From contig CAIXKO010000623.1 in assembly GCA_903919925.1 (NCBI GenBank), forward strand, positions 1-60,972: a stretch of DNA of 60,972 bases, in the 5' to 3' direction. Source of the stretch: an uncultured Bacteroidota bacterium. Its GTDB lineage: Bacteria > Bacteroidota > Bacteroidia > Bacteroidales > UBA12481. The notes below the pieces were generated by a model. The model made no database searches and was not told the DNA's origin. It saw only the letters and a program-made list of their open reading frames with translations. Each line of letters starts with the position of its first letter. Position 1 is the first letter of the stretch. Below are positions 1-60,972 of this stretch, one piece after another. Position numbers and translations under genes: made by a program.

Positions 1-1
1 C

Positions 2-556
2 GAGCTGGGCACGTTTCCCTGGCAGATGAGCCTGGGAATGAAGGGAATGACTATCAAACAGAATGAAGGAACCGCGGGGTGGAGCCTCGAACTGGCTATA
101 CCCTGGGATTCAATCCAATCGGTGAACCCCAACAAAGTGGCTATCGGCGAGGGAACGGAGATCGGATTCAACGTATATTTCTGCGACCAGGACGATCCGG
201 CAGTTGCAGGCACCACACGTACCAAGCTGAACTGGATATTTGGGGCAACGGCTAATCCGGTGGATTTCGGCACCCTGGTACTGAAAGGATCAACCGGAAT
301 TGATCCCACACCGGCCGGCAACGGATTAAACCTCTTGGTTTATCCGAATCCTGCAAATGGTATCCTGAATATTTCGGCGAACGAAATTTCGGGGATCGAG
401 ATATACAATACTCTGGGCTCAAAGGTGTATTCCGATCTGAACGTTAAGCCAAAGACCGCAAGAATCGATGTTTCGGAATTCGCTAAGGGTAACTATATTT
501 TACGTGTGACTGACCGGAAAGGAAAATCGGAAACTCAAAAATTTATTATCAACTAA
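2..556 (+). CDS. C-terminal part of a secreted CBM9-like sugar-binding protein with T9SS C-terminal sorting domain (5' end outside window)
   Basis: The reading frame is open from the window edge; the ORF-track start at 26 is an internal Met. The tail LLVYPNPANGILNISANE...GNYILRVTDRKGKSETQKFIIN fits the T9SS CTD (Por_Secre_tail) pattern. The preceding part (LAIPWDSI..., FGTLVLKG) resembles the end of the CBM9-like modules of the next ORF. Confidence 0.6.
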   Translation, partial: ELGTFPWQMSLGMKGMTIKQNEGTAGWSLELAIPWDSIQSVNPNKVAIGEGTEIGFNVYFCDQDDPAVAGTTRTKLNWIFGATANPVDFGTLVLKGSTGIDPTPAGNGLNLLVYPNPANGILNISANEISGIEIYNTLGSKVYSDLNVKPKTARIDVSEFAKGNYILRVTDRKGKSETQKFIIN

Positions 557-579
557 TATTTCCATCAATTCAGGAATCG

Positions 580-2868
580 ATGAAAAAGAATATGAAAATA
601 CTAACTGCTTTTGCAGGGTTCTGTCTGTTATGGGCGCAAGCCACCGGTCAAACGCTTACCCCGCCTGTTATTGATGGAACCATAGATGCAGTCTGGAGTA
701 CCACTCCTCAGCTTGATGCGGCCAAAACCGTAATGAATCAGGGAGTTACCAATGCAGCGGACTTTAGTGGATTTAGCAGGGTTTTGTGGGATAATACGGC
801 AATCTATCTGTTGGCGGTAGTGAATGACGATATTTTGGTCAATAACATGCCAACATCTTCGGATAATGATTGCGTGGAGTTCTATCTGGATCTCGACAAT
901 TCAAAAAATGCATGCGACGGATGTTCATGGCCGGCACATTCATACGATCCAAACGATTTTCAGTTCAGGTTTGTCTGGGGAAAGGATGGGGTAGCCGCAT
1001 ATAAGCATTATTTAGTAAAGGGTGGCGAACTCGATGCGGGCTTCGATCTGGATGGAATTCAATCGGCGCAAAACCGGACTGCCACGCCGGGAACGTGGGT
1101 AATGGAAGTAAAGATTCCATGGTCAAACCTTTTGTTTGCACCGGTTGCGGTTAACGGCAAAACAGGCTTTGACTTTGAGATGATCGACAACGATGGTACA
1201 GCACGGGATGCAAGGTTTGGATGGAACCACACTGCCGACAATGCGTGGCAGACGCCTTCGATCTTTGGGACCCTGAAAATGCTTGCAAACGGAGCCATAG
1301 AAATCGCCAACGACCTGGTGCCTCCGCCGGCTCCGGTAGTCACAGCCGCCGCTGATCCGAACGGACCCAACATTAACCTTTCGTGGAATGCTGTAACTGA
1401 TGATCAGGGAACCGTGGTCAGGTATGATATCTATAATGGTCTTAAATTGTTTGTGGCAAGCACAACCAATTTAACCTATATGGTAACGGGTCTTCAATGG
1501 AGTACGGATTACACCTATTATTTAAAGGCGATCGACAATTCGCAGAACCATTCGGATTTCAGCAATCCTGCCACTGCCAGGGTGATAGATATGCCCACTG
1601 ATGATAAGGTGCCCCCCACGAATCCCGTTGTTTCCGCAAAACAGGTTAAAAACTGGGTACAGCTTACCTGGACCGCATCCACCGACAACCTGGGTGTTGA
1701 AGGCTATAAAGTATATGAAACACTTACTGCGAATGTGGCTTTAAAAACGCTGCCTGCCAATCAGCTATTTTACCTGGCTGATCGCAAGGGTGGAGCCGAC
1801 CTGGCCGAGAACACCGCATATACTTTTTATGTTGCCGCCTTTGATAAAGCCGGCAATGAATCGGTTCGTGTACCCGGAACAGCAACAACCGGAGTAAAAG
1901 GTCTGATTTATAAAACGAAATACATTGCCGCTCCCAATGTAACCATCGATGGTTTGTCAGACGACGCAGTGTGGGGTTCGCTGGACAAGGCGCTGATAGA
2001 TAAAGTGCATCAGGGCACCGCAGTTGATCCCACTGATTTGAGCGGGTTCTTCAAAGCATTTGCCGACCTGAACAACCTGTATCTGTATATTGAAATAAAC
2101 GATGAATCACTGAATGCCTGGGATGGAATTAGCGGGTATCCGAACCCAAATTATATGTATGATGCCATTGAGGTCTTCTTTTCCATGACCAATGCATATA
2201 ATCATAATCCATTAAAAGCAGGCGATTCGCAGTTGCGGTTCAACTATGACGTATCAGATCAGATAACGGGGCAGTGGGGAACCCCAACAGGCCAGGTTCA
2301 GCTCGGGCCCAAGGATTCCAAGAAGGATGCCGATTTGAATATCACCTTTGCACAGGCTCTTTTCCCGGACAATTCCGGATATTCATTCGAAGCAAAAATC
2401 CCACTGAACAAACTTGCGGATCTGGCCGGTGGTTTTATTCCCTATTCCGGGGCCCGCATCGGATTCGATGTGAATTACCTGGATAATGACGGCACGGTAG
2501 ATGCCAATAATAATGCTGCCCGCCAGAATGTTTATGCATGGGGCAATACTTCCGGTATAGATACCTGGAACAACACGGCGAACCTGGCCACCATGGAGTT
2601 TACAGGGGGGCCTTCGGGTATTGCACAGATAAAACAGGCAGCTTTCGAAGTATATCCAAATCCCGTAACAAACATGCTAACTGTTACATTAACAGATATT
2701 ACCCGTGTTGAAATTTTTAATCTTACCGGGGCAATGGTTTACCAGGAAAAAGCCATTACCCGTGACAGGATGATGATCGACTTGTCGGGTTTGAGCCAGG
2801 GCACCTATTTGCTGAAAGTGTTTAATCATGAAGGCATATCGGGAAATCAATTAATTATTAAAGAGTAG
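580..2868 (+). CDS. Secreted multidomain glycan-binding protein: two CBM9-like modules, two FN3-like repeats, T9SS CTD
   Basis: Signal peptide MKKNMKILTAFAGFCLLWAQATGQ. CBM9-type module starts PPVIDGTIDAVW and NVTIDGLSDDAVW. Two FN3-like repeats (LSWNAVTDDQGTVVRYDIY; LTWTASTDNLGVEGYKVY). C-terminal FEVYPNPVTNMLTVTL...GTYLLKVFNHEG sorting domain. Confidence 0.65.
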   Translation: MKKNMKILTAFAGFCLLWAQATGQTLTPPVIDGTIDAVWSTTPQLDAAKTVMNQGVTNAADFSGFSRVLWDNTAIYLLAVVNDDILVNNMPTSSDNDCVEFYLDLDNSKNACDGCSWPAHSYDPNDFQFRFVWGKDGVAAYKHYLVKGGELDAGFDLDGIQSAQNRTATPGTWVMEVKIPWSNLLFAPVAVNGKTGFDFEMIDNDGTARDARFGWNHTADNAWQTPSIFGTLKMLANGAIEIANDLVPPPAPVVTAAADPNGPNINLSWNAVTDDQGTVVRYDIYNGLKLFVASTTNLTYMVTGLQWSTDYTYYLKAIDNSQNHSDFSNPATARVIDMPTDDKVPPTNPVVSAKQVKNWVQLTWTASTDNLGVEGYKVYETLTANVALKTLPANQLFYLADRKGGADLAENTAYTFYVAAFDKAGNESVRVPGTATTGVKGLIYKTKYIAAPNVTIDGLSDDAVWGSLDKALIDKVHQGTAVDPTDLSGFFKAFADLNNLYLYIEINDESLNAWDGISGYPNPNYMYDAIEVFFSMTNAYNHNPLKAGDSQLRFNYDVSDQITGQWGTPTGQVQLGPKDSKKDADLNITFAQALFPDNSGYSFEAKIPLNKLADLAGGFIPYSGARIGFDVNYLDNDGTVDANNNAARQNVYAWGNTSGIDTWNNTANLATMEFTGGPSGIAQIKQAAFEVYPNPVTNMLTVTLTDITRVEIFNLTGAMVYQEKAITRDRMMIDLSGLSQGTYLLKVFNHEGISGNQLIIKE

Positions 2869-2901
2869 GTTTTTCAGAGTAAATTGTAATTGGTTTAACA
2901 G

Positions 2902-2937
2902 GAATGGGTGAGTAATCTTGCTTGCCCATTCTTTTTT
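2902..2937 (+). terminator. Rho-independent terminator candidate after 580..2868
   Basis: gaatgggtgag (2902-2912) pairs with cttgcccattc (2921-2931). The stem is 11 bp including two G-U pairs, with an 8-nt loop, followed directly by tttttt (2932-2937). Confidence 0.55.
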
Positions 2938-2957
2938 CCTGATCAATTCAAACACAC

Positions 2958-5009
2958 ATGGTTACGGGAATGATACGACTGACCGCATTAAGAACGGTAA
3001 TATTTCTGACCCTGCATTTGCTATTTGCCTGTAAAGGGTTATCGGAAGGCTGGTACTTTTCAAATACAGGAGATGACCGCTTTTCAGGAAAATCTCGTGA
3101 TACCCCCTGGGCGACCCTCGACAGGCTCAATACGCAGGAATTGAAGCCTGGTGACTCGCTGTTTTTCAGGCGGGGTGATATCTTCAGGGGACAATTAATA
3201 CTGAGATATTCAGGTATTCCGGGTAATCCCATTTTCATAGGCACTTATGGCTCAGGTGATGCGCCTGTATTTTCCGGAACAATACCTGTACAAAAATGGC
3301 AGAAGTATAACGACCGGATCTTTTCAGCAGCTGTGAATTCTCCCGTCCGGTCGGTTTACATTGATCAGGTGATGGCAATTAAGGCTCGCTATCCTAACAC
3401 CGGTTTTCTGACCATAGATAAAGGAATTGGCCGGGATGGGCTGGCCGATGAGTCGCTCAGGGAGGAGGGCGGGTACTGGAAGGGTGCAACTGTCAGGATC
3501 AGAACCATAGACTGGGTGTATGAAGTAAGAAAAGTATCATCCTACAAAAAGGGTGAAATACGGTTCGGAAAACATGCCGGTTATCCGGTAGAACAGGGAT
3601 ATGAGTACCGGTTTTCGCCGGATCAGAATCAAACCATGTATGATATCCAGCCGGGTTACGGATACTATCTGGAAGATAAATTCGAACAGTTGGATGCTCC
3701 TGGTGAATGGTATTTTGATCAAAAGGAAAACAGGCTGTTTATTATGGCGGATACGGCATCGCTCATCGAGGCGGGTGTGTTTGATTATGGGGTAAAGTTT
3801 GAAAATGAGATTCATGATATTGTAATTCAGGGGATTGTTCTCGAAAAGTACACCGGGGCAGGTACATACAGCGCTTACCCGGTTTGGAATTTGGATATTC
3901 GGGATAATGTATACAGGAATATGGATGGTTCCGGGATACGGCTCGATGGAATTCCTACCCACTGCACGATTTCCAGCAACCGGATGGACCGGATTAACTC
4001 GAGGGCGATTTCCCTGATGCGGGCGGTTGATTGCACCGTCACCGGCAATCAGATATCGCATACCGGCCTGATCAGGGGCTATGGATTAAGTGGTGTCAAT
4101 GGCGCCTCAGCGATCTCCATGCCAAACCTTGAAACCCAGGTGCAATCGGAGCCCTTTGCGCATAATAACCTGATTCAGTTCAACACCATCGATAGTTGCG
4201 GTTATGTAGGTATCCGGGTGGATGGACACGATAACACCATAATCAATAATGTGATCAGCAATTGCATGCTCACACTGAACGATGGGGCGGGAATTTATTG
4301 TTTCGCAAGACAAACCGGGGTAACCTTTAAAAATACCATCCAAAATAATATAGTTATCAATATTATTGGTGATAATACGGGTACGCCGGGCAATTCATTA
4401 ATAGCAAAAGGAATCTATCTTGATAACTATTCACATGAAAATATGGTGGAGGGAAATACCATTATCAATGCCCGTTCGGCCGGAATATTGGTCAATGACG
4501 GGTCGAACAGAAACAAAATCCTCAACAACAACCTGTTTGGAAACAATGCCGGGATTTCGTTTGCAGAATGGCGGAGTGTTGGACAGAATTACGGAAACGA
4601 AGTCAAAGGAAATTCGGTTATCTGTGCAAAAGCTTCCCAAAAGGCAATAGACCTGATTAATCATATTTCAAGTGAAATGAAGCCAGCCATTTTTGAAAAT
4701 AATTTTTACTGCAATTTTTATGATCAGTATTTCTTCAGAATCCTGACTAATCATAAAATTTACCGGAATACCAGTGAAATGTCGTTTGATGTCTGGAAAG
4801 ACAGGACGAGGCAAGATGGTACGAGCAAGTCTCTGAATCCTGGGGATTTGGTGAAATATCCGGGGGGAGCGATTATACTTTATAATGAGGGGAAGATTGA
4901 AAAAGAGTATTCAATTAAGGAAAAAAAATATTATTATATTGATGGGAAAAGGGCGGGGGAGAGTATTACTTTGGAGCCTTTCAGGTCGGTAATATTGTTG
5001 GTGGAATAG
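2958..5009 (+). CDS. Right-handed parallel beta-helix repeat protein, probable lipoprotein
   Basis: N-terminus ...FLTLHLLFACKG is signal/lipobox-like. Beta-helix rung motifs: NVISNCMLTLNDGAGIYCF, NNIVINIIGDN, EGNTIINARSAGILVNDGS, NNNLFGNNAGISF. The first ~130 aa are colinear with 33987..36107 (PGDSLFFRRGDIF / PGDEVLFHCGQIF; ARYPNTGFLTIDKG / ARIPATGFFPIEKG). Confidence 0.7.
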   Translation: MVTGMIRLTALRTVIFLTLHLLFACKGLSEGWYFSNTGDDRFSGKSRDTPWATLDRLNTQELKPGDSLFFRRGDIFRGQLILRYSGIPGNPIFIGTYGSGDAPVFSGTIPVQKWQKYNDRIFSAAVNSPVRSVYIDQVMAIKARYPNTGFLTIDKGIGRDGLADESLREEGGYWKGATVRIRTIDWVYEVRKVSSYKKGEIRFGKHAGYPVEQGYEYRFSPDQNQTMYDIQPGYGYYLEDKFEQLDAPGEWYFDQKENRLFIMADTASLIEAGVFDYGVKFENEIHDIVIQGIVLEKYTGAGTYSAYPVWNLDIRDNVYRNMDGSGIRLDGIPTHCTISSNRMDRINSRAISLMRAVDCTVTGNQISHTGLIRGYGLSGVNGASAISMPNLETQVQSEPFAHNNLIQFNTIDSCGYVGIRVDGHDNTIINNVISNCMLTLNDGAGIYCFARQTGVTFKNTIQNNIVINIIGDNTGTPGNSLIAKGIYLDNYSHENMVEGNTIINARSAGILVNDGSNRNKILNNNLFGNNAGISFAEWRSVGQNYGNEVKGNSVICAKASQKAIDLINHISSEMKPAIFENNFYCNFYDQYFFRILTNHKIYRNTSEMSFDVWKDRTRQDGTSKSLNPGDLVKYPGGAIILYNEGKIEKEYSIKEKKYYYIDGKRAGESITLEPFRSVILLVE

Positions 5010-5043
5010 TTTGAATATTAGATGGATTTGTCAAAAAATAATT

Positions 5044-6042
5044 TTAACATCCCATTGACTTTGATTCTCCGATCTTTGATAAAATGGCTTGCGACAACAA
5101 TTTGAAATCCTGATAAGAGCGTAATACAGCCTGATAATGAGCCCCAATGGCTCCATCAGCTGGTTTTAATGCGAAAATTGGTTTTCTTGCTTCCATAGCC
5201 ATTGGGATTAAGCTGTGATAATGCTTTAATACAGCCAGGCAATTCTCATCATTCTCAACTTTCTTTTCAGAGGCAACCGCTGTTTCCAAAACATATTTTT
5301 CGAATACTTCAGGAATCCTGTTTGCCCACTTCATATAGGATTGAACAGGCCTGCTCTCTTTAATACCATGTTGCATAACAACATAACCCAGTGGTTTAAT
5401 CAAACCATCAGGCAACGACATATCCAAAACCCGATTTCTATTAAACCGGTCTGACCATTCGGCTTTCCATGTGCTTAAACGGTTTCCCAGGTTTCTCAAG
5501 CCTTGCAGTGAAAATAAGTCAGCCGCCATAGGCACAACCACATAATCAGCTGAAATAAGAGTAGCCCGGTTTAATGCACCAAAATTCGGACCCACATCAA
5601 TTATGCAATATTCTGCTCCGTACTGCTCGGTTTCGTTTAGAATAATACGGTAAAATGATGATACAATCCGAAAGGCTGCTTCATCTCCATCGACACATTT
5701 ACTCCAGTTTGAACTGAGTTTGTCTTCAAAGAGGGATAATTCCAGGTCTCCTGCCAACAAGCCAATATTTGGAGCAACCTCATGAATTTTCACGCGTGCA
5801 ATATCGCCAATACCTCTGTCTAATGGCTTTATTCCGGATAGTAAAGTTTCGCGGTTCGATTCCTGGCTATATATTCTTTCCAGCTCATCGTCTGGTAAAA
5901 ACATGGAGGTAAGGTTAGCCTGGGGATCCAAATCAACGGCCAGGCAGTTGTACCCCAATTCGGCGAGCATATAGGTAAAATGATAAACGAGAGTTGTTTT
6001 ACCCACACCTCCCTTGTTATTGAAAAAAATGATTGTTTTCAT
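5044..6042 (-). CDS. ParA/MinD-type deviant Walker A ATPase (332 aa, extended C-terminus)
   Basis: FNNKGGVGKTTL deviant Walker A at residues 7-18, AVDLDPQANLT, and IIDVGPNFG Walker-B-like segment. Its ATG overlaps the stop of the upstream gene (TAATG at 6040-6044, minus strand). Confidence 0.85.
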   Translation of the reverse strand: MKTIIFFNNKGGVGKTTLVYHFTYMLAELGYNCLAVDLDPQANLTSMFLPDDELERIYSQESNRETLLSGIKPLDRGIGDIARVKIHEVAPNIGLLAGDLELSLFEDKLSSNWSKCVDGDEAAFRIVSSFYRIILNETEQYGAEYCIIDVGPNFGALNRATLISADYVVVPMAADLFSLQGLRNLGNRLSTWKAEWSDRFNRNRVLDMSLPDGLIKPLGYVVMQHGIKESRPVQSYMKWANRIPEVFEKYVLETAVASEKKVENDENCLAVLKHYHSLIPMAMEARKPIFALKPADGAIGAHYQAVLRSYQDFKLLSQAILSKIGESKSMGC

Positions 6043-7220
6043 TACCTTTTGAATATTTTCACTAAAAATGAGGTTGGTTGATTTGTTAAAAATTCCGGCT
6101 CAGGATTTCCGTTTTTCTTAAGAGCAGCTAATGCCGCTTTTACCCCTATGTTAAAACCGTTAACATATCCTAAATTTTTTGCAGCCTCTGAAACGGCCGG
6201 ATTTCGATAATCGTTTTCATTTGGAAAATTCTCCGGTCTGGCCTTACCATAAAGTCCACCCGCATTCGATATCTCAATACGATTGGAGAATTCATAGAAT
6301 TTTACGGGAGCATTTGACTGATAATCCCTATGGATGACAGCATTATAGAGCAATTCCTTAATTGCGCGCAATGGATAACTGAACACATAATCACCCCCGA
6401 GTTCAGGTAGTACCATTTTTACGATATTTGCCTTTATAAACTCATCCATTTGACCCATTTGGGTAGTTAAATCACCATCGAAACGGTATTCAAACTCAAA
6501 GTCACTCGCTTCGTCCCCACCGGCAAACCTAACATACTGTACATAACTCCCGGGAATAAAAAAACGAGGATTATTACCAAACATTAGAATACCTGCATAG
6601 GTTGGACAATCTTCCTTTAAATCAAAAATTTTTAGCGAAGCGAGTTGTTGTTTAAGTTCCCGATGATTATCAGCCAGGGTTTCCGCATCAATGGCAGAGG
6701 GCAAATACCGCAGCTTGAATAATTCAATACTGATATCATCAAGATTGCTTCCTTTACACGGCCAGGCATCGAAAGTACGGGCAAATGCTGAACGTTTTTC
6801 GCTTAGGATTCTCTCTTCTGCTTCATTGGCTGTTCCTTTTTGCGGACCAACCCGAATGCACACTTTACCTTTATATCTTACGGGTGGCAGAAAATGAGGT
6901 TGAACCTCTACTACAGCAATTTCACCATCCGGATAAGTAAACTTAGAGACGGTAAGTGCCGGCGGGGGAACAATCCGGCCATCCGTTCGGAAATCGAGTA
7001 AAAATTGCAGAAGCTTTTCATTTACACTCATTCCTGATCTTGAGCCATTATCATTCACTCCAACCAACAGGTATCCCGGTAGATTGTGATTTGGCAGATC
7101 GTTGGCAAAGGAGCAAATTGCCTCGCCGAATTTATCCGTATCGGTTCGGGAAATGGTTTTCTCAACCCTATCCTGCTCCAATTGCGAGACTAATTTGTCT
7201 ATTTCTTCTTGTGGTATCAT
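6042..7220 (-). CDS. AlbA_2 (divergent AAA / Schlafen-related) + HATPase_c_4-like ATP-binding putative nucleic-acid-binding protein
   Basis: N-terminal ...DKFGEAICSFANDLPNHNLPGYLLVGVNDNGSRSG... fits the AlbA_2 core pattern. C-terminal LLYNAVIHRDY...IEISNAGGL...YRNPAVSEAAKNLGYVNGFNIGV fits the RecG-like C-terminal HATPase_c_4 pattern. Confidence 0.75.
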   Translation of the reverse strand: MIPQEEIDKLVSQLEQDRVEKTISRTDTDKFGEAICSFANDLPNHNLPGYLLVGVNDNGSRSGMSVNEKLLQFLLDFRTDGRIVPPPALTVSKFTYPDGEIAVVEVQPHFLPPVRYKGKVCIRVGPQKGTANEAEERILSEKRSAFARTFDAWPCKGSNLDDISIELFKLRYLPSAIDAETLADNHRELKQQLASLKIFDLKEDCPTYAGILMFGNNPRFFIPGSYVQYVRFAGGDEASDFEFEYRFDGDLTTQMGQMDEFIKANIVKMVLPELGGDYVFSYPLRAIKELLYNAVIHRDYQSNAPVKFYEFSNRIEISNAGGLYGKARPENFPNENDYRNPAVSEAAKNLGYVNGFNIGVKAALAALKKNGNPEPEFLTNQPTSFLVKIFKR

Positions 7221-7379
7221 TTTTTTCCTGCGAATTTACGGTAAGTTACGTAAAACTTGCACGAGCTTCGACACTAAAAGAGCATCCTTTGTCGCAAAAC
7301 AACCTTAGGAAAATCAGTTGATTCGTTGTAATTCTTTATGGATAGTATTATTGCATAGGTAATGACCATATAATCTGCT

Positions 7380-7646
7380 TTATAGTTGTTTAATCAATTC
7401 TTTTGCCTTATCAACGGTATACGCAGTATCAATGGCTTTTTTATCAAAAACCATAAAGTACAGAAAATCTTTTCCGGCAAGTTCAGCCCACTTGTTACCC
7501 AAACGACATTTTGCTGCACTGTCGGAATTATCACGGTCATCGCCTTTGGTTTCTACAATGAAATCCGGGTAGTGGTTGGATTTAAAGCCATTGATATAAT
7601 CTAAAGAGAATTTTTTCGCATCATTATTTGAAGAATCGGCTGACCG
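7380..7646 (-). pseudogene. C-terminal remnant (88 codons, no start) of a restriction-type helicase/nuclease (ResIII-family-like PD-(D/E)xK tail)
   Basis: My own minus-strand translation gives RSADSSNNDAKKFSLDYINGFKSNHYPDFIVETKGDDRDNSDSAAKCRLGNKWAELAGKDFLYFMVFDKKAIDTAYTVDKAKELIKQL*. The Y-PDF-[IV]-x-E-x-KG motif plus K..W tail is as found at C-termini of type III res-subunit-like proteins. An in-frame TGA lies at 7647-7649 and no Met start is present. Not in the ORF track. Confidence 0.45.
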
Positions 7647-7722
7647 TCAAATTAAATCTGTAACAAAGTTTAAAACACCAGATATTTCATCACAAATAAA
7701 TTTAAGATTTGCTTGTTCGTAA

Positions 7723-8490
7723 TCATCCTATGGCATACAAAGGAAGGTTTGTCATCCATGATTCTTCTTTGTAGTCCGACAAGGAGGTCCGGATTGCATT
7801 TGAAGGTTTATACTTTTCACAAAACAGCTTAAAACTTCTGGCTTCCAGGTTTTCTCCCGATTTTACTTCTATCGGAATAACTTCACCTTCTTCCTGAATG
7901 ACAAAATCGACTTCAGAGGTGCTCCGTTCATTTGTCCAATAACCGATATAGCGTTCGCTGTTCAGTCGCAGCTGCTGCATCACATATTGCTCTGTGAGCG
8001 CTCCCTTAAACTCGGTAAAGATTTCATCGCCCTCGATGATCGTTCGTACGTTAAGTCCTGCCATAGCACCAAGCAAGCCAACGTCGTGAAGGAACAATTT
8101 AAAGACAGAAATGTCCTGATAGGCAGCAATCGGGATTCCCGGTTTTGATACACGGTGGCATTTCAGGAGCAGGCCACAATCTGTCAGCCATTGGATAGCC
8201 AGTTCGAAATCTTTGGCACGGGCTCCCTGCCGGATAAGCCCATATACAAATTTCTTATTTTCTTTGGCTAATTGAGAGGGAATGCTTTGCCAAACCATCC
8301 GGATCCGGGGAACGGTTTCATTGGGCGCATGTTTGGAGAAATCGCCTTCATACGAATTTAGTATCCTGTTTTGGATACGGCGAACCAGTTGCCAATCCCG
8401 GGTTTTAACAAAGGCATCCACTACCTCGGGCATTCCTCCCACATAAAAATAATAGTGGAGATATTCTTTAAGTTTCTGATTGAATTTCGT
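7723..8490 (-). pseudogene. 5'-truncated AAA-ATPase/DUF4143 family gene (C-terminal ~255 codons only)
   Basis: ...KEYLHYYFYVGGMPEVVDAFVKTRDW..., then the DUF4143-like part, then a PD-(D/E)xK-like end (EVDFVIQEEGEVIPIEVKSG). The frame is closed by TAG at 8491-8493. Only ~90 nt remain before the next gene, so the ~180-aa N-terminal AAA domain typical of this family is missing. Confidence 0.6.
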
Positions 8491-8579
8491 CTAAAACGAT
8501 CAGCGTATCATCTGCCGTTATTGTGGTTTGAGCATATATCTGCAGCACGGTTATGATCCGTTCAATATCAAAATCGATT

Positions 8580-11405
8580 TCACCTGATCAGAATAGTTTT
8601 CACCAGACGTTCCTTATCTGCCTGAACCGATACAAAGTAAACACCCGCCTGCAGGCCGGATAAATTGATCGTAAAGATATTTTGTCCCCTGACCAACGGG
8701 TGAAGCGATGTACCCACCACACGCATCAGGTTGTCGAATATCAGAATTTGCCCGTCGGAATTGCCGGGGGAATAATAATCCAAAAAGATATGATCCTGAG
8801 CAGGATTTGGGTAAACTTTCAGATTTGCGGAATTTTCCCGGCTTTCCCCGATACCGGATCCCTGATCAATGACTTTGATGACCAGCGTATCCTTTAACAA
8901 CAGTACTTTAGCAATGATCAGGACAGTATCGGCAATCTTGTTTGCGGTATATTTTCCTTTACTTGTCATCTGGCCTCCGCCGACCGCCGACCAGCCAAAG
9001 GTGGGCTGAACACGCAATACGTTTTTTTGCTGGTCGTAAGCAGCTGCCTTCATTTGCAACGATTGCCCCAGGATTAGGACACTGTCTCTTGAAGTAATCT
9101 TTATTGAAGTCAGTTTCTGGGGCACTTCGATCACATAAATTCTGGTGTTAGTGAGTTCGCCGGATGTTGCGGTAAGCATAACCGGGTATTTTCCCACATT
9201 GAGCAAACTATCCACGCTGATAGTCAGCATAAACGACTGGTTTGGTTCTATTGTGGCCACTGGCAGTTCCACGGTTATTCCGTTGGGGATTTCACCGGGC
9301 GAGAGGCTAACCGTTCCCTTAAAACCGCAATAGGGAAGAACCTGTACCGGGAATGTCCATGTGGCTTTTACTCCATATCCGGTACGGAGAAAAAAGGCTG
9401 AATCTGAAATGGCGAATTCAGGTTTCAGGTTACCGGCACCCGCTTTCCACGCCGGGATCCCGGATTCATAACATCCAAGGTCGGTTCTGTTGCCACTGAT
9501 TGCATCGCTGAAAGGAAGGTATTCACCGGTGTTGACAGCCGCGGTAAATCCGGCTTTCAGGGTATAATCCATATTTTGATAATCAGTAAAAAAACTGGAA
9601 TAATCCGCTTCGGTGTTCAGGTTTATGTTGGAAAGAACCCAGGGTCCCCCGTCGGCTTCCGTAAGTGCACTGGTGGTAATGTTGTTTTGCACATTGAAAT
9701 CCTTTCCGAAATTCCCGACACCATTTTGAATTCCAGGTTTCCCGGTTTTATCGGCAAGGGCGGTATTATTGAAAATCAAAACAGGCCCGTTGATCAGGTC
9801 GCTGCGGTAGTTGATCTGGATGGGGCGATCGATGTTCCACATCAGGTTGTGGTCGATGATAACATCCTTTCCAAAATCGCAATACATGCCGATCGATAAG
9901 AAATTATTGGAATTATAGATGATGTTATGATCCCAGCGGGCCCAGTTCCCGGCGATTCCAAATATATCGACAGCCCCGCTGTCATGAGTTTTCAGCATAA
10001 AATCATGAATCACATTATGATGAACCCTCGCCCTTGCCGGCACCGATCGCTCGGAGTTGGAGTTTTGCTCAATACTGATGGCTTGCTGCGGGGTATTGTA
10101 AATCGTGTTGTAGGCAATCTCCTCATCCCTGCCAAACAATCCCCTGCCGCCGGTGTTCAGGACTCCCGTTTCGGTACTATTATAATTACAGTCGTACAGA
10201 GTATTATTCAGGACCTTGTTGTTTTTCCCCATCACGCAGATAGCGGCAGCAGCACTGTATCGAATGGTACAATTCTTTATTACGCTGTTGATTCCGCTTA
10301 AAATGATGCCCGACCTCGAATCCCACTGAACCTGGTAGTCGCCGGCCTGATTGGTGAAGTGAGTGACATAGAGTGCATGAATTCCGTCGATTATATTACC
10401 ATTTGCGCTTGTTGCCTGAGATAGTCGTGTGTTTGCATAAAGATCAGAAATAATGGAAGTTGCAAACAAATTTAAACCGATAACTGAAGTATTGGCAAAA
10501 GTGATTTTTGAGGGTTCAGGACTGATTCCCCAGACTCTTTTTTTAGCTTCGATTAAATTATTCTGACCGATTGCGTTAGCCGGAGGATTTTCAGCTGGCA
10601 TCCGCACAAACAGGGTATCACCGTTTTTCCACCATTCATTGGGCTTCAGGTACGATGCAATTCCACCGCTGGCCGCCACAGCCGGTTCATACGGATTGAA
10701 CAGGTAATACTCCTGATTGGGCCCCATGCCCCATGGTTCATCCCCGATACGACCGCTTATTTTTCCTGAAACAACGATCCGTCCCGGGAAAGTTGAAAGC
10801 ACCTTACCGGTCCAGCCCTGGCCATCCCATCCGGTACCATCCTTTGAGCGCGACAGGTTGATCCAGATTTCCGATCCGTCCCAACGGCCCGCATACTCCT
10901 TAAAATCTGCATCATAGATTACCGTATTATCCCCGTCGAAAGCAATATCATCCGAATATGCATTAGTTGGCAGAACCAGGTCGGCCGTGTTCTGCGGCCA
11001 GCGCGCAAGGTGCATCATATTTCCATCGAGAAACACCTGGTTGCTCTGGCCCCCTTCGGTAACATTCCAATTCATGCGCGATTTATATACGGATCCGGAA
11101 ACAGCCTGCCAATCGAGCAGAGCTTCTGTGCCATTGATGTTTGCCTTTTCCTGATTGTAGGCCATAAAGGTGACCCCGTCGCTTTTTACAATCACCTGCT
11201 CGCGGTAGGTGCCTGCACGGATCATTACGGTATCACCGGCTACCGCTAAATCAGTAGCTTCCTGTATTGTTTTGAACGGGCTGGTAAATGAGCCGTCACC
11301 CAAAACTGCTGCGGACTGATCAACGTAGATTACCCGGGCCAGAGAGGCGATCGAGAAACAGGTTGCTAAGAGTAATAAAAGGCCTTTTAAAAAATAGTTG
11401 TTCAA
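8580..11405 (-). CDS. Secreted right-handed beta-helix protein with Big_2 Ig-like domain and T9SS CTD (unknown glycan-active family)
   Basis: Signal peptide MNNYFLKGLLLLLATCFSIASLA. Cap motif GDGSFTSPFKTIQEATDLAVAGDTVMIRAGTYRE. Rung motifs NNTLYDCNY, YNTIYNTP, HHNVIHDF, DHNIIYNSNN, DHNLMWNI. Big_2-like segment ITSRDSVLILGQSLQMKAAAYDQQKN. Tail LKVYPNPAQDHIFLDY...GVYFVSVQADKERLVKTILIR. The first ~550 aa are colinear with 54701..58462. Confidence 0.75.
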   Translation of the reverse strand: MNNYFLKGLLLLLATCFSIASLARVIYVDQSAAVLGDGSFTSPFKTIQEATDLAVAGDTVMIRAGTYREQVIVKSDGVTFMAYNQEKANINGTEALLDWQAVSGSVYKSRMNWNVTEGGQSNQVFLDGNMMHLARWPQNTADLVLPTNAYSDDIAFDGDNTVIYDADFKEYAGRWDGSEIWINLSRSKDGTGWDGQGWTGKVLSTFPGRIVVSGKISGRIGDEPWGMGPNQEYYLFNPYEPAVAASGGIASYLKPNEWWKNGDTLFVRMPAENPPANAIGQNNLIEAKKRVWGISPEPSKITFANTSVIGLNLFATSIISDLYANTRLSQATSANGNIIDGIHALYVTHFTNQAGDYQVQWDSRSGIILSGINSVIKNCTIRYSAAAAICVMGKNNKVLNNTLYDCNYNSTETGVLNTGGRGLFGRDEEIAYNTIYNTPQQAISIEQNSNSERSVPARARVHHNVIHDFMLKTHDSGAVDIFGIAGNWARWDHNIIYNSNNFLSIGMYCDFGKDVIIDHNLMWNIDRPIQINYRSDLINGPVLIFNNTALADKTGKPGIQNGVGNFGKDFNVQNNITTSALTEADGGPWVLSNINLNTEADYSSFFTDYQNMDYTLKAGFTAAVNTGEYLPFSDAISGNRTDLGCYESGIPAWKAGAGNLKPEFAISDSAFFLRTGYGVKATWTFPVQVLPYCGFKGTVSLSPGEIPNGITVELPVATIEPNQSFMLTISVDSLLNVGKYPVMLTATSGELTNTRIYVIEVPQKLTSIKITSRDSVLILGQSLQMKAAAYDQQKNVLRVQPTFGWSAVGGGQMTSKGKYTANKIADTVLIIAKVLLLKDTLVIKVIDQGSGIGESRENSANLKVYPNPAQDHIFLDYYSPGNSDGQILIFDNLMRVVGTSLHPLVRGQNIFTINLSGLQAGVYFVSVQADKERLVKTILIR

Positions 11406-11417
11406 TTGTTTTATTAA

Positions 11418-13172
11418 TTAATTTAAATGATTCCAATCGCCGCTGAAATAAGCCTCATCCACCCGCCGGATAAAATCACTGTCCTTGTTTTCCAATCCCT
11501 GGTTTCTCAAATCCTGCCAGATTGAAAATGCCAGCCAGTATCCGCAGCAGTATCTTTCCTGTGCCGTTTGGGGATTCATTAACAGGGAATACCATTGAAT
11601 GGCAAGATTATTTTTGCGGGCAGCTATCAGGGCTTTCTTTGCCCCGGACCATAAATCGAGGCTCACCCTTTCGAAAAGTTTCCGGTAATCATGGTAAGTC
11701 ATGCCTGTCGGATTCCTGAGATCGCACCGGTCGTCGATTCCCAGTTCACTGAGCGAGATCACCGTTTCAAACAAGAGATCTCCGTTCAGGTCGTATTCAA
11801 TCCGGTCGGTGAACCCGTTTGCATCGGAGTCGGAGTATTTAATGGTTGGAAATACTGAAGGTTCGTCAACAAATGAGTCATTGGGAATACCATCGCCTCC
11901 GCCCCGCCAGCCTTGCCAGCCCTGGAAATACCGTGCATTCCGGTCGATTCGCCAGGCTCCCTGTTCAGCGCCGTACAAATGGATGAGACCATCGAACTTT
12001 CCGACATAGAGGTTTCCCTTACCCGAAAAATCCTGATCCCATTCCCCCCGGTCGCCGGTGGCATCGGCTTGCGGATTATTATCAAGCCCTCCATTATTTG
12101 ACCCGATACTGCCTGGATCTTTGGGTTCATAGAATTCCACCCTTTCCCAGCGCTGACAATCATCATCCTCGTCAAAAACCAGCCAGCACTGCGACCAGTT
12201 ACTATTTTTAAAAGCTTCATCAAATGCCTTTTCATGATCCACGTAAATCAATTCCGTCATTTGCCGCCAGCGCGGATCAATAAAGAACGTATCAGCATCC
12301 GGTAATCCACGCAGACTCATGTATCTATGAACGTGATTGCCATAACCGAAACCGTTACCGGTGAATTTCAGGCTCATATCGAAATCAAACTCATTCTCCG
12401 GCCGGCTGTCGTTGTCGAGATCCAGTGAGAAACGGACATCGGTTACTTTTTTAGTCAGCGTAACCGGGTACTGCTTTTTCAGGTCGATTGCCGGGATATC
12501 CATAAAGCGCAGAGCCATTTCAGAAAGCCCATCATTATCAGGGTCATAGAAAAGAAAGGGATTCTCCCAGTTATAGCGCAAATCGTCGATATTAAAGGAA
12601 GATGTATGGATTTTCAGGAACATGGCTTTACCCGAATAATCCTGAAAAAAGCGGCACTGGCCCTGATGTTCCCAGGCCTCAAGTTTCAAAGTATTCCAAT
12701 CGATATAGTTAAATACCTGATCGTTATCGGTATCAATCGAAATCATGAAGTGGCCGGGAGTCCAGCCTTTATCGATCAGGCGCGCATTATCGGCAACAAT
12801 CTGTAGGTCGGCCCTGCCATCACCATTCTCGTCACACCAGTCGATCATCAGGTCGAGTTCACCGCCATAACTGCCATCGCGGTTGCGGTCGATCATCAGG
12901 CAATCGTTGTCCATATCGCCCTGCAGATCGGTTGTTTTCATATCATCATCATCATCGATCCATTGAACAGGAACAGAATCGTTGATGAAAGTCCTGAGCA
13001 CATCGGGATCACCATCATGATCAAGATCGATAAAGGCAATTGTTTGTGAATTAAACCGTGGTGAAAACAAACTAAATGACGTATTCTGGCCAGTCAGCGA
13101 ATGCCCGTAAAAAGCCATCAGAGTTAAAATAAATAAACACCTGCAATTAATTATCATCAGTATCCGGATCAT
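11418..13172 (-). CDS. Secreted acidic calcium-binding-repeat (FG-GAP / DxDxDG-like) protein of unknown function
   Basis: Hydrophobic N-terminus MIRILMIINCRCLFILTLMAFYG. Repeated acidic loops DLDHDGDPD, DRNRDGSYG, DENGDGRAD, DPDNDGLSE, DSDANGFTD. The stop is 12 nt before the start of 8580..11405, which implies an operon. I moved the start to the first ATG (13172); the ORF-track start 13226 is TTG. Confidence 0.55.
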   Translation of the reverse strand: MIRILMIINCRCLFILTLMAFYGHSLTGQNTSFSLFSPRFNSQTIAFIDLDHDGDPDVLRTFINDSVPVQWIDDDDDMKTTDLQGDMDNDCLMIDRNRDGSYGGELDLMIDWCDENGDGRADLQIVADNARLIDKGWTPGHFMISIDTDNDQVFNYIDWNTLKLEAWEHQGQCRFFQDYSGKAMFLKIHTSSFNIDDLRYNWENPFLFYDPDNDGLSEMALRFMDIPAIDLKKQYPVTLTKKVTDVRFSLDLDNDSRPENEFDFDMSLKFTGNGFGYGNHVHRYMSLRGLPDADTFFIDPRWRQMTELIYVDHEKAFDEAFKNSNWSQCWLVFDEDDDCQRWERVEFYEPKDPGSIGSNNGGLDNNPQADATGDRGEWDQDFSGKGNLYVGKFDGLIHLYGAEQGAWRIDRNARYFQGWQGWRGGGDGIPNDSFVDEPSVFPTIKYSDSDANGFTDRIEYDLNGDLLFETVISLSELGIDDRCDLRNPTGMTYHDYRKLFERVSLDLWSGAKKALIAARKNNLAIQWYSLLMNPQTAQERYCCGYWLAFSIWQDLRNQGLENKDSDFIRRVDEAYFSGDWNHLN

Positions 13173-13307
13173 AATTCCCAAAAGTAGGCAGGGGTTAACA
13201 ACCGGAGGGATTGAAAATCTTTCCAAATAGGGGTAATAATGTTTAGATCACAATAATCTGCGGATTCATTGACTGTTTTCTAATATTAAAAAACATATTT
13301 TTACTGT

Positions 13308-16300
13308 ATGACCTGCAAGACTGACATTGAATCAGAGTCCGATACTGTGAGGAAAATCAAGGTGAGATTAGGTTTGATCTTACTGATTTCCCTCCTGTCT
13401 GTTCTGCCTGGCATTTCCCAGGATGCCGGTTATGAGTTTTACCGTCCGGCTCAGAAAGAATTATTTGACCAGGGAGTAAACTGCCTGTACAGAGATAGTC
13501 TGGGTTTTCTGTGGATCGGGACCAATCAGGGGCTTTACCAGTTTGACGGATACGACTACAAAGCTTATAAGTATGATCCCTTCAATGATCATTCCCTATG
13601 CAACAATTATGTAACCTGTATCAGCGAAGACAGGCAGGGGCACCTGTGGGCGGGCACCTTTAACGGGTTAAGCCGGTATGATCGCAATACCGACAGTTTC
13701 ACGAATTACCTGGAGGAGAATAAAGACTCAAATTCGGTTACCAATGATCAGATTAAATATTTCCTCAACGATAAAAGAAACACTTTCTGGGTAGCCACCA
13801 ATCATGGAATTAACCGGTATGATCAGCAGCTTGACCGCTTTGAAAAATTCCCCGGTTATTTACCTCCTGATGTAAAGATTGGCCGGAGCATTGTGAGCCT
13901 GGCAGAGGATAATTCCGGAAATATATGGATCGGAACCTGGAATGCGGGATTGATTCGGTTCAATTACGAAAAAGGGGAGTTTACCAGGTTTACGCACCAA
14001 AATGACAATGCTAATTCCTTACGGGACAATGAGGTATCCACCTTAGCGTTCATCAATGATTCTATTTTGTGGATCGGACATTACAATCAGGGCATTGGTG
14101 AGATGAACATCAGATCGTTGAAAGTGGATTACAGCCTGTTCGATTCCAGCAGAGATATCCTTAAGCCGGGGATCAGGCGGCTGCTCAGTGATCACAATTC
14201 GGATATCTGGATTACCAATTCCGATAATCTGGTCCTTTTTAAAGGAAAAAGCAGGCAATTCCAGGTGATCAGCAAACCAAAGGCCGATGAGGGTATTATC
14301 ACTCCGCATAAACCAATGTTCCTTTATGAGGACCGCGAACATATCATTTGGCTGACCACCTCTGAAGAAGGTATTTTATACCATCATCCCTATGCTAATA
14401 ATTTTAAACAGTATTACCGGAAATTGCCAAAGGAGAGCCCCGGGGTTGTCCAGAACTATGTAAAAGCTTTTGTTGAGGATCCCTTTGGCAACCTCTGGAT
14501 AGCAACTTTTGACAACGGACTGCTGAAATATTCGAAAGACCGAAAGAGCTATAAGAGATTCAGGGCAGGCTCCAATGACACCGGAAAATCAATCCTCAGC
14601 AACCGGCTTACCCATCTTTTCCTGGACCGGAATGGAAGGCTGTGGGTTGCTACGGAGAACGGAATATCTGTCATCAATAGTAATACCGATGAGATTGAGA
14701 ATAATATAATCAAACAGACAAAGGAACAGGATGGATTATTCGTGAGTTTCACAGGTCAGACCTATCAGGACAGAAGGGGAAATTACTGGATCATCAATCA
14801 GGAGGGGCTTGATTGTTTTAAGCCAGCCACAAATACTTGGGTGCATTATAACCAAAGTGATCTGGGGGGATTCAGCCACTATAAGTTCACCTCGATAACC
14901 GAAGACAGCGATGGAAATCTGTGGTTTGGTACTTTTAACGGTTTGAACAGGTATAATCCGGAGTCGGGTAAAATAACCCAGTTCAGGCATAATCCCAAAG
15001 TTCACAACTCCATCAGCAATTCCTATATACAAACGGAATTGTTTACCGACAGTAAAGGCAGGATGTGGGTTGGAACGCAGGATGGATTAAATCAATACAT
15101 TAAAGAAACAAATTCATTCATCAATTATTCCTCTTTGCCTGGGATGTTAAGTAATTCCATTACGGGGATACTGGAATCCGATCCTGACCATTTATGGATT
15201 ATTTCAAATACCGGATTATCGAACTTTAATGTAATTACCAATGAAATGGTAAATTATGGCCCTGCGGAAGGGCTTGGAATTAATTCAGAATCCCATTATA
15301 AGTCACCCCGTGGATTCCTGTTCTTTGGAGGAGCACATAACGATTATTTCACTTTTCATACCGACAGCATTAAAGGAAATTCGCTGGTTCCGCCGGTTTA
15401 TGTAACTAATTTTCTTTTATCGAATAAATCATTATCCATTTCGGGAGAAAAACTGATTACTCCGTTAAAAGAAAATATAATCACCTCACATGCAATTCAA
15501 TTAAAATATAATCAAAACTCATTTGGGTTTGAATTTACCGCATTAAATTATTTATTGCCGGAAAAGAATCAATACGCTTATAAACTGGCAGGATTTGAAA
15601 AGAACTGGAATTTTGTCAGCTCCAACCGGCGGTTTGCAAACTACACCAACCTGAAGCCGGGAAAATACGTGTTCAATGTAAAGGCCAGCAATAATGATTT
15701 TATCTGGAATGAGACTGGTGATCAGATTACGGTAATCATTAAACCACCCTATTGGGGAACCATTTGGGCCTATCTGGTTTATAGCCTGGTAATGATTTCG
15801 CTGATTTTAATGGCCCGCTATCTGACCATTAAGCAAACAAAATTAAAAAGCTCATTTGAGCTGGAGCATCTGCTAAGGGAGCGGGAGGAGGAGGAGCACA
15901 AACTCCGGATCAGCTTTTTTACCAACATTTCCCATGAATTGCGAACGCCGCTCACCCTAATTTCAGGTCCGTTAAAACAGATCATACAGTCATCAAAGTC
16001 CTCTCCGCTAAGCGAGGAAGTTACCAACTATCTCAGCCTGATCAACCGAAATGTTAAGCGGTTGACTGAACTCACCAACCAGTTACTCGACTTCAGGAAA
16101 ATAGAATCGGGCAGCATGCGTCTTGAAATTTATCAGTCCGATCTGGTTCAGTTTATCCGGGAGATAACGGAAACCTTTGTCAGCAGTTCCAGAAAAAAGC
16201 AATTGCGTGTGGAGTTTATACCGGAAATGGAATCCCTGTCTGCCTGGTTTGATCCGGACAAATTAGATAAGATTCTGACCAATTTAATCAGGAATGCTGT

Positions 16301-17528
16301 AAAATTCACATTCGAAGGCTCCATAACGATTCGTTTAACAGAGATTTCCAGCGGAAGTTCAAACACCGGCAGACGGGTTGAAATTTCAGTTTCCGATACC
16401 GGTATCGGAATCAGTGAAGATCAGATCGATCAGATATTCAGCCCGTTTCATCAGGTGGATCGCTCCTATCAGCGCAAAAATGAAGGAACCGGACTTGGAC
16501 TTGCATTGGTTAAAAGTCTGGTACAACTATACAACGGAGAGATCAGCGTGAGCAGCCAGGTTGGAAAAGGAAGCTGCTTTACGGTGCGGTTGCCGGTTGA
16601 CAGGGAAAGTATGCCGGATAACAGGATTATCACGCCCAATGAACTTATTCTATCCGATAATGATGCGTCAGATGAAGATATCCCAGATGAAAAACAAGAG
16701 ATATCTGCTTCCGTGCCTGCGTTAGGAAAAAGCGAAAAACCTCTGATACTGATCGTTGAAGATAATCAGGATATGCGATTTTACATCCGGAAAATTCTTT
16801 TGGATTCATTTACCATTATTGAAGCAACCCATGGCAGGGAAGGGCTGCAAATGGCATTGGTGGCAATCCCCGATCTCATTATCAGCGATGTTATGATGCC
16901 TGAACTTTCGGGTACGGAAATGGCCCAACAGCTTAAATCCGATGAACGGACGAGCCATATTCCGATTATCCTCCTCACTGCACTCGCCGGTACCGGACAA
17001 AAAATAAAGGGCCTCACCATTGGCGCCGATGATTATATAACCAAGCCTTTCAGTGAAGAAATCCTGCTTTTGAAAACGGAGAATCTTATTAAAAACCGGC
17101 AAAAACTTAAGGAGCACCTGATTAAGCAAATCGGGGTGGCGGCCAGGCAGAATTTGGCTACAGGTATTGAACCCAACGAGCTTCCAATGGAGAACATGGA
17201 TGAGAAGTTTCTTCGTAAAGCACTGAATATCATTGAGAATCATATTGAAGAATCGGAATTCGGAGTGGAGACACTGGCCAGGGAGATTGGAATGGAATCG
17301 TCGACTTTATATAAAAAGATGATGGCCCTGATTGATATGCCACCGGGCGAATTCATCCGGGATATTCGTTTGAAGCGTGCCGTTCAGCTGATCGGCCAGA
17401 AACACCTGACTATTTCAGAGATTTCCTTTATGACCGGGTATAATAATCCCAAGTATTTTACCAAGGTATTCAGGAAGCATTATGGGATGTCGCCGACTGA
17501 ATACAGGGCGATGAAATTTGGAAGTTAG
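13308..17528 (+). CDS. Hybrid two-component system sensor kinase / response regulator with AraC-type HTH (HTCS, PUL regulator)
   Basis: Periplasmic beta-propeller repeats (LWIGTNQGLYQFD, LWAGTFNGLSRYD, FWVATNHGINRYD, IWIGTWNAGLIRF, LWFGTFNGLNRYN...). TM helix WAYLVYSLVMISLILMARYL. H-box FFTNISHELRTPLT. HATPase GTGLGLALVKSLVQLYNGEI. Receiver LILIVEDNQDMR...DLIISDVMMPELSG. AraC HTH tail GYNNPKYFTKVFRKHYGMSPTEYR. Confidence 0.9.
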   Translation: MTCKTDIESESDTVRKIKVRLGLILLISLLSVLPGISQDAGYEFYRPAQKELFDQGVNCLYRDSLGFLWIGTNQGLYQFDGYDYKAYKYDPFNDHSLCNNYVTCISEDRQGHLWAGTFNGLSRYDRNTDSFTNYLEENKDSNSVTNDQIKYFLNDKRNTFWVATNHGINRYDQQLDRFEKFPGYLPPDVKIGRSIVSLAEDNSGNIWIGTWNAGLIRFNYEKGEFTRFTHQNDNANSLRDNEVSTLAFINDSILWIGHYNQGIGEMNIRSLKVDYSLFDSSRDILKPGIRRLLSDHNSDIWITNSDNLVLFKGKSRQFQVISKPKADEGIITPHKPMFLYEDREHIIWLTTSEEGILYHHPYANNFKQYYRKLPKESPGVVQNYVKAFVEDPFGNLWIATFDNGLLKYSKDRKSYKRFRAGSNDTGKSILSNRLTHLFLDRNGRLWVATENGISVINSNTDEIENNIIKQTKEQDGLFVSFTGQTYQDRRGNYWIINQEGLDCFKPATNTWVHYNQSDLGGFSHYKFTSITEDSDGNLWFGTFNGLNRYNPESGKITQFRHNPKVHNSISNSYIQTELFTDSKGRMWVGTQDGLNQYIKETNSFINYSSLPGMLSNSITGILESDPDHLWIISNTGLSNFNVITNEMVNYGPAEGLGINSESHYKSPRGFLFFGGAHNDYFTFHTDSIKGNSLVPPVYVTNFLLSNKSLSISGEKLITPLKENIITSHAIQLKYNQNSFGFEFTALNYLLPEKNQYAYKLAGFEKNWNFVSSNRRFANYTNLKPGKYVFNVKASNNDFIWNETGDQITVIIKPPYWGTIWAYLVYSLVMISLILMARYLTIKQTKLKSSFELEHLLREREEEEHKLRISFFTNISHELRTPLTLISGPLKQIIQSSKSSPLSEEVTNYLSLINRNVKRLTELTNQLLDFRKIESGSMRLEIYQSDLVQFIREITETFVSSSRKKQLRVEFIPEMESLSAWFDPDKLDKILTNLIRNAVKFTFEGSITIRLTEISSGSSNTGRRVEISVSDTGIGISEDQIDQIFSPFHQVDRSYQRKNEGTGLGLALVKSLVQLYNGEISVSSQVGKGSCFTVRLPVDRESMPDNRIITPNELILSDNDASDEDIPDEKQEISASVPALGKSEKPLILIVEDNQDMRFYIRKILLDSFTIIEATHGREGLQMALVAIPDLIISDVMMPELSGTEMAQQLKSDERTSHIPIILLTALAGTGQKIKGLTIGADDYITKPFSEEILLLKTENLIKNRQKLKEHLIKQIGVAARQNLATGIEPNELPMENMDEKFLRKALNIIENHIEESEFGVETLAREIGMESSTLYKKMMALIDMPPGEFIRDIRLKRAVQLIGQKHLTISEISFMTGYNNPKYFTKVFRKHYGMSPTEYRAMKFGS

Positions 17529-17552
17529 AGATTCGAAGACCAATTCTGAATT

Positions 17553-17789
17553 TTGAAGTGGAAGATTCAGGTCGGGCACTTCTTACTAATGTGGCGGGGG
17601 ACGGTGGATCAATTGTCGGTTGATTTGAAAATTGAGTTTCCTGATATGGGCTTATCCCCACGCAATTTGTGGGATATGAAACGTTTTTATGAGATTTATT
17701 ATCAAGCAGATACAAAACTGCGACAAGCTGTCGCAGTTTTGCCTTGGGGACATAATTTGCTCCTGCTTGACAAGGTGCAGCTGAGATAG
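17553..17789 (+). pseudogene. Internal fragment of a DUF1016 (YhcG-like PDDEXK nuclease) N-terminal domain
   Basis: ...VDQLSVDLKIEFPDMGLSPRNLWDMKRFYEIYYQADTKLRQAVAVLPWGHNLLLLDKV... matches the conserved DUF1016_N stretch (..L..DL...FP...GFS.RNL..MR.FY.......V...V..LPW.HN..LL.K). Only ~65 aa remain of a family that is normally ~350 aa. It is wedged between two convergent stops. Confidence 0.55.
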
Positions 17790-17824
17790 CCATGCAAGAT
17801 GTGAACAAACCGATAGGTGTGGAA

Positions 17825-18328
17825 CTATTGAACTGTAATGGTTTTCTGCATCTTATCCGATACACAACCGCTGCTCGTGCAATTGGTAGCTATCCAGGTA
17901 ACTTTTAAAACACCTTTCGACTGGAATTTATAGGCCAGTTCCACCGTGCCTAACGGAAGTGCAACTCCCTGATAGGATGCTGTTTTCATCAGCAGTGTGG
18001 AATCGGTTTTACTGACGGGTAAAAGTCCGACGATGGATTTATTCATATCGTAATCATGATAGATCATATTTTTCCCTGATTTCAGGGAGTCGCCGGTCCA
18101 GATGCTGTTGAACATCGCGTTACTTTTTGATACGATATATACCTGTTTACTTATCGGAATGAGGTCAACCTCCACCCTCACCTTTTTATCGTTTATGATG
18201 GTATCTTTTTCGATCGTGAAATTAGCGATTGGGGTAACTGGTGCTTCATCACTGCAACCGGAAAGGGCCAACAACAGAAAAACAGAAACAGCCGTCAGAT
18301 TTACGCACAATAGTTTTAAATGTTTCAT
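17825..18328 (-). CDS. Small PUL-associated surface lipoprotein, unknown function
   Basis: Signal plus lipobox ...VFLLLALSGCSDE. It lies immediately downstream of the SusD-like gene. Paralogous to 45621..46079 (shared TGDS[LI]KSGK and YQG[VL] motifs, same position in the other PUL). Confidence 0.6.
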   Translation of the reverse strand: MKHLKLLCVNLTAVSVFLLLALSGCSDEAPVTPIANFTIEKDTIINDKKVRVEVDLIPISKQVYIVSKSNAMFNSIWTGDSLKSGKNMIYHDYDMNKSIVGLLPVSKTDSTLLMKTASYQGVALPLGTVELAYKFQSKGVLKVTWIATNCTSSGCVSDKMQKTITVQ

Positions 18329-18349
18329 ATCGGGGAAGTTATTGAGGTA

Positions 18350-19987
18350 TTAATAACCATTGTTTTGAGTAAGGAAAGGTGATTTGCTTAATTCGCTTGC
18401 CGGGATAGGCAGATATTCGTGCTTGCCAGCCTGGAACAGGATTCCGGGCTTTTTAGCACGCAGAACAGATTCCAGCCGGTCGGTGCGTTTCAAATCGTAG
18501 AACCTGTCGGCCTCGCCGGCCAGTTCCAGCCTGCGCTCCTGCCAGATATCGGCCAGTACGGCAGCTCCGGTGGAGTTTCTTTGGATGCCCTGCAAGGTTA
18601 CCCTGCCGGCAGCAATAGCCTCACGGAAGGCCCGTTCGCGAACCAGGTTGACCAACCGCAGTGCTTCCCCCTCATTGCCCTGATACCAGGCGGCTTCGGC
18701 CTCCAGGAGCAGGACCTCGGCATATCGGATTAAATGGAAATTTGCTCCGGCAGTGGAATAGTTTTTAGCCAGGGCCTCCCGGTTATACTTCCGGCTGTAA
18801 TAGTTGGCATCGTCAACATTCTCGATATTTTTGGTTTCGGGCCGCTGAGTCAGCCTGTCCACCACACTGTAACCGCAATACCGGTCATACCGGGCCCAGA
18901 AAGTATAGCGTCCCCTGATATCATTCAGGTTCACATAGGAAAGGCTGTCTCCATCCTGATTGTATCCGTATTGATTGGCCAGATCTTCGGTAACGGCGCC
19001 TACCCCAAAGCCAAACTCCATTTTTCGGGAATGATCGGGCTTGCCATTGATGAAAACAAACCTCGGACTCAAATAATGGATGTAACTGTCATTCTCGGAA
19101 CTGAGGGTTTCCTCGAAAACAATGTCAAGAACCACCTCGCTGCTGAATTGACCGGCAACGGTGAAAATGTCTTTAAAGCTGGTATTCAGGTTATATTCAG
19201 CGGAGTTCTCAACTTCTTTGCACAATTGGTATGCCTCGGCCCAGTTGGGGCTCGAAGCGTTTAATTTGGCTTCAGTGATCAGCGTTTTAGCCAGAAAGGC
19301 CTGGGCTGCACCTTTTGAAATCCTGTTTATCTGGGCCGTTCCATATTTGCTCTTGAGGGGCAACAAGGGAATAGCTTCTCGTAAATCACTGAATATCCGG
19401 GTGTAAATTTCACTTTCCGGAGCTCTTTTCTGATTATACCAGTCGGCCTGATCCAGGGTTCTTGTAATCAGAGGCACCGGGCCAAAATTTTTAACCAGGG
19501 TGAAATTGAAATAGGCACGCATAAACTTTGCCTCCGCCTTGTATTGATCTACCAATATTTGCTGCGATGGTGTGAGCTTGATCGTTGCAACTCCTTCAAG
19601 GTACTTATTGATGGTGTTGACTCCCCTGAAACCATACCTCCAGATTGCCGCCGCATGTGAATTGTCGGAATAAATATCGAAGTTGGCGAATCCGGCAGCG
19701 TTGTAAAAATTACCTTCTTCGGATGCCCCACGGGGATTTCCGCCATAATCGATATCGTCCGAACGGATATCCAGAATGAACAGCACCCCTATCGGACGTT
19801 CGGAAACGGGCACCATCTGCAAACTGTTATAGCATCCCACCAGGCCATTCCAGGCGGTTACCGTATCGGTATAATAAGTTTCCAGAGTTGGATTGACCGG
19901 CTCCTTCAGGTCGAGCCAACTCTCACTGCACGACTGTAAAGCGCATCCAAAGAGTAGGGTTATCAGAACTATTTTTACTTTTTTCAT
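18350..19987 (-). CDS. SusD/RagB-family nutrient-binding outer-membrane lipoprotein
   Basis: Lipoprotein signal LLFGCALQSCSESW. 545 aa. RagB/SusD-type core (KFMRAYFNFTLVKNFGPVPLI). Ends LTQNNGY. Its start is 19 nt after the SusC-like stop. Confidence 0.9.
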   Translation of the reverse strand: MKKVKIVLITLLFGCALQSCSESWLDLKEPVNPTLETYYTDTVTAWNGLVGCYNSLQMVPVSERPIGVLFILDIRSDDIDYGGNPRGASEEGNFYNAAGFANFDIYSDNSHAAAIWRYGFRGVNTINKYLEGVATIKLTPSQQILVDQYKAEAKFMRAYFNFTLVKNFGPVPLITRTLDQADWYNQKRAPESEIYTRIFSDLREAIPLLPLKSKYGTAQINRISKGAAQAFLAKTLITEAKLNASSPNWAEAYQLCKEVENSAEYNLNTSFKDIFTVAGQFSSEVVLDIVFEETLSSENDSYIHYLSPRFVFINGKPDHSRKMEFGFGVGAVTEDLANQYGYNQDGDSLSYVNLNDIRGRYTFWARYDRYCGYSVVDRLTQRPETKNIENVDDANYYSRKYNREALAKNYSTAGANFHLIRYAEVLLLEAEAAWYQGNEGEALRLVNLVRERAFREAIAAGRVTLQGIQRNSTGAAVLADIWQERRLELAGEADRFYDLKRTDRLESVLRAKKPGILFQAGKHEYLPIPASELSKSPFLTQNNGY

Positions 19988-20005
19988 CTTGTTTTCCTTT
20001 ATCGA

Positions 20006-23000
20006 TTAAAATGAAAGATTAATCCCGAAAAGAAGGATTCGTGGTTGCGGATAATTGCCGTGATCGACGCCCATATCGAGGCCGCCGCTTCCCCAGCCCA
20101 CGCTTTCAGATACTTCAGGATCAAAGCCGCTGTACTTTGTAAGGGTAAACAGGTTTTGCGCGGTTACATAGATCCTCAGGTTTTGTACCGTTATTTTTTT
20201 GGCCCAGGCTTGCGGAAGGGTATAGCCCAATGTAACCGTTTTTATCCGCAGGAAGGAACCATCCTCAAGCCAGCGGTCGGATAAAATCCGTTCATTGTTG
20301 TTTTGCGAGGATTCACCAAATCGCGGGATATCGGAATTGATATTTTCGGTGGACCAGGAATTGAGAATATCGGGACTTTTATTGGTTACCCATCTGCCCA
20401 TCATCACCCGATAGAGGTTGTTATAGATCATATTACCCTGAAATCCCTGGACGAACAGGTTTAAATCGAAGTTCTTAAAGTAAAAATTCGATGTCAGTCC
20501 GATAACGAACTTCGGCATGGGGCTTCCGAGAACGGTTTGATCATTCACGGTTATGAGCCCGTCTCCGTCGATATCCTTGAACCGGATATCTCCAACCCGG
20601 GCATTCAGCTGAAAGGGTCCACCGGCCAATTCTTCGGTTGAACGGAATATGCCGTCAGTTTTATATCCCCAGAAATCGGCAATTCCTCCGCCCTGAATCG
20701 TACGGGAAACGGCTTCGACACCGATATAATTGGAAAAATTAGGCTTGTCAAGCGCAATGACTTCGGTTTGGATATGGGTGAGGTTTGCACTGAGGTCGAA
20801 GGTAAATTCACCCCCGTACTGCCGGTATCCAATTTCAAATTCCCACCCCTGGTTGGCAATTTTGCCCCCATTGATATCGGGGCCGATGATACCCAGATAG
20901 TCGGGCACCGTACTTTGCATGAGCATACCGACATTATCCTTGAAAAACCAGTCGGCTGTTACGAACAGCTTATTCCTGAAAAAAGATACATCGACTCCAA
21001 TATCAGTGGTTTGAGTGCTTTCCCAGGTCAGCGACCGGTTCCCCGGCTTACCGCCAAACTCTCCGCCGTATCCGGCGCTGATGATACCTGCCGTGACACC
21101 GGCAATAGCTACTTTCGGGTTTCCAAAAGCATAGTTGGCACCGGGCTGGATCGCGGTATTATAGCTGTAATAGCCGATGTTGTTCTGGTTCCCCACCTGT
21201 CCCCATCCCAGCCTGATCTTGGCCATCGACAACCAGTCGATATCTTTCATGAACTTCTCATTCTTGATTTTCCATCCCACCGATACGGCAGGGAAAACTC
21301 CGGACCGGTTGGCAGGTCCGAAACGGGAAGATGCATCCTTACGAACCGATGCGGTGAGTAAAAAGCGTTCATCAAAGGAATAGGTCAACCGGGCCAGGTA
21401 CGAGAACATGCGCCATGCACCTGCACCACCCCAAATGGCCCGGATGGGATCCGATGGGTTGCCGGCGCTCAGGTACTGAAGGTAATCCTGATTGCCCGAA
21501 ATGGCTGAATTGAACCCGCCGATATCGTAAGAACTATTCTGCTCGACTGTTGAACCCGCCATGGCACCGAACGAGTGCTTACCCAGAGTTTTGTTGTAAC
21601 TAAGGGTATTTTCCATCAGCCAATATGTGCTGTGATTATCGGATTGCTTCAATGTGGGAACCAGCTGCCCTTCATTCAAAGATGAGCCTGCCACATTGAA
21701 GGAGGGTAAAAATTCCTTCATTTCCCCCAGGTTATAATCGAGCCCCAGGTTCGACTTGAATTTCAATCCCCCCGGCACGCTGATTTCGAAATACATGTTG
21801 CCGTTCAGCTTCTTATTGTTGTAGGTGTAGTTTGCGCGGTCGCGTATGCCAGCACCGTTAAAAGTCCCGCTGTGGCGCATGTAATTCAGGTTCCCGTCGG
21901 CATCATACGCTGACGTGGAAGGATCGGAGAGTAACGCTGCAATCATGGGGCTTGCCGGAATGTAATTGTATCCGACACCGCCTTCCATCACCCGGTGGCG
22001 CACGGAGTTGCTCAGACTTAAACTCTCGCCGAATTTCAGCCATTTGGTAATGGTATGATCGGAGTTGATGCGGAAATTGGTACGGTTATAATTGGAACTT
22101 TTCACCAGACCGGTTTGAGAGGTATTTCCCACGCTGATCATATAAACCGAATTTTCGTTGCCGCCTGAAACCGATAACTGAACATTGGATGTAGGCGCAG
22201 GATTGAAAATCTCTTTTTGCCAGTCGAAGTCCGGTAAACCTGCAAAAAGGGTTGAATCCTCAAAATCGGGGTAATCGGCCGATCTTTTCCGGTAAGGGCG
22301 CAGCAGATCGTAATATTGTTTGTACTGGTCCTTATTCAATACATCGATACGGTTGGCTTGCGACTGAATCCCGTAATAGCTGTCGAGGGAGATGCGGGGT
22401 TTGCCCGATTTTCCCCGTTTGGTAGTGATCAGAACCACTCCGTTCGATCCCCGGGAGCCATAAATGGCGGCGGAGGAGGCATCCTTCAATATTTGTATCG
22501 ATTCTATATCCCCCGGATTCAGGGAGTTTATACCAAAACTGTTGTCCCCGGCGCCTGAAGCCATGGGCATTCCATCGACCACATACAATGGTTTTGCGTC
22601 CCCCGTGGTAACAATCCCCCTGATCTTTACTGAAACCGAGGAGCCGGGCGCACCGGTGTTCGTCATAACCTGCACGCCGGCTGCTTTCCCCTGCAAAAGG
22701 GCATCGGTGGATATTGTGGGAATGCCCTTGATATCTTTTGCGGAGATACTGGAAATGGACGAGGTAAAATCCTGCTTTTTCTGAGTACCGTATCCGATGA
22801 TGGCAACTTCATTCAGCCCAATAACATTTTCCACCAGTGCAATATTCATGGCCGAGGTGGTGTTGGCAGGTAACTCAATCGTTTCGTATCCAACATAACG
22901 TATGGCCAAAATAGCCTTGTTATCGGGTACCTGCAGCGAAAACTCTCCATAGGCATCGGTTGTGGTACCCGTTAAAGTGCCTTTTACTGTAATACTGGCT

Positions 23001-23188
23001 CCGATGATGGGTTGCCCCGTCTTTTTATCGGTAATTTTTCCAAATACCTTCCTTTCCTGTAGCAGAGGGCTACTAAAGTCAGGTACAACGGCTGAAACAG
23101 ACAGCATATTGCTCAGCGTAAATATCATCAGCAGAAAAAGCATGGCCGGCAGCATCCTGTTTCCCGACCGCAAAACTTGTTTACTCAT
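20006..23188 (-). CDS. SusC/RagA-family TonB-dependent outer-membrane transporter
   Basis: CarboxypepD_reg-like GKITDKKTGQPIIGASITVKGT. Plug YGTQKKQDFTSSISSISAKDI...LLQGKAAGVQV...PLYVVDGMP. 1060 aa. Barrel terminus LLFGINLSF. Confidence 0.92.
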   Translation of the reverse strand: MSKQVLRSGNRMLPAMLFLLMIFTLSNMLSVSAVVPDFSSPLLQERKVFGKITDKKTGQPIIGASITVKGTLTGTTTDAYGEFSLQVPDNKAILAIRYVGYETIELPANTTSAMNIALVENVIGLNEVAIIGYGTQKKQDFTSSISSISAKDIKGIPTISTDALLQGKAAGVQVMTNTGAPGSSVSVKIRGIVTTGDAKPLYVVDGMPMASGAGDNSFGINSLNPGDIESIQILKDASSAAIYGSRGSNGVVLITTKRGKSGKPRISLDSYYGIQSQANRIDVLNKDQYKQYYDLLRPYRKRSADYPDFEDSTLFAGLPDFDWQKEIFNPAPTSNVQLSVSGGNENSVYMISVGNTSQTGLVKSSNYNRTNFRINSDHTITKWLKFGESLSLSNSVRHRVMEGGVGYNYIPASPMIAALLSDPSTSAYDADGNLNYMRHSGTFNGAGIRDRANYTYNNKKLNGNMYFEISVPGGLKFKSNLGLDYNLGEMKEFLPSFNVAGSSLNEGQLVPTLKQSDNHSTYWLMENTLSYNKTLGKHSFGAMAGSTVEQNSSYDIGGFNSAISGNQDYLQYLSAGNPSDPIRAIWGGAGAWRMFSYLARLTYSFDERFLLTASVRKDASSRFGPANRSGVFPAVSVGWKIKNEKFMKDIDWLSMAKIRLGWGQVGNQNNIGYYSYNTAIQPGANYAFGNPKVAIAGVTAGIISAGYGGEFGGKPGNRSLTWESTQTTDIGVDVSFFRNKLFVTADWFFKDNVGMLMQSTVPDYLGIIGPDINGGKIANQGWEFEIGYRQYGGEFTFDLSANLTHIQTEVIALDKPNFSNYIGVEAVSRTIQGGGIADFWGYKTDGIFRSTEELAGGPFQLNARVGDIRFKDIDGDGLITVNDQTVLGSPMPKFVIGLTSNFYFKNFDLNLFVQGFQGNMIYNNLYRVMMGRWVTNKSPDILNSWSTENINSDIPRFGESSQNNNERILSDRWLEDGSFLRIKTVTLGYTLPQAWAKKITVQNLRIYVTAQNLFTLTKYSGFDPEVSESVGWGSGGLDMGVDHGNYPQPRILLFGINLSF

Positions 23189-23330
23189 AATAGCTTCTCC
23201 CTATTTTACTAAATTCCGAAGCGACAAACATAGAGAACTCTATAGCCACCAGAGAGTAAAAAATGGGGATAAGTATGGGCAAAAACATTGATGTGGTTCT
23301 CCAGGGTTTATCTGAAAAAAGTTGCACCCC

Positions 23331-23398
23331 GATTTTTTTACCCCTATTAACAAGAATTTTAGCCTCCCTCATCCCGGCATCCATCTACTTTTGAAACC
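23331..23398 (+). promoter_or_regulatory. Copy A of a conserved upstream element (candidate promoter/operator) in front of GH39
   Basis: gatttttttacccctattaacaagaattttagcctccctcatcccggcatccatctacttttgaaacc aligns with copies at 28175 and 30554. It contains a perfect Bacteroidota -7 box TAnnTTTG (TACTTTTG, 23386-23393) 39 nt before the ATG. Confidence 0.5.
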
Positions 23399-23431
23399 TT
23401 AAAATGGATAAGGTTCCGTAATTCTCAAATC

Positions 23432-25060
23432 ATGAAAAGAGTAATCTTTCTGTTGGCAATCGCCTGTTTTCAATTAGCTGATGGCATAGGCCAATCCTCT
23501 GTTTTACGGGTACAGGAACCATCGGAAAAGCAGCAACTGAACATGCCCTGGAGAAACTGTATTGCCGTGGGGCGGGCGCAGAATCTGCTGAGAGCCGATC
23601 TTCTGAAACATATGGAATATGCGCAGAAAATTATGGGATACCGATATTGCCGGTTTCATGCTATTTTCGATGATCAGCTGAATGTGGTCAACCGCGATCC
23701 TAAAACCGGCAGGCTGTTCTTTCAGTGGCACGAGACCGATCAGATATATGACGCCCTGCTGAAACTGGGTATCCGGCCATTTGTGGAATTGAATCCGATG
23801 CCTCAGGTGCTGGCATCGGGCACCCAAACCATGTTCGATTATAAAATGAACGTAACCCCTCCAAAGTCTTATGATGAATGGGGTTACCTTATTGAAAGCT
23901 TTACCCGTCACCTGGTGGAAAGGTATGGATTGGAGGAAGTACGCAAATGGTATTTCGAAGTTTGGAACGAACCCAATCTGGGAGCTTTCTGGTCGGGATC
24001 GCAGAACGATTACTGGAGATTGTATGAATCAAGCGCAAGGGCTATCAAGCGGGTGGATGCAAAGCTTAGGGTTGGCGGGCCGGCTTCTTCAAAAGCCAAC
24101 TGGGTAAAGGAAATTATCAGCTATACCAGCAAAAATAAAATCCCGCTCGACTTTGTTTCAACCCATTTATATGCACAGGATGAGCAAGTAGAATTTCCTG
24201 ATCGGAAAGGAAGTCCATATAAAGTAGGAGACTATTTTTCTGCTACCATAAAAGAAGTGGAGAAATGGGTGAAGGCATCGGAGCGGCCCGATCTGGAGAT
24301 TCATTGGACAGAATGGAATTCCCAGTCAGCAGCTTCCGCTGAGAAAATTACCTGGGGCGATAATATTTATGTGGACAACTTGTATGCTGCATCTTTCATT
24401 GTACGCAATTGCATTGAGGTTGATAAAGTTTGTAATACATTGACATATTGGGTTTTGAGTGATATTTTTGATGAGGGGGGAATTCCGCATACCCCATACT
24501 CCACCCGATATGGATTGCTCAGCATTTACGGTATTCCCAAAGCTTCGTTCAATGCCTTCCGGCTGCTTCGGAAAATGGAAGGAACTATCATGAAAGTAGG
24601 TACCGATAAACCTATACCCAATGGTAAAGGATTATTGGTTACCAGGGAACTTGGGCTGACTAAAATCTTGCTGTGGAATCAGAATTTTGTTGAAGTAAAA
24701 GAGCATACCGATTGGGACGGCAGGGTGGAAATACCAACGGAAAATGATAGCATTCTGAACGCCGTCAATATTTCCATCGGCATCGGAAAAGGCAGTCCCT
24801 GGGAAAGCTGGCAGCAAATGGGAAGGCCGGATAATCCAACCCCAACGCAGATTGAGTACCTGTGGAACCAGTCGGAACCAGCTTTTTCATTCATCAGGCA
24901 GGAGGTAAAAAAAGGAATTGCTTCATTCCCTTTTCGCCTGAAGCCAGGTGAAGTGCAGTATTTCGAGATTGCGGCACCCGGGCAGGCTGTAAACTCTAAA
25001 TACGTGAACCCGGAGGAGTTTGTGATTTGGGACAAAGGGATGGGCGAGAGGACAAAATAG
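23432..25060 (+). CDS. Glycoside hydrolase family 39 (Sec signal peptide)
   Basis: MKRVIFLLAIACFQLADG signal. VRKWYFEVWNEPNLGAFW (GH39 acid/base NEP motif). LRVGGPASS. IHWTEWNS (nucleophile region). Paralogue of 40381..42003. Confidence 0.85.
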   Translation: MKRVIFLLAIACFQLADGIGQSSVLRVQEPSEKQQLNMPWRNCIAVGRAQNLLRADLLKHMEYAQKIMGYRYCRFHAIFDDQLNVVNRDPKTGRLFFQWHETDQIYDALLKLGIRPFVELNPMPQVLASGTQTMFDYKMNVTPPKSYDEWGYLIESFTRHLVERYGLEEVRKWYFEVWNEPNLGAFWSGSQNDYWRLYESSARAIKRVDAKLRVGGPASSKANWVKEIISYTSKNKIPLDFVSTHLYAQDEQVEFPDRKGSPYKVGDYFSATIKEVEKWVKASERPDLEIHWTEWNSQSAASAEKITWGDNIYVDNLYAASFIVRNCIEVDKVCNTLTYWVLSDIFDEGGIPHTPYSTRYGLLSIYGIPKASFNAFRLLRKMEGTIMKVGTDKPIPNGKGLLVTRELGLTKILLWNQNFVEVKEHTDWDGRVEIPTENDSILNAVNISIGIGKGSPWESWQQMGRPDNPTPTQIEYLWNQSEPAFSFIRQEVKKGIASFPFRLKPGEVQYFEIAAPGQAVNSKYVNPEEFVIWDKGMGERTK

Positions 25061-25077
25061 GTAGGCAGTCCGCCAAA

Positions 25078-25290
25078 GGGTATGACCGAATGAACGCGGT
25101 AGGGGCAGAAAATCTTCTGCCCAACATGGTGACTGGAATGAACGCGGTAGGGGCAGAAAATCTTCTGCCCAACATGGTGACGGGAATGAACGCGGTAGGG
25201 GCAGAAAATCTTCTGCCCAACATGGTCACTGGAATGAACGCGGTAGGGGCAGAAAATCTTCTGCCCCTACATGGTCACTGGAATGAACCC
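25078..25290 (+). repeat. Tandem array, 4.2 x 48-bp units, each with GTAG + palindrome (REP-like)
   Basis: Units start at 25088, 25136, 25184 and 25232, with a partial unit at 25281. Unit: gaatgaacgcggtaggggcagaaaatcttctgccc(c)tacatggtgactg. Unit 4 carries a perfect 12-bp stem GTAGGGGCAGAA/TTCTGCCCCTAC with loop AATC. Units 1-3 have an 8-bp stem. Confidence 0.9.
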
Positions 25291-25378
25291 CTTAGGTTGA
25301 CGGCAATGGGGGCAGGGGAGCGATCCCAAATAAAGTTGCTGAAATTCAAAAAATTACAACCAATAACCGATATCTGAA

Positions 25379-27466
25379 ATGCCTGAATTAAAACTCTCAA
25401 ACAAACACTTTACCCTGAAGTTCCCCGGAAACACCGTGTTTTTCGAGTATTGGATAAACGGTTCAAGCAGACCCTTTTGCTTCTCTTTTCCGGTTTTTGA
25501 GATCGGGGGAATAACAGCGCAAATCAGGATCGATCATTGGGAAAAGCCCATCCTGGTGGAAGAATTTTCCAATGGGGTGATTGAATATTCATTATGCGGG
25601 ATTTCCACCTTGCCGGACCTGTGGATTCAACTGTACATCCGTATAGCCAATAACAACCCGATTGTCCGGTTCCGGTATGAATTGTTTTCGGACAAGCTAT
25701 GCCGGCTGACAAAAAACCTATCATCCGGCGGAATTACCTATTTTGGGCTGAACCTCTCTGAATTTGATCGATTCAGAGAAGTGCGCCTATCGGAATTCAA
25801 TGAAATGGTTCATTCCAACCATCTCACGGAATGTGAAATCGATGATTCGTGGTTTGAATCCGGCAGTTCGATCATGGGACCCATATTCATTTCGATGGGT
25901 AAAAACAGATCGTTTCTCCTTGCATACGAACACGGGTCGCAATATCCTGACCGGTTTCTGGAGTTTCAGTTATACCCCTATCGCAGCCTGGCTCTTAAAG
26001 CAGTAAAAGCCAATTATCTGCACAATCAAACCATTGGAGGGGAAATACCTTTTGAGACCGTTTGGTTTGAGGCCGGCGGAGTATCAGGCGATGAGAACAA
26101 GCTGGCAGCTGAATACCGGGACTTTATTCATCGTTATATCTGCATCAACCAGGAGAGCCGGAAGCCTTATATTTTCTACAATACCTGGGGAAGGCAGGAA
26201 AAGATCAAATGGGCCGGGGAACGATATCTGACCAGCATGAATCTGGAATATACCCTTAAAGAAATCGACCGGGCATATGAGCTTGGGATCGAGGTGTATG
26301 TATTGGATACGGGCTGGTATAACAAAACAGGCGACTGGAGGGTCAATCTCACACTTTTTCCCGATAACCTGCAACTGATCAGGGGGAAATTGTTGGGATA
26401 TGGTATGAAGCTGGGATTATGGTTTAATCCAACAACAGCAGCCATTTCCAGTGACATGTTAATGAAAAACGAAAAGTTCAGGGTTACCCAAGGAGGAAAT
26501 CGCGATGAGCCATACGAGGTGTGGGAAACGGAGAAAAGCGTGGGGTTATGCCTGGTTAGCCCCTATTGGGAAGATTTTGCTGACCGGCTGACCCAACTGG
26601 TAAAGGAAACCGGAGTTACCTATTTTAAGTGGGATGCCATTTGGCAATATGGTTGCGATGCGCCGGGGCATTTTCATGGAGATGAGCATTGTACGGAGCA
26701 CGATCGGAAGGACCGGTATGCCTATATGCTTCCAATATATATGTCGAAAGTGATTGAAAAAGTGACCCGTAATTGCCCGGATGCGATTTTTGATTTCGAT
26801 ATTACCGAGGAGGGCAGATGCGTGGGGCTGCAGTTTTTGGCGCATGGAAAATACTTTGCCATTAATAACGGACCCTACTACCACAATTTTGATGTGAGTG
26901 AGCAGTGGAAAAGCCCGACTGCTGACGGCAACCCTAATATCTTTGTAAATCCGGGCCCTGCCAGAGGCTGGTTTACCCGGTCGGTTCTGGATTACGATAA
27001 ATGGATTCCATCGGTCCTATTTCTGACTCATTATTACCCTTATGAACCGGCATCCTCGCAGATGCAGAACCTGGCTTCCCTGATGCTGGGACAGAACGGG
27101 ATATGGGGTGAAATTAACAGCCTGCCTGCGGCGAGTGTCAACCTGATTCACCGGCACCTGGCTTATTACAAACAAGTGCGTGAGGATATTACCTTCAGTA
27201 CCCTGGTTCAAAAGGGTCGGCCGGGAGACAGTTGCGAGTGGTATGAGAAAATCAATGCGCAAACGGGAAAGGGGGTACTGGTTATGTTTGGCAATACCGG
27301 AGGTGTTTACCATTACATTACCTCCGCTTCGGTAAATCGGGAAGTTATATTTCCCGATTCGGTATCCGTCCGGTTTGATTCAAAAGGCAGGGCAGTGGTT
27401 AAAGTATTTTGCAAAGAAAAGGAGGCTGTGATAATCTATTTTGGGGTTAAAGATTCAGAACGCTGA
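25379..27466 (+). CDS. Clan GH-D-like (GH36/GH27 melibiase-like) glycoside hydrolase, no signal peptide
   Basis: The central TIM-barrel-like region YIFYNTWGRQ...IEVYVLDTGWYNKTGDWRVNLTLFPDNLQLIRGKLLGYGMKLGLWFNP...YFKWDAI follows the D-x-GW...GDW...FP...GxKxGLW...KWD layout of melibiase-type enzymes. The N-terminus MPELKLSNKHF is not hydrophobic. Family assignment is tentative. Confidence 0.45.
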   Translation: MPELKLSNKHFTLKFPGNTVFFEYWINGSSRPFCFSFPVFEIGGITAQIRIDHWEKPILVEEFSNGVIEYSLCGISTLPDLWIQLYIRIANNNPIVRFRYELFSDKLCRLTKNLSSGGITYFGLNLSEFDRFREVRLSEFNEMVHSNHLTECEIDDSWFESGSSIMGPIFISMGKNRSFLLAYEHGSQYPDRFLEFQLYPYRSLALKAVKANYLHNQTIGGEIPFETVWFEAGGVSGDENKLAAEYRDFIHRYICINQESRKPYIFYNTWGRQEKIKWAGERYLTSMNLEYTLKEIDRAYELGIEVYVLDTGWYNKTGDWRVNLTLFPDNLQLIRGKLLGYGMKLGLWFNPTTAAISSDMLMKNEKFRVTQGGNRDEPYEVWETEKSVGLCLVSPYWEDFADRLTQLVKETGVTYFKWDAIWQYGCDAPGHFHGDEHCTEHDRKDRYAYMLPIYMSKVIEKVTRNCPDAIFDFDITEEGRCVGLQFLAHGKYFAINNGPYYHNFDVSEQWKSPTADGNPNIFVNPGPARGWFTRSVLDYDKWIPSVLFLTHYYPYEPASSQMQNLASLMLGQNGIWGEINSLPAASVNLIHRHLAYYKQVREDITFSTLVQKGRPGDSCEWYEKINAQTGKGVLVMFGNTGGVYHYITSASVNREVIFPDSVSVRFDSKGRAVVKVFCKEKEAVIIYFGVKDSER

Positions 27467-27505
27467 TGAAACCTGTTGTTATGATAAACAAAAACATAAG
27501 ATCCA

Positions 27506-27922
27506 ATGAAACCTATTAAAAATCAATTTTGGCTTATCGTTTCAGTTATCTTGTTTACTGCCTGCAATACTGCCGGTATTAAAAGTGAAAAACCCGATTC
27601 CATTCCCGATCGCCTGAAATGGTTCAACAACGCCAAGTTCGGCATGATTATCCATTGGGGCCCCTATGCCGGCAAAGTAGATGATGCATCGTGGCCGGTG
27701 ATGCTGAACCAGATATCAGAAGAAGAATATTCGAAGTTTCCTGAAACGTTCAATCCGGGTAAATTCAACCCCGATGAGTGGGTGAAACTCGCTCAGGAAG
27801 CCGGTCAGCGGTACATGGTTTTTACTGCCAAGCACACCGATGGATTTTGCATGTTTGATACCAAACTCCTGAACAGTTTATTCCCACAGGTATACCAACA
27901 AAATCATCAGGAGTTAACCTGA
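27506..27922 (+). pseudogene. Truncated GH29 alpha-L-fucosidase (N-terminal ~120 aa only)
   Basis: Lipoprotein signal ...VILFTACNTAG, then RLKWFNNAKFGMIIHWGPYA and GQRYMVFTAKHTDGFCMFDTKL (GH29 hallmarks). Similarity is lost after ~27870 and the ORF stops at 138 aa. The intact GH29 at 38879..40246 is 455 aa. Confidence 0.7.
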
Positions 27923-28096
27923 TCGGATTGAATTACGAGAACAATGTTCATCTTCAAATTTCTCAATCAGTATACCCAATAATTCCGCCTCGTCGCCTTC
28001 AGGGGTATCAACCGGCGCATCAAATATTACCTCTAGCCTTTTAAGAGCCTGCTGATATTCTTCTTCCGATTTTATTAATCTCGCTTCCAAGTCCAT
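27914..28096 (-). pseudogene. N-terminal remnant of a HigA-type antitoxin (HTH domain missing)
   Basis: MDLEARLIKSEEEYQQALKRLEVIFDAPVDTPEGDEAELLGILIEKFEDEH matches the conserved N-terminal helix pair of HigA-family antitoxins. The ORF ends 9 codons later without the C-terminal HTH. No HigB-like ORF is adjacent. Confidence 0.55.
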
Positions 28097-28174
28097 TAAA
28101 TCCTGGCTACAACTTTGTTTATTTTTAAAATTGTCAAGGCAAAGATAGCAGTATGTTACCAATTTGGTAATCAT

Positions 28175-28262
28175 GATTTTTTTACCCCTTTTCACAAGAT
28201 TTTTCATCCTTCTCCTGATTTGCCACAGTCTATCTTTCGGGGTCTGATCAAACTGCAGAAAA
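28175..28262 (+). promoter_or_regulatory. Copy B of the conserved upstream element, in front of GH92
   Basis: gatttttttaccccttttcacaagatttttcatccttctcctgatttgccacagtctatctttcggggtctgatcaaactgcagaaaa. It has a -7-like TATCTTTC at 28231-28238, 41 nt before ATG 28280. Confidence 0.5.
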
Positions 28263-28279
28263 CGATAAACAACTGTAAA

Positions 28280-30538
28280 ATGAAATGTGCTGAAAATCAC
28301 TGTTTGCAAAAATGGCTGCTGGTATTGGGTTTTCTTCTTATTCCCATGATTTTACCCGGGCAATCAAAGCTGTTGCCGGTCCAATATGTAAATCCGTTTA
28401 TCGGTACCGAAAATGGCGGCAATGTTTTTTTGGGCGCTGCAGTGCCTTTTGGCCTGGTAAAACCGGGACCCGATTGCGGAAACAACGATAACAATTCGGG
28501 TTACCGGCAAGAGGGGAACATCAATGGTTTCAGCCATACCCACGTGAGTGGTACCGGTGGAGGCGCCAAATACGGGAACATACTTCTCCTGCCAACAACA
28601 GGTGATATCCGGATCAAAGGTTCAGGTTCACCACGGTCAGGCGAGGAAGCTTATGCCGGTTACTACTCGGTATTTTTGTCGCGCTATCAGGTTAAAGCAG
28701 AGCTGACTGCAACTCGCAGTACCGGCTTTCACCGATATACATTCACCAACCCCCAATCCGGGAATGTATTGATAGATGCAGGGCATTTCCTGGATTTTGG
28801 ACACGATTGGGGTGAGGCACAGGAATTTGTTGGCAGTGAGCTCCATATTCTTTCAAATACCGAAATCGCAGGGTACAGCCGCATCCGGGGCGGGTGGAAC
28901 AAGGGAGGTGCATATACCGTGTATTTTTATGCGGTTTTTAACCAGGAATCGATCCGGTCGGGCACCTGGAAAAACGAAACGCTGCATCCCGGGGTGTTAG
29001 ATCAGCCTGATACCGGCGACAAAACAGGAGCCTGGTTTTCATTCAACTCTTCATCGGGAGGCCCGGTGCTGGTTAAAGTTGGAATATCGTTTATCAGTTC
29101 AGGCAAAGCAAAACTCAATGCAGATCAGGAGATCCCGGGCTGGGATTTTGACGCAATCTGCAAACAAACATCCGAAACCTGGAACAGCCTGCTGTCAAAA
29201 GTAGAGGTTGACGGCGGATCAGAATATTATAAATCAATGCTTTACACAGGATTGTATCATTCCATGCTGATGCCAACCCAACGATCGGGGGAAAATCCGA
29301 AGTGGAAATCAACAGAGCCTTATTATGACGATTACTATGCCATCTGGGATACCTATCGTACCACATCACCGCTGCTCACCCTGATTTTGCCGGATACTCA
29401 GCGCGATATGATCCGGTCGATGATCGATATTTACCGTTTTGACGGGTACCTGCCCGATGCCAGGAGCGGCAACGATAATGGCCGGACCCAGGGCGGTAGC
29501 AACAGCGACATGGTTATTGCAGATGCTTTTGTGAAAGGGCTTAAGGGTATCGACTATGAAATTGCACTGCAGGCAATGATCAAAAATGCTGAGGTTCCGC
29601 CCGGTGGAAATGAGCAAAAGGAAGGCAGGGGAGGAATTGAAGATTACAACACAATCGGCTATGTTTCCACCAACCACGAACGTGCAGGCACCCGGACGAT
29701 GGAATATGCGGCTTGTGATTTTGCTATCGCTACCCTGGCAAAAGGTTTGGGGAAAACTGACCTTTACGAAAAATACCTGAAACGATCATCCAACTGGACG
29801 AACCTCTGGCGGCCTGTTGAATCCTTTGGAGCATCAGGATTCATCTGGCCCCGGAAAAGAGATGGAACCTGGGAAGAGAATTTCAACACCCTGCAGCCCG
29901 GAAGCTGGGGCGATTTCTTCTACGAGAGCCAGTCGTGGGAAATATCTTTATATGTGCCCCACAATGTTCCGGGACTGATCGCCAAATGCGGCGGAGCTGA
30001 AAAATTTGAAACCAGGCTCGACACGTTTTTTATTAACAGCCGTCCCAACCGGCAAGGGTGGATGGATTTTTACAACGTGAATAATGAACCGGGCTTTTTA
30101 ACGCCGATGCTCTATCATTATATCGGGAAACCCGATAAAAGCAGTGAGCGGATCAGGCAAATCATTCAAGCATACTTTTCTATCAACCGTAATGGATTAC
30201 CCGGGAACGATGACTCCGGAGCCATGTCCTCCTGGCTGGTATTTCATCTGATGGGATTTTTTCCGGTGGCGGGTCAGGATATATATCTCATTGGAGCGCC
30301 TCATTTCCCAAAAACGACCATTGACCTCGGGAATGGAAAAGAATTTAAAGTTATCGCCAAAAACCTGAGCGAAAAAAACAGATTCATCCAATCGGCCACT
30401 TTGAACGGGCAACCCATTGACCGTGCCTGGTTCAGGCATACTGAAATCTCCAATGGAGGAACTTTAACACTTGTGATGGGAGAAAGTGCTGCATACTGGG
30501 GCTCATCTGGTCTCCCGCCAACAGATCCCACTGAATAA
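28280..30538 (+). CDS. Glycoside hydrolase family 92 (alpha-mannosidase family)
   Basis: VQYVNPFIGTENGGNVFLGAAVPFGLVKPGPDC, HTHVSGTGGG and GNDDSGAMSSWLVFHLMGFFPV are GH92 hallmarks. I moved the start to ATG 28280, which gives signal peptide MKCAENHCLQKWLLVLGFLLIPMILPG. The ORF-track start 28115 runs through the upstream element. Confidence 0.88.
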   Translation: MKCAENHCLQKWLLVLGFLLIPMILPGQSKLLPVQYVNPFIGTENGGNVFLGAAVPFGLVKPGPDCGNNDNNSGYRQEGNINGFSHTHVSGTGGGAKYGNILLLPTTGDIRIKGSGSPRSGEEAYAGYYSVFLSRYQVKAELTATRSTGFHRYTFTNPQSGNVLIDAGHFLDFGHDWGEAQEFVGSELHILSNTEIAGYSRIRGGWNKGGAYTVYFYAVFNQESIRSGTWKNETLHPGVLDQPDTGDKTGAWFSFNSSSGGPVLVKVGISFISSGKAKLNADQEIPGWDFDAICKQTSETWNSLLSKVEVDGGSEYYKSMLYTGLYHSMLMPTQRSGENPKWKSTEPYYDDYYAIWDTYRTTSPLLTLILPDTQRDMIRSMIDIYRFDGYLPDARSGNDNGRTQGGSNSDMVIADAFVKGLKGIDYEIALQAMIKNAEVPPGGNEQKEGRGGIEDYNTIGYVSTNHERAGTRTMEYAACDFAIATLAKGLGKTDLYEKYLKRSSNWTNLWRPVESFGASGFIWPRKRDGTWEENFNTLQPGSWGDFFYESQSWEISLYVPHNVPGLIAKCGGAEKFETRLDTFFINSRPNRQGWMDFYNVNNEPGFLTPMLYHYIGKPDKSSERIRQIIQAYFSINRNGLPGNDDSGAMSSWLVFHLMGFFPVAGQDIYLIGAPHFPKTTIDLGNGKEFKVIAKNLSEKNRFIQSATLNGQPIDRAWFRHTEISNGGTLTLVMGESAAYWGSSGLPPTDPTE

Positions 30539-30553
30539 AATGTTGGAAAGTTC

Positions 30554-30638
30554 CATTTTTTACCCTTCTTCGCAAGAATTTTCATCCCTCCCCTGATTTC
30601 CCGCAATCTATCTTTCAGGCTCAGATTTAACAAGAAAA
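30554..30638 (+). promoter_or_regulatory. Copy C of the conserved upstream element, in front of the GH63-like gene
   Basis: cattttttacccttcttcgcaagaattttcatccctcccctgatttcccgcaatctatctttcaggctcagatttaacaagaaaa. It has TATCTTTC at 30609-30616, 33 nt before ATG 30650. Confidence 0.5.
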
Positions 30639-30649
30639 TACTGACCCTG

Positions 30650-32485
30650 ATGCCTCTTCAAAACATCGATTTACATCAGCAATACCGGGCACTCCAGGCA
30701 CAGCTAGCCTCTGGCTGGAATACCTGGAACACCAAAAGCGTGCTCAGCCATGTTCTCCTGCCGTATGGTTTCAATATCCAGATCTGCATAAAAAACACAT
30801 TTATATCAGGAAATCAGTATCTTAAAGATTCCTATATCTCATCGAAAGAGGCCCGGCCCGAGAAGATCACTCCTGGTTACCATGCATATAATGGAAGCTA
30901 TACAGCGTTGCAGGTTGAATTTGAGGGCACGGTGGTAAAAGTGGAAACCGGTCATGATGCAGAAGATCTGCTTATTTTGATCACTCCGGAGAAGCTCGCG
31001 TGGAAAAATCCCCATATCGTACTGGAAACCGGCATGCTTTGGAACAAACCGGGTGAAGTGCGCAAAAAGAAGAATCAGGTTATTGCTCAATTTGCCGATA
31101 ACCAGATTTCTGTTAGTTCAACAGCCACTGTGCTGGAAGATTTTTTGCCCGTAAATGGTCCTTACCTGAGTGTGGAACTCAACGGAACAATAGGATTTTA
31201 CACCGGCCGGCAACGCAACCTGGAAGAGATCGGGTTAATCATTTCCGATAAAAGGAACCTTTATGATTCCGCATTAAAAGCTTATGCTCCACTGGAAGAT
31301 ACTTACGAGGCGCTGCAAAGTGTGATTGCCTGGAACGTGATTTACGAACCTTTTGGCGACCGGGTAATTTTTCCGGTGAGCCGGTTGTGGAACGATTTTT
31401 TTGGCGGTCCGTTCGTCCTTTTCGATTGGGATACCTTTCTGGGAGCCTGGATGGCCTCGCTTGGCAGCCGGGAGCTGGCTTATGCCAATGCGGTTGAAAT
31501 TACCAAACATATTACCCCGGGCGGTTTTATTCCCAACTATGCGGGGGGGTATGGCCTGGGTTCCCCCGATCGGTCGCAACCACCCATCGGAAGCCGGGTA
31601 TTCCTGGAGTTGTATAAGAAATTTAAGGAGGCCTGGATTCTGGAATACGTATTTGATGATCTGTTACGATGGAACCGGTGGTGGAATGAAAAGCGGAATA
31701 CCAATGGGTTTCTGTGCTGGGGATCGGACCCCCTGCCTGAACCAAACAATGGCGATTGCAATAACTGGCAGGCGGCAGCTTACGAAACCGGACTCGACAA
31801 TTCGCCCATGTATGACGGAATTCCATTCAATACGGAAACCCATAAAATGGAACTGGCCGATGTGGGATTGATGGGAATGTATGTGATGGATTGCGACTGT
31901 CTGTTTGAAATCGCAACAGTAATCGGCCGTAAAACGGAAGCTGAAGAACTGGCGATAAGAAGCAGCGCGTTCAACCGTAAGTTAAAAGCATTGTGGAGTG
32001 ATGAAAATGGGATTTTCCTCAATAAACGCACCGATACCGGGGCGTTCAGCCATAAACTTTCCCCCACACTTTTTTATGCCATGCTTTCCAAAGCACCCTC
32101 TCAGGCCCAGGCTGAGCGGATGATCAATGAACATTTCATGAATCCGGATGAATTTTTGGGGGATTGGATCATCCCTTCGATATCACGCAACGATCCTGCT
32201 TTTGCTGAGCAGGGGTACTGGCGGGGAAGAATCTGGGGACCGATGAATTTCCTGGTTTATCTGGGGCTTAAAAACTATGATTTACCGGAAGCCACTCAAT
32301 TAATGATTGAGAAATCCAATGCATTGCTGATGAATACCTGGCAAAAAAACAAGATGGTACATGAAAATTACAACGGTATTTCAGGCAATGGCAGAAACGC
32401 GGACGAGCGGATCAACCTGAGCGATTCCTACTACCATTGGGGTGCGTTGCTGGGGTTTATGGCGCTGCTGGAGGTTTCAGAATAA
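30650..32485 (+). CDS. GH63-like (YgjK / MGH-type) (alpha/alpha)6 glycoside hydrolase, cytoplasmic
   Basis: AFAEQGYWRGRIWGPMNFLVYLGLKNY...VHENYNGISG...YYHWGALL is colinear with the E. coli YgjK C-terminus as I recall it (YWRGRVW...QENYNPLTG...FSWSAA). It also has FDWDTFLGAWMA and YETGLDNSPMYD. No signal peptide (MPLQNIDLHQQY). Confidence 0.7.
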   Translation: MPLQNIDLHQQYRALQAQLASGWNTWNTKSVLSHVLLPYGFNIQICIKNTFISGNQYLKDSYISSKEARPEKITPGYHAYNGSYTALQVEFEGTVVKVETGHDAEDLLILITPEKLAWKNPHIVLETGMLWNKPGEVRKKKNQVIAQFADNQISVSSTATVLEDFLPVNGPYLSVELNGTIGFYTGRQRNLEEIGLIISDKRNLYDSALKAYAPLEDTYEALQSVIAWNVIYEPFGDRVIFPVSRLWNDFFGGPFVLFDWDTFLGAWMASLGSRELAYANAVEITKHITPGGFIPNYAGGYGLGSPDRSQPPIGSRVFLELYKKFKEAWILEYVFDDLLRWNRWWNEKRNTNGFLCWGSDPLPEPNNGDCNNWQAAAYETGLDNSPMYDGIPFNTETHKMELADVGLMGMYVMDCDCLFEIATVIGRKTEAEELAIRSSAFNRKLKALWSDENGIFLNKRTDTGAFSHKLSPTLFYAMLSKAPSQAQAERMINEHFMNPDEFLGDWIIPSISRNDPAFAEQGYWRGRIWGPMNFLVYLGLKNYDLPEATQLMIEKSNALLMNTWQKNKMVHENYNGISGNGRNADERINLSDSYYHWGALLGFMALLEVSE

Positions 32486-32543
32486 TCAGAAGGTCATTTC
32501 CGGAAAAATCAACGAAACATCATGATAAATAACTTGTTATGAA

Positions 32544-32607
32544 GTACCAACCCCCTGGCCCCTCCCTGAAAAAGGGAGGGGGAATGAGCAATAAATTCCC
32601 TTCGGAG
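32544..32607 (+). repeat. GC-rich hairpin element, copy 1
   Basis: agtaccaaccccctggcccctccctgaaaaagggagggggaatgagcaataaattcccttcggag. By hand alignment it is ~90% identical to 36152-36216. The core hairpin is CCCCTCCCT-gaaaa-AGGGAGGGG. Confidence 0.8.
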
Positions 32608-32677
32608 GTTGGAGAGGGTAATTAATGACCGATTATATAGTAGTCACCAGAAAAGCAATAATCTAATTCAAAACAAT

Positions 32678-33910
32678 ATGATTCGCCCATTTTATTTCTT
32701 TTTTAATGCGGCATTAAGCATTATTTCTTCCTTTTTGCCTGTCTATCTCGAATCAAGAGGGTTTTCCGGTACCCAGATAGCGAATATTATGGCACTGGAT
32801 TCCATTATTGCTATACTGGGTATCAGTATATTATGGGGTTATCTTTCCGATAGGACCCAAAAACCCGCAATGATACTTCAAATACTTGCTTTGGGAACTG
32901 CCCTGTCCTTTATTCCGATACTCTTTGGAGGATCAGCGTATTATCTGGTGTTTCTAGGCTATTTGATATTTGGATTCTTTAGCTGTCCAATCGGGGGCAT
33001 CTCCGATTCGCTGGCCGTTGTGCATGCCCGGGATAAAGGCATCGATTTCGGCAAAATCCGGGTGTGGGGTTCTATCGGCTGGCTGTCATCAACCCTTTTG
33101 GTAGGTTTTTGGCTGGCAGCAAAGGGTACCGATATTCCGGTTAAAAGCTTTAATGATGCAGTGGAAGTTGCCAAAGCAATGTTTGCCGGAAAAGGAATAA
33201 ACTGGAACGATCCGATTGTGATTGTATTGGTTATTTGCGGCTTTGCCGTCACCTTTTTAACCACTCTTGGATTTAGTAATGCCAAAAAGGGAGAAACAAA
33301 GAAAGATTCCAGACCCGGGTTTTCCGATCTGAAGTTAATACTGAAGAACAGGTACTTCCTGATCTTCCTGATCGTGGTTGCCCTGCACATGCTATGCCTC
33401 AAATCGTTTTACTTCCTCTTTGGCATACATGTCAAGAATTTAGAGATGAGTCCAACTATTCTGAGTATTGCATTTTCAGTTGGAACCCTGGCTGAAATCC
33501 TGGCATTTTCCATTTTTGGCTGGCTTCGCAAATATTTCCGCTTAGAGATATTAATAGCCATCGCAACTGGAATCAGCTTGTTGCGCTGGGCTTTACTGGC
33601 CAACACTGAATCAGTTGGACTGCTTATCTTTAGTCAGTTACTGCATGCTGCCACTTCGGGCATATTCATCGCGGCAGCCGTTTCCTTTGTTGCCAATGCC
33701 GCCGAGCCTAAATTATTGGTTACCTACCAGCAGGTGTATTATTATGCCATGTTTATCGGAAATTTAATCGGAACGTATGCATCCGGATTTATTTATGAGG
33801 GATTTAATAAAAGTGCCATTCCGGTATTTTATGTGATGAGTGCCGTAGAGCTCCTTGCCATGATGTTCATTTTACTATCCATGCGTTTGCCCAAAAACCC
33901 CACCGCCTAA
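32678..33910 (+). CDS. MFS transporter (probable oligosaccharide:H+ symporter type)
   Basis: About 12 hydrophobic segments over 410 aa (e.g. FFFNAALSIISSFLPVYL, AILGISILWGYL, LIFSQLLHAATSGIFIAAAVSFV). I moved the start to ATG 32678; the ORF-track start 32609 is TTG. Confidence 0.8.
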   Translation: MIRPFYFFFNAALSIISSFLPVYLESRGFSGTQIANIMALDSIIAILGISILWGYLSDRTQKPAMILQILALGTALSFIPILFGGSAYYLVFLGYLIFGFFSCPIGGISDSLAVVHARDKGIDFGKIRVWGSIGWLSSTLLVGFWLAAKGTDIPVKSFNDAVEVAKAMFAGKGINWNDPIVIVLVICGFAVTFLTTLGFSNAKKGETKKDSRPGFSDLKLILKNRYFLIFLIVVALHMLCLKSFYFLFGIHVKNLEMSPTILSIAFSVGTLAEILAFSIFGWLRKYFRLEILIAIATGISLLRWALLANTESVGLLIFSQLLHAATSGIFIAAAVSFVANAAEPKLLVTYQQVYYYAMFIGNLIGTYASGFIYEGFNKSAIPVFYVMSAVELLAMMFILLSMRLPKNPTA

Positions 33911-33915
33911 CCCCA

Positions 33916-33986
33916 TCAACCCTTGAGTCCCTCAACCCTTCAACCAATCAACCCTTCAACCCTTCAACCAACAACCCCTCAACAAT
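33916..33986 (+). repeat. Octamer microsatellite (TCAACCMW)x9 filling the MFS / beta-helix intergenic spacer
   Basis: Units: tcaaccct tgagtccc tcaaccct tcaaccaa tcaaccct tcaaccct tcaaccaa caacccc tcaacaat. The last unit abuts ATG 33987. Confidence 0.9.
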
Positions 33987-36107
33987 ATGCCCCAATACTA
34001 CCTCTCAACCACCGGCAACGATGCCAATAACGGCCTTTCAGCAGACAGCTCCTGGAAAACCATCGCCAAAGTAAATACCATGTCGCTGAACCCGGGCGAT
34101 GAAGTTCTCTTTCATTGTGGTCAAATATTCCCGGGTGAGTTAATTATCTGTCAATCAGGTACGGAAAGCCAACCCATTTTAATCAGCTCCTGGGGTACCG
34201 GAAACAAACCCATTTTAACTGGGGCAATTCCGGTTACCGGCTGGCATTTGGAGGAAGGCAACCGGTACTCCAGTAATCTGAACCACACAGTTTTCCAACT
34301 GTTTGTAAATGATAGGTTGTACCATCTTGCCCGAATTCCCGCAACCGGATTTTTCCCGATCGAAAAGGGAGATAAATCCAATCTGACGGATAACCGGCAT
34401 CTGAATGTGAAATTTGATCTCGCCGGAGCCACTGCACGGATCAGGGCGGTAAACTGGCAGTACGAAACCGCAAAGGTGGCGGCCCATCACGATGGTACCA
34501 TCACATTTACCGAAAACATGATGTATCAGTGTAATCCCCGGTATGGCTATTTTCTCGATAACAAAGCGGAATTTCTCAATCAGCCGGGACAATGGTTCCG
34601 GGACGAATTATCACAGAAAATCAGTATTATCCCTTTAGCTCAGGAAAATCCTGATCTTCAGAAAGTGGAAGCTACCATTTATCAAAATGGGATAACGATT
34701 TCTGAAGGGGTAAAATATATCAGGATCAGCGGCCTCCAGCTGGAGAAATATGAAAATGCCGCCATTTCAGGGTTGAGCAATAGTGGTTACGTCCACATTT
34801 CGGATTGCCGTATCCAGGATATTAACGTGTATGGAATTTGTCTGGATATTAATTCCGGCCATTACACCATTGCGAACAACGCCATCACCGATATCCGCGG
34901 ACGGGGGATTTCAACCATTGAAAGTAGTTATAATGAAATCACAGGCAATGAGTTGCTGTGTATCGGACTTTATCCGGGATATGGATTCAACGGGGTGAAT
35001 AATGGGGTGGGAATTGCAATATTAAAAACAGAAGTAAAATTCCAGATTAGCCAGTCGACTTTTAATCAATTAAATAAATTAATTATTCCTTCCGATATTT
35101 TAATAAAAATTGCTGAATTAATTGATTTACCCTATCCCGATGAGAAATTTGTGGTGGAAGCGCTTGAAAATAAACTTGGTAAAGAAACTACTGAAAAATA
35201 TAGCCCGCTGATTATGGCATTGGTGAGGGCAGAAGCGATTGCCCAAAAGCTGGAATCAACCCATAACCGGGTGGCATACAACAGGGTTGACAGTACTGGA
35301 TATGCGGGTATCCGTGTGGATGGAAGTAATAGTATTGCTGAATTTAATGTAATCAAAAACACCTTGCTGCACATGAACGATGGCGGGGCCCTGTATTGCT
35401 GGGCTCAAAATGAAGATTATACACACCATAATATTTTTCGGAACAATATCATTATTAATGCAATCGGTAGTTGTGAGGCAACGGCAAATGACCTGGCTTA
35501 TGCGTATGGAATTTATACCGATAACAAATGCCATCACATTACCATCGAAAACAATACGGTGGTGGGAGCAGCAGGCGGAATACTAATCAACGATGAGGGC
35601 CATCATCAGAAAATAGTCGGTAATACCTTATATGATAACCGGTTTGGACTTGTATTCTCGGAGTATTGCAGCCCGGGCACCTTGATAGGCTGTGAAGCTT
35701 ACGGAAATACACTTTTTTGCAGAAAAAGGGATCAGCGGGCCTTGTTCGTGGAATCGCGCGTAAGGGAAGGATTTGTTCCCGGAATTTTGAATAACAACCT
35801 GTACGCCAATCCTTATTATCCGTTTCCAATCATCGCCCTTACTTACCGTAATCAGGTGCGCACCTACCATGAGTATACCCTGGCATCATGGCAAAAGCAT
35901 GATCAGCAGGATGCGGACTCAACAACCATTGCCACAGCAAATCATGATGCAGGAGGACAGCAATCGCTTATCCTGATAAACGAAACCGCCGAAACTAAAT
36001 CTTTTGACATCACCTCTGATTTGCAATATATCGATCTGAAAGGTAATGTATTGGGTAATTGCGTGGAGGTTGCCGCTTTTAGCTCGTTGATAATTTTGCA
36101 GGTGTAA
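33987..36107 (+). CDS. Right-handed parallel beta-helix repeat protein without signal peptide (paralogue of 2958..5009)
   Basis: Starts MPQYYLSTTGNDANNGLSADSSWKTIAKVN. Rung motifs ANNAITDIRGRGIS, EFNVIKNTLLHMNDGGALYCW, RNNIIINAIG, ENNTVVGAAGGILINDEG, VGNTLYDNRFGLVF. There is an in-frame TGA at 33924-33926 and no alternative start between it and the ATG, so no hidden signal peptide. Confidence 0.75.
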   Translation: MPQYYLSTTGNDANNGLSADSSWKTIAKVNTMSLNPGDEVLFHCGQIFPGELIICQSGTESQPILISSWGTGNKPILTGAIPVTGWHLEEGNRYSSNLNHTVFQLFVNDRLYHLARIPATGFFPIEKGDKSNLTDNRHLNVKFDLAGATARIRAVNWQYETAKVAAHHDGTITFTENMMYQCNPRYGYFLDNKAEFLNQPGQWFRDELSQKISIIPLAQENPDLQKVEATIYQNGITISEGVKYIRISGLQLEKYENAAISGLSNSGYVHISDCRIQDINVYGICLDINSGHYTIANNAITDIRGRGISTIESSYNEITGNELLCIGLYPGYGFNGVNNGVGIAILKTEVKFQISQSTFNQLNKLIIPSDILIKIAELIDLPYPDEKFVVEALENKLGKETTEKYSPLIMALVRAEAIAQKLESTHNRVAYNRVDSTGYAGIRVDGSNSIAEFNVIKNTLLHMNDGGALYCWAQNEDYTHHNIFRNNIIINAIGSCEATANDLAYAYGIYTDNKCHHITIENNTVVGAAGGILINDEGHHQKIVGNTLYDNRFGLVFSEYCSPGTLIGCEAYGNTLFCRKRDQRALFVESRVREGFVPGILNNNLYANPYYPFPIIALTYRNQVRTYHEYTLASWQKHDQQDADSTTIATANHDAGGQQSLILINETAETKSFDITSDLQYIDLKGNVLGNCVEVAAFSSLIILQV

Positions 36108-36145
36108 TAGTTTTCAGGCGTATGAATATTTGGCAGATAAATTGT

Positions 36146-36256
36146 CTTAAAGTACCCTCCCCCTGGCCCCCTCCCTGAAAAAGGGAGGGGGAATGAGCAA
36201 TAAAGTTCCCTTGGAGAAAAGCCCCACCGTTTTTCAGGGGGGGTGGGTACTTTAAG
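36146..36256 (+). repeat. GC-rich hairpin element, copy 2, bounded by 12-bp inverted repeats
   Basis: CTTAAAGTACCC (36146-36157) and GGGTACTTTAAG (36245-36256) are perfect inverted repeats. They enclose the shared core (36152-36216, CCCCCTCCCT-gaaaa-AGGGAGGGGG) and a second hairpin, CCCACC...GGTGGG. Confidence 0.8.
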
Positions 36257-36304
36257 TCTTATCGTCCATGGATCTACCTTTCTTAACATCAATTATTTAC
36301 AACA

Positions 36305-38698
36305 ATGAACTTTTCAGACAGAAATAATCCGGAAGCATACTATTTTTTCGACGACAAGGCCCGGGAAGTGATTATAAAACGATACGATACGCCCACTCCC
36401 TGGATGAACTATTTCTCGAACGGGATTTTCCATACCATGATGTCGCAGGCCGGCGGGGCAGTGGCTTTCTACAAATCGCCACAGATCTGGAGAATTAACC
36501 GCTACCGGTTTTTTCACCTGCCCACCGATCGGTCCGGGTTATACTATTATATAAAAGATGCAAAAACCGGTGAATTCTGGTGCCCCACTGCGGAACCGGC
36601 TTTTACCAAACCGGGGAAATGGCAGTCGGCACATGGATTGGGATACACCCGCTTTGAGGCTGAACACAATGGAATAAAGGCTGAATTGCTTTATTTCATT
36701 GGCAACCAGGAGAACTGCGTGGTGTGGAACCTGAAACTCACCAATACCTCGGCGGAAAAAAAGGAAATTGATTTGTTTGCTTTTGTTGAGTTCGGAATGA
36801 TGGAGTATATGCGCGAATTATCGTGGGTATGCTATAACAAACATCAGGTTAAGGTTGATTTTAACGAAAACCTCGATGCCATTATTTACGATTATGCGGT
36901 GGAAATGCAACCCAAACCGTTGGAAACACCGCTGGTTTATCTCGCCTCGGATCAGAAGGTTTTTTCTTATGATGGCGATCGCGATGAGTTTATCGGGAAT
37001 TATCGTTCAGAATCCAATCCTTATGCAATTGAAAATTCCGGTTGTACCAAATCAACTCTCAAGGGAGGCGACCCATGCGGAGCGCTCCAGATCAGTGTTG
37101 TTCTGAACCCGGGTGAATCCAAAACCATCAATACTTTTTTAGGCACGGGACTCAAAATCAGTGATATTGAAAAGTCTCTGGAAAATTGCCGCAAATCCGG
37201 ATTTGTAGAGAATTCGCTGTCATCGCTGAAAAGCGAATGGGAAAACTATACCTGTCATTTCCAATGCAAGCTTCCCGATAAAGATGCCGAGCGCGAAATT
37301 AATATTTGGAATCCTTATCAGGCCCAGCGCAACTTCCTCTTTTCCAGAAATATATCGTATTATGCCACCGGTACTTTCCGGGGAGTGGGTTTTCGCGATA
37401 CTTCTCAGGATGTACTTTCCCAGATCCCAATCGATATGGAAAGTGCAAAATCCAAAACCCGGGAACTGCTCAGTCAGCAGTATAACGATGGGCATACCAA
37501 CCATTACTATTTCAAAACCGAAGGCTGGGAGCCGCTCAACCGGCTGCATTCCGATAACCACATCTGGCCTATTCCGGTGGTTTGGAACATTATTATGGAG
37601 GAGGGCAAAACCGACTTTCTACACGAGATTATTCCCTTCTTTGATGGCGGGGAGGGCAGCGTATATGAGCATCTGTGTCGGTCGATCGATTTTACCAGGA
37701 ACAATATCGGGGCCAATGGATTTCCGCTGATGCTTACTTCCGACTGGAACGACATGTTGTACAAAGTTTGCCGTGAGGGAAAAGGTACCAGTATCTGGAT
37801 GGCGATGTTCCTTGGTTTTGCACTTCCCAAACTGGCCGAATTGGCTGAATTACTCAATGATTCAGATCATTCCGGAAGCTTTATGGAGATGTGGGAAACT
37901 CAAAAACAGCTGGTAAACAGCAAAGCATGGGATGGTAAATGGTTCCGGCGTGCCACCATGGATAATGGTCAGTATTTAGGAACCGCTGAAATGGACGAAG
38001 CCAAAATATTTCTGAATACCCAGTCCTGGTCGGTGATATCAGGAATGGCAGATGAGGATAAAATGGCCACTGCCATGGATTCCGTCAGTGAACTGCTGGA
38101 TACGGATCTGGGGATAAGGAAAATTTGGCCATCTATCGTAAACTTCCCGACTCCGGAGGATCCGCTTTCCCATTACAACAAGGGAACCGGTGAAAACGGA
38201 TCCATCTTCTGCCACGCCAATACCTGGGCGATCATTGCCGAGTGTATGCTGGGCAATGGCGATCGGGCATGGAAGTATTACCGTCAGCTGATCCCTAAAG
38301 TGGCTATGGAAATGGCAGGGGCCTGGCGGTATAAGGCTGAACCGTATGCTTATGCCTCCAACTTTTTTGGGCCTGAATCAGATAAGTTCGGATTGGCTAA
38401 TGTGTCATGGCTCACTGGTACCGCATCGTGGATGTATGTTGCTGCAACCCAGTATATTTTGGGCATCCGTCCGGTTTGGGAAGGGTTGCTGATCGATCCC
38501 TGCCTGCCATCGGAATGGGAGGAAATCAGTGTGGATCGCATTTTCCGCGGATGTAATGTCCATATCACGATAAAAAAACCAGTGGGAGTATGCAAAGGGG
38601 TCAGCCAGATTAGTGTTGACGGGAAGCAGATTGAGGGGAATATCGTGGCGGTAAAAAGGGGCGAAACGGAAATATCGGTTAATGTAATGATTGGATAA
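36305..38698 (+). CDS. GH94 glycan phosphorylase (cellobiose/chitobiose-phosphorylase family)
   Basis: YYFFDDKAREVIIKRYDTPTPWMNYFSNG...MSQAGGAVAFYKSPQIWRINRYRF, NIWNPYQAQRNF...GFRDTSQD, TSDWNDML, ENGSIFCHANTWAIIAE and NVSWLTGTASWMYVAATQYILGIRP are colinear with cellobiose phosphorylases. 797 aa. No signal peptide. Confidence 0.88.
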   Translation: MNFSDRNNPEAYYFFDDKAREVIIKRYDTPTPWMNYFSNGIFHTMMSQAGGAVAFYKSPQIWRINRYRFFHLPTDRSGLYYYIKDAKTGEFWCPTAEPAFTKPGKWQSAHGLGYTRFEAEHNGIKAELLYFIGNQENCVVWNLKLTNTSAEKKEIDLFAFVEFGMMEYMRELSWVCYNKHQVKVDFNENLDAIIYDYAVEMQPKPLETPLVYLASDQKVFSYDGDRDEFIGNYRSESNPYAIENSGCTKSTLKGGDPCGALQISVVLNPGESKTINTFLGTGLKISDIEKSLENCRKSGFVENSLSSLKSEWENYTCHFQCKLPDKDAEREINIWNPYQAQRNFLFSRNISYYATGTFRGVGFRDTSQDVLSQIPIDMESAKSKTRELLSQQYNDGHTNHYYFKTEGWEPLNRLHSDNHIWPIPVVWNIIMEEGKTDFLHEIIPFFDGGEGSVYEHLCRSIDFTRNNIGANGFPLMLTSDWNDMLYKVCREGKGTSIWMAMFLGFALPKLAELAELLNDSDHSGSFMEMWETQKQLVNSKAWDGKWFRRATMDNGQYLGTAEMDEAKIFLNTQSWSVISGMADEDKMATAMDSVSELLDTDLGIRKIWPSIVNFPTPEDPLSHYNKGTGENGSIFCHANTWAIIAECMLGNGDRAWKYYRQLIPKVAMEMAGAWRYKAEPYAYASNFFGPESDKFGLANVSWLTGTASWMYVAATQYILGIRPVWEGLLIDPCLPSEWEEISVDRIFRGCNVHITIKKPVGVCKGVSQISVDGKQIEGNIVAVKRGETEISVNVMIG

Positions 38699-38714
38699 TG
38701 AATAATTTAGATAC

Positions 38715-38858
38715 CCTCACCCTGCCCCTGTGGTAGGGGCAGAAAATCTTCTGCCCCTACATGAGATTGGAATGAACCTGGTAGGGGCAGAAAATCTTCT
38801 GCCCCACATGAGATTGGAATGAACCTGGTAGGGGCAGAAAATCTTATGCCCCCACATA
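38715..38858 (+). repeat. Second tandem array (2.6 x 47-48 bp) of the GTAG-palindrome repeat family
   Basis: Units start at 38732, 38780 and 38827. Unit: ggtaggggcagaaaatcttctgcccctacatgagattggaatgaacct. It shares the core GGAATGAAC..GGTAGGGGCAGAAAATCTTCTGCCCC(T)ACATG with 25078-25290. It is preceded by an extra ctgcccct/aggggcag palindrome (38722-38742). Confidence 0.9.
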
Positions 38859-38878
38859 ATATATAATCAAAAACATCA

Positions 38879-40246
38879 ATGAAGAGTACATTTCTCTTAA
38901 TAGCTTTTGTGATTGCCGGTAACCTGTTTGGCCAGCAAAATCCCTACGTGCAGCCCGCTGACAGCTCCAAAATGCAGTGGTTTAAAGAAGCAAAACTTGG
39001 CATATTTATTCATTATGGAATCTATGCGGTAAACGGCACCGGTGAGTCGTGGCCAATCTATAACAATGAAATTCCTTATGCTGATTACATGAGTCAGCTG
39101 AAAGGATTCACAGCCAGCAAATACAATCCGGAATCATGGGCCCGGCTGTTTAAGGAAGCCGGTGCCAGATATGCGGTACTCACCACCAAGCATCATGATG
39201 GAGTCGCTTTATGGGATACAAAAATGAGCGATCTGAGTGTAGTAAAGAAAACACCAGCCAGGCGCGATCTGATAAAGCCTTATGCTGAGGCACTTCGTAA
39301 GGAAGGATTGAAAGTGGGCCTCTATTTTTCGCATCTCGACTGGTCGAATCCCGATTACGCAACGGTATTTGATGGCAAGGACAGGAATCCTAAAAACCCG
39401 AACCCCTGGGATTATCCAAAGTCAGGTGTTGAAGATACAGTCAGATGGAACCGTTTTCTGGCATTCAACCGGGGTCAGCTAAAAGAGTTGCAGGAAATTG
39501 CAAACCCTGATTTATGGTGGTTCGATGGCGACTGGTCCCGGACGGCACAACAATGGAAGATGAAAGAATTGCGGCAAACACTGCTCACGTGGAATCCTAA
39601 AGCCATTTTGAATTCGCGGATGCAAGGGTATGGCGATTATGTCACCCCTGAGCAGGGAGTGCCTGTTGCGGGTCCGCAAGGCCCCTGGGAACTTTGCATG
39701 ACCATCAACGACTCCTGGGGTTACAGGGGTATCGATACTAACCAGAAATCGCTTGACTATATCATCCGTATATTTTCGGAATGTATCAGCATGGGCGGCA
39801 ACCTGCTGCTGGATGTAGGACCCAAAGAAGACGGGACCATCACCCCGGAACAATCTGCCACATTAAAAGGATTGGGGCGATGGACCAAAAAGCATTCGGA
39901 GGCCATCTATGGTACTCAAAGAGGGATACTGCCCGGCCATTTTTATGGTCCAACCACCTTGTCGAAAGATAAAAAAACGCTCTACTGCTTTGTTCTGGAC
40001 AATCCAAAAGCGGAGGTTGTAGTGAAGGGAATCCGCAATAAAATCAAGGCGATCCGTGTGTTGGGCAGCAATCAGGATCTGAAATTTAAACTCAATGGAG
40101 GAGCTTCGTGGCTGAATATCCCGCCGGTACTACTGATCGATCTTCCGGCAGATCAGCTCGATAGAAACACAACCGTTATCGCCATTGAACTGGATACGCC
40201 TTTGGAATTGTACCGGGGTGAGGGTGGGGCGGTGGAGAAGAATTAG
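38879..40246 (+). CDS. GH29 alpha-L-fucosidase
   Basis: Signal peptide MKSTFLLIAFVIAGNLFG. MQWFKEAKLGIFIHYGIYAV, GARYAVLTTKHHDGVALWDTK, GLKVGLYFSHLDW and WWFDGDW motifs. 455 aa. Confidence 0.88.
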   Translation: MKSTFLLIAFVIAGNLFGQQNPYVQPADSSKMQWFKEAKLGIFIHYGIYAVNGTGESWPIYNNEIPYADYMSQLKGFTASKYNPESWARLFKEAGARYAVLTTKHHDGVALWDTKMSDLSVVKKTPARRDLIKPYAEALRKEGLKVGLYFSHLDWSNPDYATVFDGKDRNPKNPNPWDYPKSGVEDTVRWNRFLAFNRGQLKELQEIANPDLWWFDGDWSRTAQQWKMKELRQTLLTWNPKAILNSRMQGYGDYVTPEQGVPVAGPQGPWELCMTINDSWGYRGIDTNQKSLDYIIRIFSECISMGGNLLLDVGPKEDGTITPEQSATLKGLGRWTKKHSEAIYGTQRGILPGHFYGPTTLSKDKKTLYCFVLDNPKAEVVVKGIRNKIKAIRVLGSNQDLKFKLNGGASWLNIPPVLLIDLPADQLDRNTTVIAIELDTPLELYRGEGGAVEKN

Positions 40247-40353
40247 GAGGTGAGGATGTGAGGGTGTGAGGAAGTGAGGAAGTGAGGATGTGAGGATGTG
40301 AGGATGTGAGGATGTGAAGAATGAAGAATGAAGAGTGAAGGAGTGGTAAGAGT
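40247..40353 (+). repeat. Purine-rich octamer microsatellite (GTGAGGAW)x9 degrading into TGAAGAR heptamers
   Basis: Octamers sit in perfect register from 40250 to 40321 (gtgaggat gtgagggt gtgaggaa gtgaggaa gtgaggat x4 gtgaagaa), followed by tgaagaa tgaagag tgaagga. The array lies between the GH29 stop (40246) and the GH39 start (40381). Confidence 0.9.
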
Positions 40354-40380
40354 GATAAATTGATTAAATGTTGAAGTATT

Positions 40381-42003
40381 ATGGAAAAAGTAACACGTCG
40401 TAAAATGATTAAGAACAGCATGGTGACGGCAGCTGGCTGGAGCATTTTCCCATCTGAGCTGGTACCTTTGGCAAAAGAGATTCCTGCTGGTACCGGGTCG
40501 GTTTCCTTTTTGCCGGACTGGAATCATGCGGGTTCAACCCTGCGCCACACCTGGGAAGGGCTGGGAAATGTTGATCAGTTCCGTTGGTTTGTCCGCCGCG
40601 ATATGCAGGACCAGCTGGCGGTAATGCAAAAAGATTTAAACCTCCGGCATGTGAGGGCGGTTGGGATGTTTGATGATGAATTGAGGGTACTGGGTATCGA
40701 TCCAACTACCTGGAGGGACCAGGATCGCAAAGCACGCTATAACTGGCAGGTAATCGATTATGTGATAGAGTCGCTGATGAATATGGGTATCAATCCGGTG
40801 ATCACCACTTCGTTTATGCCATCCGGATTATCATCAGGCACACAAACCTGCTTCTCCACCAAGGCCAATGTTTGCCCGCCTAAGGATTACAGGGAATGGA
40901 CCGATCTGGTTACCAGAACCATCAGACATTTTGTCGAACGGTTTGGCGAGAGCGTTGTAAAGTCGTGGTATTTTGAAGTCTGGAACGAGCCTAATCTGGA
41001 TGCTTTCTGGAAAGGTGCCGATAAAGCCGAATTTTTCAAATTGTATTCCACCACCTGGCAGGCCATTAAATCGGTTCATCCTGATTTAAGGTTGGGTGGG
41101 CCATCGGCAGCCAGAGCCGAATGGATCCCTGAATTTATTGATTTCGGCCGGAAAAACGGCTGTCCGGCTGATTATATCATTGCGCATGTTTACAATAATG
41201 ACAGTGAATTTGCCGCACTTTCACCATTCGACGGACCCCAGAATGATAAAATTAATCAATCACCCAATTTTCTTCCCGGTGTGGTAAAAGGCACGCGGAA
41301 ACTATTGGACGAAATGGGATTTAAAGGCGAATTGCATTTCAACGAATGGGGCCGCTCCTGGTTCCCAAGCGATTCCATCCGCGAGAGCCAGAACGAAGCC
41401 GCATTCATAGTGAAAAGCATGGCCGGTTGCTCTCAGCATGCAGATTATTTTGCCTATTGGTGCTTATCCGATATATACGATCAATTGGGATATGGCTCGG
41501 AAACTTTTCATGGAAACTACGGCCTGATGAATCTTCAGGGATTAAAAAAGCCTTCGTATAAAGCATTTCAGCTGCTCGGAAAATTAGGGGACACGCAGGT
41601 TCCCCTAAATACTTCTAATGGAAATGATTTGCAAAACGCCATCGCCGCCAAAGGCAAAAATGGATACCAGTTTCTCTTCTATTCCTTTGAAAAGGATTTC
41701 AAACCCGAAACATCAGTTCCTCAAAAAATGAGTGTTTCATTTCGCTTGCCGGATAGAATAAACATTGATGATATCAGGGTTTACCGGATTGGAAGCACAG
41801 AGAATAATATCTTCTCCAAATGGAAATCGATTGGCAGTCCGGCATATCTCCGGAAGGAAGAATTGGCTGAATTGTTAAAGCATAATGACCTGGGAAAATC
41901 CGGCGAAAAACACAAAATTGACAGTACCGGAGGAAGCAGGGTGATGACTGTTGAATGTGAATCACCGGGAGTGGCATTGGTTGAAATGAATACAAATAGT
42001 TAG
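40381..42003 (+). CDS. Glycoside hydrolase family 39 with twin-arginine (Tat) signal
   Basis: MEKVTRRKMIKNSMVTAAGWSIF matches the Tat consensus (T-R-R-x-hydrophobic-hydrophobic-K). VKSWYFEVWNEPNLDAFWKG, LRLGGPSAA, LHFNEWGRSW. Confidence 0.85.
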   Translation: MEKVTRRKMIKNSMVTAAGWSIFPSELVPLAKEIPAGTGSVSFLPDWNHAGSTLRHTWEGLGNVDQFRWFVRRDMQDQLAVMQKDLNLRHVRAVGMFDDELRVLGIDPTTWRDQDRKARYNWQVIDYVIESLMNMGINPVITTSFMPSGLSSGTQTCFSTKANVCPPKDYREWTDLVTRTIRHFVERFGESVVKSWYFEVWNEPNLDAFWKGADKAEFFKLYSTTWQAIKSVHPDLRLGGPSAARAEWIPEFIDFGRKNGCPADYIIAHVYNNDSEFAALSPFDGPQNDKINQSPNFLPGVVKGTRKLLDEMGFKGELHFNEWGRSWFPSDSIRESQNEAAFIVKSMAGCSQHADYFAYWCLSDIYDQLGYGSETFHGNYGLMNLQGLKKPSYKAFQLLGKLGDTQVPLNTSNGNDLQNAIAAKGKNGYQFLFYSFEKDFKPETSVPQKMSVSFRLPDRINIDDIRVYRIGSTENNIFSKWKSIGSPAYLRKEELAELLKHNDLGKSGEKHKIDSTGGSRVMTVECESPGVALVEMNTNS

Positions 42004-42007
42004 TCAA

Positions 42008-43711
42008 GTGAAAAAAATTATCGCTTTTTGTGCACTGGCCTGCCTTCTTGCCGCCTGCAATAACGGCAGCTCTAAGCCGGAAACATTCACACCGTTGACT
42101 CATTCATCGGTCGATAGCGCCAGTTTGCAAAACGGATACCTGGTGTATCATTCGATCCGGACGGATGCCGCAGGCAAAATTATTCCCTGGTACAGTCCCG
42201 ATCCGGGGAATTCCTATGACCATATTCTCGGGTTGGTCTGGAATTTCTGGGATACCATGCGCGTGGATATCAATGGTCTGCCATACTACATGAATCATCA
42301 GGTTTGGGAAGAAAAGTACAACGATGGCAGGGGTGTGGCCGGTTCGCAGTTTGAAATGGCGCTCTCCTCCTGGTACCTGTATTACACTTACACCGGCAAC
42401 CAGCGGGTGATAGATAACATGACCTTCATGGCCGATTACTATTTGTCGCACTCCCTATCGCCGGCTGATGCAGCCTGGCCTAACATTCCCTATCCTTATA
42501 ATACTCTGGTTTATTCCGGGATATACGATGGCGACATGATTCTGGGAAAGGGTTTTACCCAACCCGATAAGGCCGGGGGTTTTGGATACGAGCTGGTTAA
42601 CCTGTATAAAATGTGCGGCAATGAGAGATACCTGAACGCTGCCATCGGCATTGCAAATACCCTGGCCCGCCATACACGGCAGGGCGATAATGAAAACTCC
42701 CCGCTTCCCTTTAAAGTCAACGCTGAAACCGGTGAAACCGGCCAATTGATTGAAAACGCAAACGGAACCAAACAGACAAAGGCTTCATCCTATACGTCAA
42801 ACTGGTGCGGCACCCTTCAGCTATATCAGGAATTACGGGAATTGCATCTGGGCGACACTACCGAATACAAAAAATCATTCGGTATCCTGCTGGAATGGAT
42901 GAAGAAATATCCGCTGCAAACCAATAAGTGGGGACCCTTTTTTGAGGATGTCTTCGGATGGTCGGATTGCCAGATCAATGCCATTACGTTTGCCAGGTAT
43001 ATGATGAATAATCAGGCATTGTTTCCGGATTGGAGAAATGAGGTACCCCGCATCTTTGATTGGGTATATGCCAAACTGGGCAATAAAAAATGGGAAAAAT
43101 ACGGGGTCACCGTAGTCAATGAGCAGACCTGGTATCCGGTTGAAGGTAACAGCCACACTTCCAGGCAAGCCTCTGCTGAACTGCTGTATGCCAAGCTATC
43201 GGGCGATACCTCACGGATACCACATGCAGTTCGACAGTTAAACTGGGCTACCTACATGGTTGATTTTGACGGGAAAAACCAGTATCCGAATGAACAAATC
43301 TGGATGTCGGACGGGTATGTCGATTATGTTAGGCATTACCTGCGTGCCATGGAAGCATTGCCGCGGCTTTCGCCCGACAATGCCAACCATTTGCTCTCCA
43401 GCACATCGACTATTAGACAAATTGAGTATTATCCGAATTTCAAATACGGCATCTGGGGAATTGCCTTCACTGAACAGGCACTGATAAAGGACAAAACAGA
43501 ATTTCCAAGGGTACGATATTTTACGTATGATAAAGCTTCAACCGAGGTGCTGCGGCTGATGAAAAAGCCTTCAGAAATTAGGGTAGCCGGCAAGTCCATC
43601 CTGGAAAGATCTGCTGATAAAGAGGAAGGCTGGAGTTGGCAATCTTTTGACAAGGGGGGCATTGTAACTATTACCCATGCTGAGGGTAATGAATTGGTTA
43701 TCATTTATTAA
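42008..43711 (+). CDS. Lipoprotein of unknown function (possibly a glycan-active alpha-helical-toroid enzyme; guess only)
   Basis: Signal plus lipobox MKKIIAFCALACLLAACNNG. It starts 4 nt after the GH39 stop. The core is W/Y-rich and looks helical (SSWYLYYTYTGNQRVIDNMTFMADYYL, GYELVNLYKMCGNERYLNAAIGIANTLARH). I recognised no family motif. Confidence 0.4.
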   Translation: MKKIIAFCALACLLAACNNGSSKPETFTPLTHSSVDSASLQNGYLVYHSIRTDAAGKIIPWYSPDPGNSYDHILGLVWNFWDTMRVDINGLPYYMNHQVWEEKYNDGRGVAGSQFEMALSSWYLYYTYTGNQRVIDNMTFMADYYLSHSLSPADAAWPNIPYPYNTLVYSGIYDGDMILGKGFTQPDKAGGFGYELVNLYKMCGNERYLNAAIGIANTLARHTRQGDNENSPLPFKVNAETGETGQLIENANGTKQTKASSYTSNWCGTLQLYQELRELHLGDTTEYKKSFGILLEWMKKYPLQTNKWGPFFEDVFGWSDCQINAITFARYMMNNQALFPDWRNEVPRIFDWVYAKLGNKKWEKYGVTVVNEQTWYPVEGNSHTSRQASAELLYAKLSGDTSRIPHAVRQLNWATYMVDFDGKNQYPNEQIWMSDGYVDYVRHYLRAMEALPRLSPDNANHLLSSTSTIRQIEYYPNFKYGIWGIAFTEQALIKDKTEFPRVRYFTYDKASTEVLRLMKKPSEIRVAGKSILERSADKEEGWSWQSFDKGGIVTITHAEGNELVIIY

Positions 43712-43844
43712 AACGGTTATGAGGTATTTGCATTGTTTTCACTTTTTATCCTTACTGCTAACAGGCAGCTGTTTCAATGGACTGGAAATGTGTTGCGTCA
43801 GGCGGCCATCCGATCATTCGGGGACAGGGAGTGCATGGCGAAAT

Positions 43845-44573
43845 ATGAAAACCACATTCATCATTTTAGCATTTTTATCCACAACATTGAACCATACCCA
43901 TGGGAATCCGCTCATCACCCTGCCGGATTCAAACCTCTTTGTTCAACTTGATGTTGCGCCCCGCTGGATCTGGCGTGGCGTGGCCTATTCTCAGGGTCCG
44001 GTTATACAACCTTCATTAGGGTATGCAGGTAAGAAGATTACAGCAATCATCTGGGGGTCATATTCCATCCTGAACGGGGAATATCACGAGTTGGATTTCA
44101 CCCTGGAGTATAAGCCTGTTGAACAGATAAATATTGGATTTACCGACTATTTTGGCATTAACGATTCAACCAAACTGAATCAGCGCTTTTTCAATCTGAA
44201 AAACAGTTCCACTTCCCATGTGTTTGATTTTTATGCCAGAGTCTGTCCGTTCAAGAATCTTCCCCTGAGCTTTTACATTTCCAATTGGTTTTACGGCGCA
44301 GATAAAGACCCGAAAACCCGAAAGCAGTATTTTTCAACTTACATGGAGGCACGCTACGAAAAGCAATATCACGATATTGGCCTTTATACCTTTGTCGGTG
44401 CCACTCCCTATAAAAGTTTCTATTTCAGGCAGGCCGGAATTGTAAATCTGGGGTTAGGCCTTACCAAGACTTATCAGATTGGCAAAAAACTTACCTTACC
44501 TCTAAAAGTGGAGTTTATCCTTAACCCATCTTCTCAAAATGTATACGTAAATGCAGTAGTGGGAATCAGATAA
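43845..44573 (+). CDS. Putative outer-membrane beta-barrel protein (TorF/Gcw_chp-like), unknown function
   Basis: Start moved to ATG 43845, giving signal peptide MKTTFIILAFLSTTLNHTHG. The pattern is alternating aromatic/hydrophobic. RGVAYSQGPVIQPSLGY resembles the RG.SQ....P..QG..Y motif of TorF-type porins. Confidence 0.3.
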   Translation: MKTTFIILAFLSTTLNHTHGNPLITLPDSNLFVQLDVAPRWIWRGVAYSQGPVIQPSLGYAGKKITAIIWGSYSILNGEYHELDFTLEYKPVEQINIGFTDYFGINDSTKLNQRFFNLKNSSTSHVFDFYARVCPFKNLPLSFYISNWFYGADKDPKTRKQYFSTYMEARYEKQYHDIGLYTFVGATPYKSFYFRQAGIVNLGLGLTKTYQIGKKLTLPLKVEFILNPSSQNVYVNAVVGIR

Positions 44574-44704
44574 ACAAAGTACTGCAGGCATTTGATTCAT
44601 CTATTCAATTGATCCTATCAGTGGTTGCTTGGCGTATAACCGGCAAAATGTCAATCTCTTCAAATGCTATTACTAAAAATTGGCCAAATATCGGCGAAGT
44701 CTAA

Positions 44705-45136
44705 TTGAGCGATATGCTGCCCGAATACACTGTTCAGGGTTGGGGTACGCTTCAAAATGACAAATCAATAAAACTGCCGGTCCTGAATATTGCCGGGCGT
44801 GAATTCAGAAAAGGACTTGGCACCCATGCCACCAGTGAGATCGTTTACCGCATTTGCGGAAATTATACCCAATTTTCAGCATGGATCGGAGTCGACAATT
44901 TCCCAAAATTCAACAACTTGTCAAGCATACAATTTGAAATTTGGGGCGATGGGGAATTGCTTTTTCAAAGCGGAATAATGAGAATCAAAGATGAGGCTCA
45001 ATTTATTGAAGTTGATATTACCGGAGTAAACGAACTGAAACTTAACGTAAATGATGCAGGTGATGGAACAAACTGGGATCATGCGGATTGGGCGGAAGCG
45101 AAAATCCGTTATCCGGGTTTTTCCATTCAATTCTAA
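44705..45136 (+). CDS. Stand-alone NPCBM (NEW2) carbohydrate-binding domain ORF, possibly an orphaned gene fragment
   Basis: LSDMLPEYTVQGWGTLQNDKS...GREFRKGLGTHATSEIVYRI...FSAWIGVDN...IQFEIWGDGELLF...LKLNVNDAGDGTNWDHADWAEAKI follows the NPCBM pattern. There is no signal peptide. An in-frame TAA sits immediately before the TTG start, which clips the usual domain start. The first ATG is at 44714. Confidence 0.55.
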   Translation: MSDMLPEYTVQGWGTLQNDKSIKLPVLNIAGREFRKGLGTHATSEIVYRICGNYTQFSAWIGVDNFPKFNNLSSIQFEIWGDGELLFQSGIMRIKDEAQFIEVDITGVNELKLNVNDAGDGTNWDHADWAEAKIRYPGFSIQF

Positions 45137-45215
45137 ATATTCCGCTTCACCAATTAACAGAAATTAGGATACCTTTACCCTAAGGAAAGTAAAATTCCAA
45201 TACCCCCCAACTCTA

Positions 45216-45569
45216 ATGAAACATCAGAACCTGCCTTCAATCGATGAACTGAAAAAGAATTTCAAGCCTATCAGAAACATAAATGTTCATCACAAAGAGA
45301 ACTTATCGCCGGTTAAAAAATTAGCCCTTTGGATAACGACACATGTTGGAAGTATGGGCTTCTTTTTTGTTATTTTTTGCGGGACGGTCAGTTGGCTGAG
45401 CTGGAACACTCTTGCTCCAGCAAAAATGAGGTTTGACCCATTTCCTGCCTTTGTCCTTTGGCTGTTTATATCAAACATGATTCAAATATTCCTCATGCCT
45501 TTGATCATGGTTGGTCAGAATCTGCAGTCAACACATTCTGATTTCTTCTATTTGATTTCTTTTATTTAA
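45216..45569 (+). CDS. DUF1003-family membrane protein, apparently 3'-truncated
   Basis: LALWITTHVGSMGFFFVIF...RFDPFPAFVLWLFISNMIQIFLMPLIMVGQNLQS matches the DUF1003 core (FDP.PF.LLN...S......P.IMM.QNRQ). The usual ~50-aa coiled C-terminal part is replaced by THSDFFYLISFI*. Confidence 0.5.
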   Translation: MKHQNLPSIDELKKNFKPIRNINVHHKENLSPVKKLALWITTHVGSMGFFFVIFCGTVSWLSWNTLAPAKMRFDPFPAFVLWLFISNMIQIFLMPLIMVGQNLQSTHSDFFYLISFI

Positions 45570-45620
45570 TTGTGTTTATTTAATAGATTATGTTATTTGA
45601 TCGGTAATTTATGATTTACC

Positions 45621-46079
45621 CTATTTAACGATCACCACCGAATCCCTGCTGTTTACAGCATACTTAATCACATTTCCCCGGTCGCCAACGGCAGATGCAA
45701 CAGAGGTTATATGGTAGGTGCCTGCAGCACGATAAATGACATCCACTGATCCCCTTTTCAATATATTGTCATATGTAAAGCTTAAGCCCTGGTAATTAAC
45801 ATTCGGCGATTCAGAATAGATATGTTTAATATAGATTTTACCTGATTTAATTGAATCTCCCATATAAAATGCATTATATTCCGAAGGGTTCAAACTCACC
45901 ACCTTAATAGTTTGGCCTACTTTTGCGGTGAATGGCCTGGGAAGGTTTTCCCAGGCACCGGTAACCTTATTAAGGATTTGAAGATCATATTCAGCAGCCG
46001 GAGCTTCTATTGTTTCTTTTGAACAAGCGAATGAGGCCAGCCCAATCGCTACCACCAGTAAAATTCCTATATTTTTCAT
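45621..46079 (-). CDS. Small PUL-associated surface lipoprotein (paralogue of 17825..18328)
   Basis: Signal plus lipobox MKNIGILLVVAIGLASFACSKE. MGDSIKSGK and YQGL motifs are shared with the other PUL's lipoprotein. It lies directly downstream of the SusD-like gene. Confidence 0.6.
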   Translation of the reverse strand: MKNIGILLVVAIGLASFACSKETIEAPAAEYDLQILNKVTGAWENLPRPFTAKVGQTIKVVSLNPSEYNAFYMGDSIKSGKIYIKHIYSESPNVNYQGLSFTYDNILKRGSVDVIYRAAGTYHITSVASAVGDRGNVIKYAVNSRDSVVIVK

Positions 46080-46096
46080 TTTTGATTTTTTACCAA

Positions 46097-47767
46097 TTAA
46101 TAACCTGTATTTTGCGTCAGCGTGTTGCTTGATGCTCTTAATTCGGAATCAGGAATAGGCGATAATTTGTGCTTTTCCTCAACCGATACGATATGGCCGT
46201 TCCTGGGCAATCCGCTCTTCGCCGTTTTGCTGATCTGGAAGTTTGGCCCGGCCAAAGCCTGAGCGGCTTCCACAACGCTTTTCCAATTAAATCCGTTCAA
46301 GCCATCATATCTGACCAGGTCATAATACCGATGACCTTCCAAACCCAATTCTACCCGCCTTTCATTTCTGATTTTTTCGCGCAATTCCGATTGCGATCCG
46401 CCTGTGATCTGTACCGGCACTCCCGTCAGCTTGTCTGCAGCATGTTTTGGAGCCGCCGGGGTGTTCCGTGCACGCCCCCTGACCAGTTCCAGCCAGGCTA
46501 ATGCATCAGTCGTTTGATTAACCTCATTTGCAGCTTCAGCGCCAACCAGAATCAGATCGGAATACCGGTAATATTTGATGTTCAGGTAAGGGTTGTCCGG
46601 ACAACCATCCGGGTCGTATTTCCGGAAGTAATATCCAGTTGTGCTGTGATCAAAACAAATCAGCTGGTACTGCTTGCTGTTGAGTTTAAATGCATTGCTC
46701 TCATCCCCCTGTACATAAATGGTCCAGTTTTTTCTGGGGTCGCCTGGCTCAAAAGCATTCACAAAATCCTGGGTCGGCAGGTTCATCCCCCAGCCATATG
46801 CCGATGCCGGTCCCTTGGTCATGGTAGCTGTAAAAGGATATCGCGGTGACTGGGAAATGCTGAACCAGGATGTTTCCATGTTTGTAACGCCAGGAACAGG
46901 GTTCCCCCCTTCAACGATTCCTTCAGTGGAGAAATCACCAGTCGTTTTCCATACCGCATCGTATGTTGGCAGTAATGAAAACTGTTTTGATTCTATTACG
47001 TTTTTTGCCGTTTCATAAGCCTTCTGATAGTATTCCGATGCTTTCGCAGGTTCTGCTGATGCCCTGAATAAATATACTTTGGCAAGAATCGCAAGAGCAG
47101 ACCCTGAGTTCATCCTGCCCTTATCTGCCGGGCTCAGCTGATCGGCCCTGGGTAAAACGCTTGCTGCTTCCAGACAGTCCTTCTCAATCTGATCATAAAC
47201 CAGCAACCTGTCCGACCGGGGCAACAACTTAGTAGATCCGTCGAGTACTAGCGGGAGGTCGCCAAAATCCTTCACCAGTTCGAAATACCAATAGGCCCGC
47301 AAACATTTAGCCTGCCCCACATAATTATTAATGAGAGCCACATCAGCAGGTTTTGCCACCTTTAATGCCTCAGGTCCGGAAACAATAACCGCATTGGCGT
47401 AATGAACGGCTGTGAAACAGGGCCTCCAATAATCCAGGAAGACAGTATTTGTAGAAAAAATATTAAAATCATTGAGCGCATGCCCGGCCACTTCGTCATT
47501 TTCATCTTCTCCACCCGTTTGGGCGTCATCGGTGCGCCAATTTCCAACCATCATCTTCATATACGGATACTCATGCCACCACTGGCCTTCCAGAAATGCA
47601 TAACTGGCATTCAGGGTATACAGCAAACCTTGAGGAGTGCGCCGGAATGTAGCATCGGATTGTGTTGCCGGTTCAATTGGCTTATCGATAAAGTCCTTAC
47701 TGCAACTGGAAATAATTAAGATGAAAAAAAACAGAACCTTGATGAAATATATTTTTGGCGATTTCAT
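46097..47767 (-). CDS. SusD/RagB-family nutrient-binding outer-membrane lipoprotein
   Basis: MKSPKIYFIKVLFFFILIISSCSKDF lipoprotein signal (start moved to ATG 47767). LRAYWYFELVKDFGDLPLV. Ends LTQNTGY. Follows the SusC-like gene. Confidence 0.9.
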   Translation of the reverse strand: MKSPKIYFIKVLFFFILIISSCSKDFIDKPIEPATQSDATFRRTPQGLLYTLNASYAFLEGQWWHEYPYMKMMVGNWRTDDAQTGGEDENDEVAGHALNDFNIFSTNTVFLDYWRPCFTAVHYANAVIVSGPEALKVAKPADVALINNYVGQAKCLRAYWYFELVKDFGDLPLVLDGSTKLLPRSDRLLVYDQIEKDCLEAASVLPRADQLSPADKGRMNSGSALAILAKVYLFRASAEPAKASEYYQKAYETAKNVIESKQFSLLPTYDAVWKTTGDFSTEGIVEGGNPVPGVTNMETSWFSISQSPRYPFTATMTKGPASAYGWGMNLPTQDFVNAFEPGDPRKNWTIYVQGDESNAFKLNSKQYQLICFDHSTTGYYFRKYDPDGCPDNPYLNIKYYRYSDLILVGAEAANEVNQTTDALAWLELVRGRARNTPAAPKHAADKLTGVPVQITGGSQSELREKIRNERRVELGLEGHRYYDLVRYDGLNGFNWKSVVEAAQALAGPNFQISKTAKSGLPRNGHIVSVEEKHKLSPIPDSELRASSNTLTQNTGY

Positions 47768-47806
47768 TTTTTGTAATTTTAATTGATCAAACATGATTAA
47801 ACAGAA

Positions 47807-50800
47807 TTAAAAAGAGATATTAATTCCTCCAAGAATCATTCTCGGCTGTGGATAAACACCGCCATCCACACCAAAATCCAACGGACTCGCATTCCAGCCG
47901 GTGGATTGGCCGATTTCAGGATCGTAACCGTTATACTTCGTAAATGTAAATAGGTTCTGAACGGTAATATAAATTCGAAGCTTCGATATTTTAACTTTCT
48001 GTATAATATTGTTGTTCACGGAATAACCAATCGTAATAGCCTTTACTCTGAAGTAGGAACCATCCTTTAGCGATAAGTCGGAAAAATATCTGTTTTGCAT
48101 ATTCTTGCCGATCGCCGGTATATTTGTATTGGTGATTTTTGTTCCATCCGGAAGAATCCTTCCCCAATAATTGAGCATATCCGTGCTTAAATTCCCGGAC
48201 ATACTTAAATCCCTTAAAACATTTTGACCTAATGAATTATAAATATCGTTTCCGTGAACTCCGTTAGTAAAAATATTTAAATCAAAGTCTTTATAGAAAA
48301 AATTGAGTGTAAACCCATAATTAAAATCGGGAAAGGCGTTCCCGATATACGTTTGGTCCTTATTGTCAATTTTACCATCTTTATTCAGGTCTGCGTATTT
48401 AATATCACCGGGTGCAGTAAACTTGTACTGGAAAGCATGATTGGCAATATCGGCTGAGTCCTTGAAAATACCTTCTGATTTATATCCATAAAATGTTCCT
48501 AACGCAATCCCTTCCTTAATTACCGTGCTATTGCCGATTACGGGAGGCTGACCGCCATCCAGGGAAACTACCTTATTAATATTCCGGGCAATATTTCCGA
48601 TAATCTCAAACTTAAATTCACCCTCATAATTCCGGTAACCGGCTGAAAACTCAATGCCCTTATTGTTTACTTCGCCGAGATTGGTATACACGTTTCCAAA
48701 GAGATCATCCAATTTCCCAAAATAGGCAGGCAATTGTTTTCTCATCAATAAATCCATGGTCTTCTTATTGTACACATCAATACTCATGTTGAATTTACCG
48801 GTCCATGCAGCCATATCAATACCCAGGTTTGTAGTTACGTTGGTTTCCCAGCCAATGTCAGGATTGGCAAGGGTGTAATCGACATAATAGGGAATCGCGG
48901 TTTTCGGAAGGCCCATAACGGTTTGAAGGGCATACCGGCCTTGATCGGGCCTGTTGGATACGGAACCATTATAAGCATAAGGCACAATATTCTGGTTACC
49001 TACTTTCCCCCAGCCCAGGCGGATCTTCATAAAGTTTATTCCACTCAGTAATGGAACCGATTTAAAAAATTTCTCTTCTGATATTTTCCATGCTGCTGAC
49101 CAGGATGGGAAGATTCCATATTTTTTATTTTTCCCGAAGCGTGACGATCCATCCCGGCGAATGGAAGCTGTTAACAAATATTTATCGGCAAAGGAATAGT
49201 TTAACCGGCCAAGTTGCGAAACCAGCGCCCACTCCCTGGCACCGCCTCCAACATCCAAAACATCAGCCAGGCCGTTTTTAGCACTTGCATACCACATATC
49301 CGGATCATCGGTGGGCAGTATCACGGTGGAAATAGCATACTCTTTGATTTCATACTGAGCAGTATAGCCCGCCAAAAAATCAAGTTTGTGTTTCCCGGCA
49401 GAAACGCTGTATGATAATGTATTCTCCAGCAACCAGTTGTTCCACGATTCATTTTCCGTTGTCAGGGTATTGAACTGATTACTTTCGGGCCCGGCAATGA
49501 AAAAAGCCGGCTTGAAATCAATCCTTTTACCCCAGGAGCGATCGAGTCCCCCATTGAACCGGTACTTAAGATTTTTTAAAAACTCTATTTCGGTGTAAAA
49601 GGATCCTTGAAAACGGATGGTGTTATAACTGTAATTGTTCCTGTCAACAACACCTTTTGGATTGCCTGCGGAACGGGAAAGGTAGGACCAGTTTCCGGTA
49701 GTATCGTATACCGGCATGGTGGGATCGGATCTCAATGCCTGGAAAATAACTCCACCATTACCTTCCGTCTGACGGTCGCGGTTGGATTGCATCAGCGTGA
49801 TGGATTCACCGATCTTGAGCCATTTGTTGATTTTATTATCAGAATTTAATCTCACCGATTGCCTGTTGAATCCTGATCGGTTAACTATTCCATCCTGATT
49901 GAAATTATTTACGCTAAAATAAAAAGTATTATCCCCTTTACCACCCGATATGCTAACCTGGTTATTGTAAACCATTGCTTTTCGGGTAATTTCATTCATC
50001 CAATTGGTTGTTTTCAGGGATGGGATGGCAGTAGAATCGAACAAATTATCTGCTTTAACCTCGTTCCATAAGGTGGCAAATTCCTGTGCATTTAACATGG
50101 GCATCTCACGGGGAAGCGATTGCTGGCCGATATAATTATCGATATCAACCCGCATGTCCCCGCTCTTTCCACGCCTGGTGGTGATCAAAATAACACCGTT
50201 CGCTCCTCTGGTTCCATAAATAGCTGCCGAAGAAGCATCTTTTAACACCTGAATCGATTCGATATCATTTGGATTCAGGTAATTGATACCGGCCGGGTTA
50301 TCTTCCTTCCCAAAGCTTCCGTCTTTAATAGGCATTCCATCAACAACATACAGAGGGTCGGCATTCCCAAATGTCCCGATTCCACGAACTTTAATCGAAA
50401 CCGTTGATCCGGGTGCCCCTCCGTTATTGGTAACCACCACGCCAGGCGCTCTGCCCTGCAATGCCTGATCGGCACTTAAAACGGAGCCTGCCTTCATCTC
50501 CTCGGCCGTAACGGAAGCAACCGATCCGGTTAAATCTGTTTTCTTTTTAGTACCATAACCTACCACAACAACTTCATCCAGTGCAGTTAAGGCTTCCTCC
50601 ATTTTTATGTCGATAACGGACTTTCCCTGCACCAACCTCTCTATTGGTTTGTAGCCGATAAAGGAAAACGCCAGCGTGGGATTTGCTCCCGTTGGCCTGA
50701 TGGAGTATTTACCATTTATATCGGTGGTGGTTCCTATGGTGGTCCCTTTAACAATAACGGTAACTCCTATGGCCGGGGAACCATCAGGGGCTGTTACCTT

Positions 50801-50911
50801 TCCGGTCACCACAGTTTGGGAAAACAAAGCTCCCGCGCCGGAAATAAAGAGCACGATAAGAACAAGGACAGTTTTAAGTATTCGATTCTTCATAACAAAT
50901 AGAGATTTCAC
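47807..50911 (-). CDS. SusC/RagA-family TonB-dependent outer-membrane transporter
   Basis: GKVTAPDGSPAIGVTVIVKGT, YGTKKKTDLTGSVASVTAEEM, ALQGRAPGVVV, PLYVVDGMP. Barrel terminus ILGGINISF. Alternative start at ATG 50893. Confidence 0.92.
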   Translation of the reverse strand: MKSLFVMKNRILKTVLVLIVLFISGAGALFSQTVVTGKVTAPDGSPAIGVTVIVKGTTIGTTTDINGKYSIRPTGANPTLAFSFIGYKPIERLVQGKSVIDIKMEEALTALDEVVVVGYGTKKKTDLTGSVASVTAEEMKAGSVLSADQALQGRAPGVVVTNNGGAPGSTVSIKVRGIGTFGNADPLYVVDGMPIKDGSFGKEDNPAGINYLNPNDIESIQVLKDASSAAIYGTRGANGVILITTRRGKSGDMRVDIDNYIGQQSLPREMPMLNAQEFATLWNEVKADNLFDSTAIPSLKTTNWMNEITRKAMVYNNQVSISGGKGDNTFYFSVNNFNQDGIVNRSGFNRQSVRLNSDNKINKWLKIGESITLMQSNRDRQTEGNGGVIFQALRSDPTMPVYDTTGNWSYLSRSAGNPKGVVDRNNYSYNTIRFQGSFYTEIEFLKNLKYRFNGGLDRSWGKRIDFKPAFFIAGPESNQFNTLTTENESWNNWLLENTLSYSVSAGKHKLDFLAGYTAQYEIKEYAISTVILPTDDPDMWYASAKNGLADVLDVGGGAREWALVSQLGRLNYSFADKYLLTASIRRDGSSRFGKNKKYGIFPSWSAAWKISEEKFFKSVPLLSGINFMKIRLGWGKVGNQNIVPYAYNGSVSNRPDQGRYALQTVMGLPKTAIPYYVDYTLANPDIGWETNVTTNLGIDMAAWTGKFNMSIDVYNKKTMDLLMRKQLPAYFGKLDDLFGNVYTNLGEVNNKGIEFSAGYRNYEGEFKFEIIGNIARNINKVVSLDGGQPPVIGNSTVIKEGIALGTFYGYKSEGIFKDSADIANHAFQYKFTAPGDIKYADLNKDGKIDNKDQTYIGNAFPDFNYGFTLNFFYKDFDLNIFTNGVHGNDIYNSLGQNVLRDLSMSGNLSTDMLNYWGRILPDGTKITNTNIPAIGKNMQNRYFSDLSLKDGSYFRVKAITIGYSVNNNIIQKVKISKLRIYITVQNLFTFTKYNGYDPEIGQSTGWNASPLDFGVDGGVYPQPRMILGGINISF

Positions 50912-51023
50912 TTCAATTGGGAATACAAGGCTTTGGTTAATTTAGGGCGGTGAAAAGTATGAATCGGCCGGCAAAGCAGATGGTAAAATGCTTGACGGTT
51001 GGGGTAAAATTCCTTATGCTGTT

Positions 51024-51147
51024 AAAAAGCCCCAGACTAAAGTCCGGGGTTAATAATGAGGCAAAAGTAAGCTATAATACAAATAGTTACCCTGATTAAT
51101 CGATGTTAGGATAGTCACTGGGCTTCCGGACTGAAGTCCGGGATTGA
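51024..51147 (+). repeat. ~125-bp double-hairpin element, left copy flanking the Y1 transposase
   Basis: Hairpin 1 is ccccagactaaagtccgggg (51030-51049). The central conserved box is gattaatcgatg. Hairpin 2 is ccggac-tgaa-gtccgg (51126-51141). It ends 7 nt before the transposase stop. Confidence 0.85.
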
Positions 51148-51153
51148 CCAGGT

Positions 51154-51600
51154 CTATCGATCCTGTCTGAATGGACTGAGCAACCGGGTGATCATCGCCT
51201 GGTATTTCCTTTCTTCCTGGGCCCAGGTAATGTTATGATGATGAATCTCCTGATTTTGAATATATTGCCGGACTGTTGGCAGCATTTTTATACTCACTGA
51301 TGAAGCATAATACTCTACCGCCCAGCGAAATTTTTGATCGCTGTGGACATTGCGGTTAATCCAATAGCTCGATTCTCCTTTTACCAGTTTTATTGCTGTT
51401 GACAGTGCCTGATCCGGATTCAGCGAAATCAGGCAGTGAAAATGGTCTTGATATGCATTCAGGTGATCCATCCAAATTCCCTGATCAAAGGCATTGGTCA
51501 ATATATGACCTAATATATCCTTGGTGTTCAAATCATTAAAATAACTGATCCTGTTTTTCGTTCCCCACACGCAATGAAGAAAATTACTAACGTATGCCAT
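51154..51600 (-). CDS. IS200/IS605-type Y1 (HUH) transposase, RAYT-like
   Basis: FLHCVWGTKNR..., HUH motif DHFHCLISL, KLVKGESSYWINR, FRWAVEYYASSVS, YIQNQEIHHHNITW. These are colinear with Y1_Tnp (IS200-like) proteins. I moved the start to ATG 51600 (MAYVSNF...), giving 148 aa. Confidence 0.85.
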   Translation of the reverse strand: MAYVSNFLHCVWGTKNRISYFNDLNTKDILGHILTNAFDQGIWMDHLNAYQDHFHCLISLNPDQALSTAIKLVKGESSYWINRNVHSDQKFRWAVEYYASSVSIKMLPTVRQYIQNQEIHHHNITWAQEERKYQAMITRLLSPFRQDR

Positions 51601-51747
51601 AATTCTGTTGTTTATAAGAATATAGATGCATATTCTTCTGCCAAAAGGAAAAATCACTTGTAATTTTCACAGGTCTCCATCGATCGGTTCACCAGCTTCA
51701 AGAGCAGCGGTGCTTGCTATTCACCCGAAACAAGCTGATTCGGAGCG

Positions 51748-51871
51748 TCCTTTCCGGACTTCAGTCCGGAAGACCAGGAGCCTGCCAACCATCGATTAAT
51801 CGGGTTATTTATTTGTACCACCGCCTGCTTTCGGCTCTTTATTAACCCCAGACTTCAGTCTGGGGTTTTTT
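51748..51871 (-). repeat. ~125-bp double-hairpin element, right copy (inverted)
   Basis: tccggacttcagtccgga (51753-51770), atcgattaatc, ccccagacttcagtctgggg (51846-51865) + tttttt. Its reverse complement aligns base-for-base with 51024-51147 at roughly 77% identity (hand alignment, 96 of 124). Confidence 0.85.
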
Positions 51872-51907
51872 CACCATATCAGCCTCCTGACCAGCAGCTT
51901 TCCAGGT

Positions 51908-54682
51908 TTACTCAATCATCAGTTTCTTATACACCACCCCGCCGTTAAACTGTATTGAGATAATATACAGTCCTTTGGGATATTGCTCAACCGACCATTC
52001 CATCTTATCGTCTCGCCATTCACACAGCTTCAGTATTTTTCCGCTGATGTCAGACATCTTAACCGTGGTGTGCTGATCAGTCCAGTCAGAGCGTTCGATA
52101 GTAACGGTTCCATTTGTTGGGTTTGGGTACACATTTACTGACAAATCAGGCTCCTTCTCCGTTTCGATCCCGGAAGCCGCAAACACCGATACCTTTATTT
52201 CGTCATATCCCATACAACCTGCATTGGAGGTAGCTGCTATTTCATACCGATAGATTCCGGTTTTTAATTTACTGATCTTTAATTTATTAGTGTTTGTATT
52301 TGTCAAAGTTGATGCCACACCTGTTGTTTGCCGCCACCTATAAGAAGCGATCCCGGAGCTGGCCTCGGCCGTTGCCGTAATTTCCAGACTATCAACCGGC
52401 AGCTGAATCTTAATATCGGCACCGGCATTTGCTTTTACAATATCGGAGCAGGGACTTACTGAAACCTTAACGTTGGCATTGTATGGTATTTCATTGTTGG
52501 TGAGAGCAGTAACATTTAAAAGATATTCTCCTAACTCGAGTTTAGTTACTTTCAGCGTATCGGTATCGGCATTGGATAAAACAACAGTATTCTTACCTTC
52601 TAAAACTTTCCAACGATATGATTTAATGCCTGACGGATCGGTCGCCTTAACAACCAAATCGATTGAATTGGTTGGTAAATTGATTGATTGATCCGGGCTG
52701 ACCTGAATAGTTGCAGCGGTTTTTGTAAAATTCATCCAGTTCAGGTTATACCCGCTCTTTATGGTGGTAAAACGCAAGGTATGCCTTCCCTTTGGCAGGA
52801 CCGTATTGGTATAAACCGATTTAAAAATCTGCCATCCACCGGTTTCCGGTGCTTCAAAAACAGGACTGATCTGTGCCCCGTCAATCAAAAGCTTCCCCTT
52901 ACCGCCAGCACCGGTATCTCCGGCCACGCGCAATTCAATCAGGTACATACCATCCTGATCAATATTAACTACATAATCCATCCATGAACTAATGGCCATC
53001 CATCCTGTATTGAGGCCTCCACCTTCATCGAAACACTGTTCCGTCCCGATATTGAACATGGCAGAGAAATCTTCAGCTTCAATTTTGCCTGGTATCTGGT
53101 GAAGTTTTGTTAAAACAACCTGTATGTCTTTGCAGGAATAGTACCCTGCATCATCCCAGGCGTGCAACCGAAGCCAGTAAATGCCGTTTTTCATCGCGGA
53201 CAAAGTGATGGAGGGTCCGTTCGGAGTCAGGACTGCATCGCCGGTAGTTTTTCTTAGCACCCATTGGTACTTCACTATGGACCTCACGGGACTGGAAACA
53301 ATTGCATTTATGGTGACACTGTTGGCAGGCTCGAAAATTGTGGTATCCCTCACTGCAATAACCGGCTCCCTGAAATCAACGGGGGAGAAATTCCACATTA
53401 CACCTCTCGCTTTCAGATCGGCCAGAATAGGCGGGAGGAAAACATCATACCGGGTTGAATTGTGGGTAGTCCAGGCAAACCAGCTGATCTCCTCCTTTTC
53501 CAATCCTTCGATTTCATAAAAATTGGCTCTGTCGGTAGTGGGCCATAACGTTTCACCGAGTCCCTTTTCCGGCCAGAATTCCGTTTCAATCACCGGGTAT
53601 TTTGCTCTCAAAGCCTGTATTTCGGTTGGCTGACAATCGCCATATCCATGATAGCTTATCGACGCTTTGGTCCAATCGATGGTGGTTTGTGCATTCAAAT
53701 CATCAGCAAGGTTCAGCATGTTCCCGCATGAAATCATGAAAGCAAATAACACAATATGGGTATCAGGTGCCTGGGAGCGCATGACCTGGTACCACTTCTT
53801 AATGTCCTGTACAACAGGGTAGCCGTAGGGATTGATATAAAATGGCTCGTTTTGCATTTCATAAAATACATGGGTCCGATCCTTGTATCTCCTGGCCAGG
53901 ATACTCCACCACTGCTCCAGATTTTCTTTACGGAAATTCAGAACTTCCGTTGAAGGATTCTGATAATAACTGATGTTCCCTCCTTCAATCATAATTTGCA
54001 AACCGTAAACGGATGCCAGGTTAACGATGGAATCCATATAAGATAAGCTCACGGCAACTTCAGTGGAATCATTCACATCAGTGTAGCTGCCGCCAATATT
54101 GGTATTGTCCCACCATACCTTAACCGCATTAAAGCCCATATTCCGAAGATTTTTATTGAAGGCCGCATTGTTAAAAAACTCATCAAGCGGATCTTTATAA
54201 CCTGCTTGCCAGAACCCTCTTAACCGATCGCCATCCTGAGTGGTCAGAGTGGATCCATTAGCAAATCCGGTAACCTTAACCCGTGCCGGATCGGTAGCCA
54301 GAGCCGGAAGAACAGCAATGTGTGTTGCAGTCACCTTCACTTCATCGGAACCGGTAAGTCCCTGGTTATCCGTAACCGAATAACGTAACAAATACACACC
54401 TTCGGAAAGGTTACTTAAGGTCACCAAACTGTCAGCACCTGCCGAAGTCAAAGTTGCTGAACCTGATATCAGCTCCCACTTTCTGGAAGTAATCACTCCG
54501 TCATCAGAATAGCTGCCGGTGAGGGTGATTCTGTTAAAAGGCAGATAAACAACCCTGTCTTTGCCGGCAATGGCAATTGGTCCTGTATTTTCATTGGCAA
54601 AAGAGCACAGGGGAAAAAGAACCAAAATGAGCCACATAACAGCGACAACAGATTTCCCAATATAATTTCTAAAACCTTCCAT
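51908..54682 (-). CDS. Secreted GH5-like (clan GH-A) glycoside hydrolase with PKD-like domains, CBM6 and T9SS CTD
   Basis: Catalytic region with THVFYEMQNEPFY (acid/base NEP) and YPVIETEFWPE (nucleophile-like). PKD-like repeats (e.g. IAIAGKDRVVYLP...ITLTGSYSDDGVITSRKWELISG). CBM6-like IPGKIEAEDFSAM...GWMAISSWMDYVVN...LRFTTIKSGYNLNWMNF. Tail VNVYPNPTNGTVTIE...GLYIISIQFNGGVVYKKLMIE. Confidence 0.6.
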   Translation of the reverse strand: MEGFRNYIGKSVVAVMWLILVLFPLCSFANENTGPIAIAGKDRVVYLPFNRITLTGSYSDDGVITSRKWELISGSATLTSAGADSLVTLSNLSEGVYLLRYSVTDNQGLTGSDEVKVTATHIAVLPALATDPARVKVTGFANGSTLTTQDGDRLRGFWQAGYKDPLDEFFNNAAFNKNLRNMGFNAVKVWWDNTNIGGSYTDVNDSTEVAVSLSYMDSIVNLASVYGLQIMIEGGNISYYQNPSTEVLNFRKENLEQWWSILARRYKDRTHVFYEMQNEPFYINPYGYPVVQDIKKWYQVMRSQAPDTHIVLFAFMISCGNMLNLADDLNAQTTIDWTKASISYHGYGDCQPTEIQALRAKYPVIETEFWPEKGLGETLWPTTDRANFYEIEGLEKEEISWFAWTTHNSTRYDVFLPPILADLKARGVMWNFSPVDFREPVIAVRDTTIFEPANSVTINAIVSSPVRSIVKYQWVLRKTTGDAVLTPNGPSITLSAMKNGIYWLRLHAWDDAGYYSCKDIQVVLTKLHQIPGKIEAEDFSAMFNIGTEQCFDEGGGLNTGWMAISSWMDYVVNIDQDGMYLIELRVAGDTGAGGKGKLLIDGAQISPVFEAPETGGWQIFKSVYTNTVLPKGRHTLRFTTIKSGYNLNWMNFTKTAATIQVSPDQSINLPTNSIDLVVKATDPSGIKSYRWKVLEGKNTVVLSNADTDTLKVTKLELGEYLLNVTALTNNEIPYNANVKVSVSPCSDIVKANAGADIKIQLPVDSLEITATAEASSGIASYRWRQTTGVASTLTNTNTNKLKISKLKTGIYRYEIAATSNAGCMGYDEIKVSVFAASGIETEKEPDLSVNVYPNPTNGTVTIERSDWTDQHTTVKMSDISGKILKLCEWRDDKMEWSVEQYPKGLYIISIQFNGGVVYKKLMIE

Positions 54683-54700
54683 AACTTTTCAATCAAACAA

Positions 54701-57700
54701 TTATTCTACAATCAATTTCACACTGCTCCTTAACCCGTTCCAAAGAATAGTCAGGTTATAGGCTCCGGTTTTTAAAGGCTTCGAAAATTGAACCATGCCG
54801 TCAGCACCTGAAATTACCGGTTCCCGATAGACGATTTCCCCCAGGTTATTGGTCACCTGCAGCATTACTTTTCTGTTTTCCATGCCATCCGCCAGCCTGA
54901 TCGTAAATCCTTTTCCATCGGATGGATTCGGGAATATGGATAACGCTACATGTGAATTATGAATACCCTGCACCGATGTCGACTTCTTAAACCGCCTTGT
55001 AGTTACCGTGCCTGGAGTCAATCCATTTTTCATACTGACCGCCTTTAAAATTACGTCAGAATAAAAAGCCAAAGGCTTGGTGTACAGCGTTGAGGCAGCA
55101 GTGGGGGCGGTACCGTTGGAAGTAAAATAGATGGTTGCCCCCGGTGTCTTGCAATCCATGGAAACGGTAACGGAGTCGGTAAAAGCATCACCCGGAGGAT
55201 CCATCCGGACTGGTGAAACTTTTATGGAGAATGAGGCACTATACACGTCACTCTGATCAAAGCCATCCTTGAATGCCATGGTCTTCAGCTGCCTGGAGGC
55301 ATCTATTCTAATGGGTTCAAGATATCTGGCAGCGTTGATTGAAGGAACTGATCCATCCAGCGTATATACGATCCGGGCTCCCTGCGTGGCGGAGCTTAAT
55401 GTTACCATTACCGAATCGACAAACACTCCTCCGTTTGGCTGAATCGTTACCGGTGCAATGCTTTGTACAAAATAAGCACTATCCGGATCACTGTAGGGGC
55501 CAGCCATTTCTGGTTTATAGGCCACCGCTTTAAATAAAGTGCTGCTCAACACCATAGTATCCTGTGTGAACAGATTTGATTCTTTGGTTGGCATCAAACC
55601 ATCGGTAGTATAAAAGATCCGGGCCCCGGGGGTGGAGCAGGATATTTTTACCGCGATACTTTCGCTGAATTTCCCACCATCAGGCGTAAAAAGCACTTTG
55701 GCTGGTTTCGGGATATACTCCTTATGCCACAATACTTTAGCGGGCACATACCGTTTGCTGATCGTGGGGCCTTTATAAGAAACGCTTAAAGCTTCTCCTC
55801 CCCCCGCTTCCAAAAACTCCACGGTAATGGCATGTATTCCGGCTTTTAACCCGATACGCCCGCTACGTTCGGTGGGAGGCTGCATAAAATCGTTGTTAAC
55901 AACCAGTGTATTACCAATATACAATTTACTGTTGTCATCCGATTTGGTGTAGAAAGTGTAAATTCCATCTGCCGGAACTTCGATATATCCCGTAAATCTC
56001 AAGGCAAAGTAATCCCCGCCGTATGCAGCAAGGTCAATGAAATCGGACACACCGTGCTCCACTGGAGTCCAGGTGGCAAGATCGGGCAGCAAATCCGTTA
56101 CCTGGCCTTCCTGCCACTGATAAAATTCATAGTTAATACCGGTTTGAATATCGATAGGATTCTCAGGCACTCTTAAAGGCAGGTCCACTTTTTCAACATA
56201 GAAATTGGCTGCAGCAACTTCGGTATACTCATTTTCACTGATATAACATCTTGCTTTAACAATGGTGGTATCGGCAACAGTGAACGGTTCAGTATATTCC
56301 TTCGAGGTAAAGGTTGGATCGCTTCCATCCAGGGTATAATGGATAATTCCATGGAAAATTGATGTTTGAAGAGAAACCTCCACGCTGCCGATGAACATCC
56401 CTCCGTTGGGGGAAATAACAGGTGCGAAAAGGGAATTGGGCCCGGCAACCCAGGTCGATTTTCCATATTCATAGGCTCCGATGTCAGGAGGTCCGGACAA
56501 GGGCTCATTGAAGGGAGTGAAATCGAGACCTTTATCAATTGCAGAAGCAGCCGTTGGTTTTAATTGAAAATTACCATTGGCAGGATCGACAAACAAATCG
56601 GTTACTATCTGGCCTTTGGCATTCATGATATTATTCTCCATGATGGCATCTTTCAAACTTCCCCAGGAATCATTGTTCCAGGTGCCTCCCAGTATATTAT
56701 TCCTGATGATGTCCGTTTTTCCGGTTCCACCATTACCATTGACGATAGCGATCTCCGGATCGGTTACAAAAACACCTGTATTGTTATAAATCCAGGCATC
56801 ATTAATATGATTGATCAGGATCGGAACATAAACATGGTGTATTACATTATGATCAACAATGTACCGGCCATCCCAGTAGGGAGAGGCTCCTCCTCCAAAA
56901 TCCAGGTATATACCATAGCGTGACGGACCTTCAATGGCATCCGGTTTAGTATTGTAAATCAGATTATGATCAATCCTGACCCACTGTCCGTCATGTCCGA
57001 CCTGATCCATGGCTCCGCTGTCATACCCCCTTCTCATAAAATCGACTATCACATTATGGTGAATCCTGGCCACCCCTTTGTTTTTGGGATTAGTATTTAC
57101 CAATCCATTAAAATGTAAGGCTATCATCGGGGTATTCCGAATGGTATTGTAAGCAATTTCACCATCCTGGCACATATAACCGCAACTCACTGCTCCGGAA
57201 TTGCTATTGCTGTAGTTCGCTTCGGAAATGGTACAATTGAGCAATTTGTTTCCATAACCCATGATGCTAACAGCTGGTCCCGCACTATATTGAATGGTAC
57301 TATTCTGCATGGTGTTGCCCACTCCACTCAGGATAATCCCCGAGCGGCCCGTCCATTGGCTCTGGTAATTTCCGGACTGGTTGGTAAAATGAGTCAGATA
57401 TCTGGCTTTAATACCATCTATCAGAATATCATGAGCATCCTCAACCAAATCACCCCTCCGTGATTCATAATTATTATCGGTAGTGATATTGGCTGCAAAC
57501 AGAGTGAAATTCCGGATCACTGTATAGCTTCTGTTCACTTCGGAATCGCTCGAACGAAAGGCAAATTGCCGCTTCCGGGCCTCCACCACATTATGGATTG
57601 CACCCATTTCACCAGTGGCATTGCCATCCGGTGAGCGAACAAAAAGGGTATCGCCGCTTTTCCACCATTCGCCTTTACTTAAAAGCGCACTTACCCCACC

Positions 57701-58462
57701 GGTGGTGCTGACTCCCGGTACTGTGGGATTAAAAAGGTAAAATTCCGTGTTTTTCCCCATTCCCCAGGGAACATCACCCAAAACGGGTTTATCCCTGAAA
57801 TCAACCGTTATGGTGTGATTGGACTGGCTGCTTGCGATAACCTTACCTGTCCAGCCCTGCCCATCCGCACCATTATGCGACAGATTAATCCAGATCTGAG
57901 CACCCACCCAGCGGCCGTCGGGTTCACTGAATTCGTTGTCCTTAATGATGATTGAATTACCGGAAGCGGTAACTGCCTCAGCAATGGCATCAGCAGGTTT
58001 TATAATATCATCCGAAGTCTGGTCCGGCCACCGGGCCAGGTTGATCATCCTTTGATCCACAAAAATTTGATTGCTTCCCTCCTCGGGAACAAAATCCCAG
58101 TTCATCAAACTTTTGTACACCTCGGTTGAATTCACTTGTGTCCAGGTAGTTAAAATCTCGGTTCCATTAATAATCACCTCATCGTTCTGATAAGCCTGAA
58201 AAGTAATCCGGTCGTTGGAGATCAGAACCTCTTCACGATAAACACCTGCATAAACGGTAATGATGTCGCCCTCAACCGCCACCTGTGATGCTTGCCTGAT
58301 GGTGCGGTACGGATTAGTGGAACTGCCATCCTCAATACCACTCAAATTGCTTGCTTTAACAAAGATTTCCTTACCATCAGCATCAATGGCAGCAATGGAT
58401 AGCAATGCAAAAAGAAATAGCAAAACTTTGGATGCGGGAAAATGAATGGGTCGCTTGTACAT
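54701..58462 (-). CDS. Secreted beta-helix protein (paralogue of 8580..11405) with repeated CHB_HEX_C-like domains, PA14 domain and T9SS CTD
   Basis: The N-terminal 550 aa are colinear with 8580..11405 (GSSTNPYRTIRQASQVAVEGDIITVYAGVYRE; LARWPDQT; GQGWTGKV; GEWWKSGDTLFVR; YLTHFTNQSGNYQSQWTGRSGIILSG; ARIHHNVIVDF). PA14-like YFALRFTGYIEVPADGIYTFYTKSDDNSKLYIGN...VEFLEAGGGEALSVSYKGP. Four (I/R)xYTLDGS/YTTDG-type domains. Tail LSIFPNPSDGKGFTIRL...GAYNLTILWNGLRSSVKLIVE. Confidence 0.75.
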   Translation of the reverse strand: MYKRPIHFPASKVLLFLFALLSIAAIDADGKEIFVKASNLSGIEDGSSTNPYRTIRQASQVAVEGDIITVYAGVYREEVLISNDRITFQAYQNDEVIINGTEILTTWTQVNSTEVYKSLMNWDFVPEEGSNQIFVDQRMINLARWPDQTSDDIIKPADAIAEAVTASGNSIIIKDNEFSEPDGRWVGAQIWINLSHNGADGQGWTGKVIASSQSNHTITVDFRDKPVLGDVPWGMGKNTEFYLFNPTVPGVSTTGGVSALLSKGEWWKSGDTLFVRSPDGNATGEMGAIHNVVEARKRQFAFRSSDSEVNRSYTVIRNFTLFAANITTDNNYESRRGDLVEDAHDILIDGIKARYLTHFTNQSGNYQSQWTGRSGIILSGVGNTMQNSTIQYSAGPAVSIMGYGNKLLNCTISEANYSNSNSGAVSCGYMCQDGEIAYNTIRNTPMIALHFNGLVNTNPKNKGVARIHHNVIVDFMRRGYDSGAMDQVGHDGQWVRIDHNLIYNTKPDAIEGPSRYGIYLDFGGGASPYWDGRYIVDHNVIHHVYVPILINHINDAWIYNNTGVFVTDPEIAIVNGNGGTGKTDIIRNNILGGTWNNDSWGSLKDAIMENNIMNAKGQIVTDLFVDPANGNFQLKPTAASAIDKGLDFTPFNEPLSGPPDIGAYEYGKSTWVAGPNSLFAPVISPNGGMFIGSVEVSLQTSIFHGIIHYTLDGSDPTFTSKEYTEPFTVADTTIVKARCYISENEYTEVAAANFYVEKVDLPLRVPENPIDIQTGINYEFYQWQEGQVTDLLPDLATWTPVEHGVSDFIDLAAYGGDYFALRFTGYIEVPADGIYTFYTKSDDNSKLYIGNTLVVNNDFMQPPTERSGRIGLKAGIHAITVEFLEAGGGEALSVSYKGPTISKRYVPAKVLWHKEYIPKPAKVLFTPDGGKFSESIAVKISCSTPGARIFYTTDGLMPTKESNLFTQDTMVLSSTLFKAVAYKPEMAGPYSDPDSAYFVQSIAPVTIQPNGGVFVDSVMVTLSSATQGARIVYTLDGSVPSINAARYLEPIRIDASRQLKTMAFKDGFDQSDVYSASFSIKVSPVRMDPPGDAFTDSVTVSMDCKTPGATIYFTSNGTAPTAASTLYTKPLAFYSDVILKAVSMKNGLTPGTVTTRRFKKSTSVQGIHNSHVALSIFPNPSDGKGFTIRLADGMENRKVMLQVTNNLGEIVYREPVISGADGMVQFSKPLKTGAYNLTILWNGLRSSVKLIVE

Positions 58463-58639
58463 AATAATTCGGGATATGTGATAGGCGACTAAAATAGACA
58501 GACACTCGAAAGTCCATAGGTAAAATTCGGTATTGTTCCAGCAAGATTATTGATATTCAATCTTGCCGGAGAAAAGAAAGAACCTGGTCGGCTCCGGAGT
58601 CAGGCTTTCCCGGAATGGTACCTTCCGGATTGTTTTGGA

Positions 58640-60505
58640 TCAATCATTTTTCCCCGGCTGGTATTCTATTCTGCTTCGACCCAGGATTTTTGTGCCCAAC
58701 TGATCGGTTATTACCACCAGAAGGGTGCCGGGCTTAATTCCGGCCCTGCTTATTTCTGACGCGTTCCATTCAAAAGTGCCCTGAAAAATCGTCTGGTAAA
58801 GAAGCATTCCGGACATCGTGTATATTTTCATGGATTTTGATTCGAGGTTACTCCCGTTCGATTTAATCACCAGGTGGGTAGAAAAAGGATTCGGATAACA
58901 GGAGAACTTCTCCCCCGGATTCACAATGGGGGGACCGGTTGAGGTGGTATTACCCGCTAAATGAAGATCGATGCCTGTTCCCATACCCAGGTTCAGGCTG
59001 TACTTTTTATCCGCCGCATTGTTCCAGTGTTCATATACCCCCAGGCTCCCCAGATAGGTTCCGTCACCTTCCGGATCATAATTGATCCCAACCGGCCAAT
59101 TTGCCGGGTCAGCCGCCTGCATCAGGTAATCATCGGTACCATTCATATATGGATATTTTTCCTCATCCGGCTTCGTTTTGTACTCTGCCAATAAAAAATC
59201 ATATCCAACCGATTCTATCGCAACAGCATCCTGTGAAAGGAAAAGCGAGGAGGGGTAATCATTGCTGAACGGTGCCATTTTCCATTTCTCCACTATACCG
59301 TTCCAATTTTTACCACCCCAAAGTGCATCAACAATATATATCAGTGTTTTCCCTCCCAAATGCTTATGGCCCATATAGTCCACCAGATGACGGTATTGGC
59401 CCATTTCCGGAACATTCACGGGCAAACAATAATGCATATAGAAGGCAGATTGAGACTGAGGCTGATCACCGGGTTTCAAAATGGAGCCCTGGTGGTTTTT
59501 TGCTGCCAGGGTAATTCCGGCTGAATCATGCGATTTCAAACAGGGAATGTTGATCAGATAGGCAGCATCAACATAATGCTGCGGGATAGAGGAGGTAAAC
59601 TGCCCATCGCTGAATTGAAGCAATTGCTCATCCGATGGTATCGTTTTCTCCCTGCCATTTCCACCGGTACCATCCACGTAATGAACACCCGGATAAACAG
59701 AATGGCACTTTTCCCAATACTCGTCCCTGAACGCCCGGTAATTATCCCCGATCCATATATCTGCCTGAGGTACTCCAACAATTTCAACAAGCTGTTTCAG
59801 TATGGACAGCACCAATTGCGGGGCAGCATCCATGTTAGCGGAACCGTTTGAATTGCAGCATGAATTGGTCAGGTTGATTTTGATGGCAACCTTTTCCCCA
59901 GCCTGATAACCGGTATCACCTTTCCCATGTTGGAGGTTGAAGTAACGGAACAGTGCATCCCAACCTTCGGAGGCCGTTTCTTTTCCGGCAACCTCCATTA
60001 TTCCAGTCGTTAACATCGAATCCACCACTGCCTGGTTGGTATTCTGATCCATATACCAAAAGTCGCCCGAACTGTTTTTAGTCTTTTCGTTCGTTGCACG
60101 GGGGTTATAAACCCAGGCTACCCTACCAGGAATAATTCCCTGAGCAATACCGATTGGAGAGTTTGCAATGAAAGAGTTTTCTGCGACCAGCTTTTTGGCA
60201 GAATCCAGAGCAGGCCTGAAAGATAGCCCGGCAATTACTGAAAAGGCGATTACCGGCAGTAATACCTGAAGAGCTGGTTTGAGTTTTTTCCCCTTGAAAA
60301 GCTTCACGGTTGCAAATAAACCAATCAGGTATAATACAAAAGCCGACATGATTGGTGCCGATGCCCTCATACAAGGATAGGCTGCCCGGCCTGGTTTGGG
60401 AATTACCCGGATCAGGAACCATAAAACGGAGGCTCCTCCAACGAAAAGAAAAGTCAGCTTTGCAGGGCTGATACTTTTAACCAGCTTTTTTATCCGGATA
60501 TTCAT
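58640..60505 (-). CDS. DUF362-domain protein with N-terminal membrane segments and T9SS CTD
   Basis: N-terminus LTFLFVGGASVLWFLIRVIPKPGRAAYPCMRASAPIMSAFVLYLIGLFATV. DUF362-like EKVAIKINLTN...APQLVLSILKQLVEIVGV...LINIPCLKSHDSAGITLAAKNHQGS. Tail FSCYPNPFSTHLVIKSNG... Confidence 0.6.
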   Translation of the reverse strand: MNIRIKKLVKSISPAKLTFLFVGGASVLWFLIRVIPKPGRAAYPCMRASAPIMSAFVLYLIGLFATVKLFKGKKLKPALQVLLPVIAFSVIAGLSFRPALDSAKKLVAENSFIANSPIGIAQGIIPGRVAWVYNPRATNEKTKNSSGDFWYMDQNTNQAVVDSMLTTGIMEVAGKETASEGWDALFRYFNLQHGKGDTGYQAGEKVAIKINLTNSCCNSNGSANMDAAPQLVLSILKQLVEIVGVPQADIWIGDNYRAFRDEYWEKCHSVYPGVHYVDGTGGNGREKTIPSDEQLLQFSDGQFTSSIPQHYVDAAYLINIPCLKSHDSAGITLAAKNHQGSILKPGDQPQSQSAFYMHYCLPVNVPEMGQYRHLVDYMGHKHLGGKTLIYIVDALWGGKNWNGIVEKWKMAPFSNDYPSSLFLSQDAVAIESVGYDFLLAEYKTKPDEEKYPYMNGTDDYLMQAADPANWPVGINYDPEGDGTYLGSLGVYEHWNNAADKKYSLNLGMGTGIDLHLAGNTTSTGPPIVNPGEKFSCYPNPFSTHLVIKSNGSNLESKSMKIYTMSGMLLYQTIFQGTFEWNASEISRAGIKPGTLLVVITDQLGTKILGRSRIEYQPGKND

Positions 60506-60731
60506 TTTGCCGATACTATATTATGGAACCTTGCAAAAATAACCACTCCAAAATTGCTTCACGGGTAAAATTCAGTACAGTTCACACCACAATTGTTGAT
60601 TTCTTTCCCCCCTCTTCAGCAAGCAGCACCACCCATACCGCCTCACTCCAGATCAGTCAACCCTGGTTTTATAGCGGAAATGACCATTACGTGAACGGCT
60701 ATGCCCCTTAGCCGTCAACCTAGGTGCTGGC

Positions 60732-60853
60732 TGAACCCCCAGACTAAAGATCTGGGGTTAGTGAAGAGCCAAATGCAAGATGTGGTACCATGTGTTACTT
60801 CGATTAACCGATGCATGGGAAGGTGCCGGGGAACCGGACTAAAGTCCGGAGAT
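60732..60853 (+). repeat. Solo third copy of the ~125-bp double-hairpin element
   Basis: ccccaga-ctaaaga-tctgggg (60737-60757), cgattaaccgatg, ccggactaaagtccgg (60834-60849). It has the same order and orientation as the left copy at 51024-51147. The spacer gaagagccaaatgcaagatgtggtacc resembles the other copies. Confidence 0.8.
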
Positions 60854-60972
60854 AGATTCTTAATCAATTTGTATCGTGATAGTTAGCATCTACAGTAATC
60901 TGTGAAAAATGCCTGCCAACATCCCGGTCAACGCTTGATATACCAGCCCCCCAAATCGATAGATCCTACCGA

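What the first reader, a model, noticed from the sequence alone, without database searches (positions are those of the whole stretch)
5044..7220. Translationally coupled ParA-like ATPase + AlbA_2/Schlafen-like ATP-binding protein: candidate uncharacterised two-gene (defence-type) module
**Seen in sequence.** Two minus-strand genes overlap in TAATG (6040-6044), which implies co-translation. The upstream protein combines an AlbA_2 ('divergent AAA', Schlafen-related nucleic-acid-binding) N-terminus with a HATPase_c_4/RecG-like C-terminus. The downstream protein is a deviant-Walker-A ParA/MinD ATPase (NNKGGVGKTT, DLDPQANLT) with an extra ~80-aa C-terminal region.

**Context.** No ParB, centromere-like repeat, replication gene or plasmid gene is nearby, so a partition role is not supported. 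The pair sits in a ~3.5-kb stretch that interrupts glycan-utilisation genes and looks AT-richer. My hand counts gave 33% and 38% GC in 60-nt samples at 6061-6120 and 6301-6360, against 48% at 9001-9060. It is adjacent to decayed restriction-type and DUF4143 ATPase genes, which is the typical signature of a defence islet.

**Inference.** From memory I know no named anti-phage or TA system made of this pair. That is recollection, not a search.
Basis: partly seen in the sequence, partly recalled or inferred. Interest (0 to 1): 0.75.

Follow-up and report, generated by a model that had tools for sequence, protein, structure and literature searches.

The report
Schlafen nuclease with ParA-like ATPase partner
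Two overlapping genes, a Schlafen-type RNase fused to a GHKL ATPase and a special ParA-like ATPase, form a cassette found together in many bacterial phyla and often nested inside known anti-phage systems, so it is very probably an untested two-gene anti-phage module.

Summary
Two intact minus-strand genes overlap in TAATG: 6042-7220 (SLFN_AlbA_2 + GHKL ATPase, a "Schlatpase") and 5044-6042 (a ParA/Soj-fold ATPase).

The pairing is not chance. In 80 of 80 related loci from more than 10 phyla, Schlatpase sequence lies directly upstream of the ParA-like gene. It is a 72-aa remnant in one locus and cut by contig ends in five. 66 of 82 junctions are 4-nt overlaps. No third gene is conserved. One natural Schlatpase-ParA fusion occurs on 15 contigs.

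The cassette moves between contexts:
- between PglX and PglZ of type 1 BREX;
- between HmaA and HmaB;
- beside MADS-like genes and a type IIG RM enzyme;
- also among housekeeping genes.

In the window it is an orphan copy beside a DUF4143 ATPase pseudogene and an 88-aa remnant of a restriction-type helicase.

Sister Schlatpases (about 50% identical) carry a fused C-terminal wHTH and have no ParA gene. More distant ParA-like relatives pair with SIR2 or are fused to RES.

Best reading: an abortive-infection-type module with a Schlafen RNase effector and a ParA-like nucleotide switch or sensor. The effector family and its BREX embedding are published. The ParA partner is not named in PADLOC v2.0 or the papers I searched. 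I class it as a new variant of a known kind.

The parts
6042..7220 (-). Schlatpase gene (392 aa): N-terminal Schlafen/AlbA_2 nuclease domain, middle linker region, C-terminal GHKL (HATPase_c_4) ATPase. It has no C-terminal HTH.
   Evidence: ORF. Pfam hits. 75-orthologue conservation. The GHKL part matches PDB 3LMM at E=4e-15.
6831..7172 (-). SLFN_AlbA_2 domain (aa 17-130). The putative active site starts just upstream of it: E15-x4-E20, then D57. A CSFAN 'Schlafen box' lies at aa 36-40.
   Evidence: Pfam 3.5e-14. E15 and E20 are invariant in 75/75, D57 is D/E in 69/75, and F38, N40 and D41 are invariant. Position +2 after E20 is T in 64/75 and K in 10/75.
6057..6311 (-). GHKL ATP-binding domain (aa 304-388 by Pfam). 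The N-box NAxxH (N293, A294, H297) lies just upstream. It also has a G-rich lid (G321, G322, L323, G325) and a YRNP motif (338-341).
   Evidence: Pfam 1.9e-12. Invariant residues.
6040..6044 (-). TAATG stop/start overlap, implying translational coupling.
   Evidence: Sequence. In relatives, 66/82 junctions are 4-nt overlaps, 10 have a 1-nt gap and 2 are 1-nt overlaps of the window's type.
5044..6042 (-). ParA/Soj-fold ATPase of the DIP2308 (PDB 3PG5) clade, 332 aa.
   Evidence: Pfam AAA_31/CbiA. The profile matches 3PG5 over its full length at E=3.6e-44. AF2 pLDDT is 90.3 and the top Foldseek hit is 3PG5, followed by Soj/ParA.
5992..6021 (-). Deviant Walker A, NNKGGVGKTT (aa 8-17), with signature Lys10 and Lys15.
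   Evidence: F6, F7, N8, N9, K10, G11, V13, G14, K15 and T16 are at least 97% conserved in 83 orthologues. D37 and D39 (Walker A') and D149, G151, P152 (Walker B) are also conserved.
7221..7379 (-). 159-nt non-coding leader upstream of the pair. I presume it holds the promoter.
   Evidence: No ORF. The sigma-70 scan is uninformative for a Bacteroidota-type genome. This assignment is an inference.
7380..7646 (-). 88-aa C-terminal remnant of a restriction-type DEAD/DEAH (Res-like) helicase-nuclease gene.
   Evidence: Translation. tblastn gives 67.5% identity to the C-terminus of a helicase gene next to a DNA methyltransferase gene on a Pontibacter plasmid. There is no Pfam hit.
7723..8584 (-). 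DUF4143 / AAA_14-type ATPase pseudogene (PADLOC PDC-S01-like), 5'-truncated and frameshifted.
   Evidence: DUF4143 at 1.2e-37. PDC-S01 positions 193-429 of 439 only. A Walker-B remnant 'TLIVLDEIQ' lies in another frame.

Best explanation
The two genes form a self-contained, horizontally mobile two-gene anti-phage (abortive-infection-type) cassette.

**Effector (inferred).** The upstream protein is a prokaryotic Schlafen nuclease joined to a GHKL ATPase (a 'Schlatpase'). [quoted passage not shown] That would assemble an active Schlafen tRNase, which shuts down translation.

**Partner (inferred).** The downstream protein is a ParA/Soj-fold ATPase of the DIP2308 clade and has nothing to do with partition. 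It is made in step with the nuclease through translational coupling. It takes the place that a fused C-terminal winged-helix DNA-binding domain occupies in the single-gene sister proteins. It would act as the nucleotide-dependent switch or sensor. It either holds the nuclease off until infection is sensed, as an antitoxin would, or licenses it when its ATP-dimer or DNA-bound state is disturbed.

**What is shown.** Domain identities, conserved catalytic and ATP-binding residues in both proteins, strict gene pairing, a natural fusion, and nesting inside known defence systems.

**What is inferred.** RNase activity, complex formation, the direction of regulation, and the trigger.

**In this window.** The cassette is an intact orphan copy in a 3.5-kb islet. 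Its other defence-type genes, a Res-like helicase and a DUF4143 ATPase, have decayed.
For: **Pairing.** Schlatpase sequence lies immediately upstream on the same strand in 80/80 genome loci with ParA identity of 51-80%. These come from Bacteroidota, Verrucomicrobiota, Planctomycetota, Proteobacteria, Nitrospirota, Thermoanaerobaculia, Omnitrophota, an archaeal MAG and others.
- Pairing is still seen at 34-36% ParA identity.
- 66/82 junctions are 4-nt overlaps.
- No third conserved gene appears.
- Pairwise identities of the two proteins correlate across loci (Pearson 0.86).

**Rosetta-stone fusion.** P0375 (731 aa) is SLFN_AlbA_2 + HATPase_c_4 + ParA-like. It is found on 15 contigs, with independent Logan and JGI assemblies among the places shown.

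**Guilt by embedding.**
- PglX-[pair]-PglZ in type 1 BREX: L001, L003, L005, L006.
- HmaA-[pair]-HmaB: L041, L073, L039. HmaA is upstream in four further loci.
- MADS-like genes (mad3, 1300-aa protein), PLD-helicase and type IIG RM neighbours.

**Active-site conservation.**
- Schlafen: E15 and E20 in 75/75, D57 in 69/75, and the SAFAN-like box.
- GHKL: N-box, G-lid and YRNP invariant.
- ParA: K10, K15, D37, D39 and D149 at least 97% conserved.

**Published mechanism of relatives.**
- Schlafen tRNases give phage defence.
- GHKL ATP binding drives tetramerisation and tRNA cleavage in SLFN-pAgo.
- Schlafen + minimal His-kinase + wHTH proteins are embedded in BREX and BREX-related systems in at least 1017 taxa.

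**Modularity.**
- Sister Schlatpases about 50% identical carry a fused wHTH and lack the ParA gene.
- DIP2308-clade ParA relatives pair with SIR2 or are fused to RES.
- A different Schlatpase pairs with a TrlF AAA-like ATPase inside a type I RM operon.
Against: - There is no experiment on this pair or on any member.
- The canonical E-x4-(D/E)-x-K lysine is T22 in the window protein and in 64/75 orthologues. A K/R at +1 is present in 53/75. Nuclease competence is therefore not certain.
- In my reading of Perez Taboada et al., HisKinase-type pSlfn genes were among the seven constructs tested singly in E. coli, and the two that gave robust defence were of other architectures.
- By my tally, only about a fifth of the roughly 78 distinct loci show a recognised defence gene next to the pair. 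Many neighbours are housekeeping genes such as MetH and aminotransferases.
- In the window the pair has no intact defence neighbour.
- One locus (L039) keeps ParA while the Schlatpase gene is reduced to a remnant. A strict toxin/antitoxin reading would predict this, but a strict sensor/effector reading would not.
Confidence: 0.6

Rival explanations
1. A toxin-antitoxin-type addiction module. The Schlatpase is an RNase toxin and the ParA-like ATPase is its antitoxin. The main role would be to stabilise the islands, defence operons or mobile elements that carry it, not to sense phage.
For: - Anantharaman et al. 2013 predicted exactly this logic for HEPN (MAE_18760, sometimes fused to Schlafen) + ParA/Soj dyads.
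- The operon is tight and translationally coupled.
- The pair occurs scattered among housekeeping genes.
- L039 keeps ParA but has lost the nuclease, which is the viable order of loss for a TA pair.
- The window copy stays intact while its neighbours decayed.
Against: - The gene order, putative toxin first, is atypical for type II TA.
- The natural fusion P0375 joins 'toxin' and 'antitoxin' in one chain.
- Sister proteins work as single genes with an HTH.
- TA and abortive-infection roles are not mutually exclusive, so this differs from the main reading mostly in emphasis.
Confidence: 0.2
2. An accessory or backup subunit pair that works only together with a host methylation-based system such as BREX, Hma or MADS. 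An example would be a second effector fired when phage anti-restriction proteins block the main system. On this reading the orphan copy in the window would be inert.
For: - The pair is repeatedly nested between core genes of BREX and Hma.
- The NAR 2026 survey proposes Schlafen RNases as 'backup suicidal effectors' of BREX.
- PARIS, embedded in the same kinds of loci, senses the anti-restriction protein Ocr.
Against: - Most loci have no such system nearby.
- The host systems are of several unrelated kinds.
- Both window proteins are identical and intact on at least 11 metagenome contigs without a partner system.
Confidence: 0.1
3. A regulatory pair. The AlbA_2/GHKL protein, often annotated as 'transcriptional regulator' or 'RecG-like', would act with a ParA-type DNA-binding ATPase to control expression of neighbouring genes, with no nuclease role.
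For: - More than 90% of Schlatpase C-terminal tails carry an HTH, and the sister proteins here have a wHTH.
- The canonical active-site lysine is replaced by T22.
- ParA/Soj proteins bind DNA (established knowledge of the family).
Against: - The acidic residues of the nuclease site and the SAFAN-like box are invariant across phyla.
- This subfamily lacks the HTH.
- The neighbours are too varied for a dedicated regulator.
- Characterised relatives are tRNases.
Confidence: 0.06
4. A DNA partition or positioning system of a plasmid or integrative element, with ParA in its classical role.
For: The deviant Walker A and the Soj-like fold. NCBIfam gives weak, sub-threshold hits to RepA/ParA partition models.
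Against: - No ParB and no centromere-like repeats.
- The sites are chromosomal and lie between glycan genes.
- All NCBIfam partition hits fall far below their cut-offs.
- The constant partner is a Schlafen nuclease, and in relatives it is SIR2 or RES.
Confidence: 0.02

Closest known systems
Prokaryotic Schlafen defence proteins (pSlfn; Perez Taboada et al., Nat Microbiol 2026) and the 'Schlatpase' SLFN + GHKL supradomain (SLFN-pAgo preprint, bioRxiv 10.64898/2026.05.29.728809)
   Same: - The same two domains, PF04326 + PF13749, in the same order.
- Conserved acidic active-site residues and a SAFAN-like box.
- Conserved GHKL ATP-binding motifs.
- Found in defence islands and near BREX and RM systems.
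   Different: - There is no fused sensor: no pAgo, Ig-like, DUF262 or HTH domain. A separate, translationally coupled ParA-like ATPase gene is always present instead.
- The +2 lysine of E-x4-(D/E)-x-K is usually threonine.
- None of the papers I read mentions a ParA partner.
BREX-embedded 'backup' Schlafen RNases (Schlafen + minimal His kinase + wHTH; NAR 2026, PMC12839542) and Hma/BREX/RM-embedded candidate systems ('guilt by embedding', Payne et al. bioRxiv 2024)
   Same: Relatives of the pair sit between PglX and PglZ, and between HmaA and HmaB. These are the positions where embedded defence cassettes such as PARIS, BrxU and HEC-01..09 are found.
   Different: - This is a two-gene form without wHTH.
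- It is not among HEC-01..09 and is not matched by any PADLOC v2.0 PDC model.
- In the window it is not embedded in any intact system.
HEPN (MAE_18760 family) + ParA/Soj ATPase dyads predicted as TA systems (Anantharaman et al., Biol Direct 2013)
   Same: An RNase gene paired with a ParA/Soj-type ATPase gene. Some MAE_18760 proteins are fused to a Schlafen domain. ParA was proposed as the nucleotide-dependent antitoxin.
   Different: The window protein has no HEPN domain and the nuclease here is Schlafen + GHKL. I could not test whether the ParA of those dyads belongs to the DIP2308 clade.
DIP2308 of Corynebacterium diphtheriae (PDB 3PG5), a structural-genomics ParA-like protein of unknown function
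   Same: Full-length sequence match (E=3.6e-44) and the best structural match (Foldseek E=2e-17).
   Different: Only 22-29% identity over the Foldseek alignments. Its function is unknown and I did not examine its gene partners. The best PDB match of the Schlatpase GHKL part, 3LMM, is DIP2311, three locus tags away.
NTPase + effector two-gene defence systems (PARIS AriA/AriB, SIR2-HerA, HEC-02/03, Septu)
   Same: A conserved NTPase is combined with interchangeable toxic effectors. In the DIP2308 clade these are Schlatpase, SIR2 and RES. The gene pairs are tight.
   Different: The NTPase here is a SIMIBI-class ParA/MinD-type ATPase with a deviant Walker A. It is not an ABC/OLD, HerA/FtsK or AAA+ ATPase.

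Membership tests
Prokaryotic Schlafen nuclease / Schlatpase (SLFN_AlbA_2 + GHKL) | SLFN_AlbA_2 domain followed by a HATPase_c_4 (GHKL) domain in one protein | tested here: met
   PF04326 at 17-130 (3.5e-14) and PF13749 at 304-388 (1.9e-12). PADLOC pAgo model PDLC02394 covers 21-340.
Prokaryotic Schlafen nuclease / Schlatpase (SLFN_AlbA_2 + GHKL) | E-x4-(D/E)-x-K nuclease motif with a third acidic residue, and the SAFAN 'Schlafen box' | tested here: inconclusive
   E15 and E20 are invariant (75/75), D57 is D/E in 69/75, and CSFAN(D) has F38, N40 and D41 invariant. The +2 position is T22 in the window and in 64/75 orthologues, K in 10/75. A K/R sits at +1 in 53/75.
Prokaryotic Schlafen nuclease / Schlatpase (SLFN_AlbA_2 + GHKL) | GHKL ATP-binding motifs (N-box Asn, glycine-rich lid) | tested here: met
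   N293, A294, H297, Y300, E316, G321, G322, L323, G325 and Y338-R339-N340-P341 are conserved in at least 97% of 75 orthologues.
Prokaryotic Schlafen nuclease / Schlatpase (SLFN_AlbA_2 + GHKL) | C-terminal HTH tail (reported in more than 90% of Schlatpase tails) | tested here: not met
   The protein ends at aa 392, right after the GHKL domain. Sister proteins of 480-519 aa carry HTH_11, HTH_24 or Fic-like_C.
Prokaryotic Schlafen nuclease / Schlatpase (SLFN_AlbA_2 + GHKL) | tRNA cleavage and phage protection | not testable with these tools
   This needs biochemistry and phage assays.
ParA/Soj/MinD partition-positioning ATPases | Deviant Walker A KGGxGK[ST] with signature lysine, Walker A' Asp and Walker B Asp on a Soj-like fold | tested here: met
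   K10, G11, G14, K15, T16, D37, D39 and D149 are conserved in at least 97% of 83 orthologues. After 3PG5, the next Foldseek hits are Soj/ParA at E of about 1e-12.
ParA/Soj/MinD partition-positioning ATPases | Cognate ParB-type adaptor gene and centromere-like repeats next to parA | tested here: not met
   No such ORF or repeat array in 4500-9000. No conserved third gene in 80 loci. NCBIfam partition models score far below their cut-offs.
DIP2308 (PDB 3PG5) clade of ParA-like ATPases | Full-length homology that includes the clade-specific C-terminal third | tested here: met
   The profile aligns 1-322 to 3PG5 1-347 at E=3.6e-44. 3PG5 is the best structural match. The library holds 474 representative clusters at E<=1e-30.
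BREX / Hma-embedded accessory defence cassette | Located between core genes of a BREX, Hma or similar operon | tested here: not met
   Not met in the window, where the neighbours are pseudogenes and glycan genes. Met in the relatives L001, L003, L005, L006 (BREX) and L039, L041, L073 (Hma).
HEPN-ParA/Soj TA-like dyad (Anantharaman 2013) | HEPN (Rx4-6H) RNase gene paired with a ParA/Soj gene | tested here: not met
   No HEPN family appears among the Pfam hits of either protein. The partner is Schlafen + GHKL. The architecture is analogous only.
Any named system in PADLOC-DB v2.0 | Both proteins matched by the models of one system | tested here: not met
   The ParA gives only a P-loop hit to PDC-M28B (aa 2-41). 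The Schlatpase hits only pAgo and Aga_SIR2 models over the shared SLFN-GHKL region. DefenseFinder was not available.

The most novel reading that the evidence does not exclude
DIP2308-type ParA ATPases would be a widespread, so far unrecognised class of SIMIBI-fold immune switches. A deviant-Walker-A dimer, which normally reads out DNA or partner binding, would serve as the infection sensor for interchangeable suicide effectors. These effectors are the Schlafen-GHKL tRNase (this window), SIR2 NADase, RES NADase and possibly PD-(D/E)XK nucleases. The Schlatpase-ParA cassette would be one member of this class. It would be preferentially lodged inside methylation-based systems (BREX, Hma, MADS, RM) as a tripwire against phage anti-restriction proteins.
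Probability: 0.3. Interest if true: 0.8.

Novelty: new variant of a known kind. Interest (0 to 1): 0.62.

Why it matters
- **Schlatpases are untested as a class.** Schlafen + GHKL proteins are the most common prokaryotic Schlafen architecture: about 53% of pSlfn, and 60,692 proteins in one survey. In my reading of the one study that tried HisKinase-type pSlfn genes singly, the two constructs that protected had other architectures.
- **A required partner may have been left out.** A subfamily that has swapped the fused HTH for an obligate ParA-like partner suggests these proteins need a second DNA- or nucleotide-sensing component. That gives a concrete two-gene construct to test.
- **A new role for ParA/MinD-type ATPases.** The pairing of the same ParA clade with SIR2 and RES effectors points to ParA/MinD-type ATPases as immune switches.
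- **Annotation.** These genes are currently mislabelled 'chromosome partitioning protein', 'BcsQ' and 'RecG helicase'.

Tried and rejected
- **Single-sequence AF2 of the ParA-like protein** gave pLDDT 39 and was unusable. I redid it with a 69-sequence alignment.
- **The sigma-70 promoter and terminator scan** of the islet found fewer promoter-like sites than shuffles and is not applicable to Bacteroidota-type promoters.
- **The repeat search** found only short two-copy chance matches and no centromere-like array.
- **Supplement and paper searches** for 'ParA', 'SIMIBI' or 'MinD' found nothing in the NAR BREX paper, the Schlafen papers or the Hma-embedding paper. Full-text searches pairing Schlafen/AlbA_2/HATPase_c_4 with ParA-like, AAA_31 or CbiA also found nothing relevant.
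- **Pfam on the 88-aa Res-like fragment** gave no hit. tblastn against plasmids resolved it.
- **Partition function rejected:** there is no ParB or parS, and the partners are toxin-like.
- **'BREX subunit' rejected as a general role:** only a few of about 80 loci are in BREX.
- **Two low-identity ParA representatives** were not fully informative. P0504 sits on a 2-kb contig with no Schlatpase gene called upstream, and its partial downstream gene is unidentified. P0446 became informative only after its upstream fragment was translated.
- **P0462 (690 aa)** looked like a second fusion, but its Arg-rich middle looks like out-of-frame translation, so I do not count it.


Full report
**1. What is in the window**

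Two minus-strand ORFs are intact: 6042..7220 (392 aa) and 5044..6042 (332 aa). On the minus strand the junction reads TAATG, so the TAA stop of the first gene shares one base with the ATG of the second.

Pfam places SLFN_AlbA_2 (aa 17-130, 3.5e-14) and HATPase_c_4 (aa 304-388, 1.9e-12) in the upstream protein. It places AAA_31 and CbiA (ParA/MinD type) in the downstream one. NCBIfam gives only sub-threshold partition-protein hits for the ParA-like protein and nothing for the other.

PADLOC v2.0 has no system that covers the pair. The ParA-like protein touches PDC-M28B only over its P-loop. The upstream protein matches the SLFN-GHKL part of a pAgo model and of pAgo-associated SIR2 models.

**2. 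The surroundings**

- The pair lies in a 3.5-kb stretch between a right-handed beta-helix protein gene (2958-5009) and a T9SS-sorted beta-helix protein gene (8580-11405).
- Upstream of the pair is a 159-nt leader.
- Next comes an 88-aa ORF (7380-7646). It is 67.5% identical to the C-terminus of a DEAD/DEAH helicase gene that follows a DNA methyltransferase gene on a Pontibacter plasmid.
- Then comes a DUF4143 ATPase gene that has lost its N-terminal half and carries a frameshift.
- GC content is 41.3% for the pair and 45.2% for the window. That is the 7.5th percentile of equal-sized windows, a modest deviation.
- There is no ParB-like ORF and no repeat array.
- The same islet, with identical Schlatpase and same-length neighbouring genes, is on at least 11 metagenome contigs.

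**3. The pairing is conserved far beyond chance**

- Both proteins have thousands of homologues. The contig lengths of the best hits coincide between the two searches.
- A scan of one genome per species returned 267 relatives of the ParA-like protein. In all 80 loci kept (ParA identity 51-80%, more than 10 phyla including an archaeal MAG), tblastn finds Schlatpase sequence directly upstream on the same strand. It is full-length or nearly so in 74 loci and cut by a contig end in five. In L039 only a 72-aa remnant is left.
- 66 of 82 junctions are 4-nt overlaps and 10 have a 1-nt gap.
- All-against-all clustering of flanking ORFs finds no third conserved gene.
- Pairwise identities of the two proteins correlate across loci (Pearson 0.86).
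- Pairing still holds at 34% and 36% ParA identity (L112, L115).
- P0375 is a 731-aa natural fusion of SLFN_AlbA_2, HATPase_c_4 and the ParA-like domain. It is present on 15 contigs, with independent Logan and JGI assemblies among the places shown, and sits between housekeeping genes.

**4. Where the cassette lives**

- In L001, L003, L005 and L006 it sits between PglX and PglZ of a type 1 BREX operon.
- In L041 and L073 it sits directly between HmaA and HmaB. In L039 HmaB lies further downstream. HmaA is upstream in L046, L054, L064 and L077.
- L024, L027, L031 and L083 have mad3 and/or a related protein of about 1300 aa. L076 has a PLD-helicase. L062 has a type IIG enzyme.
- Other immediate neighbours are unrelated housekeeping genes.

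This pattern is a self-contained mobile cassette that often lodges inside methylation-based defence operons. It is the pattern used as 'guilt by embedding' to discover HEC systems. The window copy looks like the survivor of a decayed restriction locus.

**5. What the two proteins are**

*The upstream protein* is a member of the Schlafen + GHKL 'Schlatpase' supradomain.
- That supradomain counts 60,692 proteins in one survey, and more than 90% of C-terminal tails carry an HTH.
- HisKinase and HisKinase-HTH forms make up 53% of prokaryotic Schlafens.
- Other bacterial Schlafens cleave tRNA and cause abortive infection.
- Schlafen + minimal His kinase + wHTH proteins were reported next to or inside BREX and BREX-related loci in at least 1017 taxa and proposed as backup suicidal effectors.

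In 75 orthologues of the window protein, E15 and E20 (E-x4-E), the CSFAN box, the N-box, the glycine-rich lid and YRNP are invariant, and D57 is D/E in 69/75. The canonical +2 lysine is threonine in 64/75.

*The ParA-like protein* keeps the deviant Walker A (K10, K15), Walker A' (D37, D39) and Walker B (D149) in at least 97% of 83 orthologues. It also has a set of clade-specific conserved residues in its C-terminal third.
- Its profile aligns end to end with PDB 3PG5 (DIP2308 of C. diphtheriae, function unknown; E=3.6e-44). Soj/ParA match mainly the P-loop and Walker B regions.
- An AF2 model from a 69-sequence alignment (pLDDT 90.3, pTM 0.90) has 3PG5 as its top structural match, followed by Soj/ParA/McdA/MinD.
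- The clade has 474 representative clusters at E<=1e-30 in a 1.84-billion-protein library.

**6. Modularity on both sides**

- *Sister Schlatpases.* Proteins 48-53% identical to the ParA-linked ones, as close as ParA-linked orthologues from different phyla are to each other, are 480-519 aa long. They end in a wHTH (HTH_11, HTH_24, Fic-like_C) and have no ParA gene. In L095 the gene follows HsdR-HsdM. The ParA gene therefore occupies the place of the fused DNA-binding tail.
- *A different ATPase partner.* A more distant HTH-less Schlatpase overlaps a 'TrlF family AAA-like ATPase' gene inside a type I RM operon on IncC plasmids.
- *Different effector partners.* DIP2308-clade ParA proteins 27-30% identical to the window protein are followed, with 4-nt overlap, by a SIR2_2 gene. 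This occurs in Vibrio, Salmonella, Spirosoma, Serratia and Paraburkholderia. Those SIR2 proteins resemble ThsA, Dsr and LmuA SIR2 domains.
- *Fusion and solo forms.* One cluster is fused to a RES domain (P0429). Solo copies occur next to a prophage repressor in E. coli and on plasmids.
- *A published precedent.* A 2013 comparative-genomics paper noted HEPN (MAE_18760, sometimes Schlafen-fused) + ParA/Soj dyads and proposed ParA as an antitoxin.

**7. Interpretation**

The best-supported reading is a two-gene abortive-infection-type module with a Schlafen RNase effector gated by two nucleotide switches. One is its own GHKL domain. The other is a dedicated ParA-like ATPase, made in step with it and probably bound to it.

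- *Shown:* domain identity, residue conservation, strict synteny, the fusion, and embedding in defence systems.
- *Inferred:* RNase activity, complex formation, whether ParA restrains or licenses the nuclease, and the trigger.

The TA-like addiction reading is the main rival and overlaps with this one. A BREX-dependent role, a purely regulatory role and a partition role fit the data less well.

**8. Novelty**

The effector family, its mechanism in a fusion context, and its BREX association are published (2025-2026). An RNase + ParA/Soj dyad was predicted in 2013. I did not find the Schlatpase + DIP2308-type ParA cassette in PADLOC v2.0, in the papers above, or in full-text searches. Nor did I find its strict pairing, its fusion form, its HTH-for-ParA swap, or its nesting in BREX, Hma and MADS-like loci.

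DefenseFinder and closed-access papers could not be checked. I file it as a new variant of a known kind, of moderate-to-high interest and directly testable.

Noticed in passing
L101/L102 5001-6871; L103/L104; L105; L086, L088, L090: DIP2308-clade ParA-like genes 27-30% identical to the window protein are followed, in most cases with a 4-nt overlap, by a SIR2_2 gene in Vibrio, Serratia, Paraburkholderia, Salmonella and Spirosoma. The SIR2 part resembles ThsA, Dsr and LmuA SIR2 domains. The ParA part is not in PADLOC v2.0.
   Followed up: partly
P0429 (545 aa); P0390 (595 aa); from the representatives search: A ParA-like protein is fused to a RES domain (P0429, 6 contigs). Another, with a degenerate Walker A, is fused to an unassigned C-terminal region that contains an E-x-K motif (P0390, 1 contig).
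   Followed up: partly
L089 6029-7105 (E. coli KE47 chromosome, prophage): A solo 358-aa ParA-like gene of the same clade sits right after the XRE-type repressor gene of a lambdoid prophage. This is a typical position for prophage-borne defence genes.
   Followed up: no
L107 2380-6167 (IncC plasmid pNDM102337): A different HTH-less Schlatpase (387 aa) overlaps a 'TrlF family AAA-like ATPase' gene inside a type I RM operon (HsdR-TrlF-Schlatpase-HsdS-AAA-HsdM). The same gene pair is annotated under most of the Klebsiella, E. coli and Yersinia plasmid matches.
   Followed up: partly
L001 4781-8812; L001 3654-4781 and L003 4353-5471: The PglX of one BREX locus (1344 aa) contains a Y1_Tnp / IS200-like domain at aa 404-479. 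A DUF1016/YhcG nuclease gene is also embedded between BrxC and PglX.
   Followed up: no
PDB 3PG5 (DIP2308) and 3LMM (DIP2311): The best solved-structure matches of the two window proteins come from C. diphtheriae locus tags only three apart. This hints at a related ParA-like/Schlatpase neighbourhood there. The locus itself was not examined.
   Followed up: no
L039 9741-10975: Downstream of HmaA, the Schlatpase gene is reduced to a 72-aa remnant while the ParA-like gene is intact. HmaB lies about 4.4 kb further downstream. This is the only case of 80 with a lone ParA.
   Followed up: no
window 7723-8584 and 7380-7646: A DUF4143/AAA_14 ATPase pseudogene (PADLOC PDC-S01-like) and the C-terminal remnant of a Res-like helicase. 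The same decayed state is seen on at least 11 independent metagenome contigs, so it is fixed in this population.
   Followed up: yes
window 13308-17528, 18350-23188, 46097-50911: The rest of the window has a hybrid two-component regulator with an AraC output, identified by domains. It also has two pairs of ORFs (545+1060 aa and 565+1034 aa) whose sizes fit SusD/SusC. These were not domain-checked, but they fit a Bacteroidota-type glycan-utilisation region.
   Followed up: no

Follow-up and report, generated by a model that had tools for sequence, protein, structure and literature searches.

Glycoside hydrolase family GH141 is represented by the α-L-fucosidase BT_1002 of the rhamnogalacturonan-II PUL, the xylanase Xyn141E and the Wf141 endo-fucanases, and BT_1002 is periplasmic. 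Enzymes of GH136 need a second subunit or domain of the LnbY type, and XylC, a β-helix β-xylosidase of GH120, is an intracellular exo-enzyme. BT_1002 liberates a substituted fucose, i.e. a disaccharide unit, and its residues D523 and D564 are essential (PMC12786026). In Roseburia hominis, the signal-less GH136 enzyme RhLnb136 works intracellularly on an oligosaccharide that has been imported, and its disaccharide product is split by RhGLnbp112, a GH112 phosphorylase of the same locus (PMC7335108). A cytoplasmic GH94 finishing step has likewise been described for a Sus-type PUL, the mixed-linkage glucan PUL of Segatella copri (PMC11418011).

The window, by which we mean the whole 60,972-nucleotide stretch from a lake bacterium (an uncultured member of the Bacteroidota), contains SusC/SusD pairs, a regulator and at least ten CAZyme genes by Pfam, bearing out the Sus-type PUL that an earlier sequence-only reading had seen there. 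The ORF listing and Pfam also place at 30650-38698 the four plus-strand genes which that reading described. The features on which our analysis draws are:

30650-32485, plus strand: GH63-like/MGH1-like glycosidase P0003, 611 residues (Pfam MGH1-like/GH63/trehalase)
32609-33910, plus strand: MFS permease ORF, 433 residues, opened by TTG (Pfam MFS_1_like)
33912-33983, plus strand: C/A-rich tandem repeat, 7.2 copies of CCCTTCAA, filling the spacer from the MFS gene to the β-helix gene
33987-36107, plus strand: right-handed β-helix protein P0001, 706 residues (Pfam Beta_helix/NosD)
35025-35261, plus strand: P0001 residues 347-425, an insertion (~79 residues) of four helices within the β-helix (AF2 model)
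35379-35381, plus strand: codon of P0001 D465 ('MNDGGALYC'), equivalent of BT_1002 D523
35520-35522, plus strand: codon of P0001 D512 ('GIYTDNKC'), equivalent of BT_1002 D564
36305-38698, plus strand: GH94 phosphorylase P0004, 797 residues (both GH94 Pfam domains)
2958-5009, plus strand: β-helix paralogue P0002, a lipoprotein (lipobox)
13308-17528: hybrid two-component regulator (Pfam)
18350-23188 and 46097-50911: SusC/SusD pairs (Pfam)
25379-27466, plus strand: GH36-like protein (Pfam Melibiase, E 9.2e-18)
28280-30538, plus strand: GH92 α-mannosidase, exported (Pfam; internal ATG)
38879-40246, plus strand: GH29 α-L-fucosidase, exported (Pfam; hydrophobic N-terminus, score 2.96)

The CCCTTCAA motif has no second occurrence anywhere in the window. 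A search of RNA runs found none containing this DNA.

Export signals were judged by hydropathy only: within the N-terminal 45 residues, the highest Kyte-Doolittle average over 10 consecutive residues was taken. On this scale the β-helix protein scores 0.66, the GH94 0.21 and the GH63-like protein 1.25, against 2.3-3.5 for the exported neighbour proteins, in agreement with the proposal that all three lack a signal. An in-frame TGA (33924-33926) precedes the ATG of P0001 at 33987, and none of the 20 codons separating them is ATG, GTG or TTG, so a longer P0001 is ruled out and no alternative gene model gives it a signal; for the GH63-like and GH94 proteins, too, an upstream extension is impossible, because their ORFs were listed from the earliest possible start. 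By comparison with its orthologues, ATG 32678 (residue 24, 'MIRPFYFFF') is the most likely start of the MFS permease. The GH92 is exported when ATG 28280 is taken as its real start, the N-terminus then being MKCAENHCLQKWLLVLGFLLIPMILPGQS, and the GH36-like protein, which has no hydrophobic N-terminus, joins the signal-less set of the window as a probable further cytoplasmic member. The paralogue P0002 (28% identical to P0001 over the full length) does carry the lipoprotein signal ascribed to it, with the lipobox LFAC and Cys25, and in the alignment its mature start 'WYFSNTGDD' matches residues 4-12 of P0001.

Signal loss extends well beyond this one gene. Among the 62 β-helix relatives, 43 start 3-18 residues from the 'YY.S..GND' motif without a hydrophobic leader, and the family tree contains two signal-less clades (n=19, support 100; n=22, support 99). 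This tree requires no fewer than two switches between the signal-bearing and the signal-less state, a number as low being reached in 0/500 label shuffles. On these sequence data the missing signal of P0001 is a trait of its clade and not an annotation error.

The AF2 model of P0001, built from the 62-sequence alignment (pLDDT 93.8), shows a right-handed β-helix followed by a C-terminal β-sandwich (about residues 600-706). Foldseek ranks GH141 BT_1002 first (PDB 5MQP; E 9.5e-18, TM 0.55/0.64), and among known cytoplasmic families no epimerase or acetyltransferase matched. VIA aligns 458/601 residues with BT_1002 (Z 31.3, rmsd 2.7, 20% identity); almost all of the other 49 entries listed align roughly 270-360 residues, and the GH136 enzymes LnbX and BsaX in that listing align 386 and 382. 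Generic β-helix proteins are near-equal by Z (AlgE epimerases, NosD and PL6 lyases, 29-31). At the sequence level, the β-helix A1 profile matches GH136 7v6m (3.7e-28), 9rx2 and GH141 5mqp (1.7e-14), and GH136, GH141 and 9rx2 are the only extended relatives. Alignment of the P0001 family with the host genome's bona fide GH141 by hhalign (probability 99.1%, E 1.7e-18) indicates homology rather than family membership, and membership of GH141 is not established, the Pfam GH141_M score being below the cut-off of 27 (21.9 bits; 24.9 in the genome scan). P0001 was rejected as a full-length GH136 lacto-N-biosidase, since the NCBIfam LnbX model scores far under its cut-off (35.4 bits against 2500) and covers residues 4-76 only; the PDB sequence matches are mostly limited to residues 4-101. 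As judged from profiles and the predicted fold, P0001 is distantly related to the β-helix glycoside hydrolases of GH141 and GH136 and falls in an uncharacterised subfamily of this group, nearest to GH141.

The putative catalytic residues D465 and D512 were mapped onto the BT_1002 pair by a chain of three alignments through the host genome's own GH141, based on sequences and profiles and not on structural superposition. Both are invariant in 62/62 family sequences, as are many residues around them, in exported and signal-less members alike. The helical insertion (helices 356-363, 369-376, 386-397 and 399-419 in the AF2 model) is present in 54/62 members, including all 43 that are signal-less, and is missing in eight signal-bearing members, among them P0002, which retains both aspartates.

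The phosphorylase P0004 has both GH94 domains, the N-terminal supersandwich and the (α/α)6 catalytic domain (PF06165, 235 bits; PF17167, 371 bits). Its Asp483 in 'SDWND' and R364/D365 in 'GFRD' align with their equivalents in 1v7v and 3qde, which in GH94 are, respectively, the general acid carried by the DWND loop and the Arg-Asp pair at subsite -1 (PMC8741936, PMC5309861). It scores 460 bits against chitobiose phosphorylase (ChBP) and 447 against cellobiose phosphorylase (CBP) in the PDB, compared with 1320 bits to CBP for the host genome's own canonical cellobiose phosphorylase. Cys176-Tyr177 replace the Gln-Arg of the neighbouring subunit in CBP (or a Gln-Met), 'GTGEN' replaces '(Y/V)KEN', and Ser replaces the Ala/Gly before 'DWND', the latter two changes occurring in 11/11 members of the P0004 clade and in 0/25 other GH94s. 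The lost Lys of 'KEN' is presumably a subsite +1 residue of CBP and ChBP. As the shared +1 residues (this Lys and the Gln) are replaced, P0004 was rejected as a cellobiose or chitobiose phosphorylase; by scores and motifs it belongs to none of the cellobiose, chitobiose, laminaribiose, cellobionate or β-1,2-oligoglucan clades considered for it earlier, and is assigned to a separate, uncharacterised GH94 clade with a changed +1 site. The remaining enzyme, P0003, passes the Pfam cut-offs for MGH1-like_GH (117.9 bits, cut-off 27) and Glyco_hydro_63 (33.8 bits, cut-off 22.4), has weak PDB matches (TTHA0978, YgjK) and falls in the MGH1-like/GH63/trehalase clusters of the Atlas (TM up to 0.96). It is a predicted (α/α)6 glycosidase without a signal, and a 39% homologue in L238/L239 bears a lipoprotein signal.

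The permease matches Pfam MFS_1_like (167 bits) and is HcaT/LacY-like, scoring under the cut-off of the NCBIfam HcaT-type model (131.6 bits). Its orthologues, 56-80% identical, lie directly 5' of the β-helix gene in L006, L007, L008, L090, L091 and L092, which together with the window represent one signal-less clade; in L198, from the other clade, the signal-less β-helix gene is flanked by SSF and MFS genes. A transporter gene adjoins the signal-less gene in 8/8 of these distinct loci, which stem from two independent lineages only (the second being a single locus), and adjoins the signal-bearing copies (44% identical) in 0/2 loci, L196 and L197. The lost export signal and the adjoining importer indicate that digestion of a sugar fragment is most likely finished in the cell, the remainder passing to the phosphorylase.

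We consider it on the whole likely that P0001 works in the cytoplasm as a glycoside hydrolase, probably of the retaining type, in a pathway of the following kind, ending with the GH94. Outside the cytoplasm, a complex glycan would be cut by the exported GH92, GH29 and two GH39 enzymes, the lipoprotein P0002 and T9SS proteins, and the adjacent MFS permease would import a small oligosaccharide. P0001 would cleave it in the cell, with D465 and D512 as nucleophile and acid/base pair, the GH63-like glycosidase and probably also the GH36-like one would act alongside, and the divergent GH94 would phosphorolyse the residual β-linked disaccharide, giving a sugar 1-phosphate plus a free sugar. The enzymatic activity, the identity of the substrate, the order of steps and the action of the GH94 on the P0001 product are what we infer here. 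Of the MFS import and intracellular cleavage proposed by the sequence-only reading, it is the β-helix and permease core that the clade-wide signal loss and the adjacency support.

The four genes had also been taken as a unit, and of this only the MFS and β-helix pair is conserved, the GH63-like and GH94 genes being present in some loci and missing from others. A GH94 gene lies 3' of the pair in one other locus (L007, preceded by an exported GH95, on the same strand as the β-helix gene) and a GH63-like gene, a 79% orthologue, lies 5' of the MFS gene in one other (L090); the L006 genome has no GH94 of the P0004 clade (best match 33%), and the L007 genome, which has the pair, has no GH63-like gene. 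This would suit an alternative in which the module is confined to the pair, the GH94 and GH63-like proteins being chance PUL neighbours that serve other substrates, with no shared pathway, as would the eight other loci in which a P0004-clade GH94 has no P0001-type gene beside it and is accompanied by permeases of its own (MFS_1, SSF, Sugar_tr) and by GH3, GH38, GH9 and sulfatases. We regard this as unlikely, given that the four genes lie on one strand with spacers of 76-197 bp in which no terminator-like site was found (the scan yielded no more sites than shuffles), that a GH94 recurs downstream in L007, and that the two families occur together in six genomes. These six are among the 8/400 sampled genomes with a P0004-type GH94 and the 10/400 with a β-helix family match, counts that are not free of close relatives, G028 and G169 belonging to one genus, and in all six the two genes sit on different contigs.

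The β-helix fold itself would allow P0001 to act in the cytoplasm on uronate-containing oligosaccharides, as a polysaccharide lyase of the PL6 kind or a C5-epimerase resembling AlgG/AlgE. The VIA Z scores (AlgE6 31.1, AlgE4 30.9, PL6 about 28-30) lie within 1-3 units of BT_1002, the A1 profile has weak N-terminal alginate lyase matches (3.8e-06) and NCBIfam AlgG gives E 0.0023, but these VIA matches span 310-350 residues against 458 for GH141, the extended sequence relatives include neither group, both GH141 catalytic aspartates are invariant, and Pfam detects neither GH88 nor GH105 nor any uronate-pathway gene in the window, making such an activity improbable. It is still less probable, indeed very much so, that P0001 is not cytoplasmic at all, being exported without an N-terminal signal or encoded by a decaying copy. 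The β-helix CAZymes of PULs are normally exported and the β-sandwich of P0001 is superficially like sorting domains; however, T9SS substrates require a Sec signal, Por_Secre_tail is found by Pfam in six other window proteins and not in P0001, and decay is unlikely because its frame is intact and the 43 signal-less homologues keep their full length and all conserved residues. NosD-like β-helices can be non-enzymatic, and a sugar-binding or regulatory protein of enzyme descent could reside in the cytoplasm, but with the GH141 pair and so many nearby residues invariant in both exported and signal-less members we give this scarcely any credence. The reading we retain is of P0001 as a genuine, uncharacterised cytoplasmic form of a known enzyme type.

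Compared with the described systems, P0001 shares with GH141 the right-handed β-helix, the N-terminal 'Y.S..G.D.N.G' cap and both essential aspartates, and differs in the extra insertion, the low identity to BT_1002 and the missing signal peptide, the host genome's own GH141 being, unlike P0001, provided with a lipoprotein signal. XylC (3VST) is fifth among the Foldseek matches of P0001 (E 5.3e-15) but has a low TM (0.46/0.51) and an rmsd of 11.2, and sequence and profile searches against the PDB found no sequence-level relation. The P0004 phosphorylase keeps the 'DWND' Asp, the subsite -1 'RD' and the 'FCH' phosphate-site region of CBP and ChBP, and the Segatella copri PUL parallels it in its GH94 step, the available portion of that account mentioning no β-helix partner (PMC11418011). 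The sequence-only reading could name no pathway step for a cytoplasmic β-helix enzyme between a transporter and a phosphorylase; RhLnb136 and its GH112 partner supply a precedent (PMC7335108). GH136 entries are also the best sequence-profile matches of the P0001 family, strong over the first ~100 residues only. The Roseburia hominis system uses an ABC transporter and GH112 in a Firmicute that is not a Sus-type PUL host, whereas the window has an MFS permease and GH94, and in it a fold usually at work outside the cell lies in a putative cytoplasmic enzyme.

Four adjacent plus-strand genes and a distant paralogue of the third concern us here. The ORF listing agrees with the positions that the sequence-only reading had given to the four, and the Pfam matches with the families it had named (MGH1-like/GH63, MFS_1_like, Beta_helix/NosD and GH94).

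30650-32485, + strand: GH63-like/MGH1-like protein (P0003)
32609-33910, + strand: MFS permease ORF
33987-36107, + strand: β-helix protein, 706 aa (P0001)
36305-38698, + strand: GH94 phosphorylase (P0004)
2958-5009, + strand: lipoprotein paralogue of P0001 (P0002)

The three enzymes cannot start further upstream, because the ORF calls already use the earliest possible start, and a longer P0001 is ruled out, as had been claimed, by a TGA at 33924-33926 in frame with ATG 33987 and the lack of any ATG, GTG or TTG between them. Judged by hydropathy (best 10-residue window within the first 45 residues), P0001, the GH63-like protein and the GH94 score 0.66, 1.25 and 0.21, against 2.3-3.5 for exported neighbours, bearing out the proposed absence of an export signal from all three. 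The paralogue at 2958-5009 does carry a lipoprotein-type signal, with a lipobox, and past it aligns with P0001 over the full length at 28% identity (residue 32 onward with residue 4 onward). The permease probably starts at ATG 32678, matching the starts of its orthologues, and the upstream GH92 is exported when its real start, 28280, is taken. A GH36-like protein (25379-27466, 695 aa; Melibiase E 9.2e-18) is also without a signal peptide, and the cytoplasmic enzyme set of the PUL is therefore larger than the four flagged genes. No RNA runs containing the window DNA are listed, the DNA being recorded in lake-water metagenome runs only. A promoter and terminator scan, whose sigma-70 model does not fit Bacteroidota, counted no more sites in the window than in shuffled sequence (promoter-like, 13 and 30.4; terminator-like, 18 and 20.2).

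Other features of the window lie around these genes.

27507-27920: by eye, a short ORF that opens with a lipoprotein-like leader and an α-L-fucosidase-like start ('...KFGMIIHWGPY...') and stops at ~138 codons, apparently what is left of a truncated GH29 gene
27914-28309, - strand: 131-aa ORF following the putative remnant
40381-42003: GH39b, opening with MEKVTRRKMIKNSMVTAAGWSIF, a sequence that resembles a twin-arginine (TAT) export signal and not a Sec one
5044-8442, - strand: genes for a ParA-like ATPase, a Schlafen/AlbA_2 protein with a RecG-C-like domain and a DUF4143 protein; the block separates the exported β-helix paralogue from the remaining PUL and looks like a mobile or defence-type insertion

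In a single-sequence search the solved relatives of P0001 are GH136 lacto-N-biosidases only, over residues 4-101. We aligned 62 sequences out of 83 collected proteins, mostly from 79 search matches, leaving out two fragments (P0030, P0060) and also P0065, P0066, P0069-P0080, P0082 and P0083, which differ in length or have several domains. The profile of this family matches in the PDB GH136 entries (best 3.7e-28), the unnamed 9rx2 (5.5e-17, residues 7-333), for which the literature searched held no paper, and the GH141 enzyme BT_1002 (1.7e-14). AF2 on P0001 alone gave a pLDDT of 29.9; the model used in its place, based on the 62-sequence alignment (pLDDT 93.8, pTM 0.91), predicts a long right-handed β-helix with four inserted helices (356-419) and a C-terminal β-sandwich. 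The Foldseek comparison suggested by the sequence-only reading ranks BT_1002 top (E 9.5e-18), the GH120 XylC next and GH136 after. VIA-align likewise superposes the model on BT_1002 with Z 31.3 over 458 residues at 20% identity, compared with Z 26.3 over 386 residues for LnbX and Z 25-31 over just 270-360 residues for generic β-helices (AlgE epimerases, NosD, PL6 lyases, tailspikes). The Pfam GH141_M score is 21.9 bits, under the 27-bit cut-off, and P0001 is therefore not filed as a GH141 member.

BT_1002 requires D523 and D564 (PMC12786026). When residues 420-706 of P0001 alone were searched against the PDB, phmmer found no match at E <= 10, and the catalytic region was therefore mapped through the window's own genome, which encodes a bona fide GH141 that bears a lipoprotein signal. 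This protein aligns with BT_1002 (PDB 5MQP) at E 4.8e-47; D523 and D564 are chain positions 528 and 569 in that alignment, likewise spaced by 41, and the surrounding motifs are 'D.aGvYtlG' and 'ytDEGs'. Since hhalign of the 62-sequence family with the genome's GH141 (probability 99.1%, E 1.7e-18, 462 columns) pairs these motifs with 'MNDGGALYC' (D465) and 'GIYTDNKC' (D512) of P0001, and both aspartates are invariant (62/62 family sequences), P0001 is, on sequence grounds, homologous to GH141 with the predicted catalytic pair kept.

Export signal and ~79-residue helical insertion in the β-helix family
Signal absent, insertion present: 43/62 sequences
Signal present, insertion present: 11/62 sequences
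Signal present, insertion absent: 8/62 sequences
Signal absent, insertion absent: 0/62 sequences

The 43 signal-less sequences, including an ambiguous one (P0037), begin 3-18 residues ahead of 'YY.S..GND' without a hydrophobic leader, and the other 19 bear classical leaders. A tree built by quick search in IQ-TREE (LG+G4, without the leader columns, with P0037 given no label and the long-branched P0081 as root) places the signal-less sequences in two clades, one of 19 (support 100) and one of 22 that includes P0001 (support 99), with signal-bearing clades between and outside both. The signal state changes at least twice on this tree, as few changes occurring in 0/500 label shuffles, and by parsimony two losses are indistinguishable from one loss and one regain. 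As read from this phylogeny, the missing signal is a clade trait. The family itself is rare and patchy: at E <= 1e-40 it is present in 10/400 further genomes from the order and 0/4 from the same genus, and a query from the second signal-less clade (P0048) found that clade in 0/400 genomes of a phylum-wide sample.

In 8/8 distinct loci, which represent two independent lineages only, the signal-less β-helix gene directly adjoins a gene for a transporter. For the first clade the gene immediately upstream encodes an MFS orthologue (56-80% identity); the loci are the window, L006, L007, L008, L090, L091 and L092 (L006 is the same contig as L089, and L008 as L093). The second clade contributes a single locus, L198, where a sodium:solute symporter flanks the gene on one side and an MFS homologue (33% identity) on the other, and a GH39 is found upstream. 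No transporter adjoins either of two signal-bearing copies that are 44% identical (L196, L197). The proposed four-gene sub-cluster holds as an adjacency in the window but not as one conserved unit, its accessories recurring in single loci. Among the compared loci only L090 has the GH63-like gene (79% identity) ahead of the MFS gene, and only L007 has the GH94 (77%) downstream, after an exported GH95. The L006 genome is without this GH94 type (best 33%) and carries GH63-like genes on a separate contig, the L007 genome has the GH94 and no GH63-like gene, and a third, small genome has neither. P0003 belongs to a populous MGH1-like/GH63/trehalase-type family in which exported (L238) and signal-less (window, L202) members start at the same conserved motif, an export split resembling that of the β-helix family.

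The spacer between MFS stop and β-helix start in the window (33912-33983) consists entirely of a tandem repeat rich in C and A, CCCTTCAA x 7.2 (likewise period 24 x 2.3), and within the window the 13-mer CAACCCTTCAACC is confined to it. The repeat is not conserved in length, because orthologous spacers span 3-116 bp.

P0004 is about as close by score to chitobiose phosphorylase (460 bits) as to cellobiose phosphorylases (410-447 bits). GH94 matches in the order sample fall into two groups, 9 places in 8 genomes at 61-67% identity and ~70 genomes at 31-37% only, and one of the three GH94 genes in the window's genome, on contig C97, encodes a canonical cellobiose phosphorylase (1320 bits to 3QDE). 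Placement upholds the GH94 family named from sequence and sets P0004 apart within it: among 36 sequences from fetched loci, 'SWVCY', 'SDWND' and 'GTGEN' are common to 11/11 members of its clade, whereas the 25 others all keep Ala/Gly before 'DWND' and Lys in 'KEN'. The catalytic Asp, the subsite -1 Arg-Asp and the Arg closing subsite +2 are conserved, but the neighbouring-subunit Gln (or Gln-Arg) at subsite +1 of ChBP/CBP is Cys-Tyr in P0004. Because Firmicutes members (Paenibacillus spp., Anaerocolumna, Gorillibacterium; P0176-P0204, clustered) are 60-62% identical, much closer than other Bacteroidales GH94s (31-37%), the sequences suggest transfer between phyla. Solabiose phosphorylase was rejected as the identity of P0004: PBOR_28850 has 768 aa and is at most 29.2% identical to characterised GH94s, and the protein related to P0004 in P. 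rubinfantis is WP_059044530, a different one from the published WP_059040761. P. borealis also has a member (P0210) in the 62% cluster, which may be its reportedly characterised glucosyl-glucuronide phosphorylase, PBOR_13355.

Inner-membrane permeases adjoin the clade nearly always.

Genes beside clade GH94s in other genomes
MFS_1 permease: L236, L237, L240, L243
SSF and Sugar_tr permeases: L238, L239
GH3: L237, L241, L242, L243
GH38: L241, L242
GH9 and GH2: L240
Sulfatases, directly beside: L236, L237, L240, L209 (4/9 loci)

The sulfatases hint at a sulfated parent glycan in those organisms; the window ORFs of at least 200 aa include no sulfatase. L238 and L239 share the order β-helix lipoprotein, GH63-like lipoprotein, SSF, GH94, sugar porter, the β-helix lipoprotein being of another subfamily than P0001's. 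Six of the 8 genomes with a P0004-type GH94 have a β-helix family match (10 genomes have one in all), on a different contig from the GH94 in each of the six, and some of these genomes are close kin.

Further observations concern the same neighbourhoods. URO-D-family genes (uroporphyrinogen decarboxylase/methyltransferase-like) adjoin β-helix homologues and the special GH94 clade in 6 loci (L196, with two copies, L198, L236, L237, L238, L239), in L237 beside ORFs resembling, by eye, a corrinoid protein and a G3E GTPase; they might point to demethylation of methylated sugars. L236 also encodes a 917-aa protein (12803-15556, - strand) with only weak GH94 domain scores (76, 57 bits), flanked by a sugar porter on one side and the MFS-GH94 pair on the other; it may represent another divergent phosphorylase. 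A 941-aa T9SS protein of the window (8580-11405, - strand) is weakly similar (27-28%, ~170 residues) to the β-helix lipoproteins L238:1944-4199 and L242:1176-3389, which adjoin the special GH94; this resemblance may link a second β-helix subfamily with the same glycan.

From gene anatomy alone we infer activities, substrate and order of steps. On the likeliest reading, the exported enzymes of the PUL would cut a complex glycan, probably with fucose and mannose, and a small oligosaccharide would enter through the MFS permease. Trimming it in the cytoplasm would fall to the β-helix hydrolase, the GH63-like enzyme and, probably, the GH36-like one, and the divergent GH94 would phosphorolyse the leftover β-linked disaccharide. 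We suggest tentatively, and with considerable doubt, that periplasmic PUL glycosidases have repeatedly moved to the cytoplasm to form a private intracellular finishing module with a new GH (sub)family and a new GH94 specificity. In such a joint relocation the GH141-like β-helix subfamily would have lost its signal at least twice (at least two state changes), each time beside a dedicated permease, and the GH63-like family would have split alike, exported in L238/L239 and signal-less in the window.

PUL models put β-helix depolymerases outside the inner membrane, and a conserved permease-tied cytoplasmic clade would mean that part of glycan debranching is intracellular, its products unshareable with competitors. 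If the relocation reading is true, the (sub)family would have a novel exo- or 'biosidase' activity and the GH94 clade a disaccharide specificity not yet described; phosphorylases of new specificity are wanted for oligosaccharide synthesis. Two enzyme groups are without a characterised member (PBOR_13355 aside), the GH141-like proteins with the helical insertion and the GH94s with an altered acceptor site. The literature searched, covering few subscription papers, held no relevant report of a cytoplasmic GH141-like enzyme or new β-helix GH family, nor, the relation to PBOR_13355 left aside, of the P0004-type clade.

The sequence-only reading could name no pathway step for a cytoplasmic β-helix enzyme placed between transporter and phosphorylase, and here Roseburia hominis provides one. 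There the signal-less GH136 enzyme RhLnb136 cleaves lacto-N-tetraose after its import, and the disaccharide it frees is split by a GH112 phosphorylase from the same locus (PMC7335108), making this pair the nearest worked example to the pathway proposed for the window.
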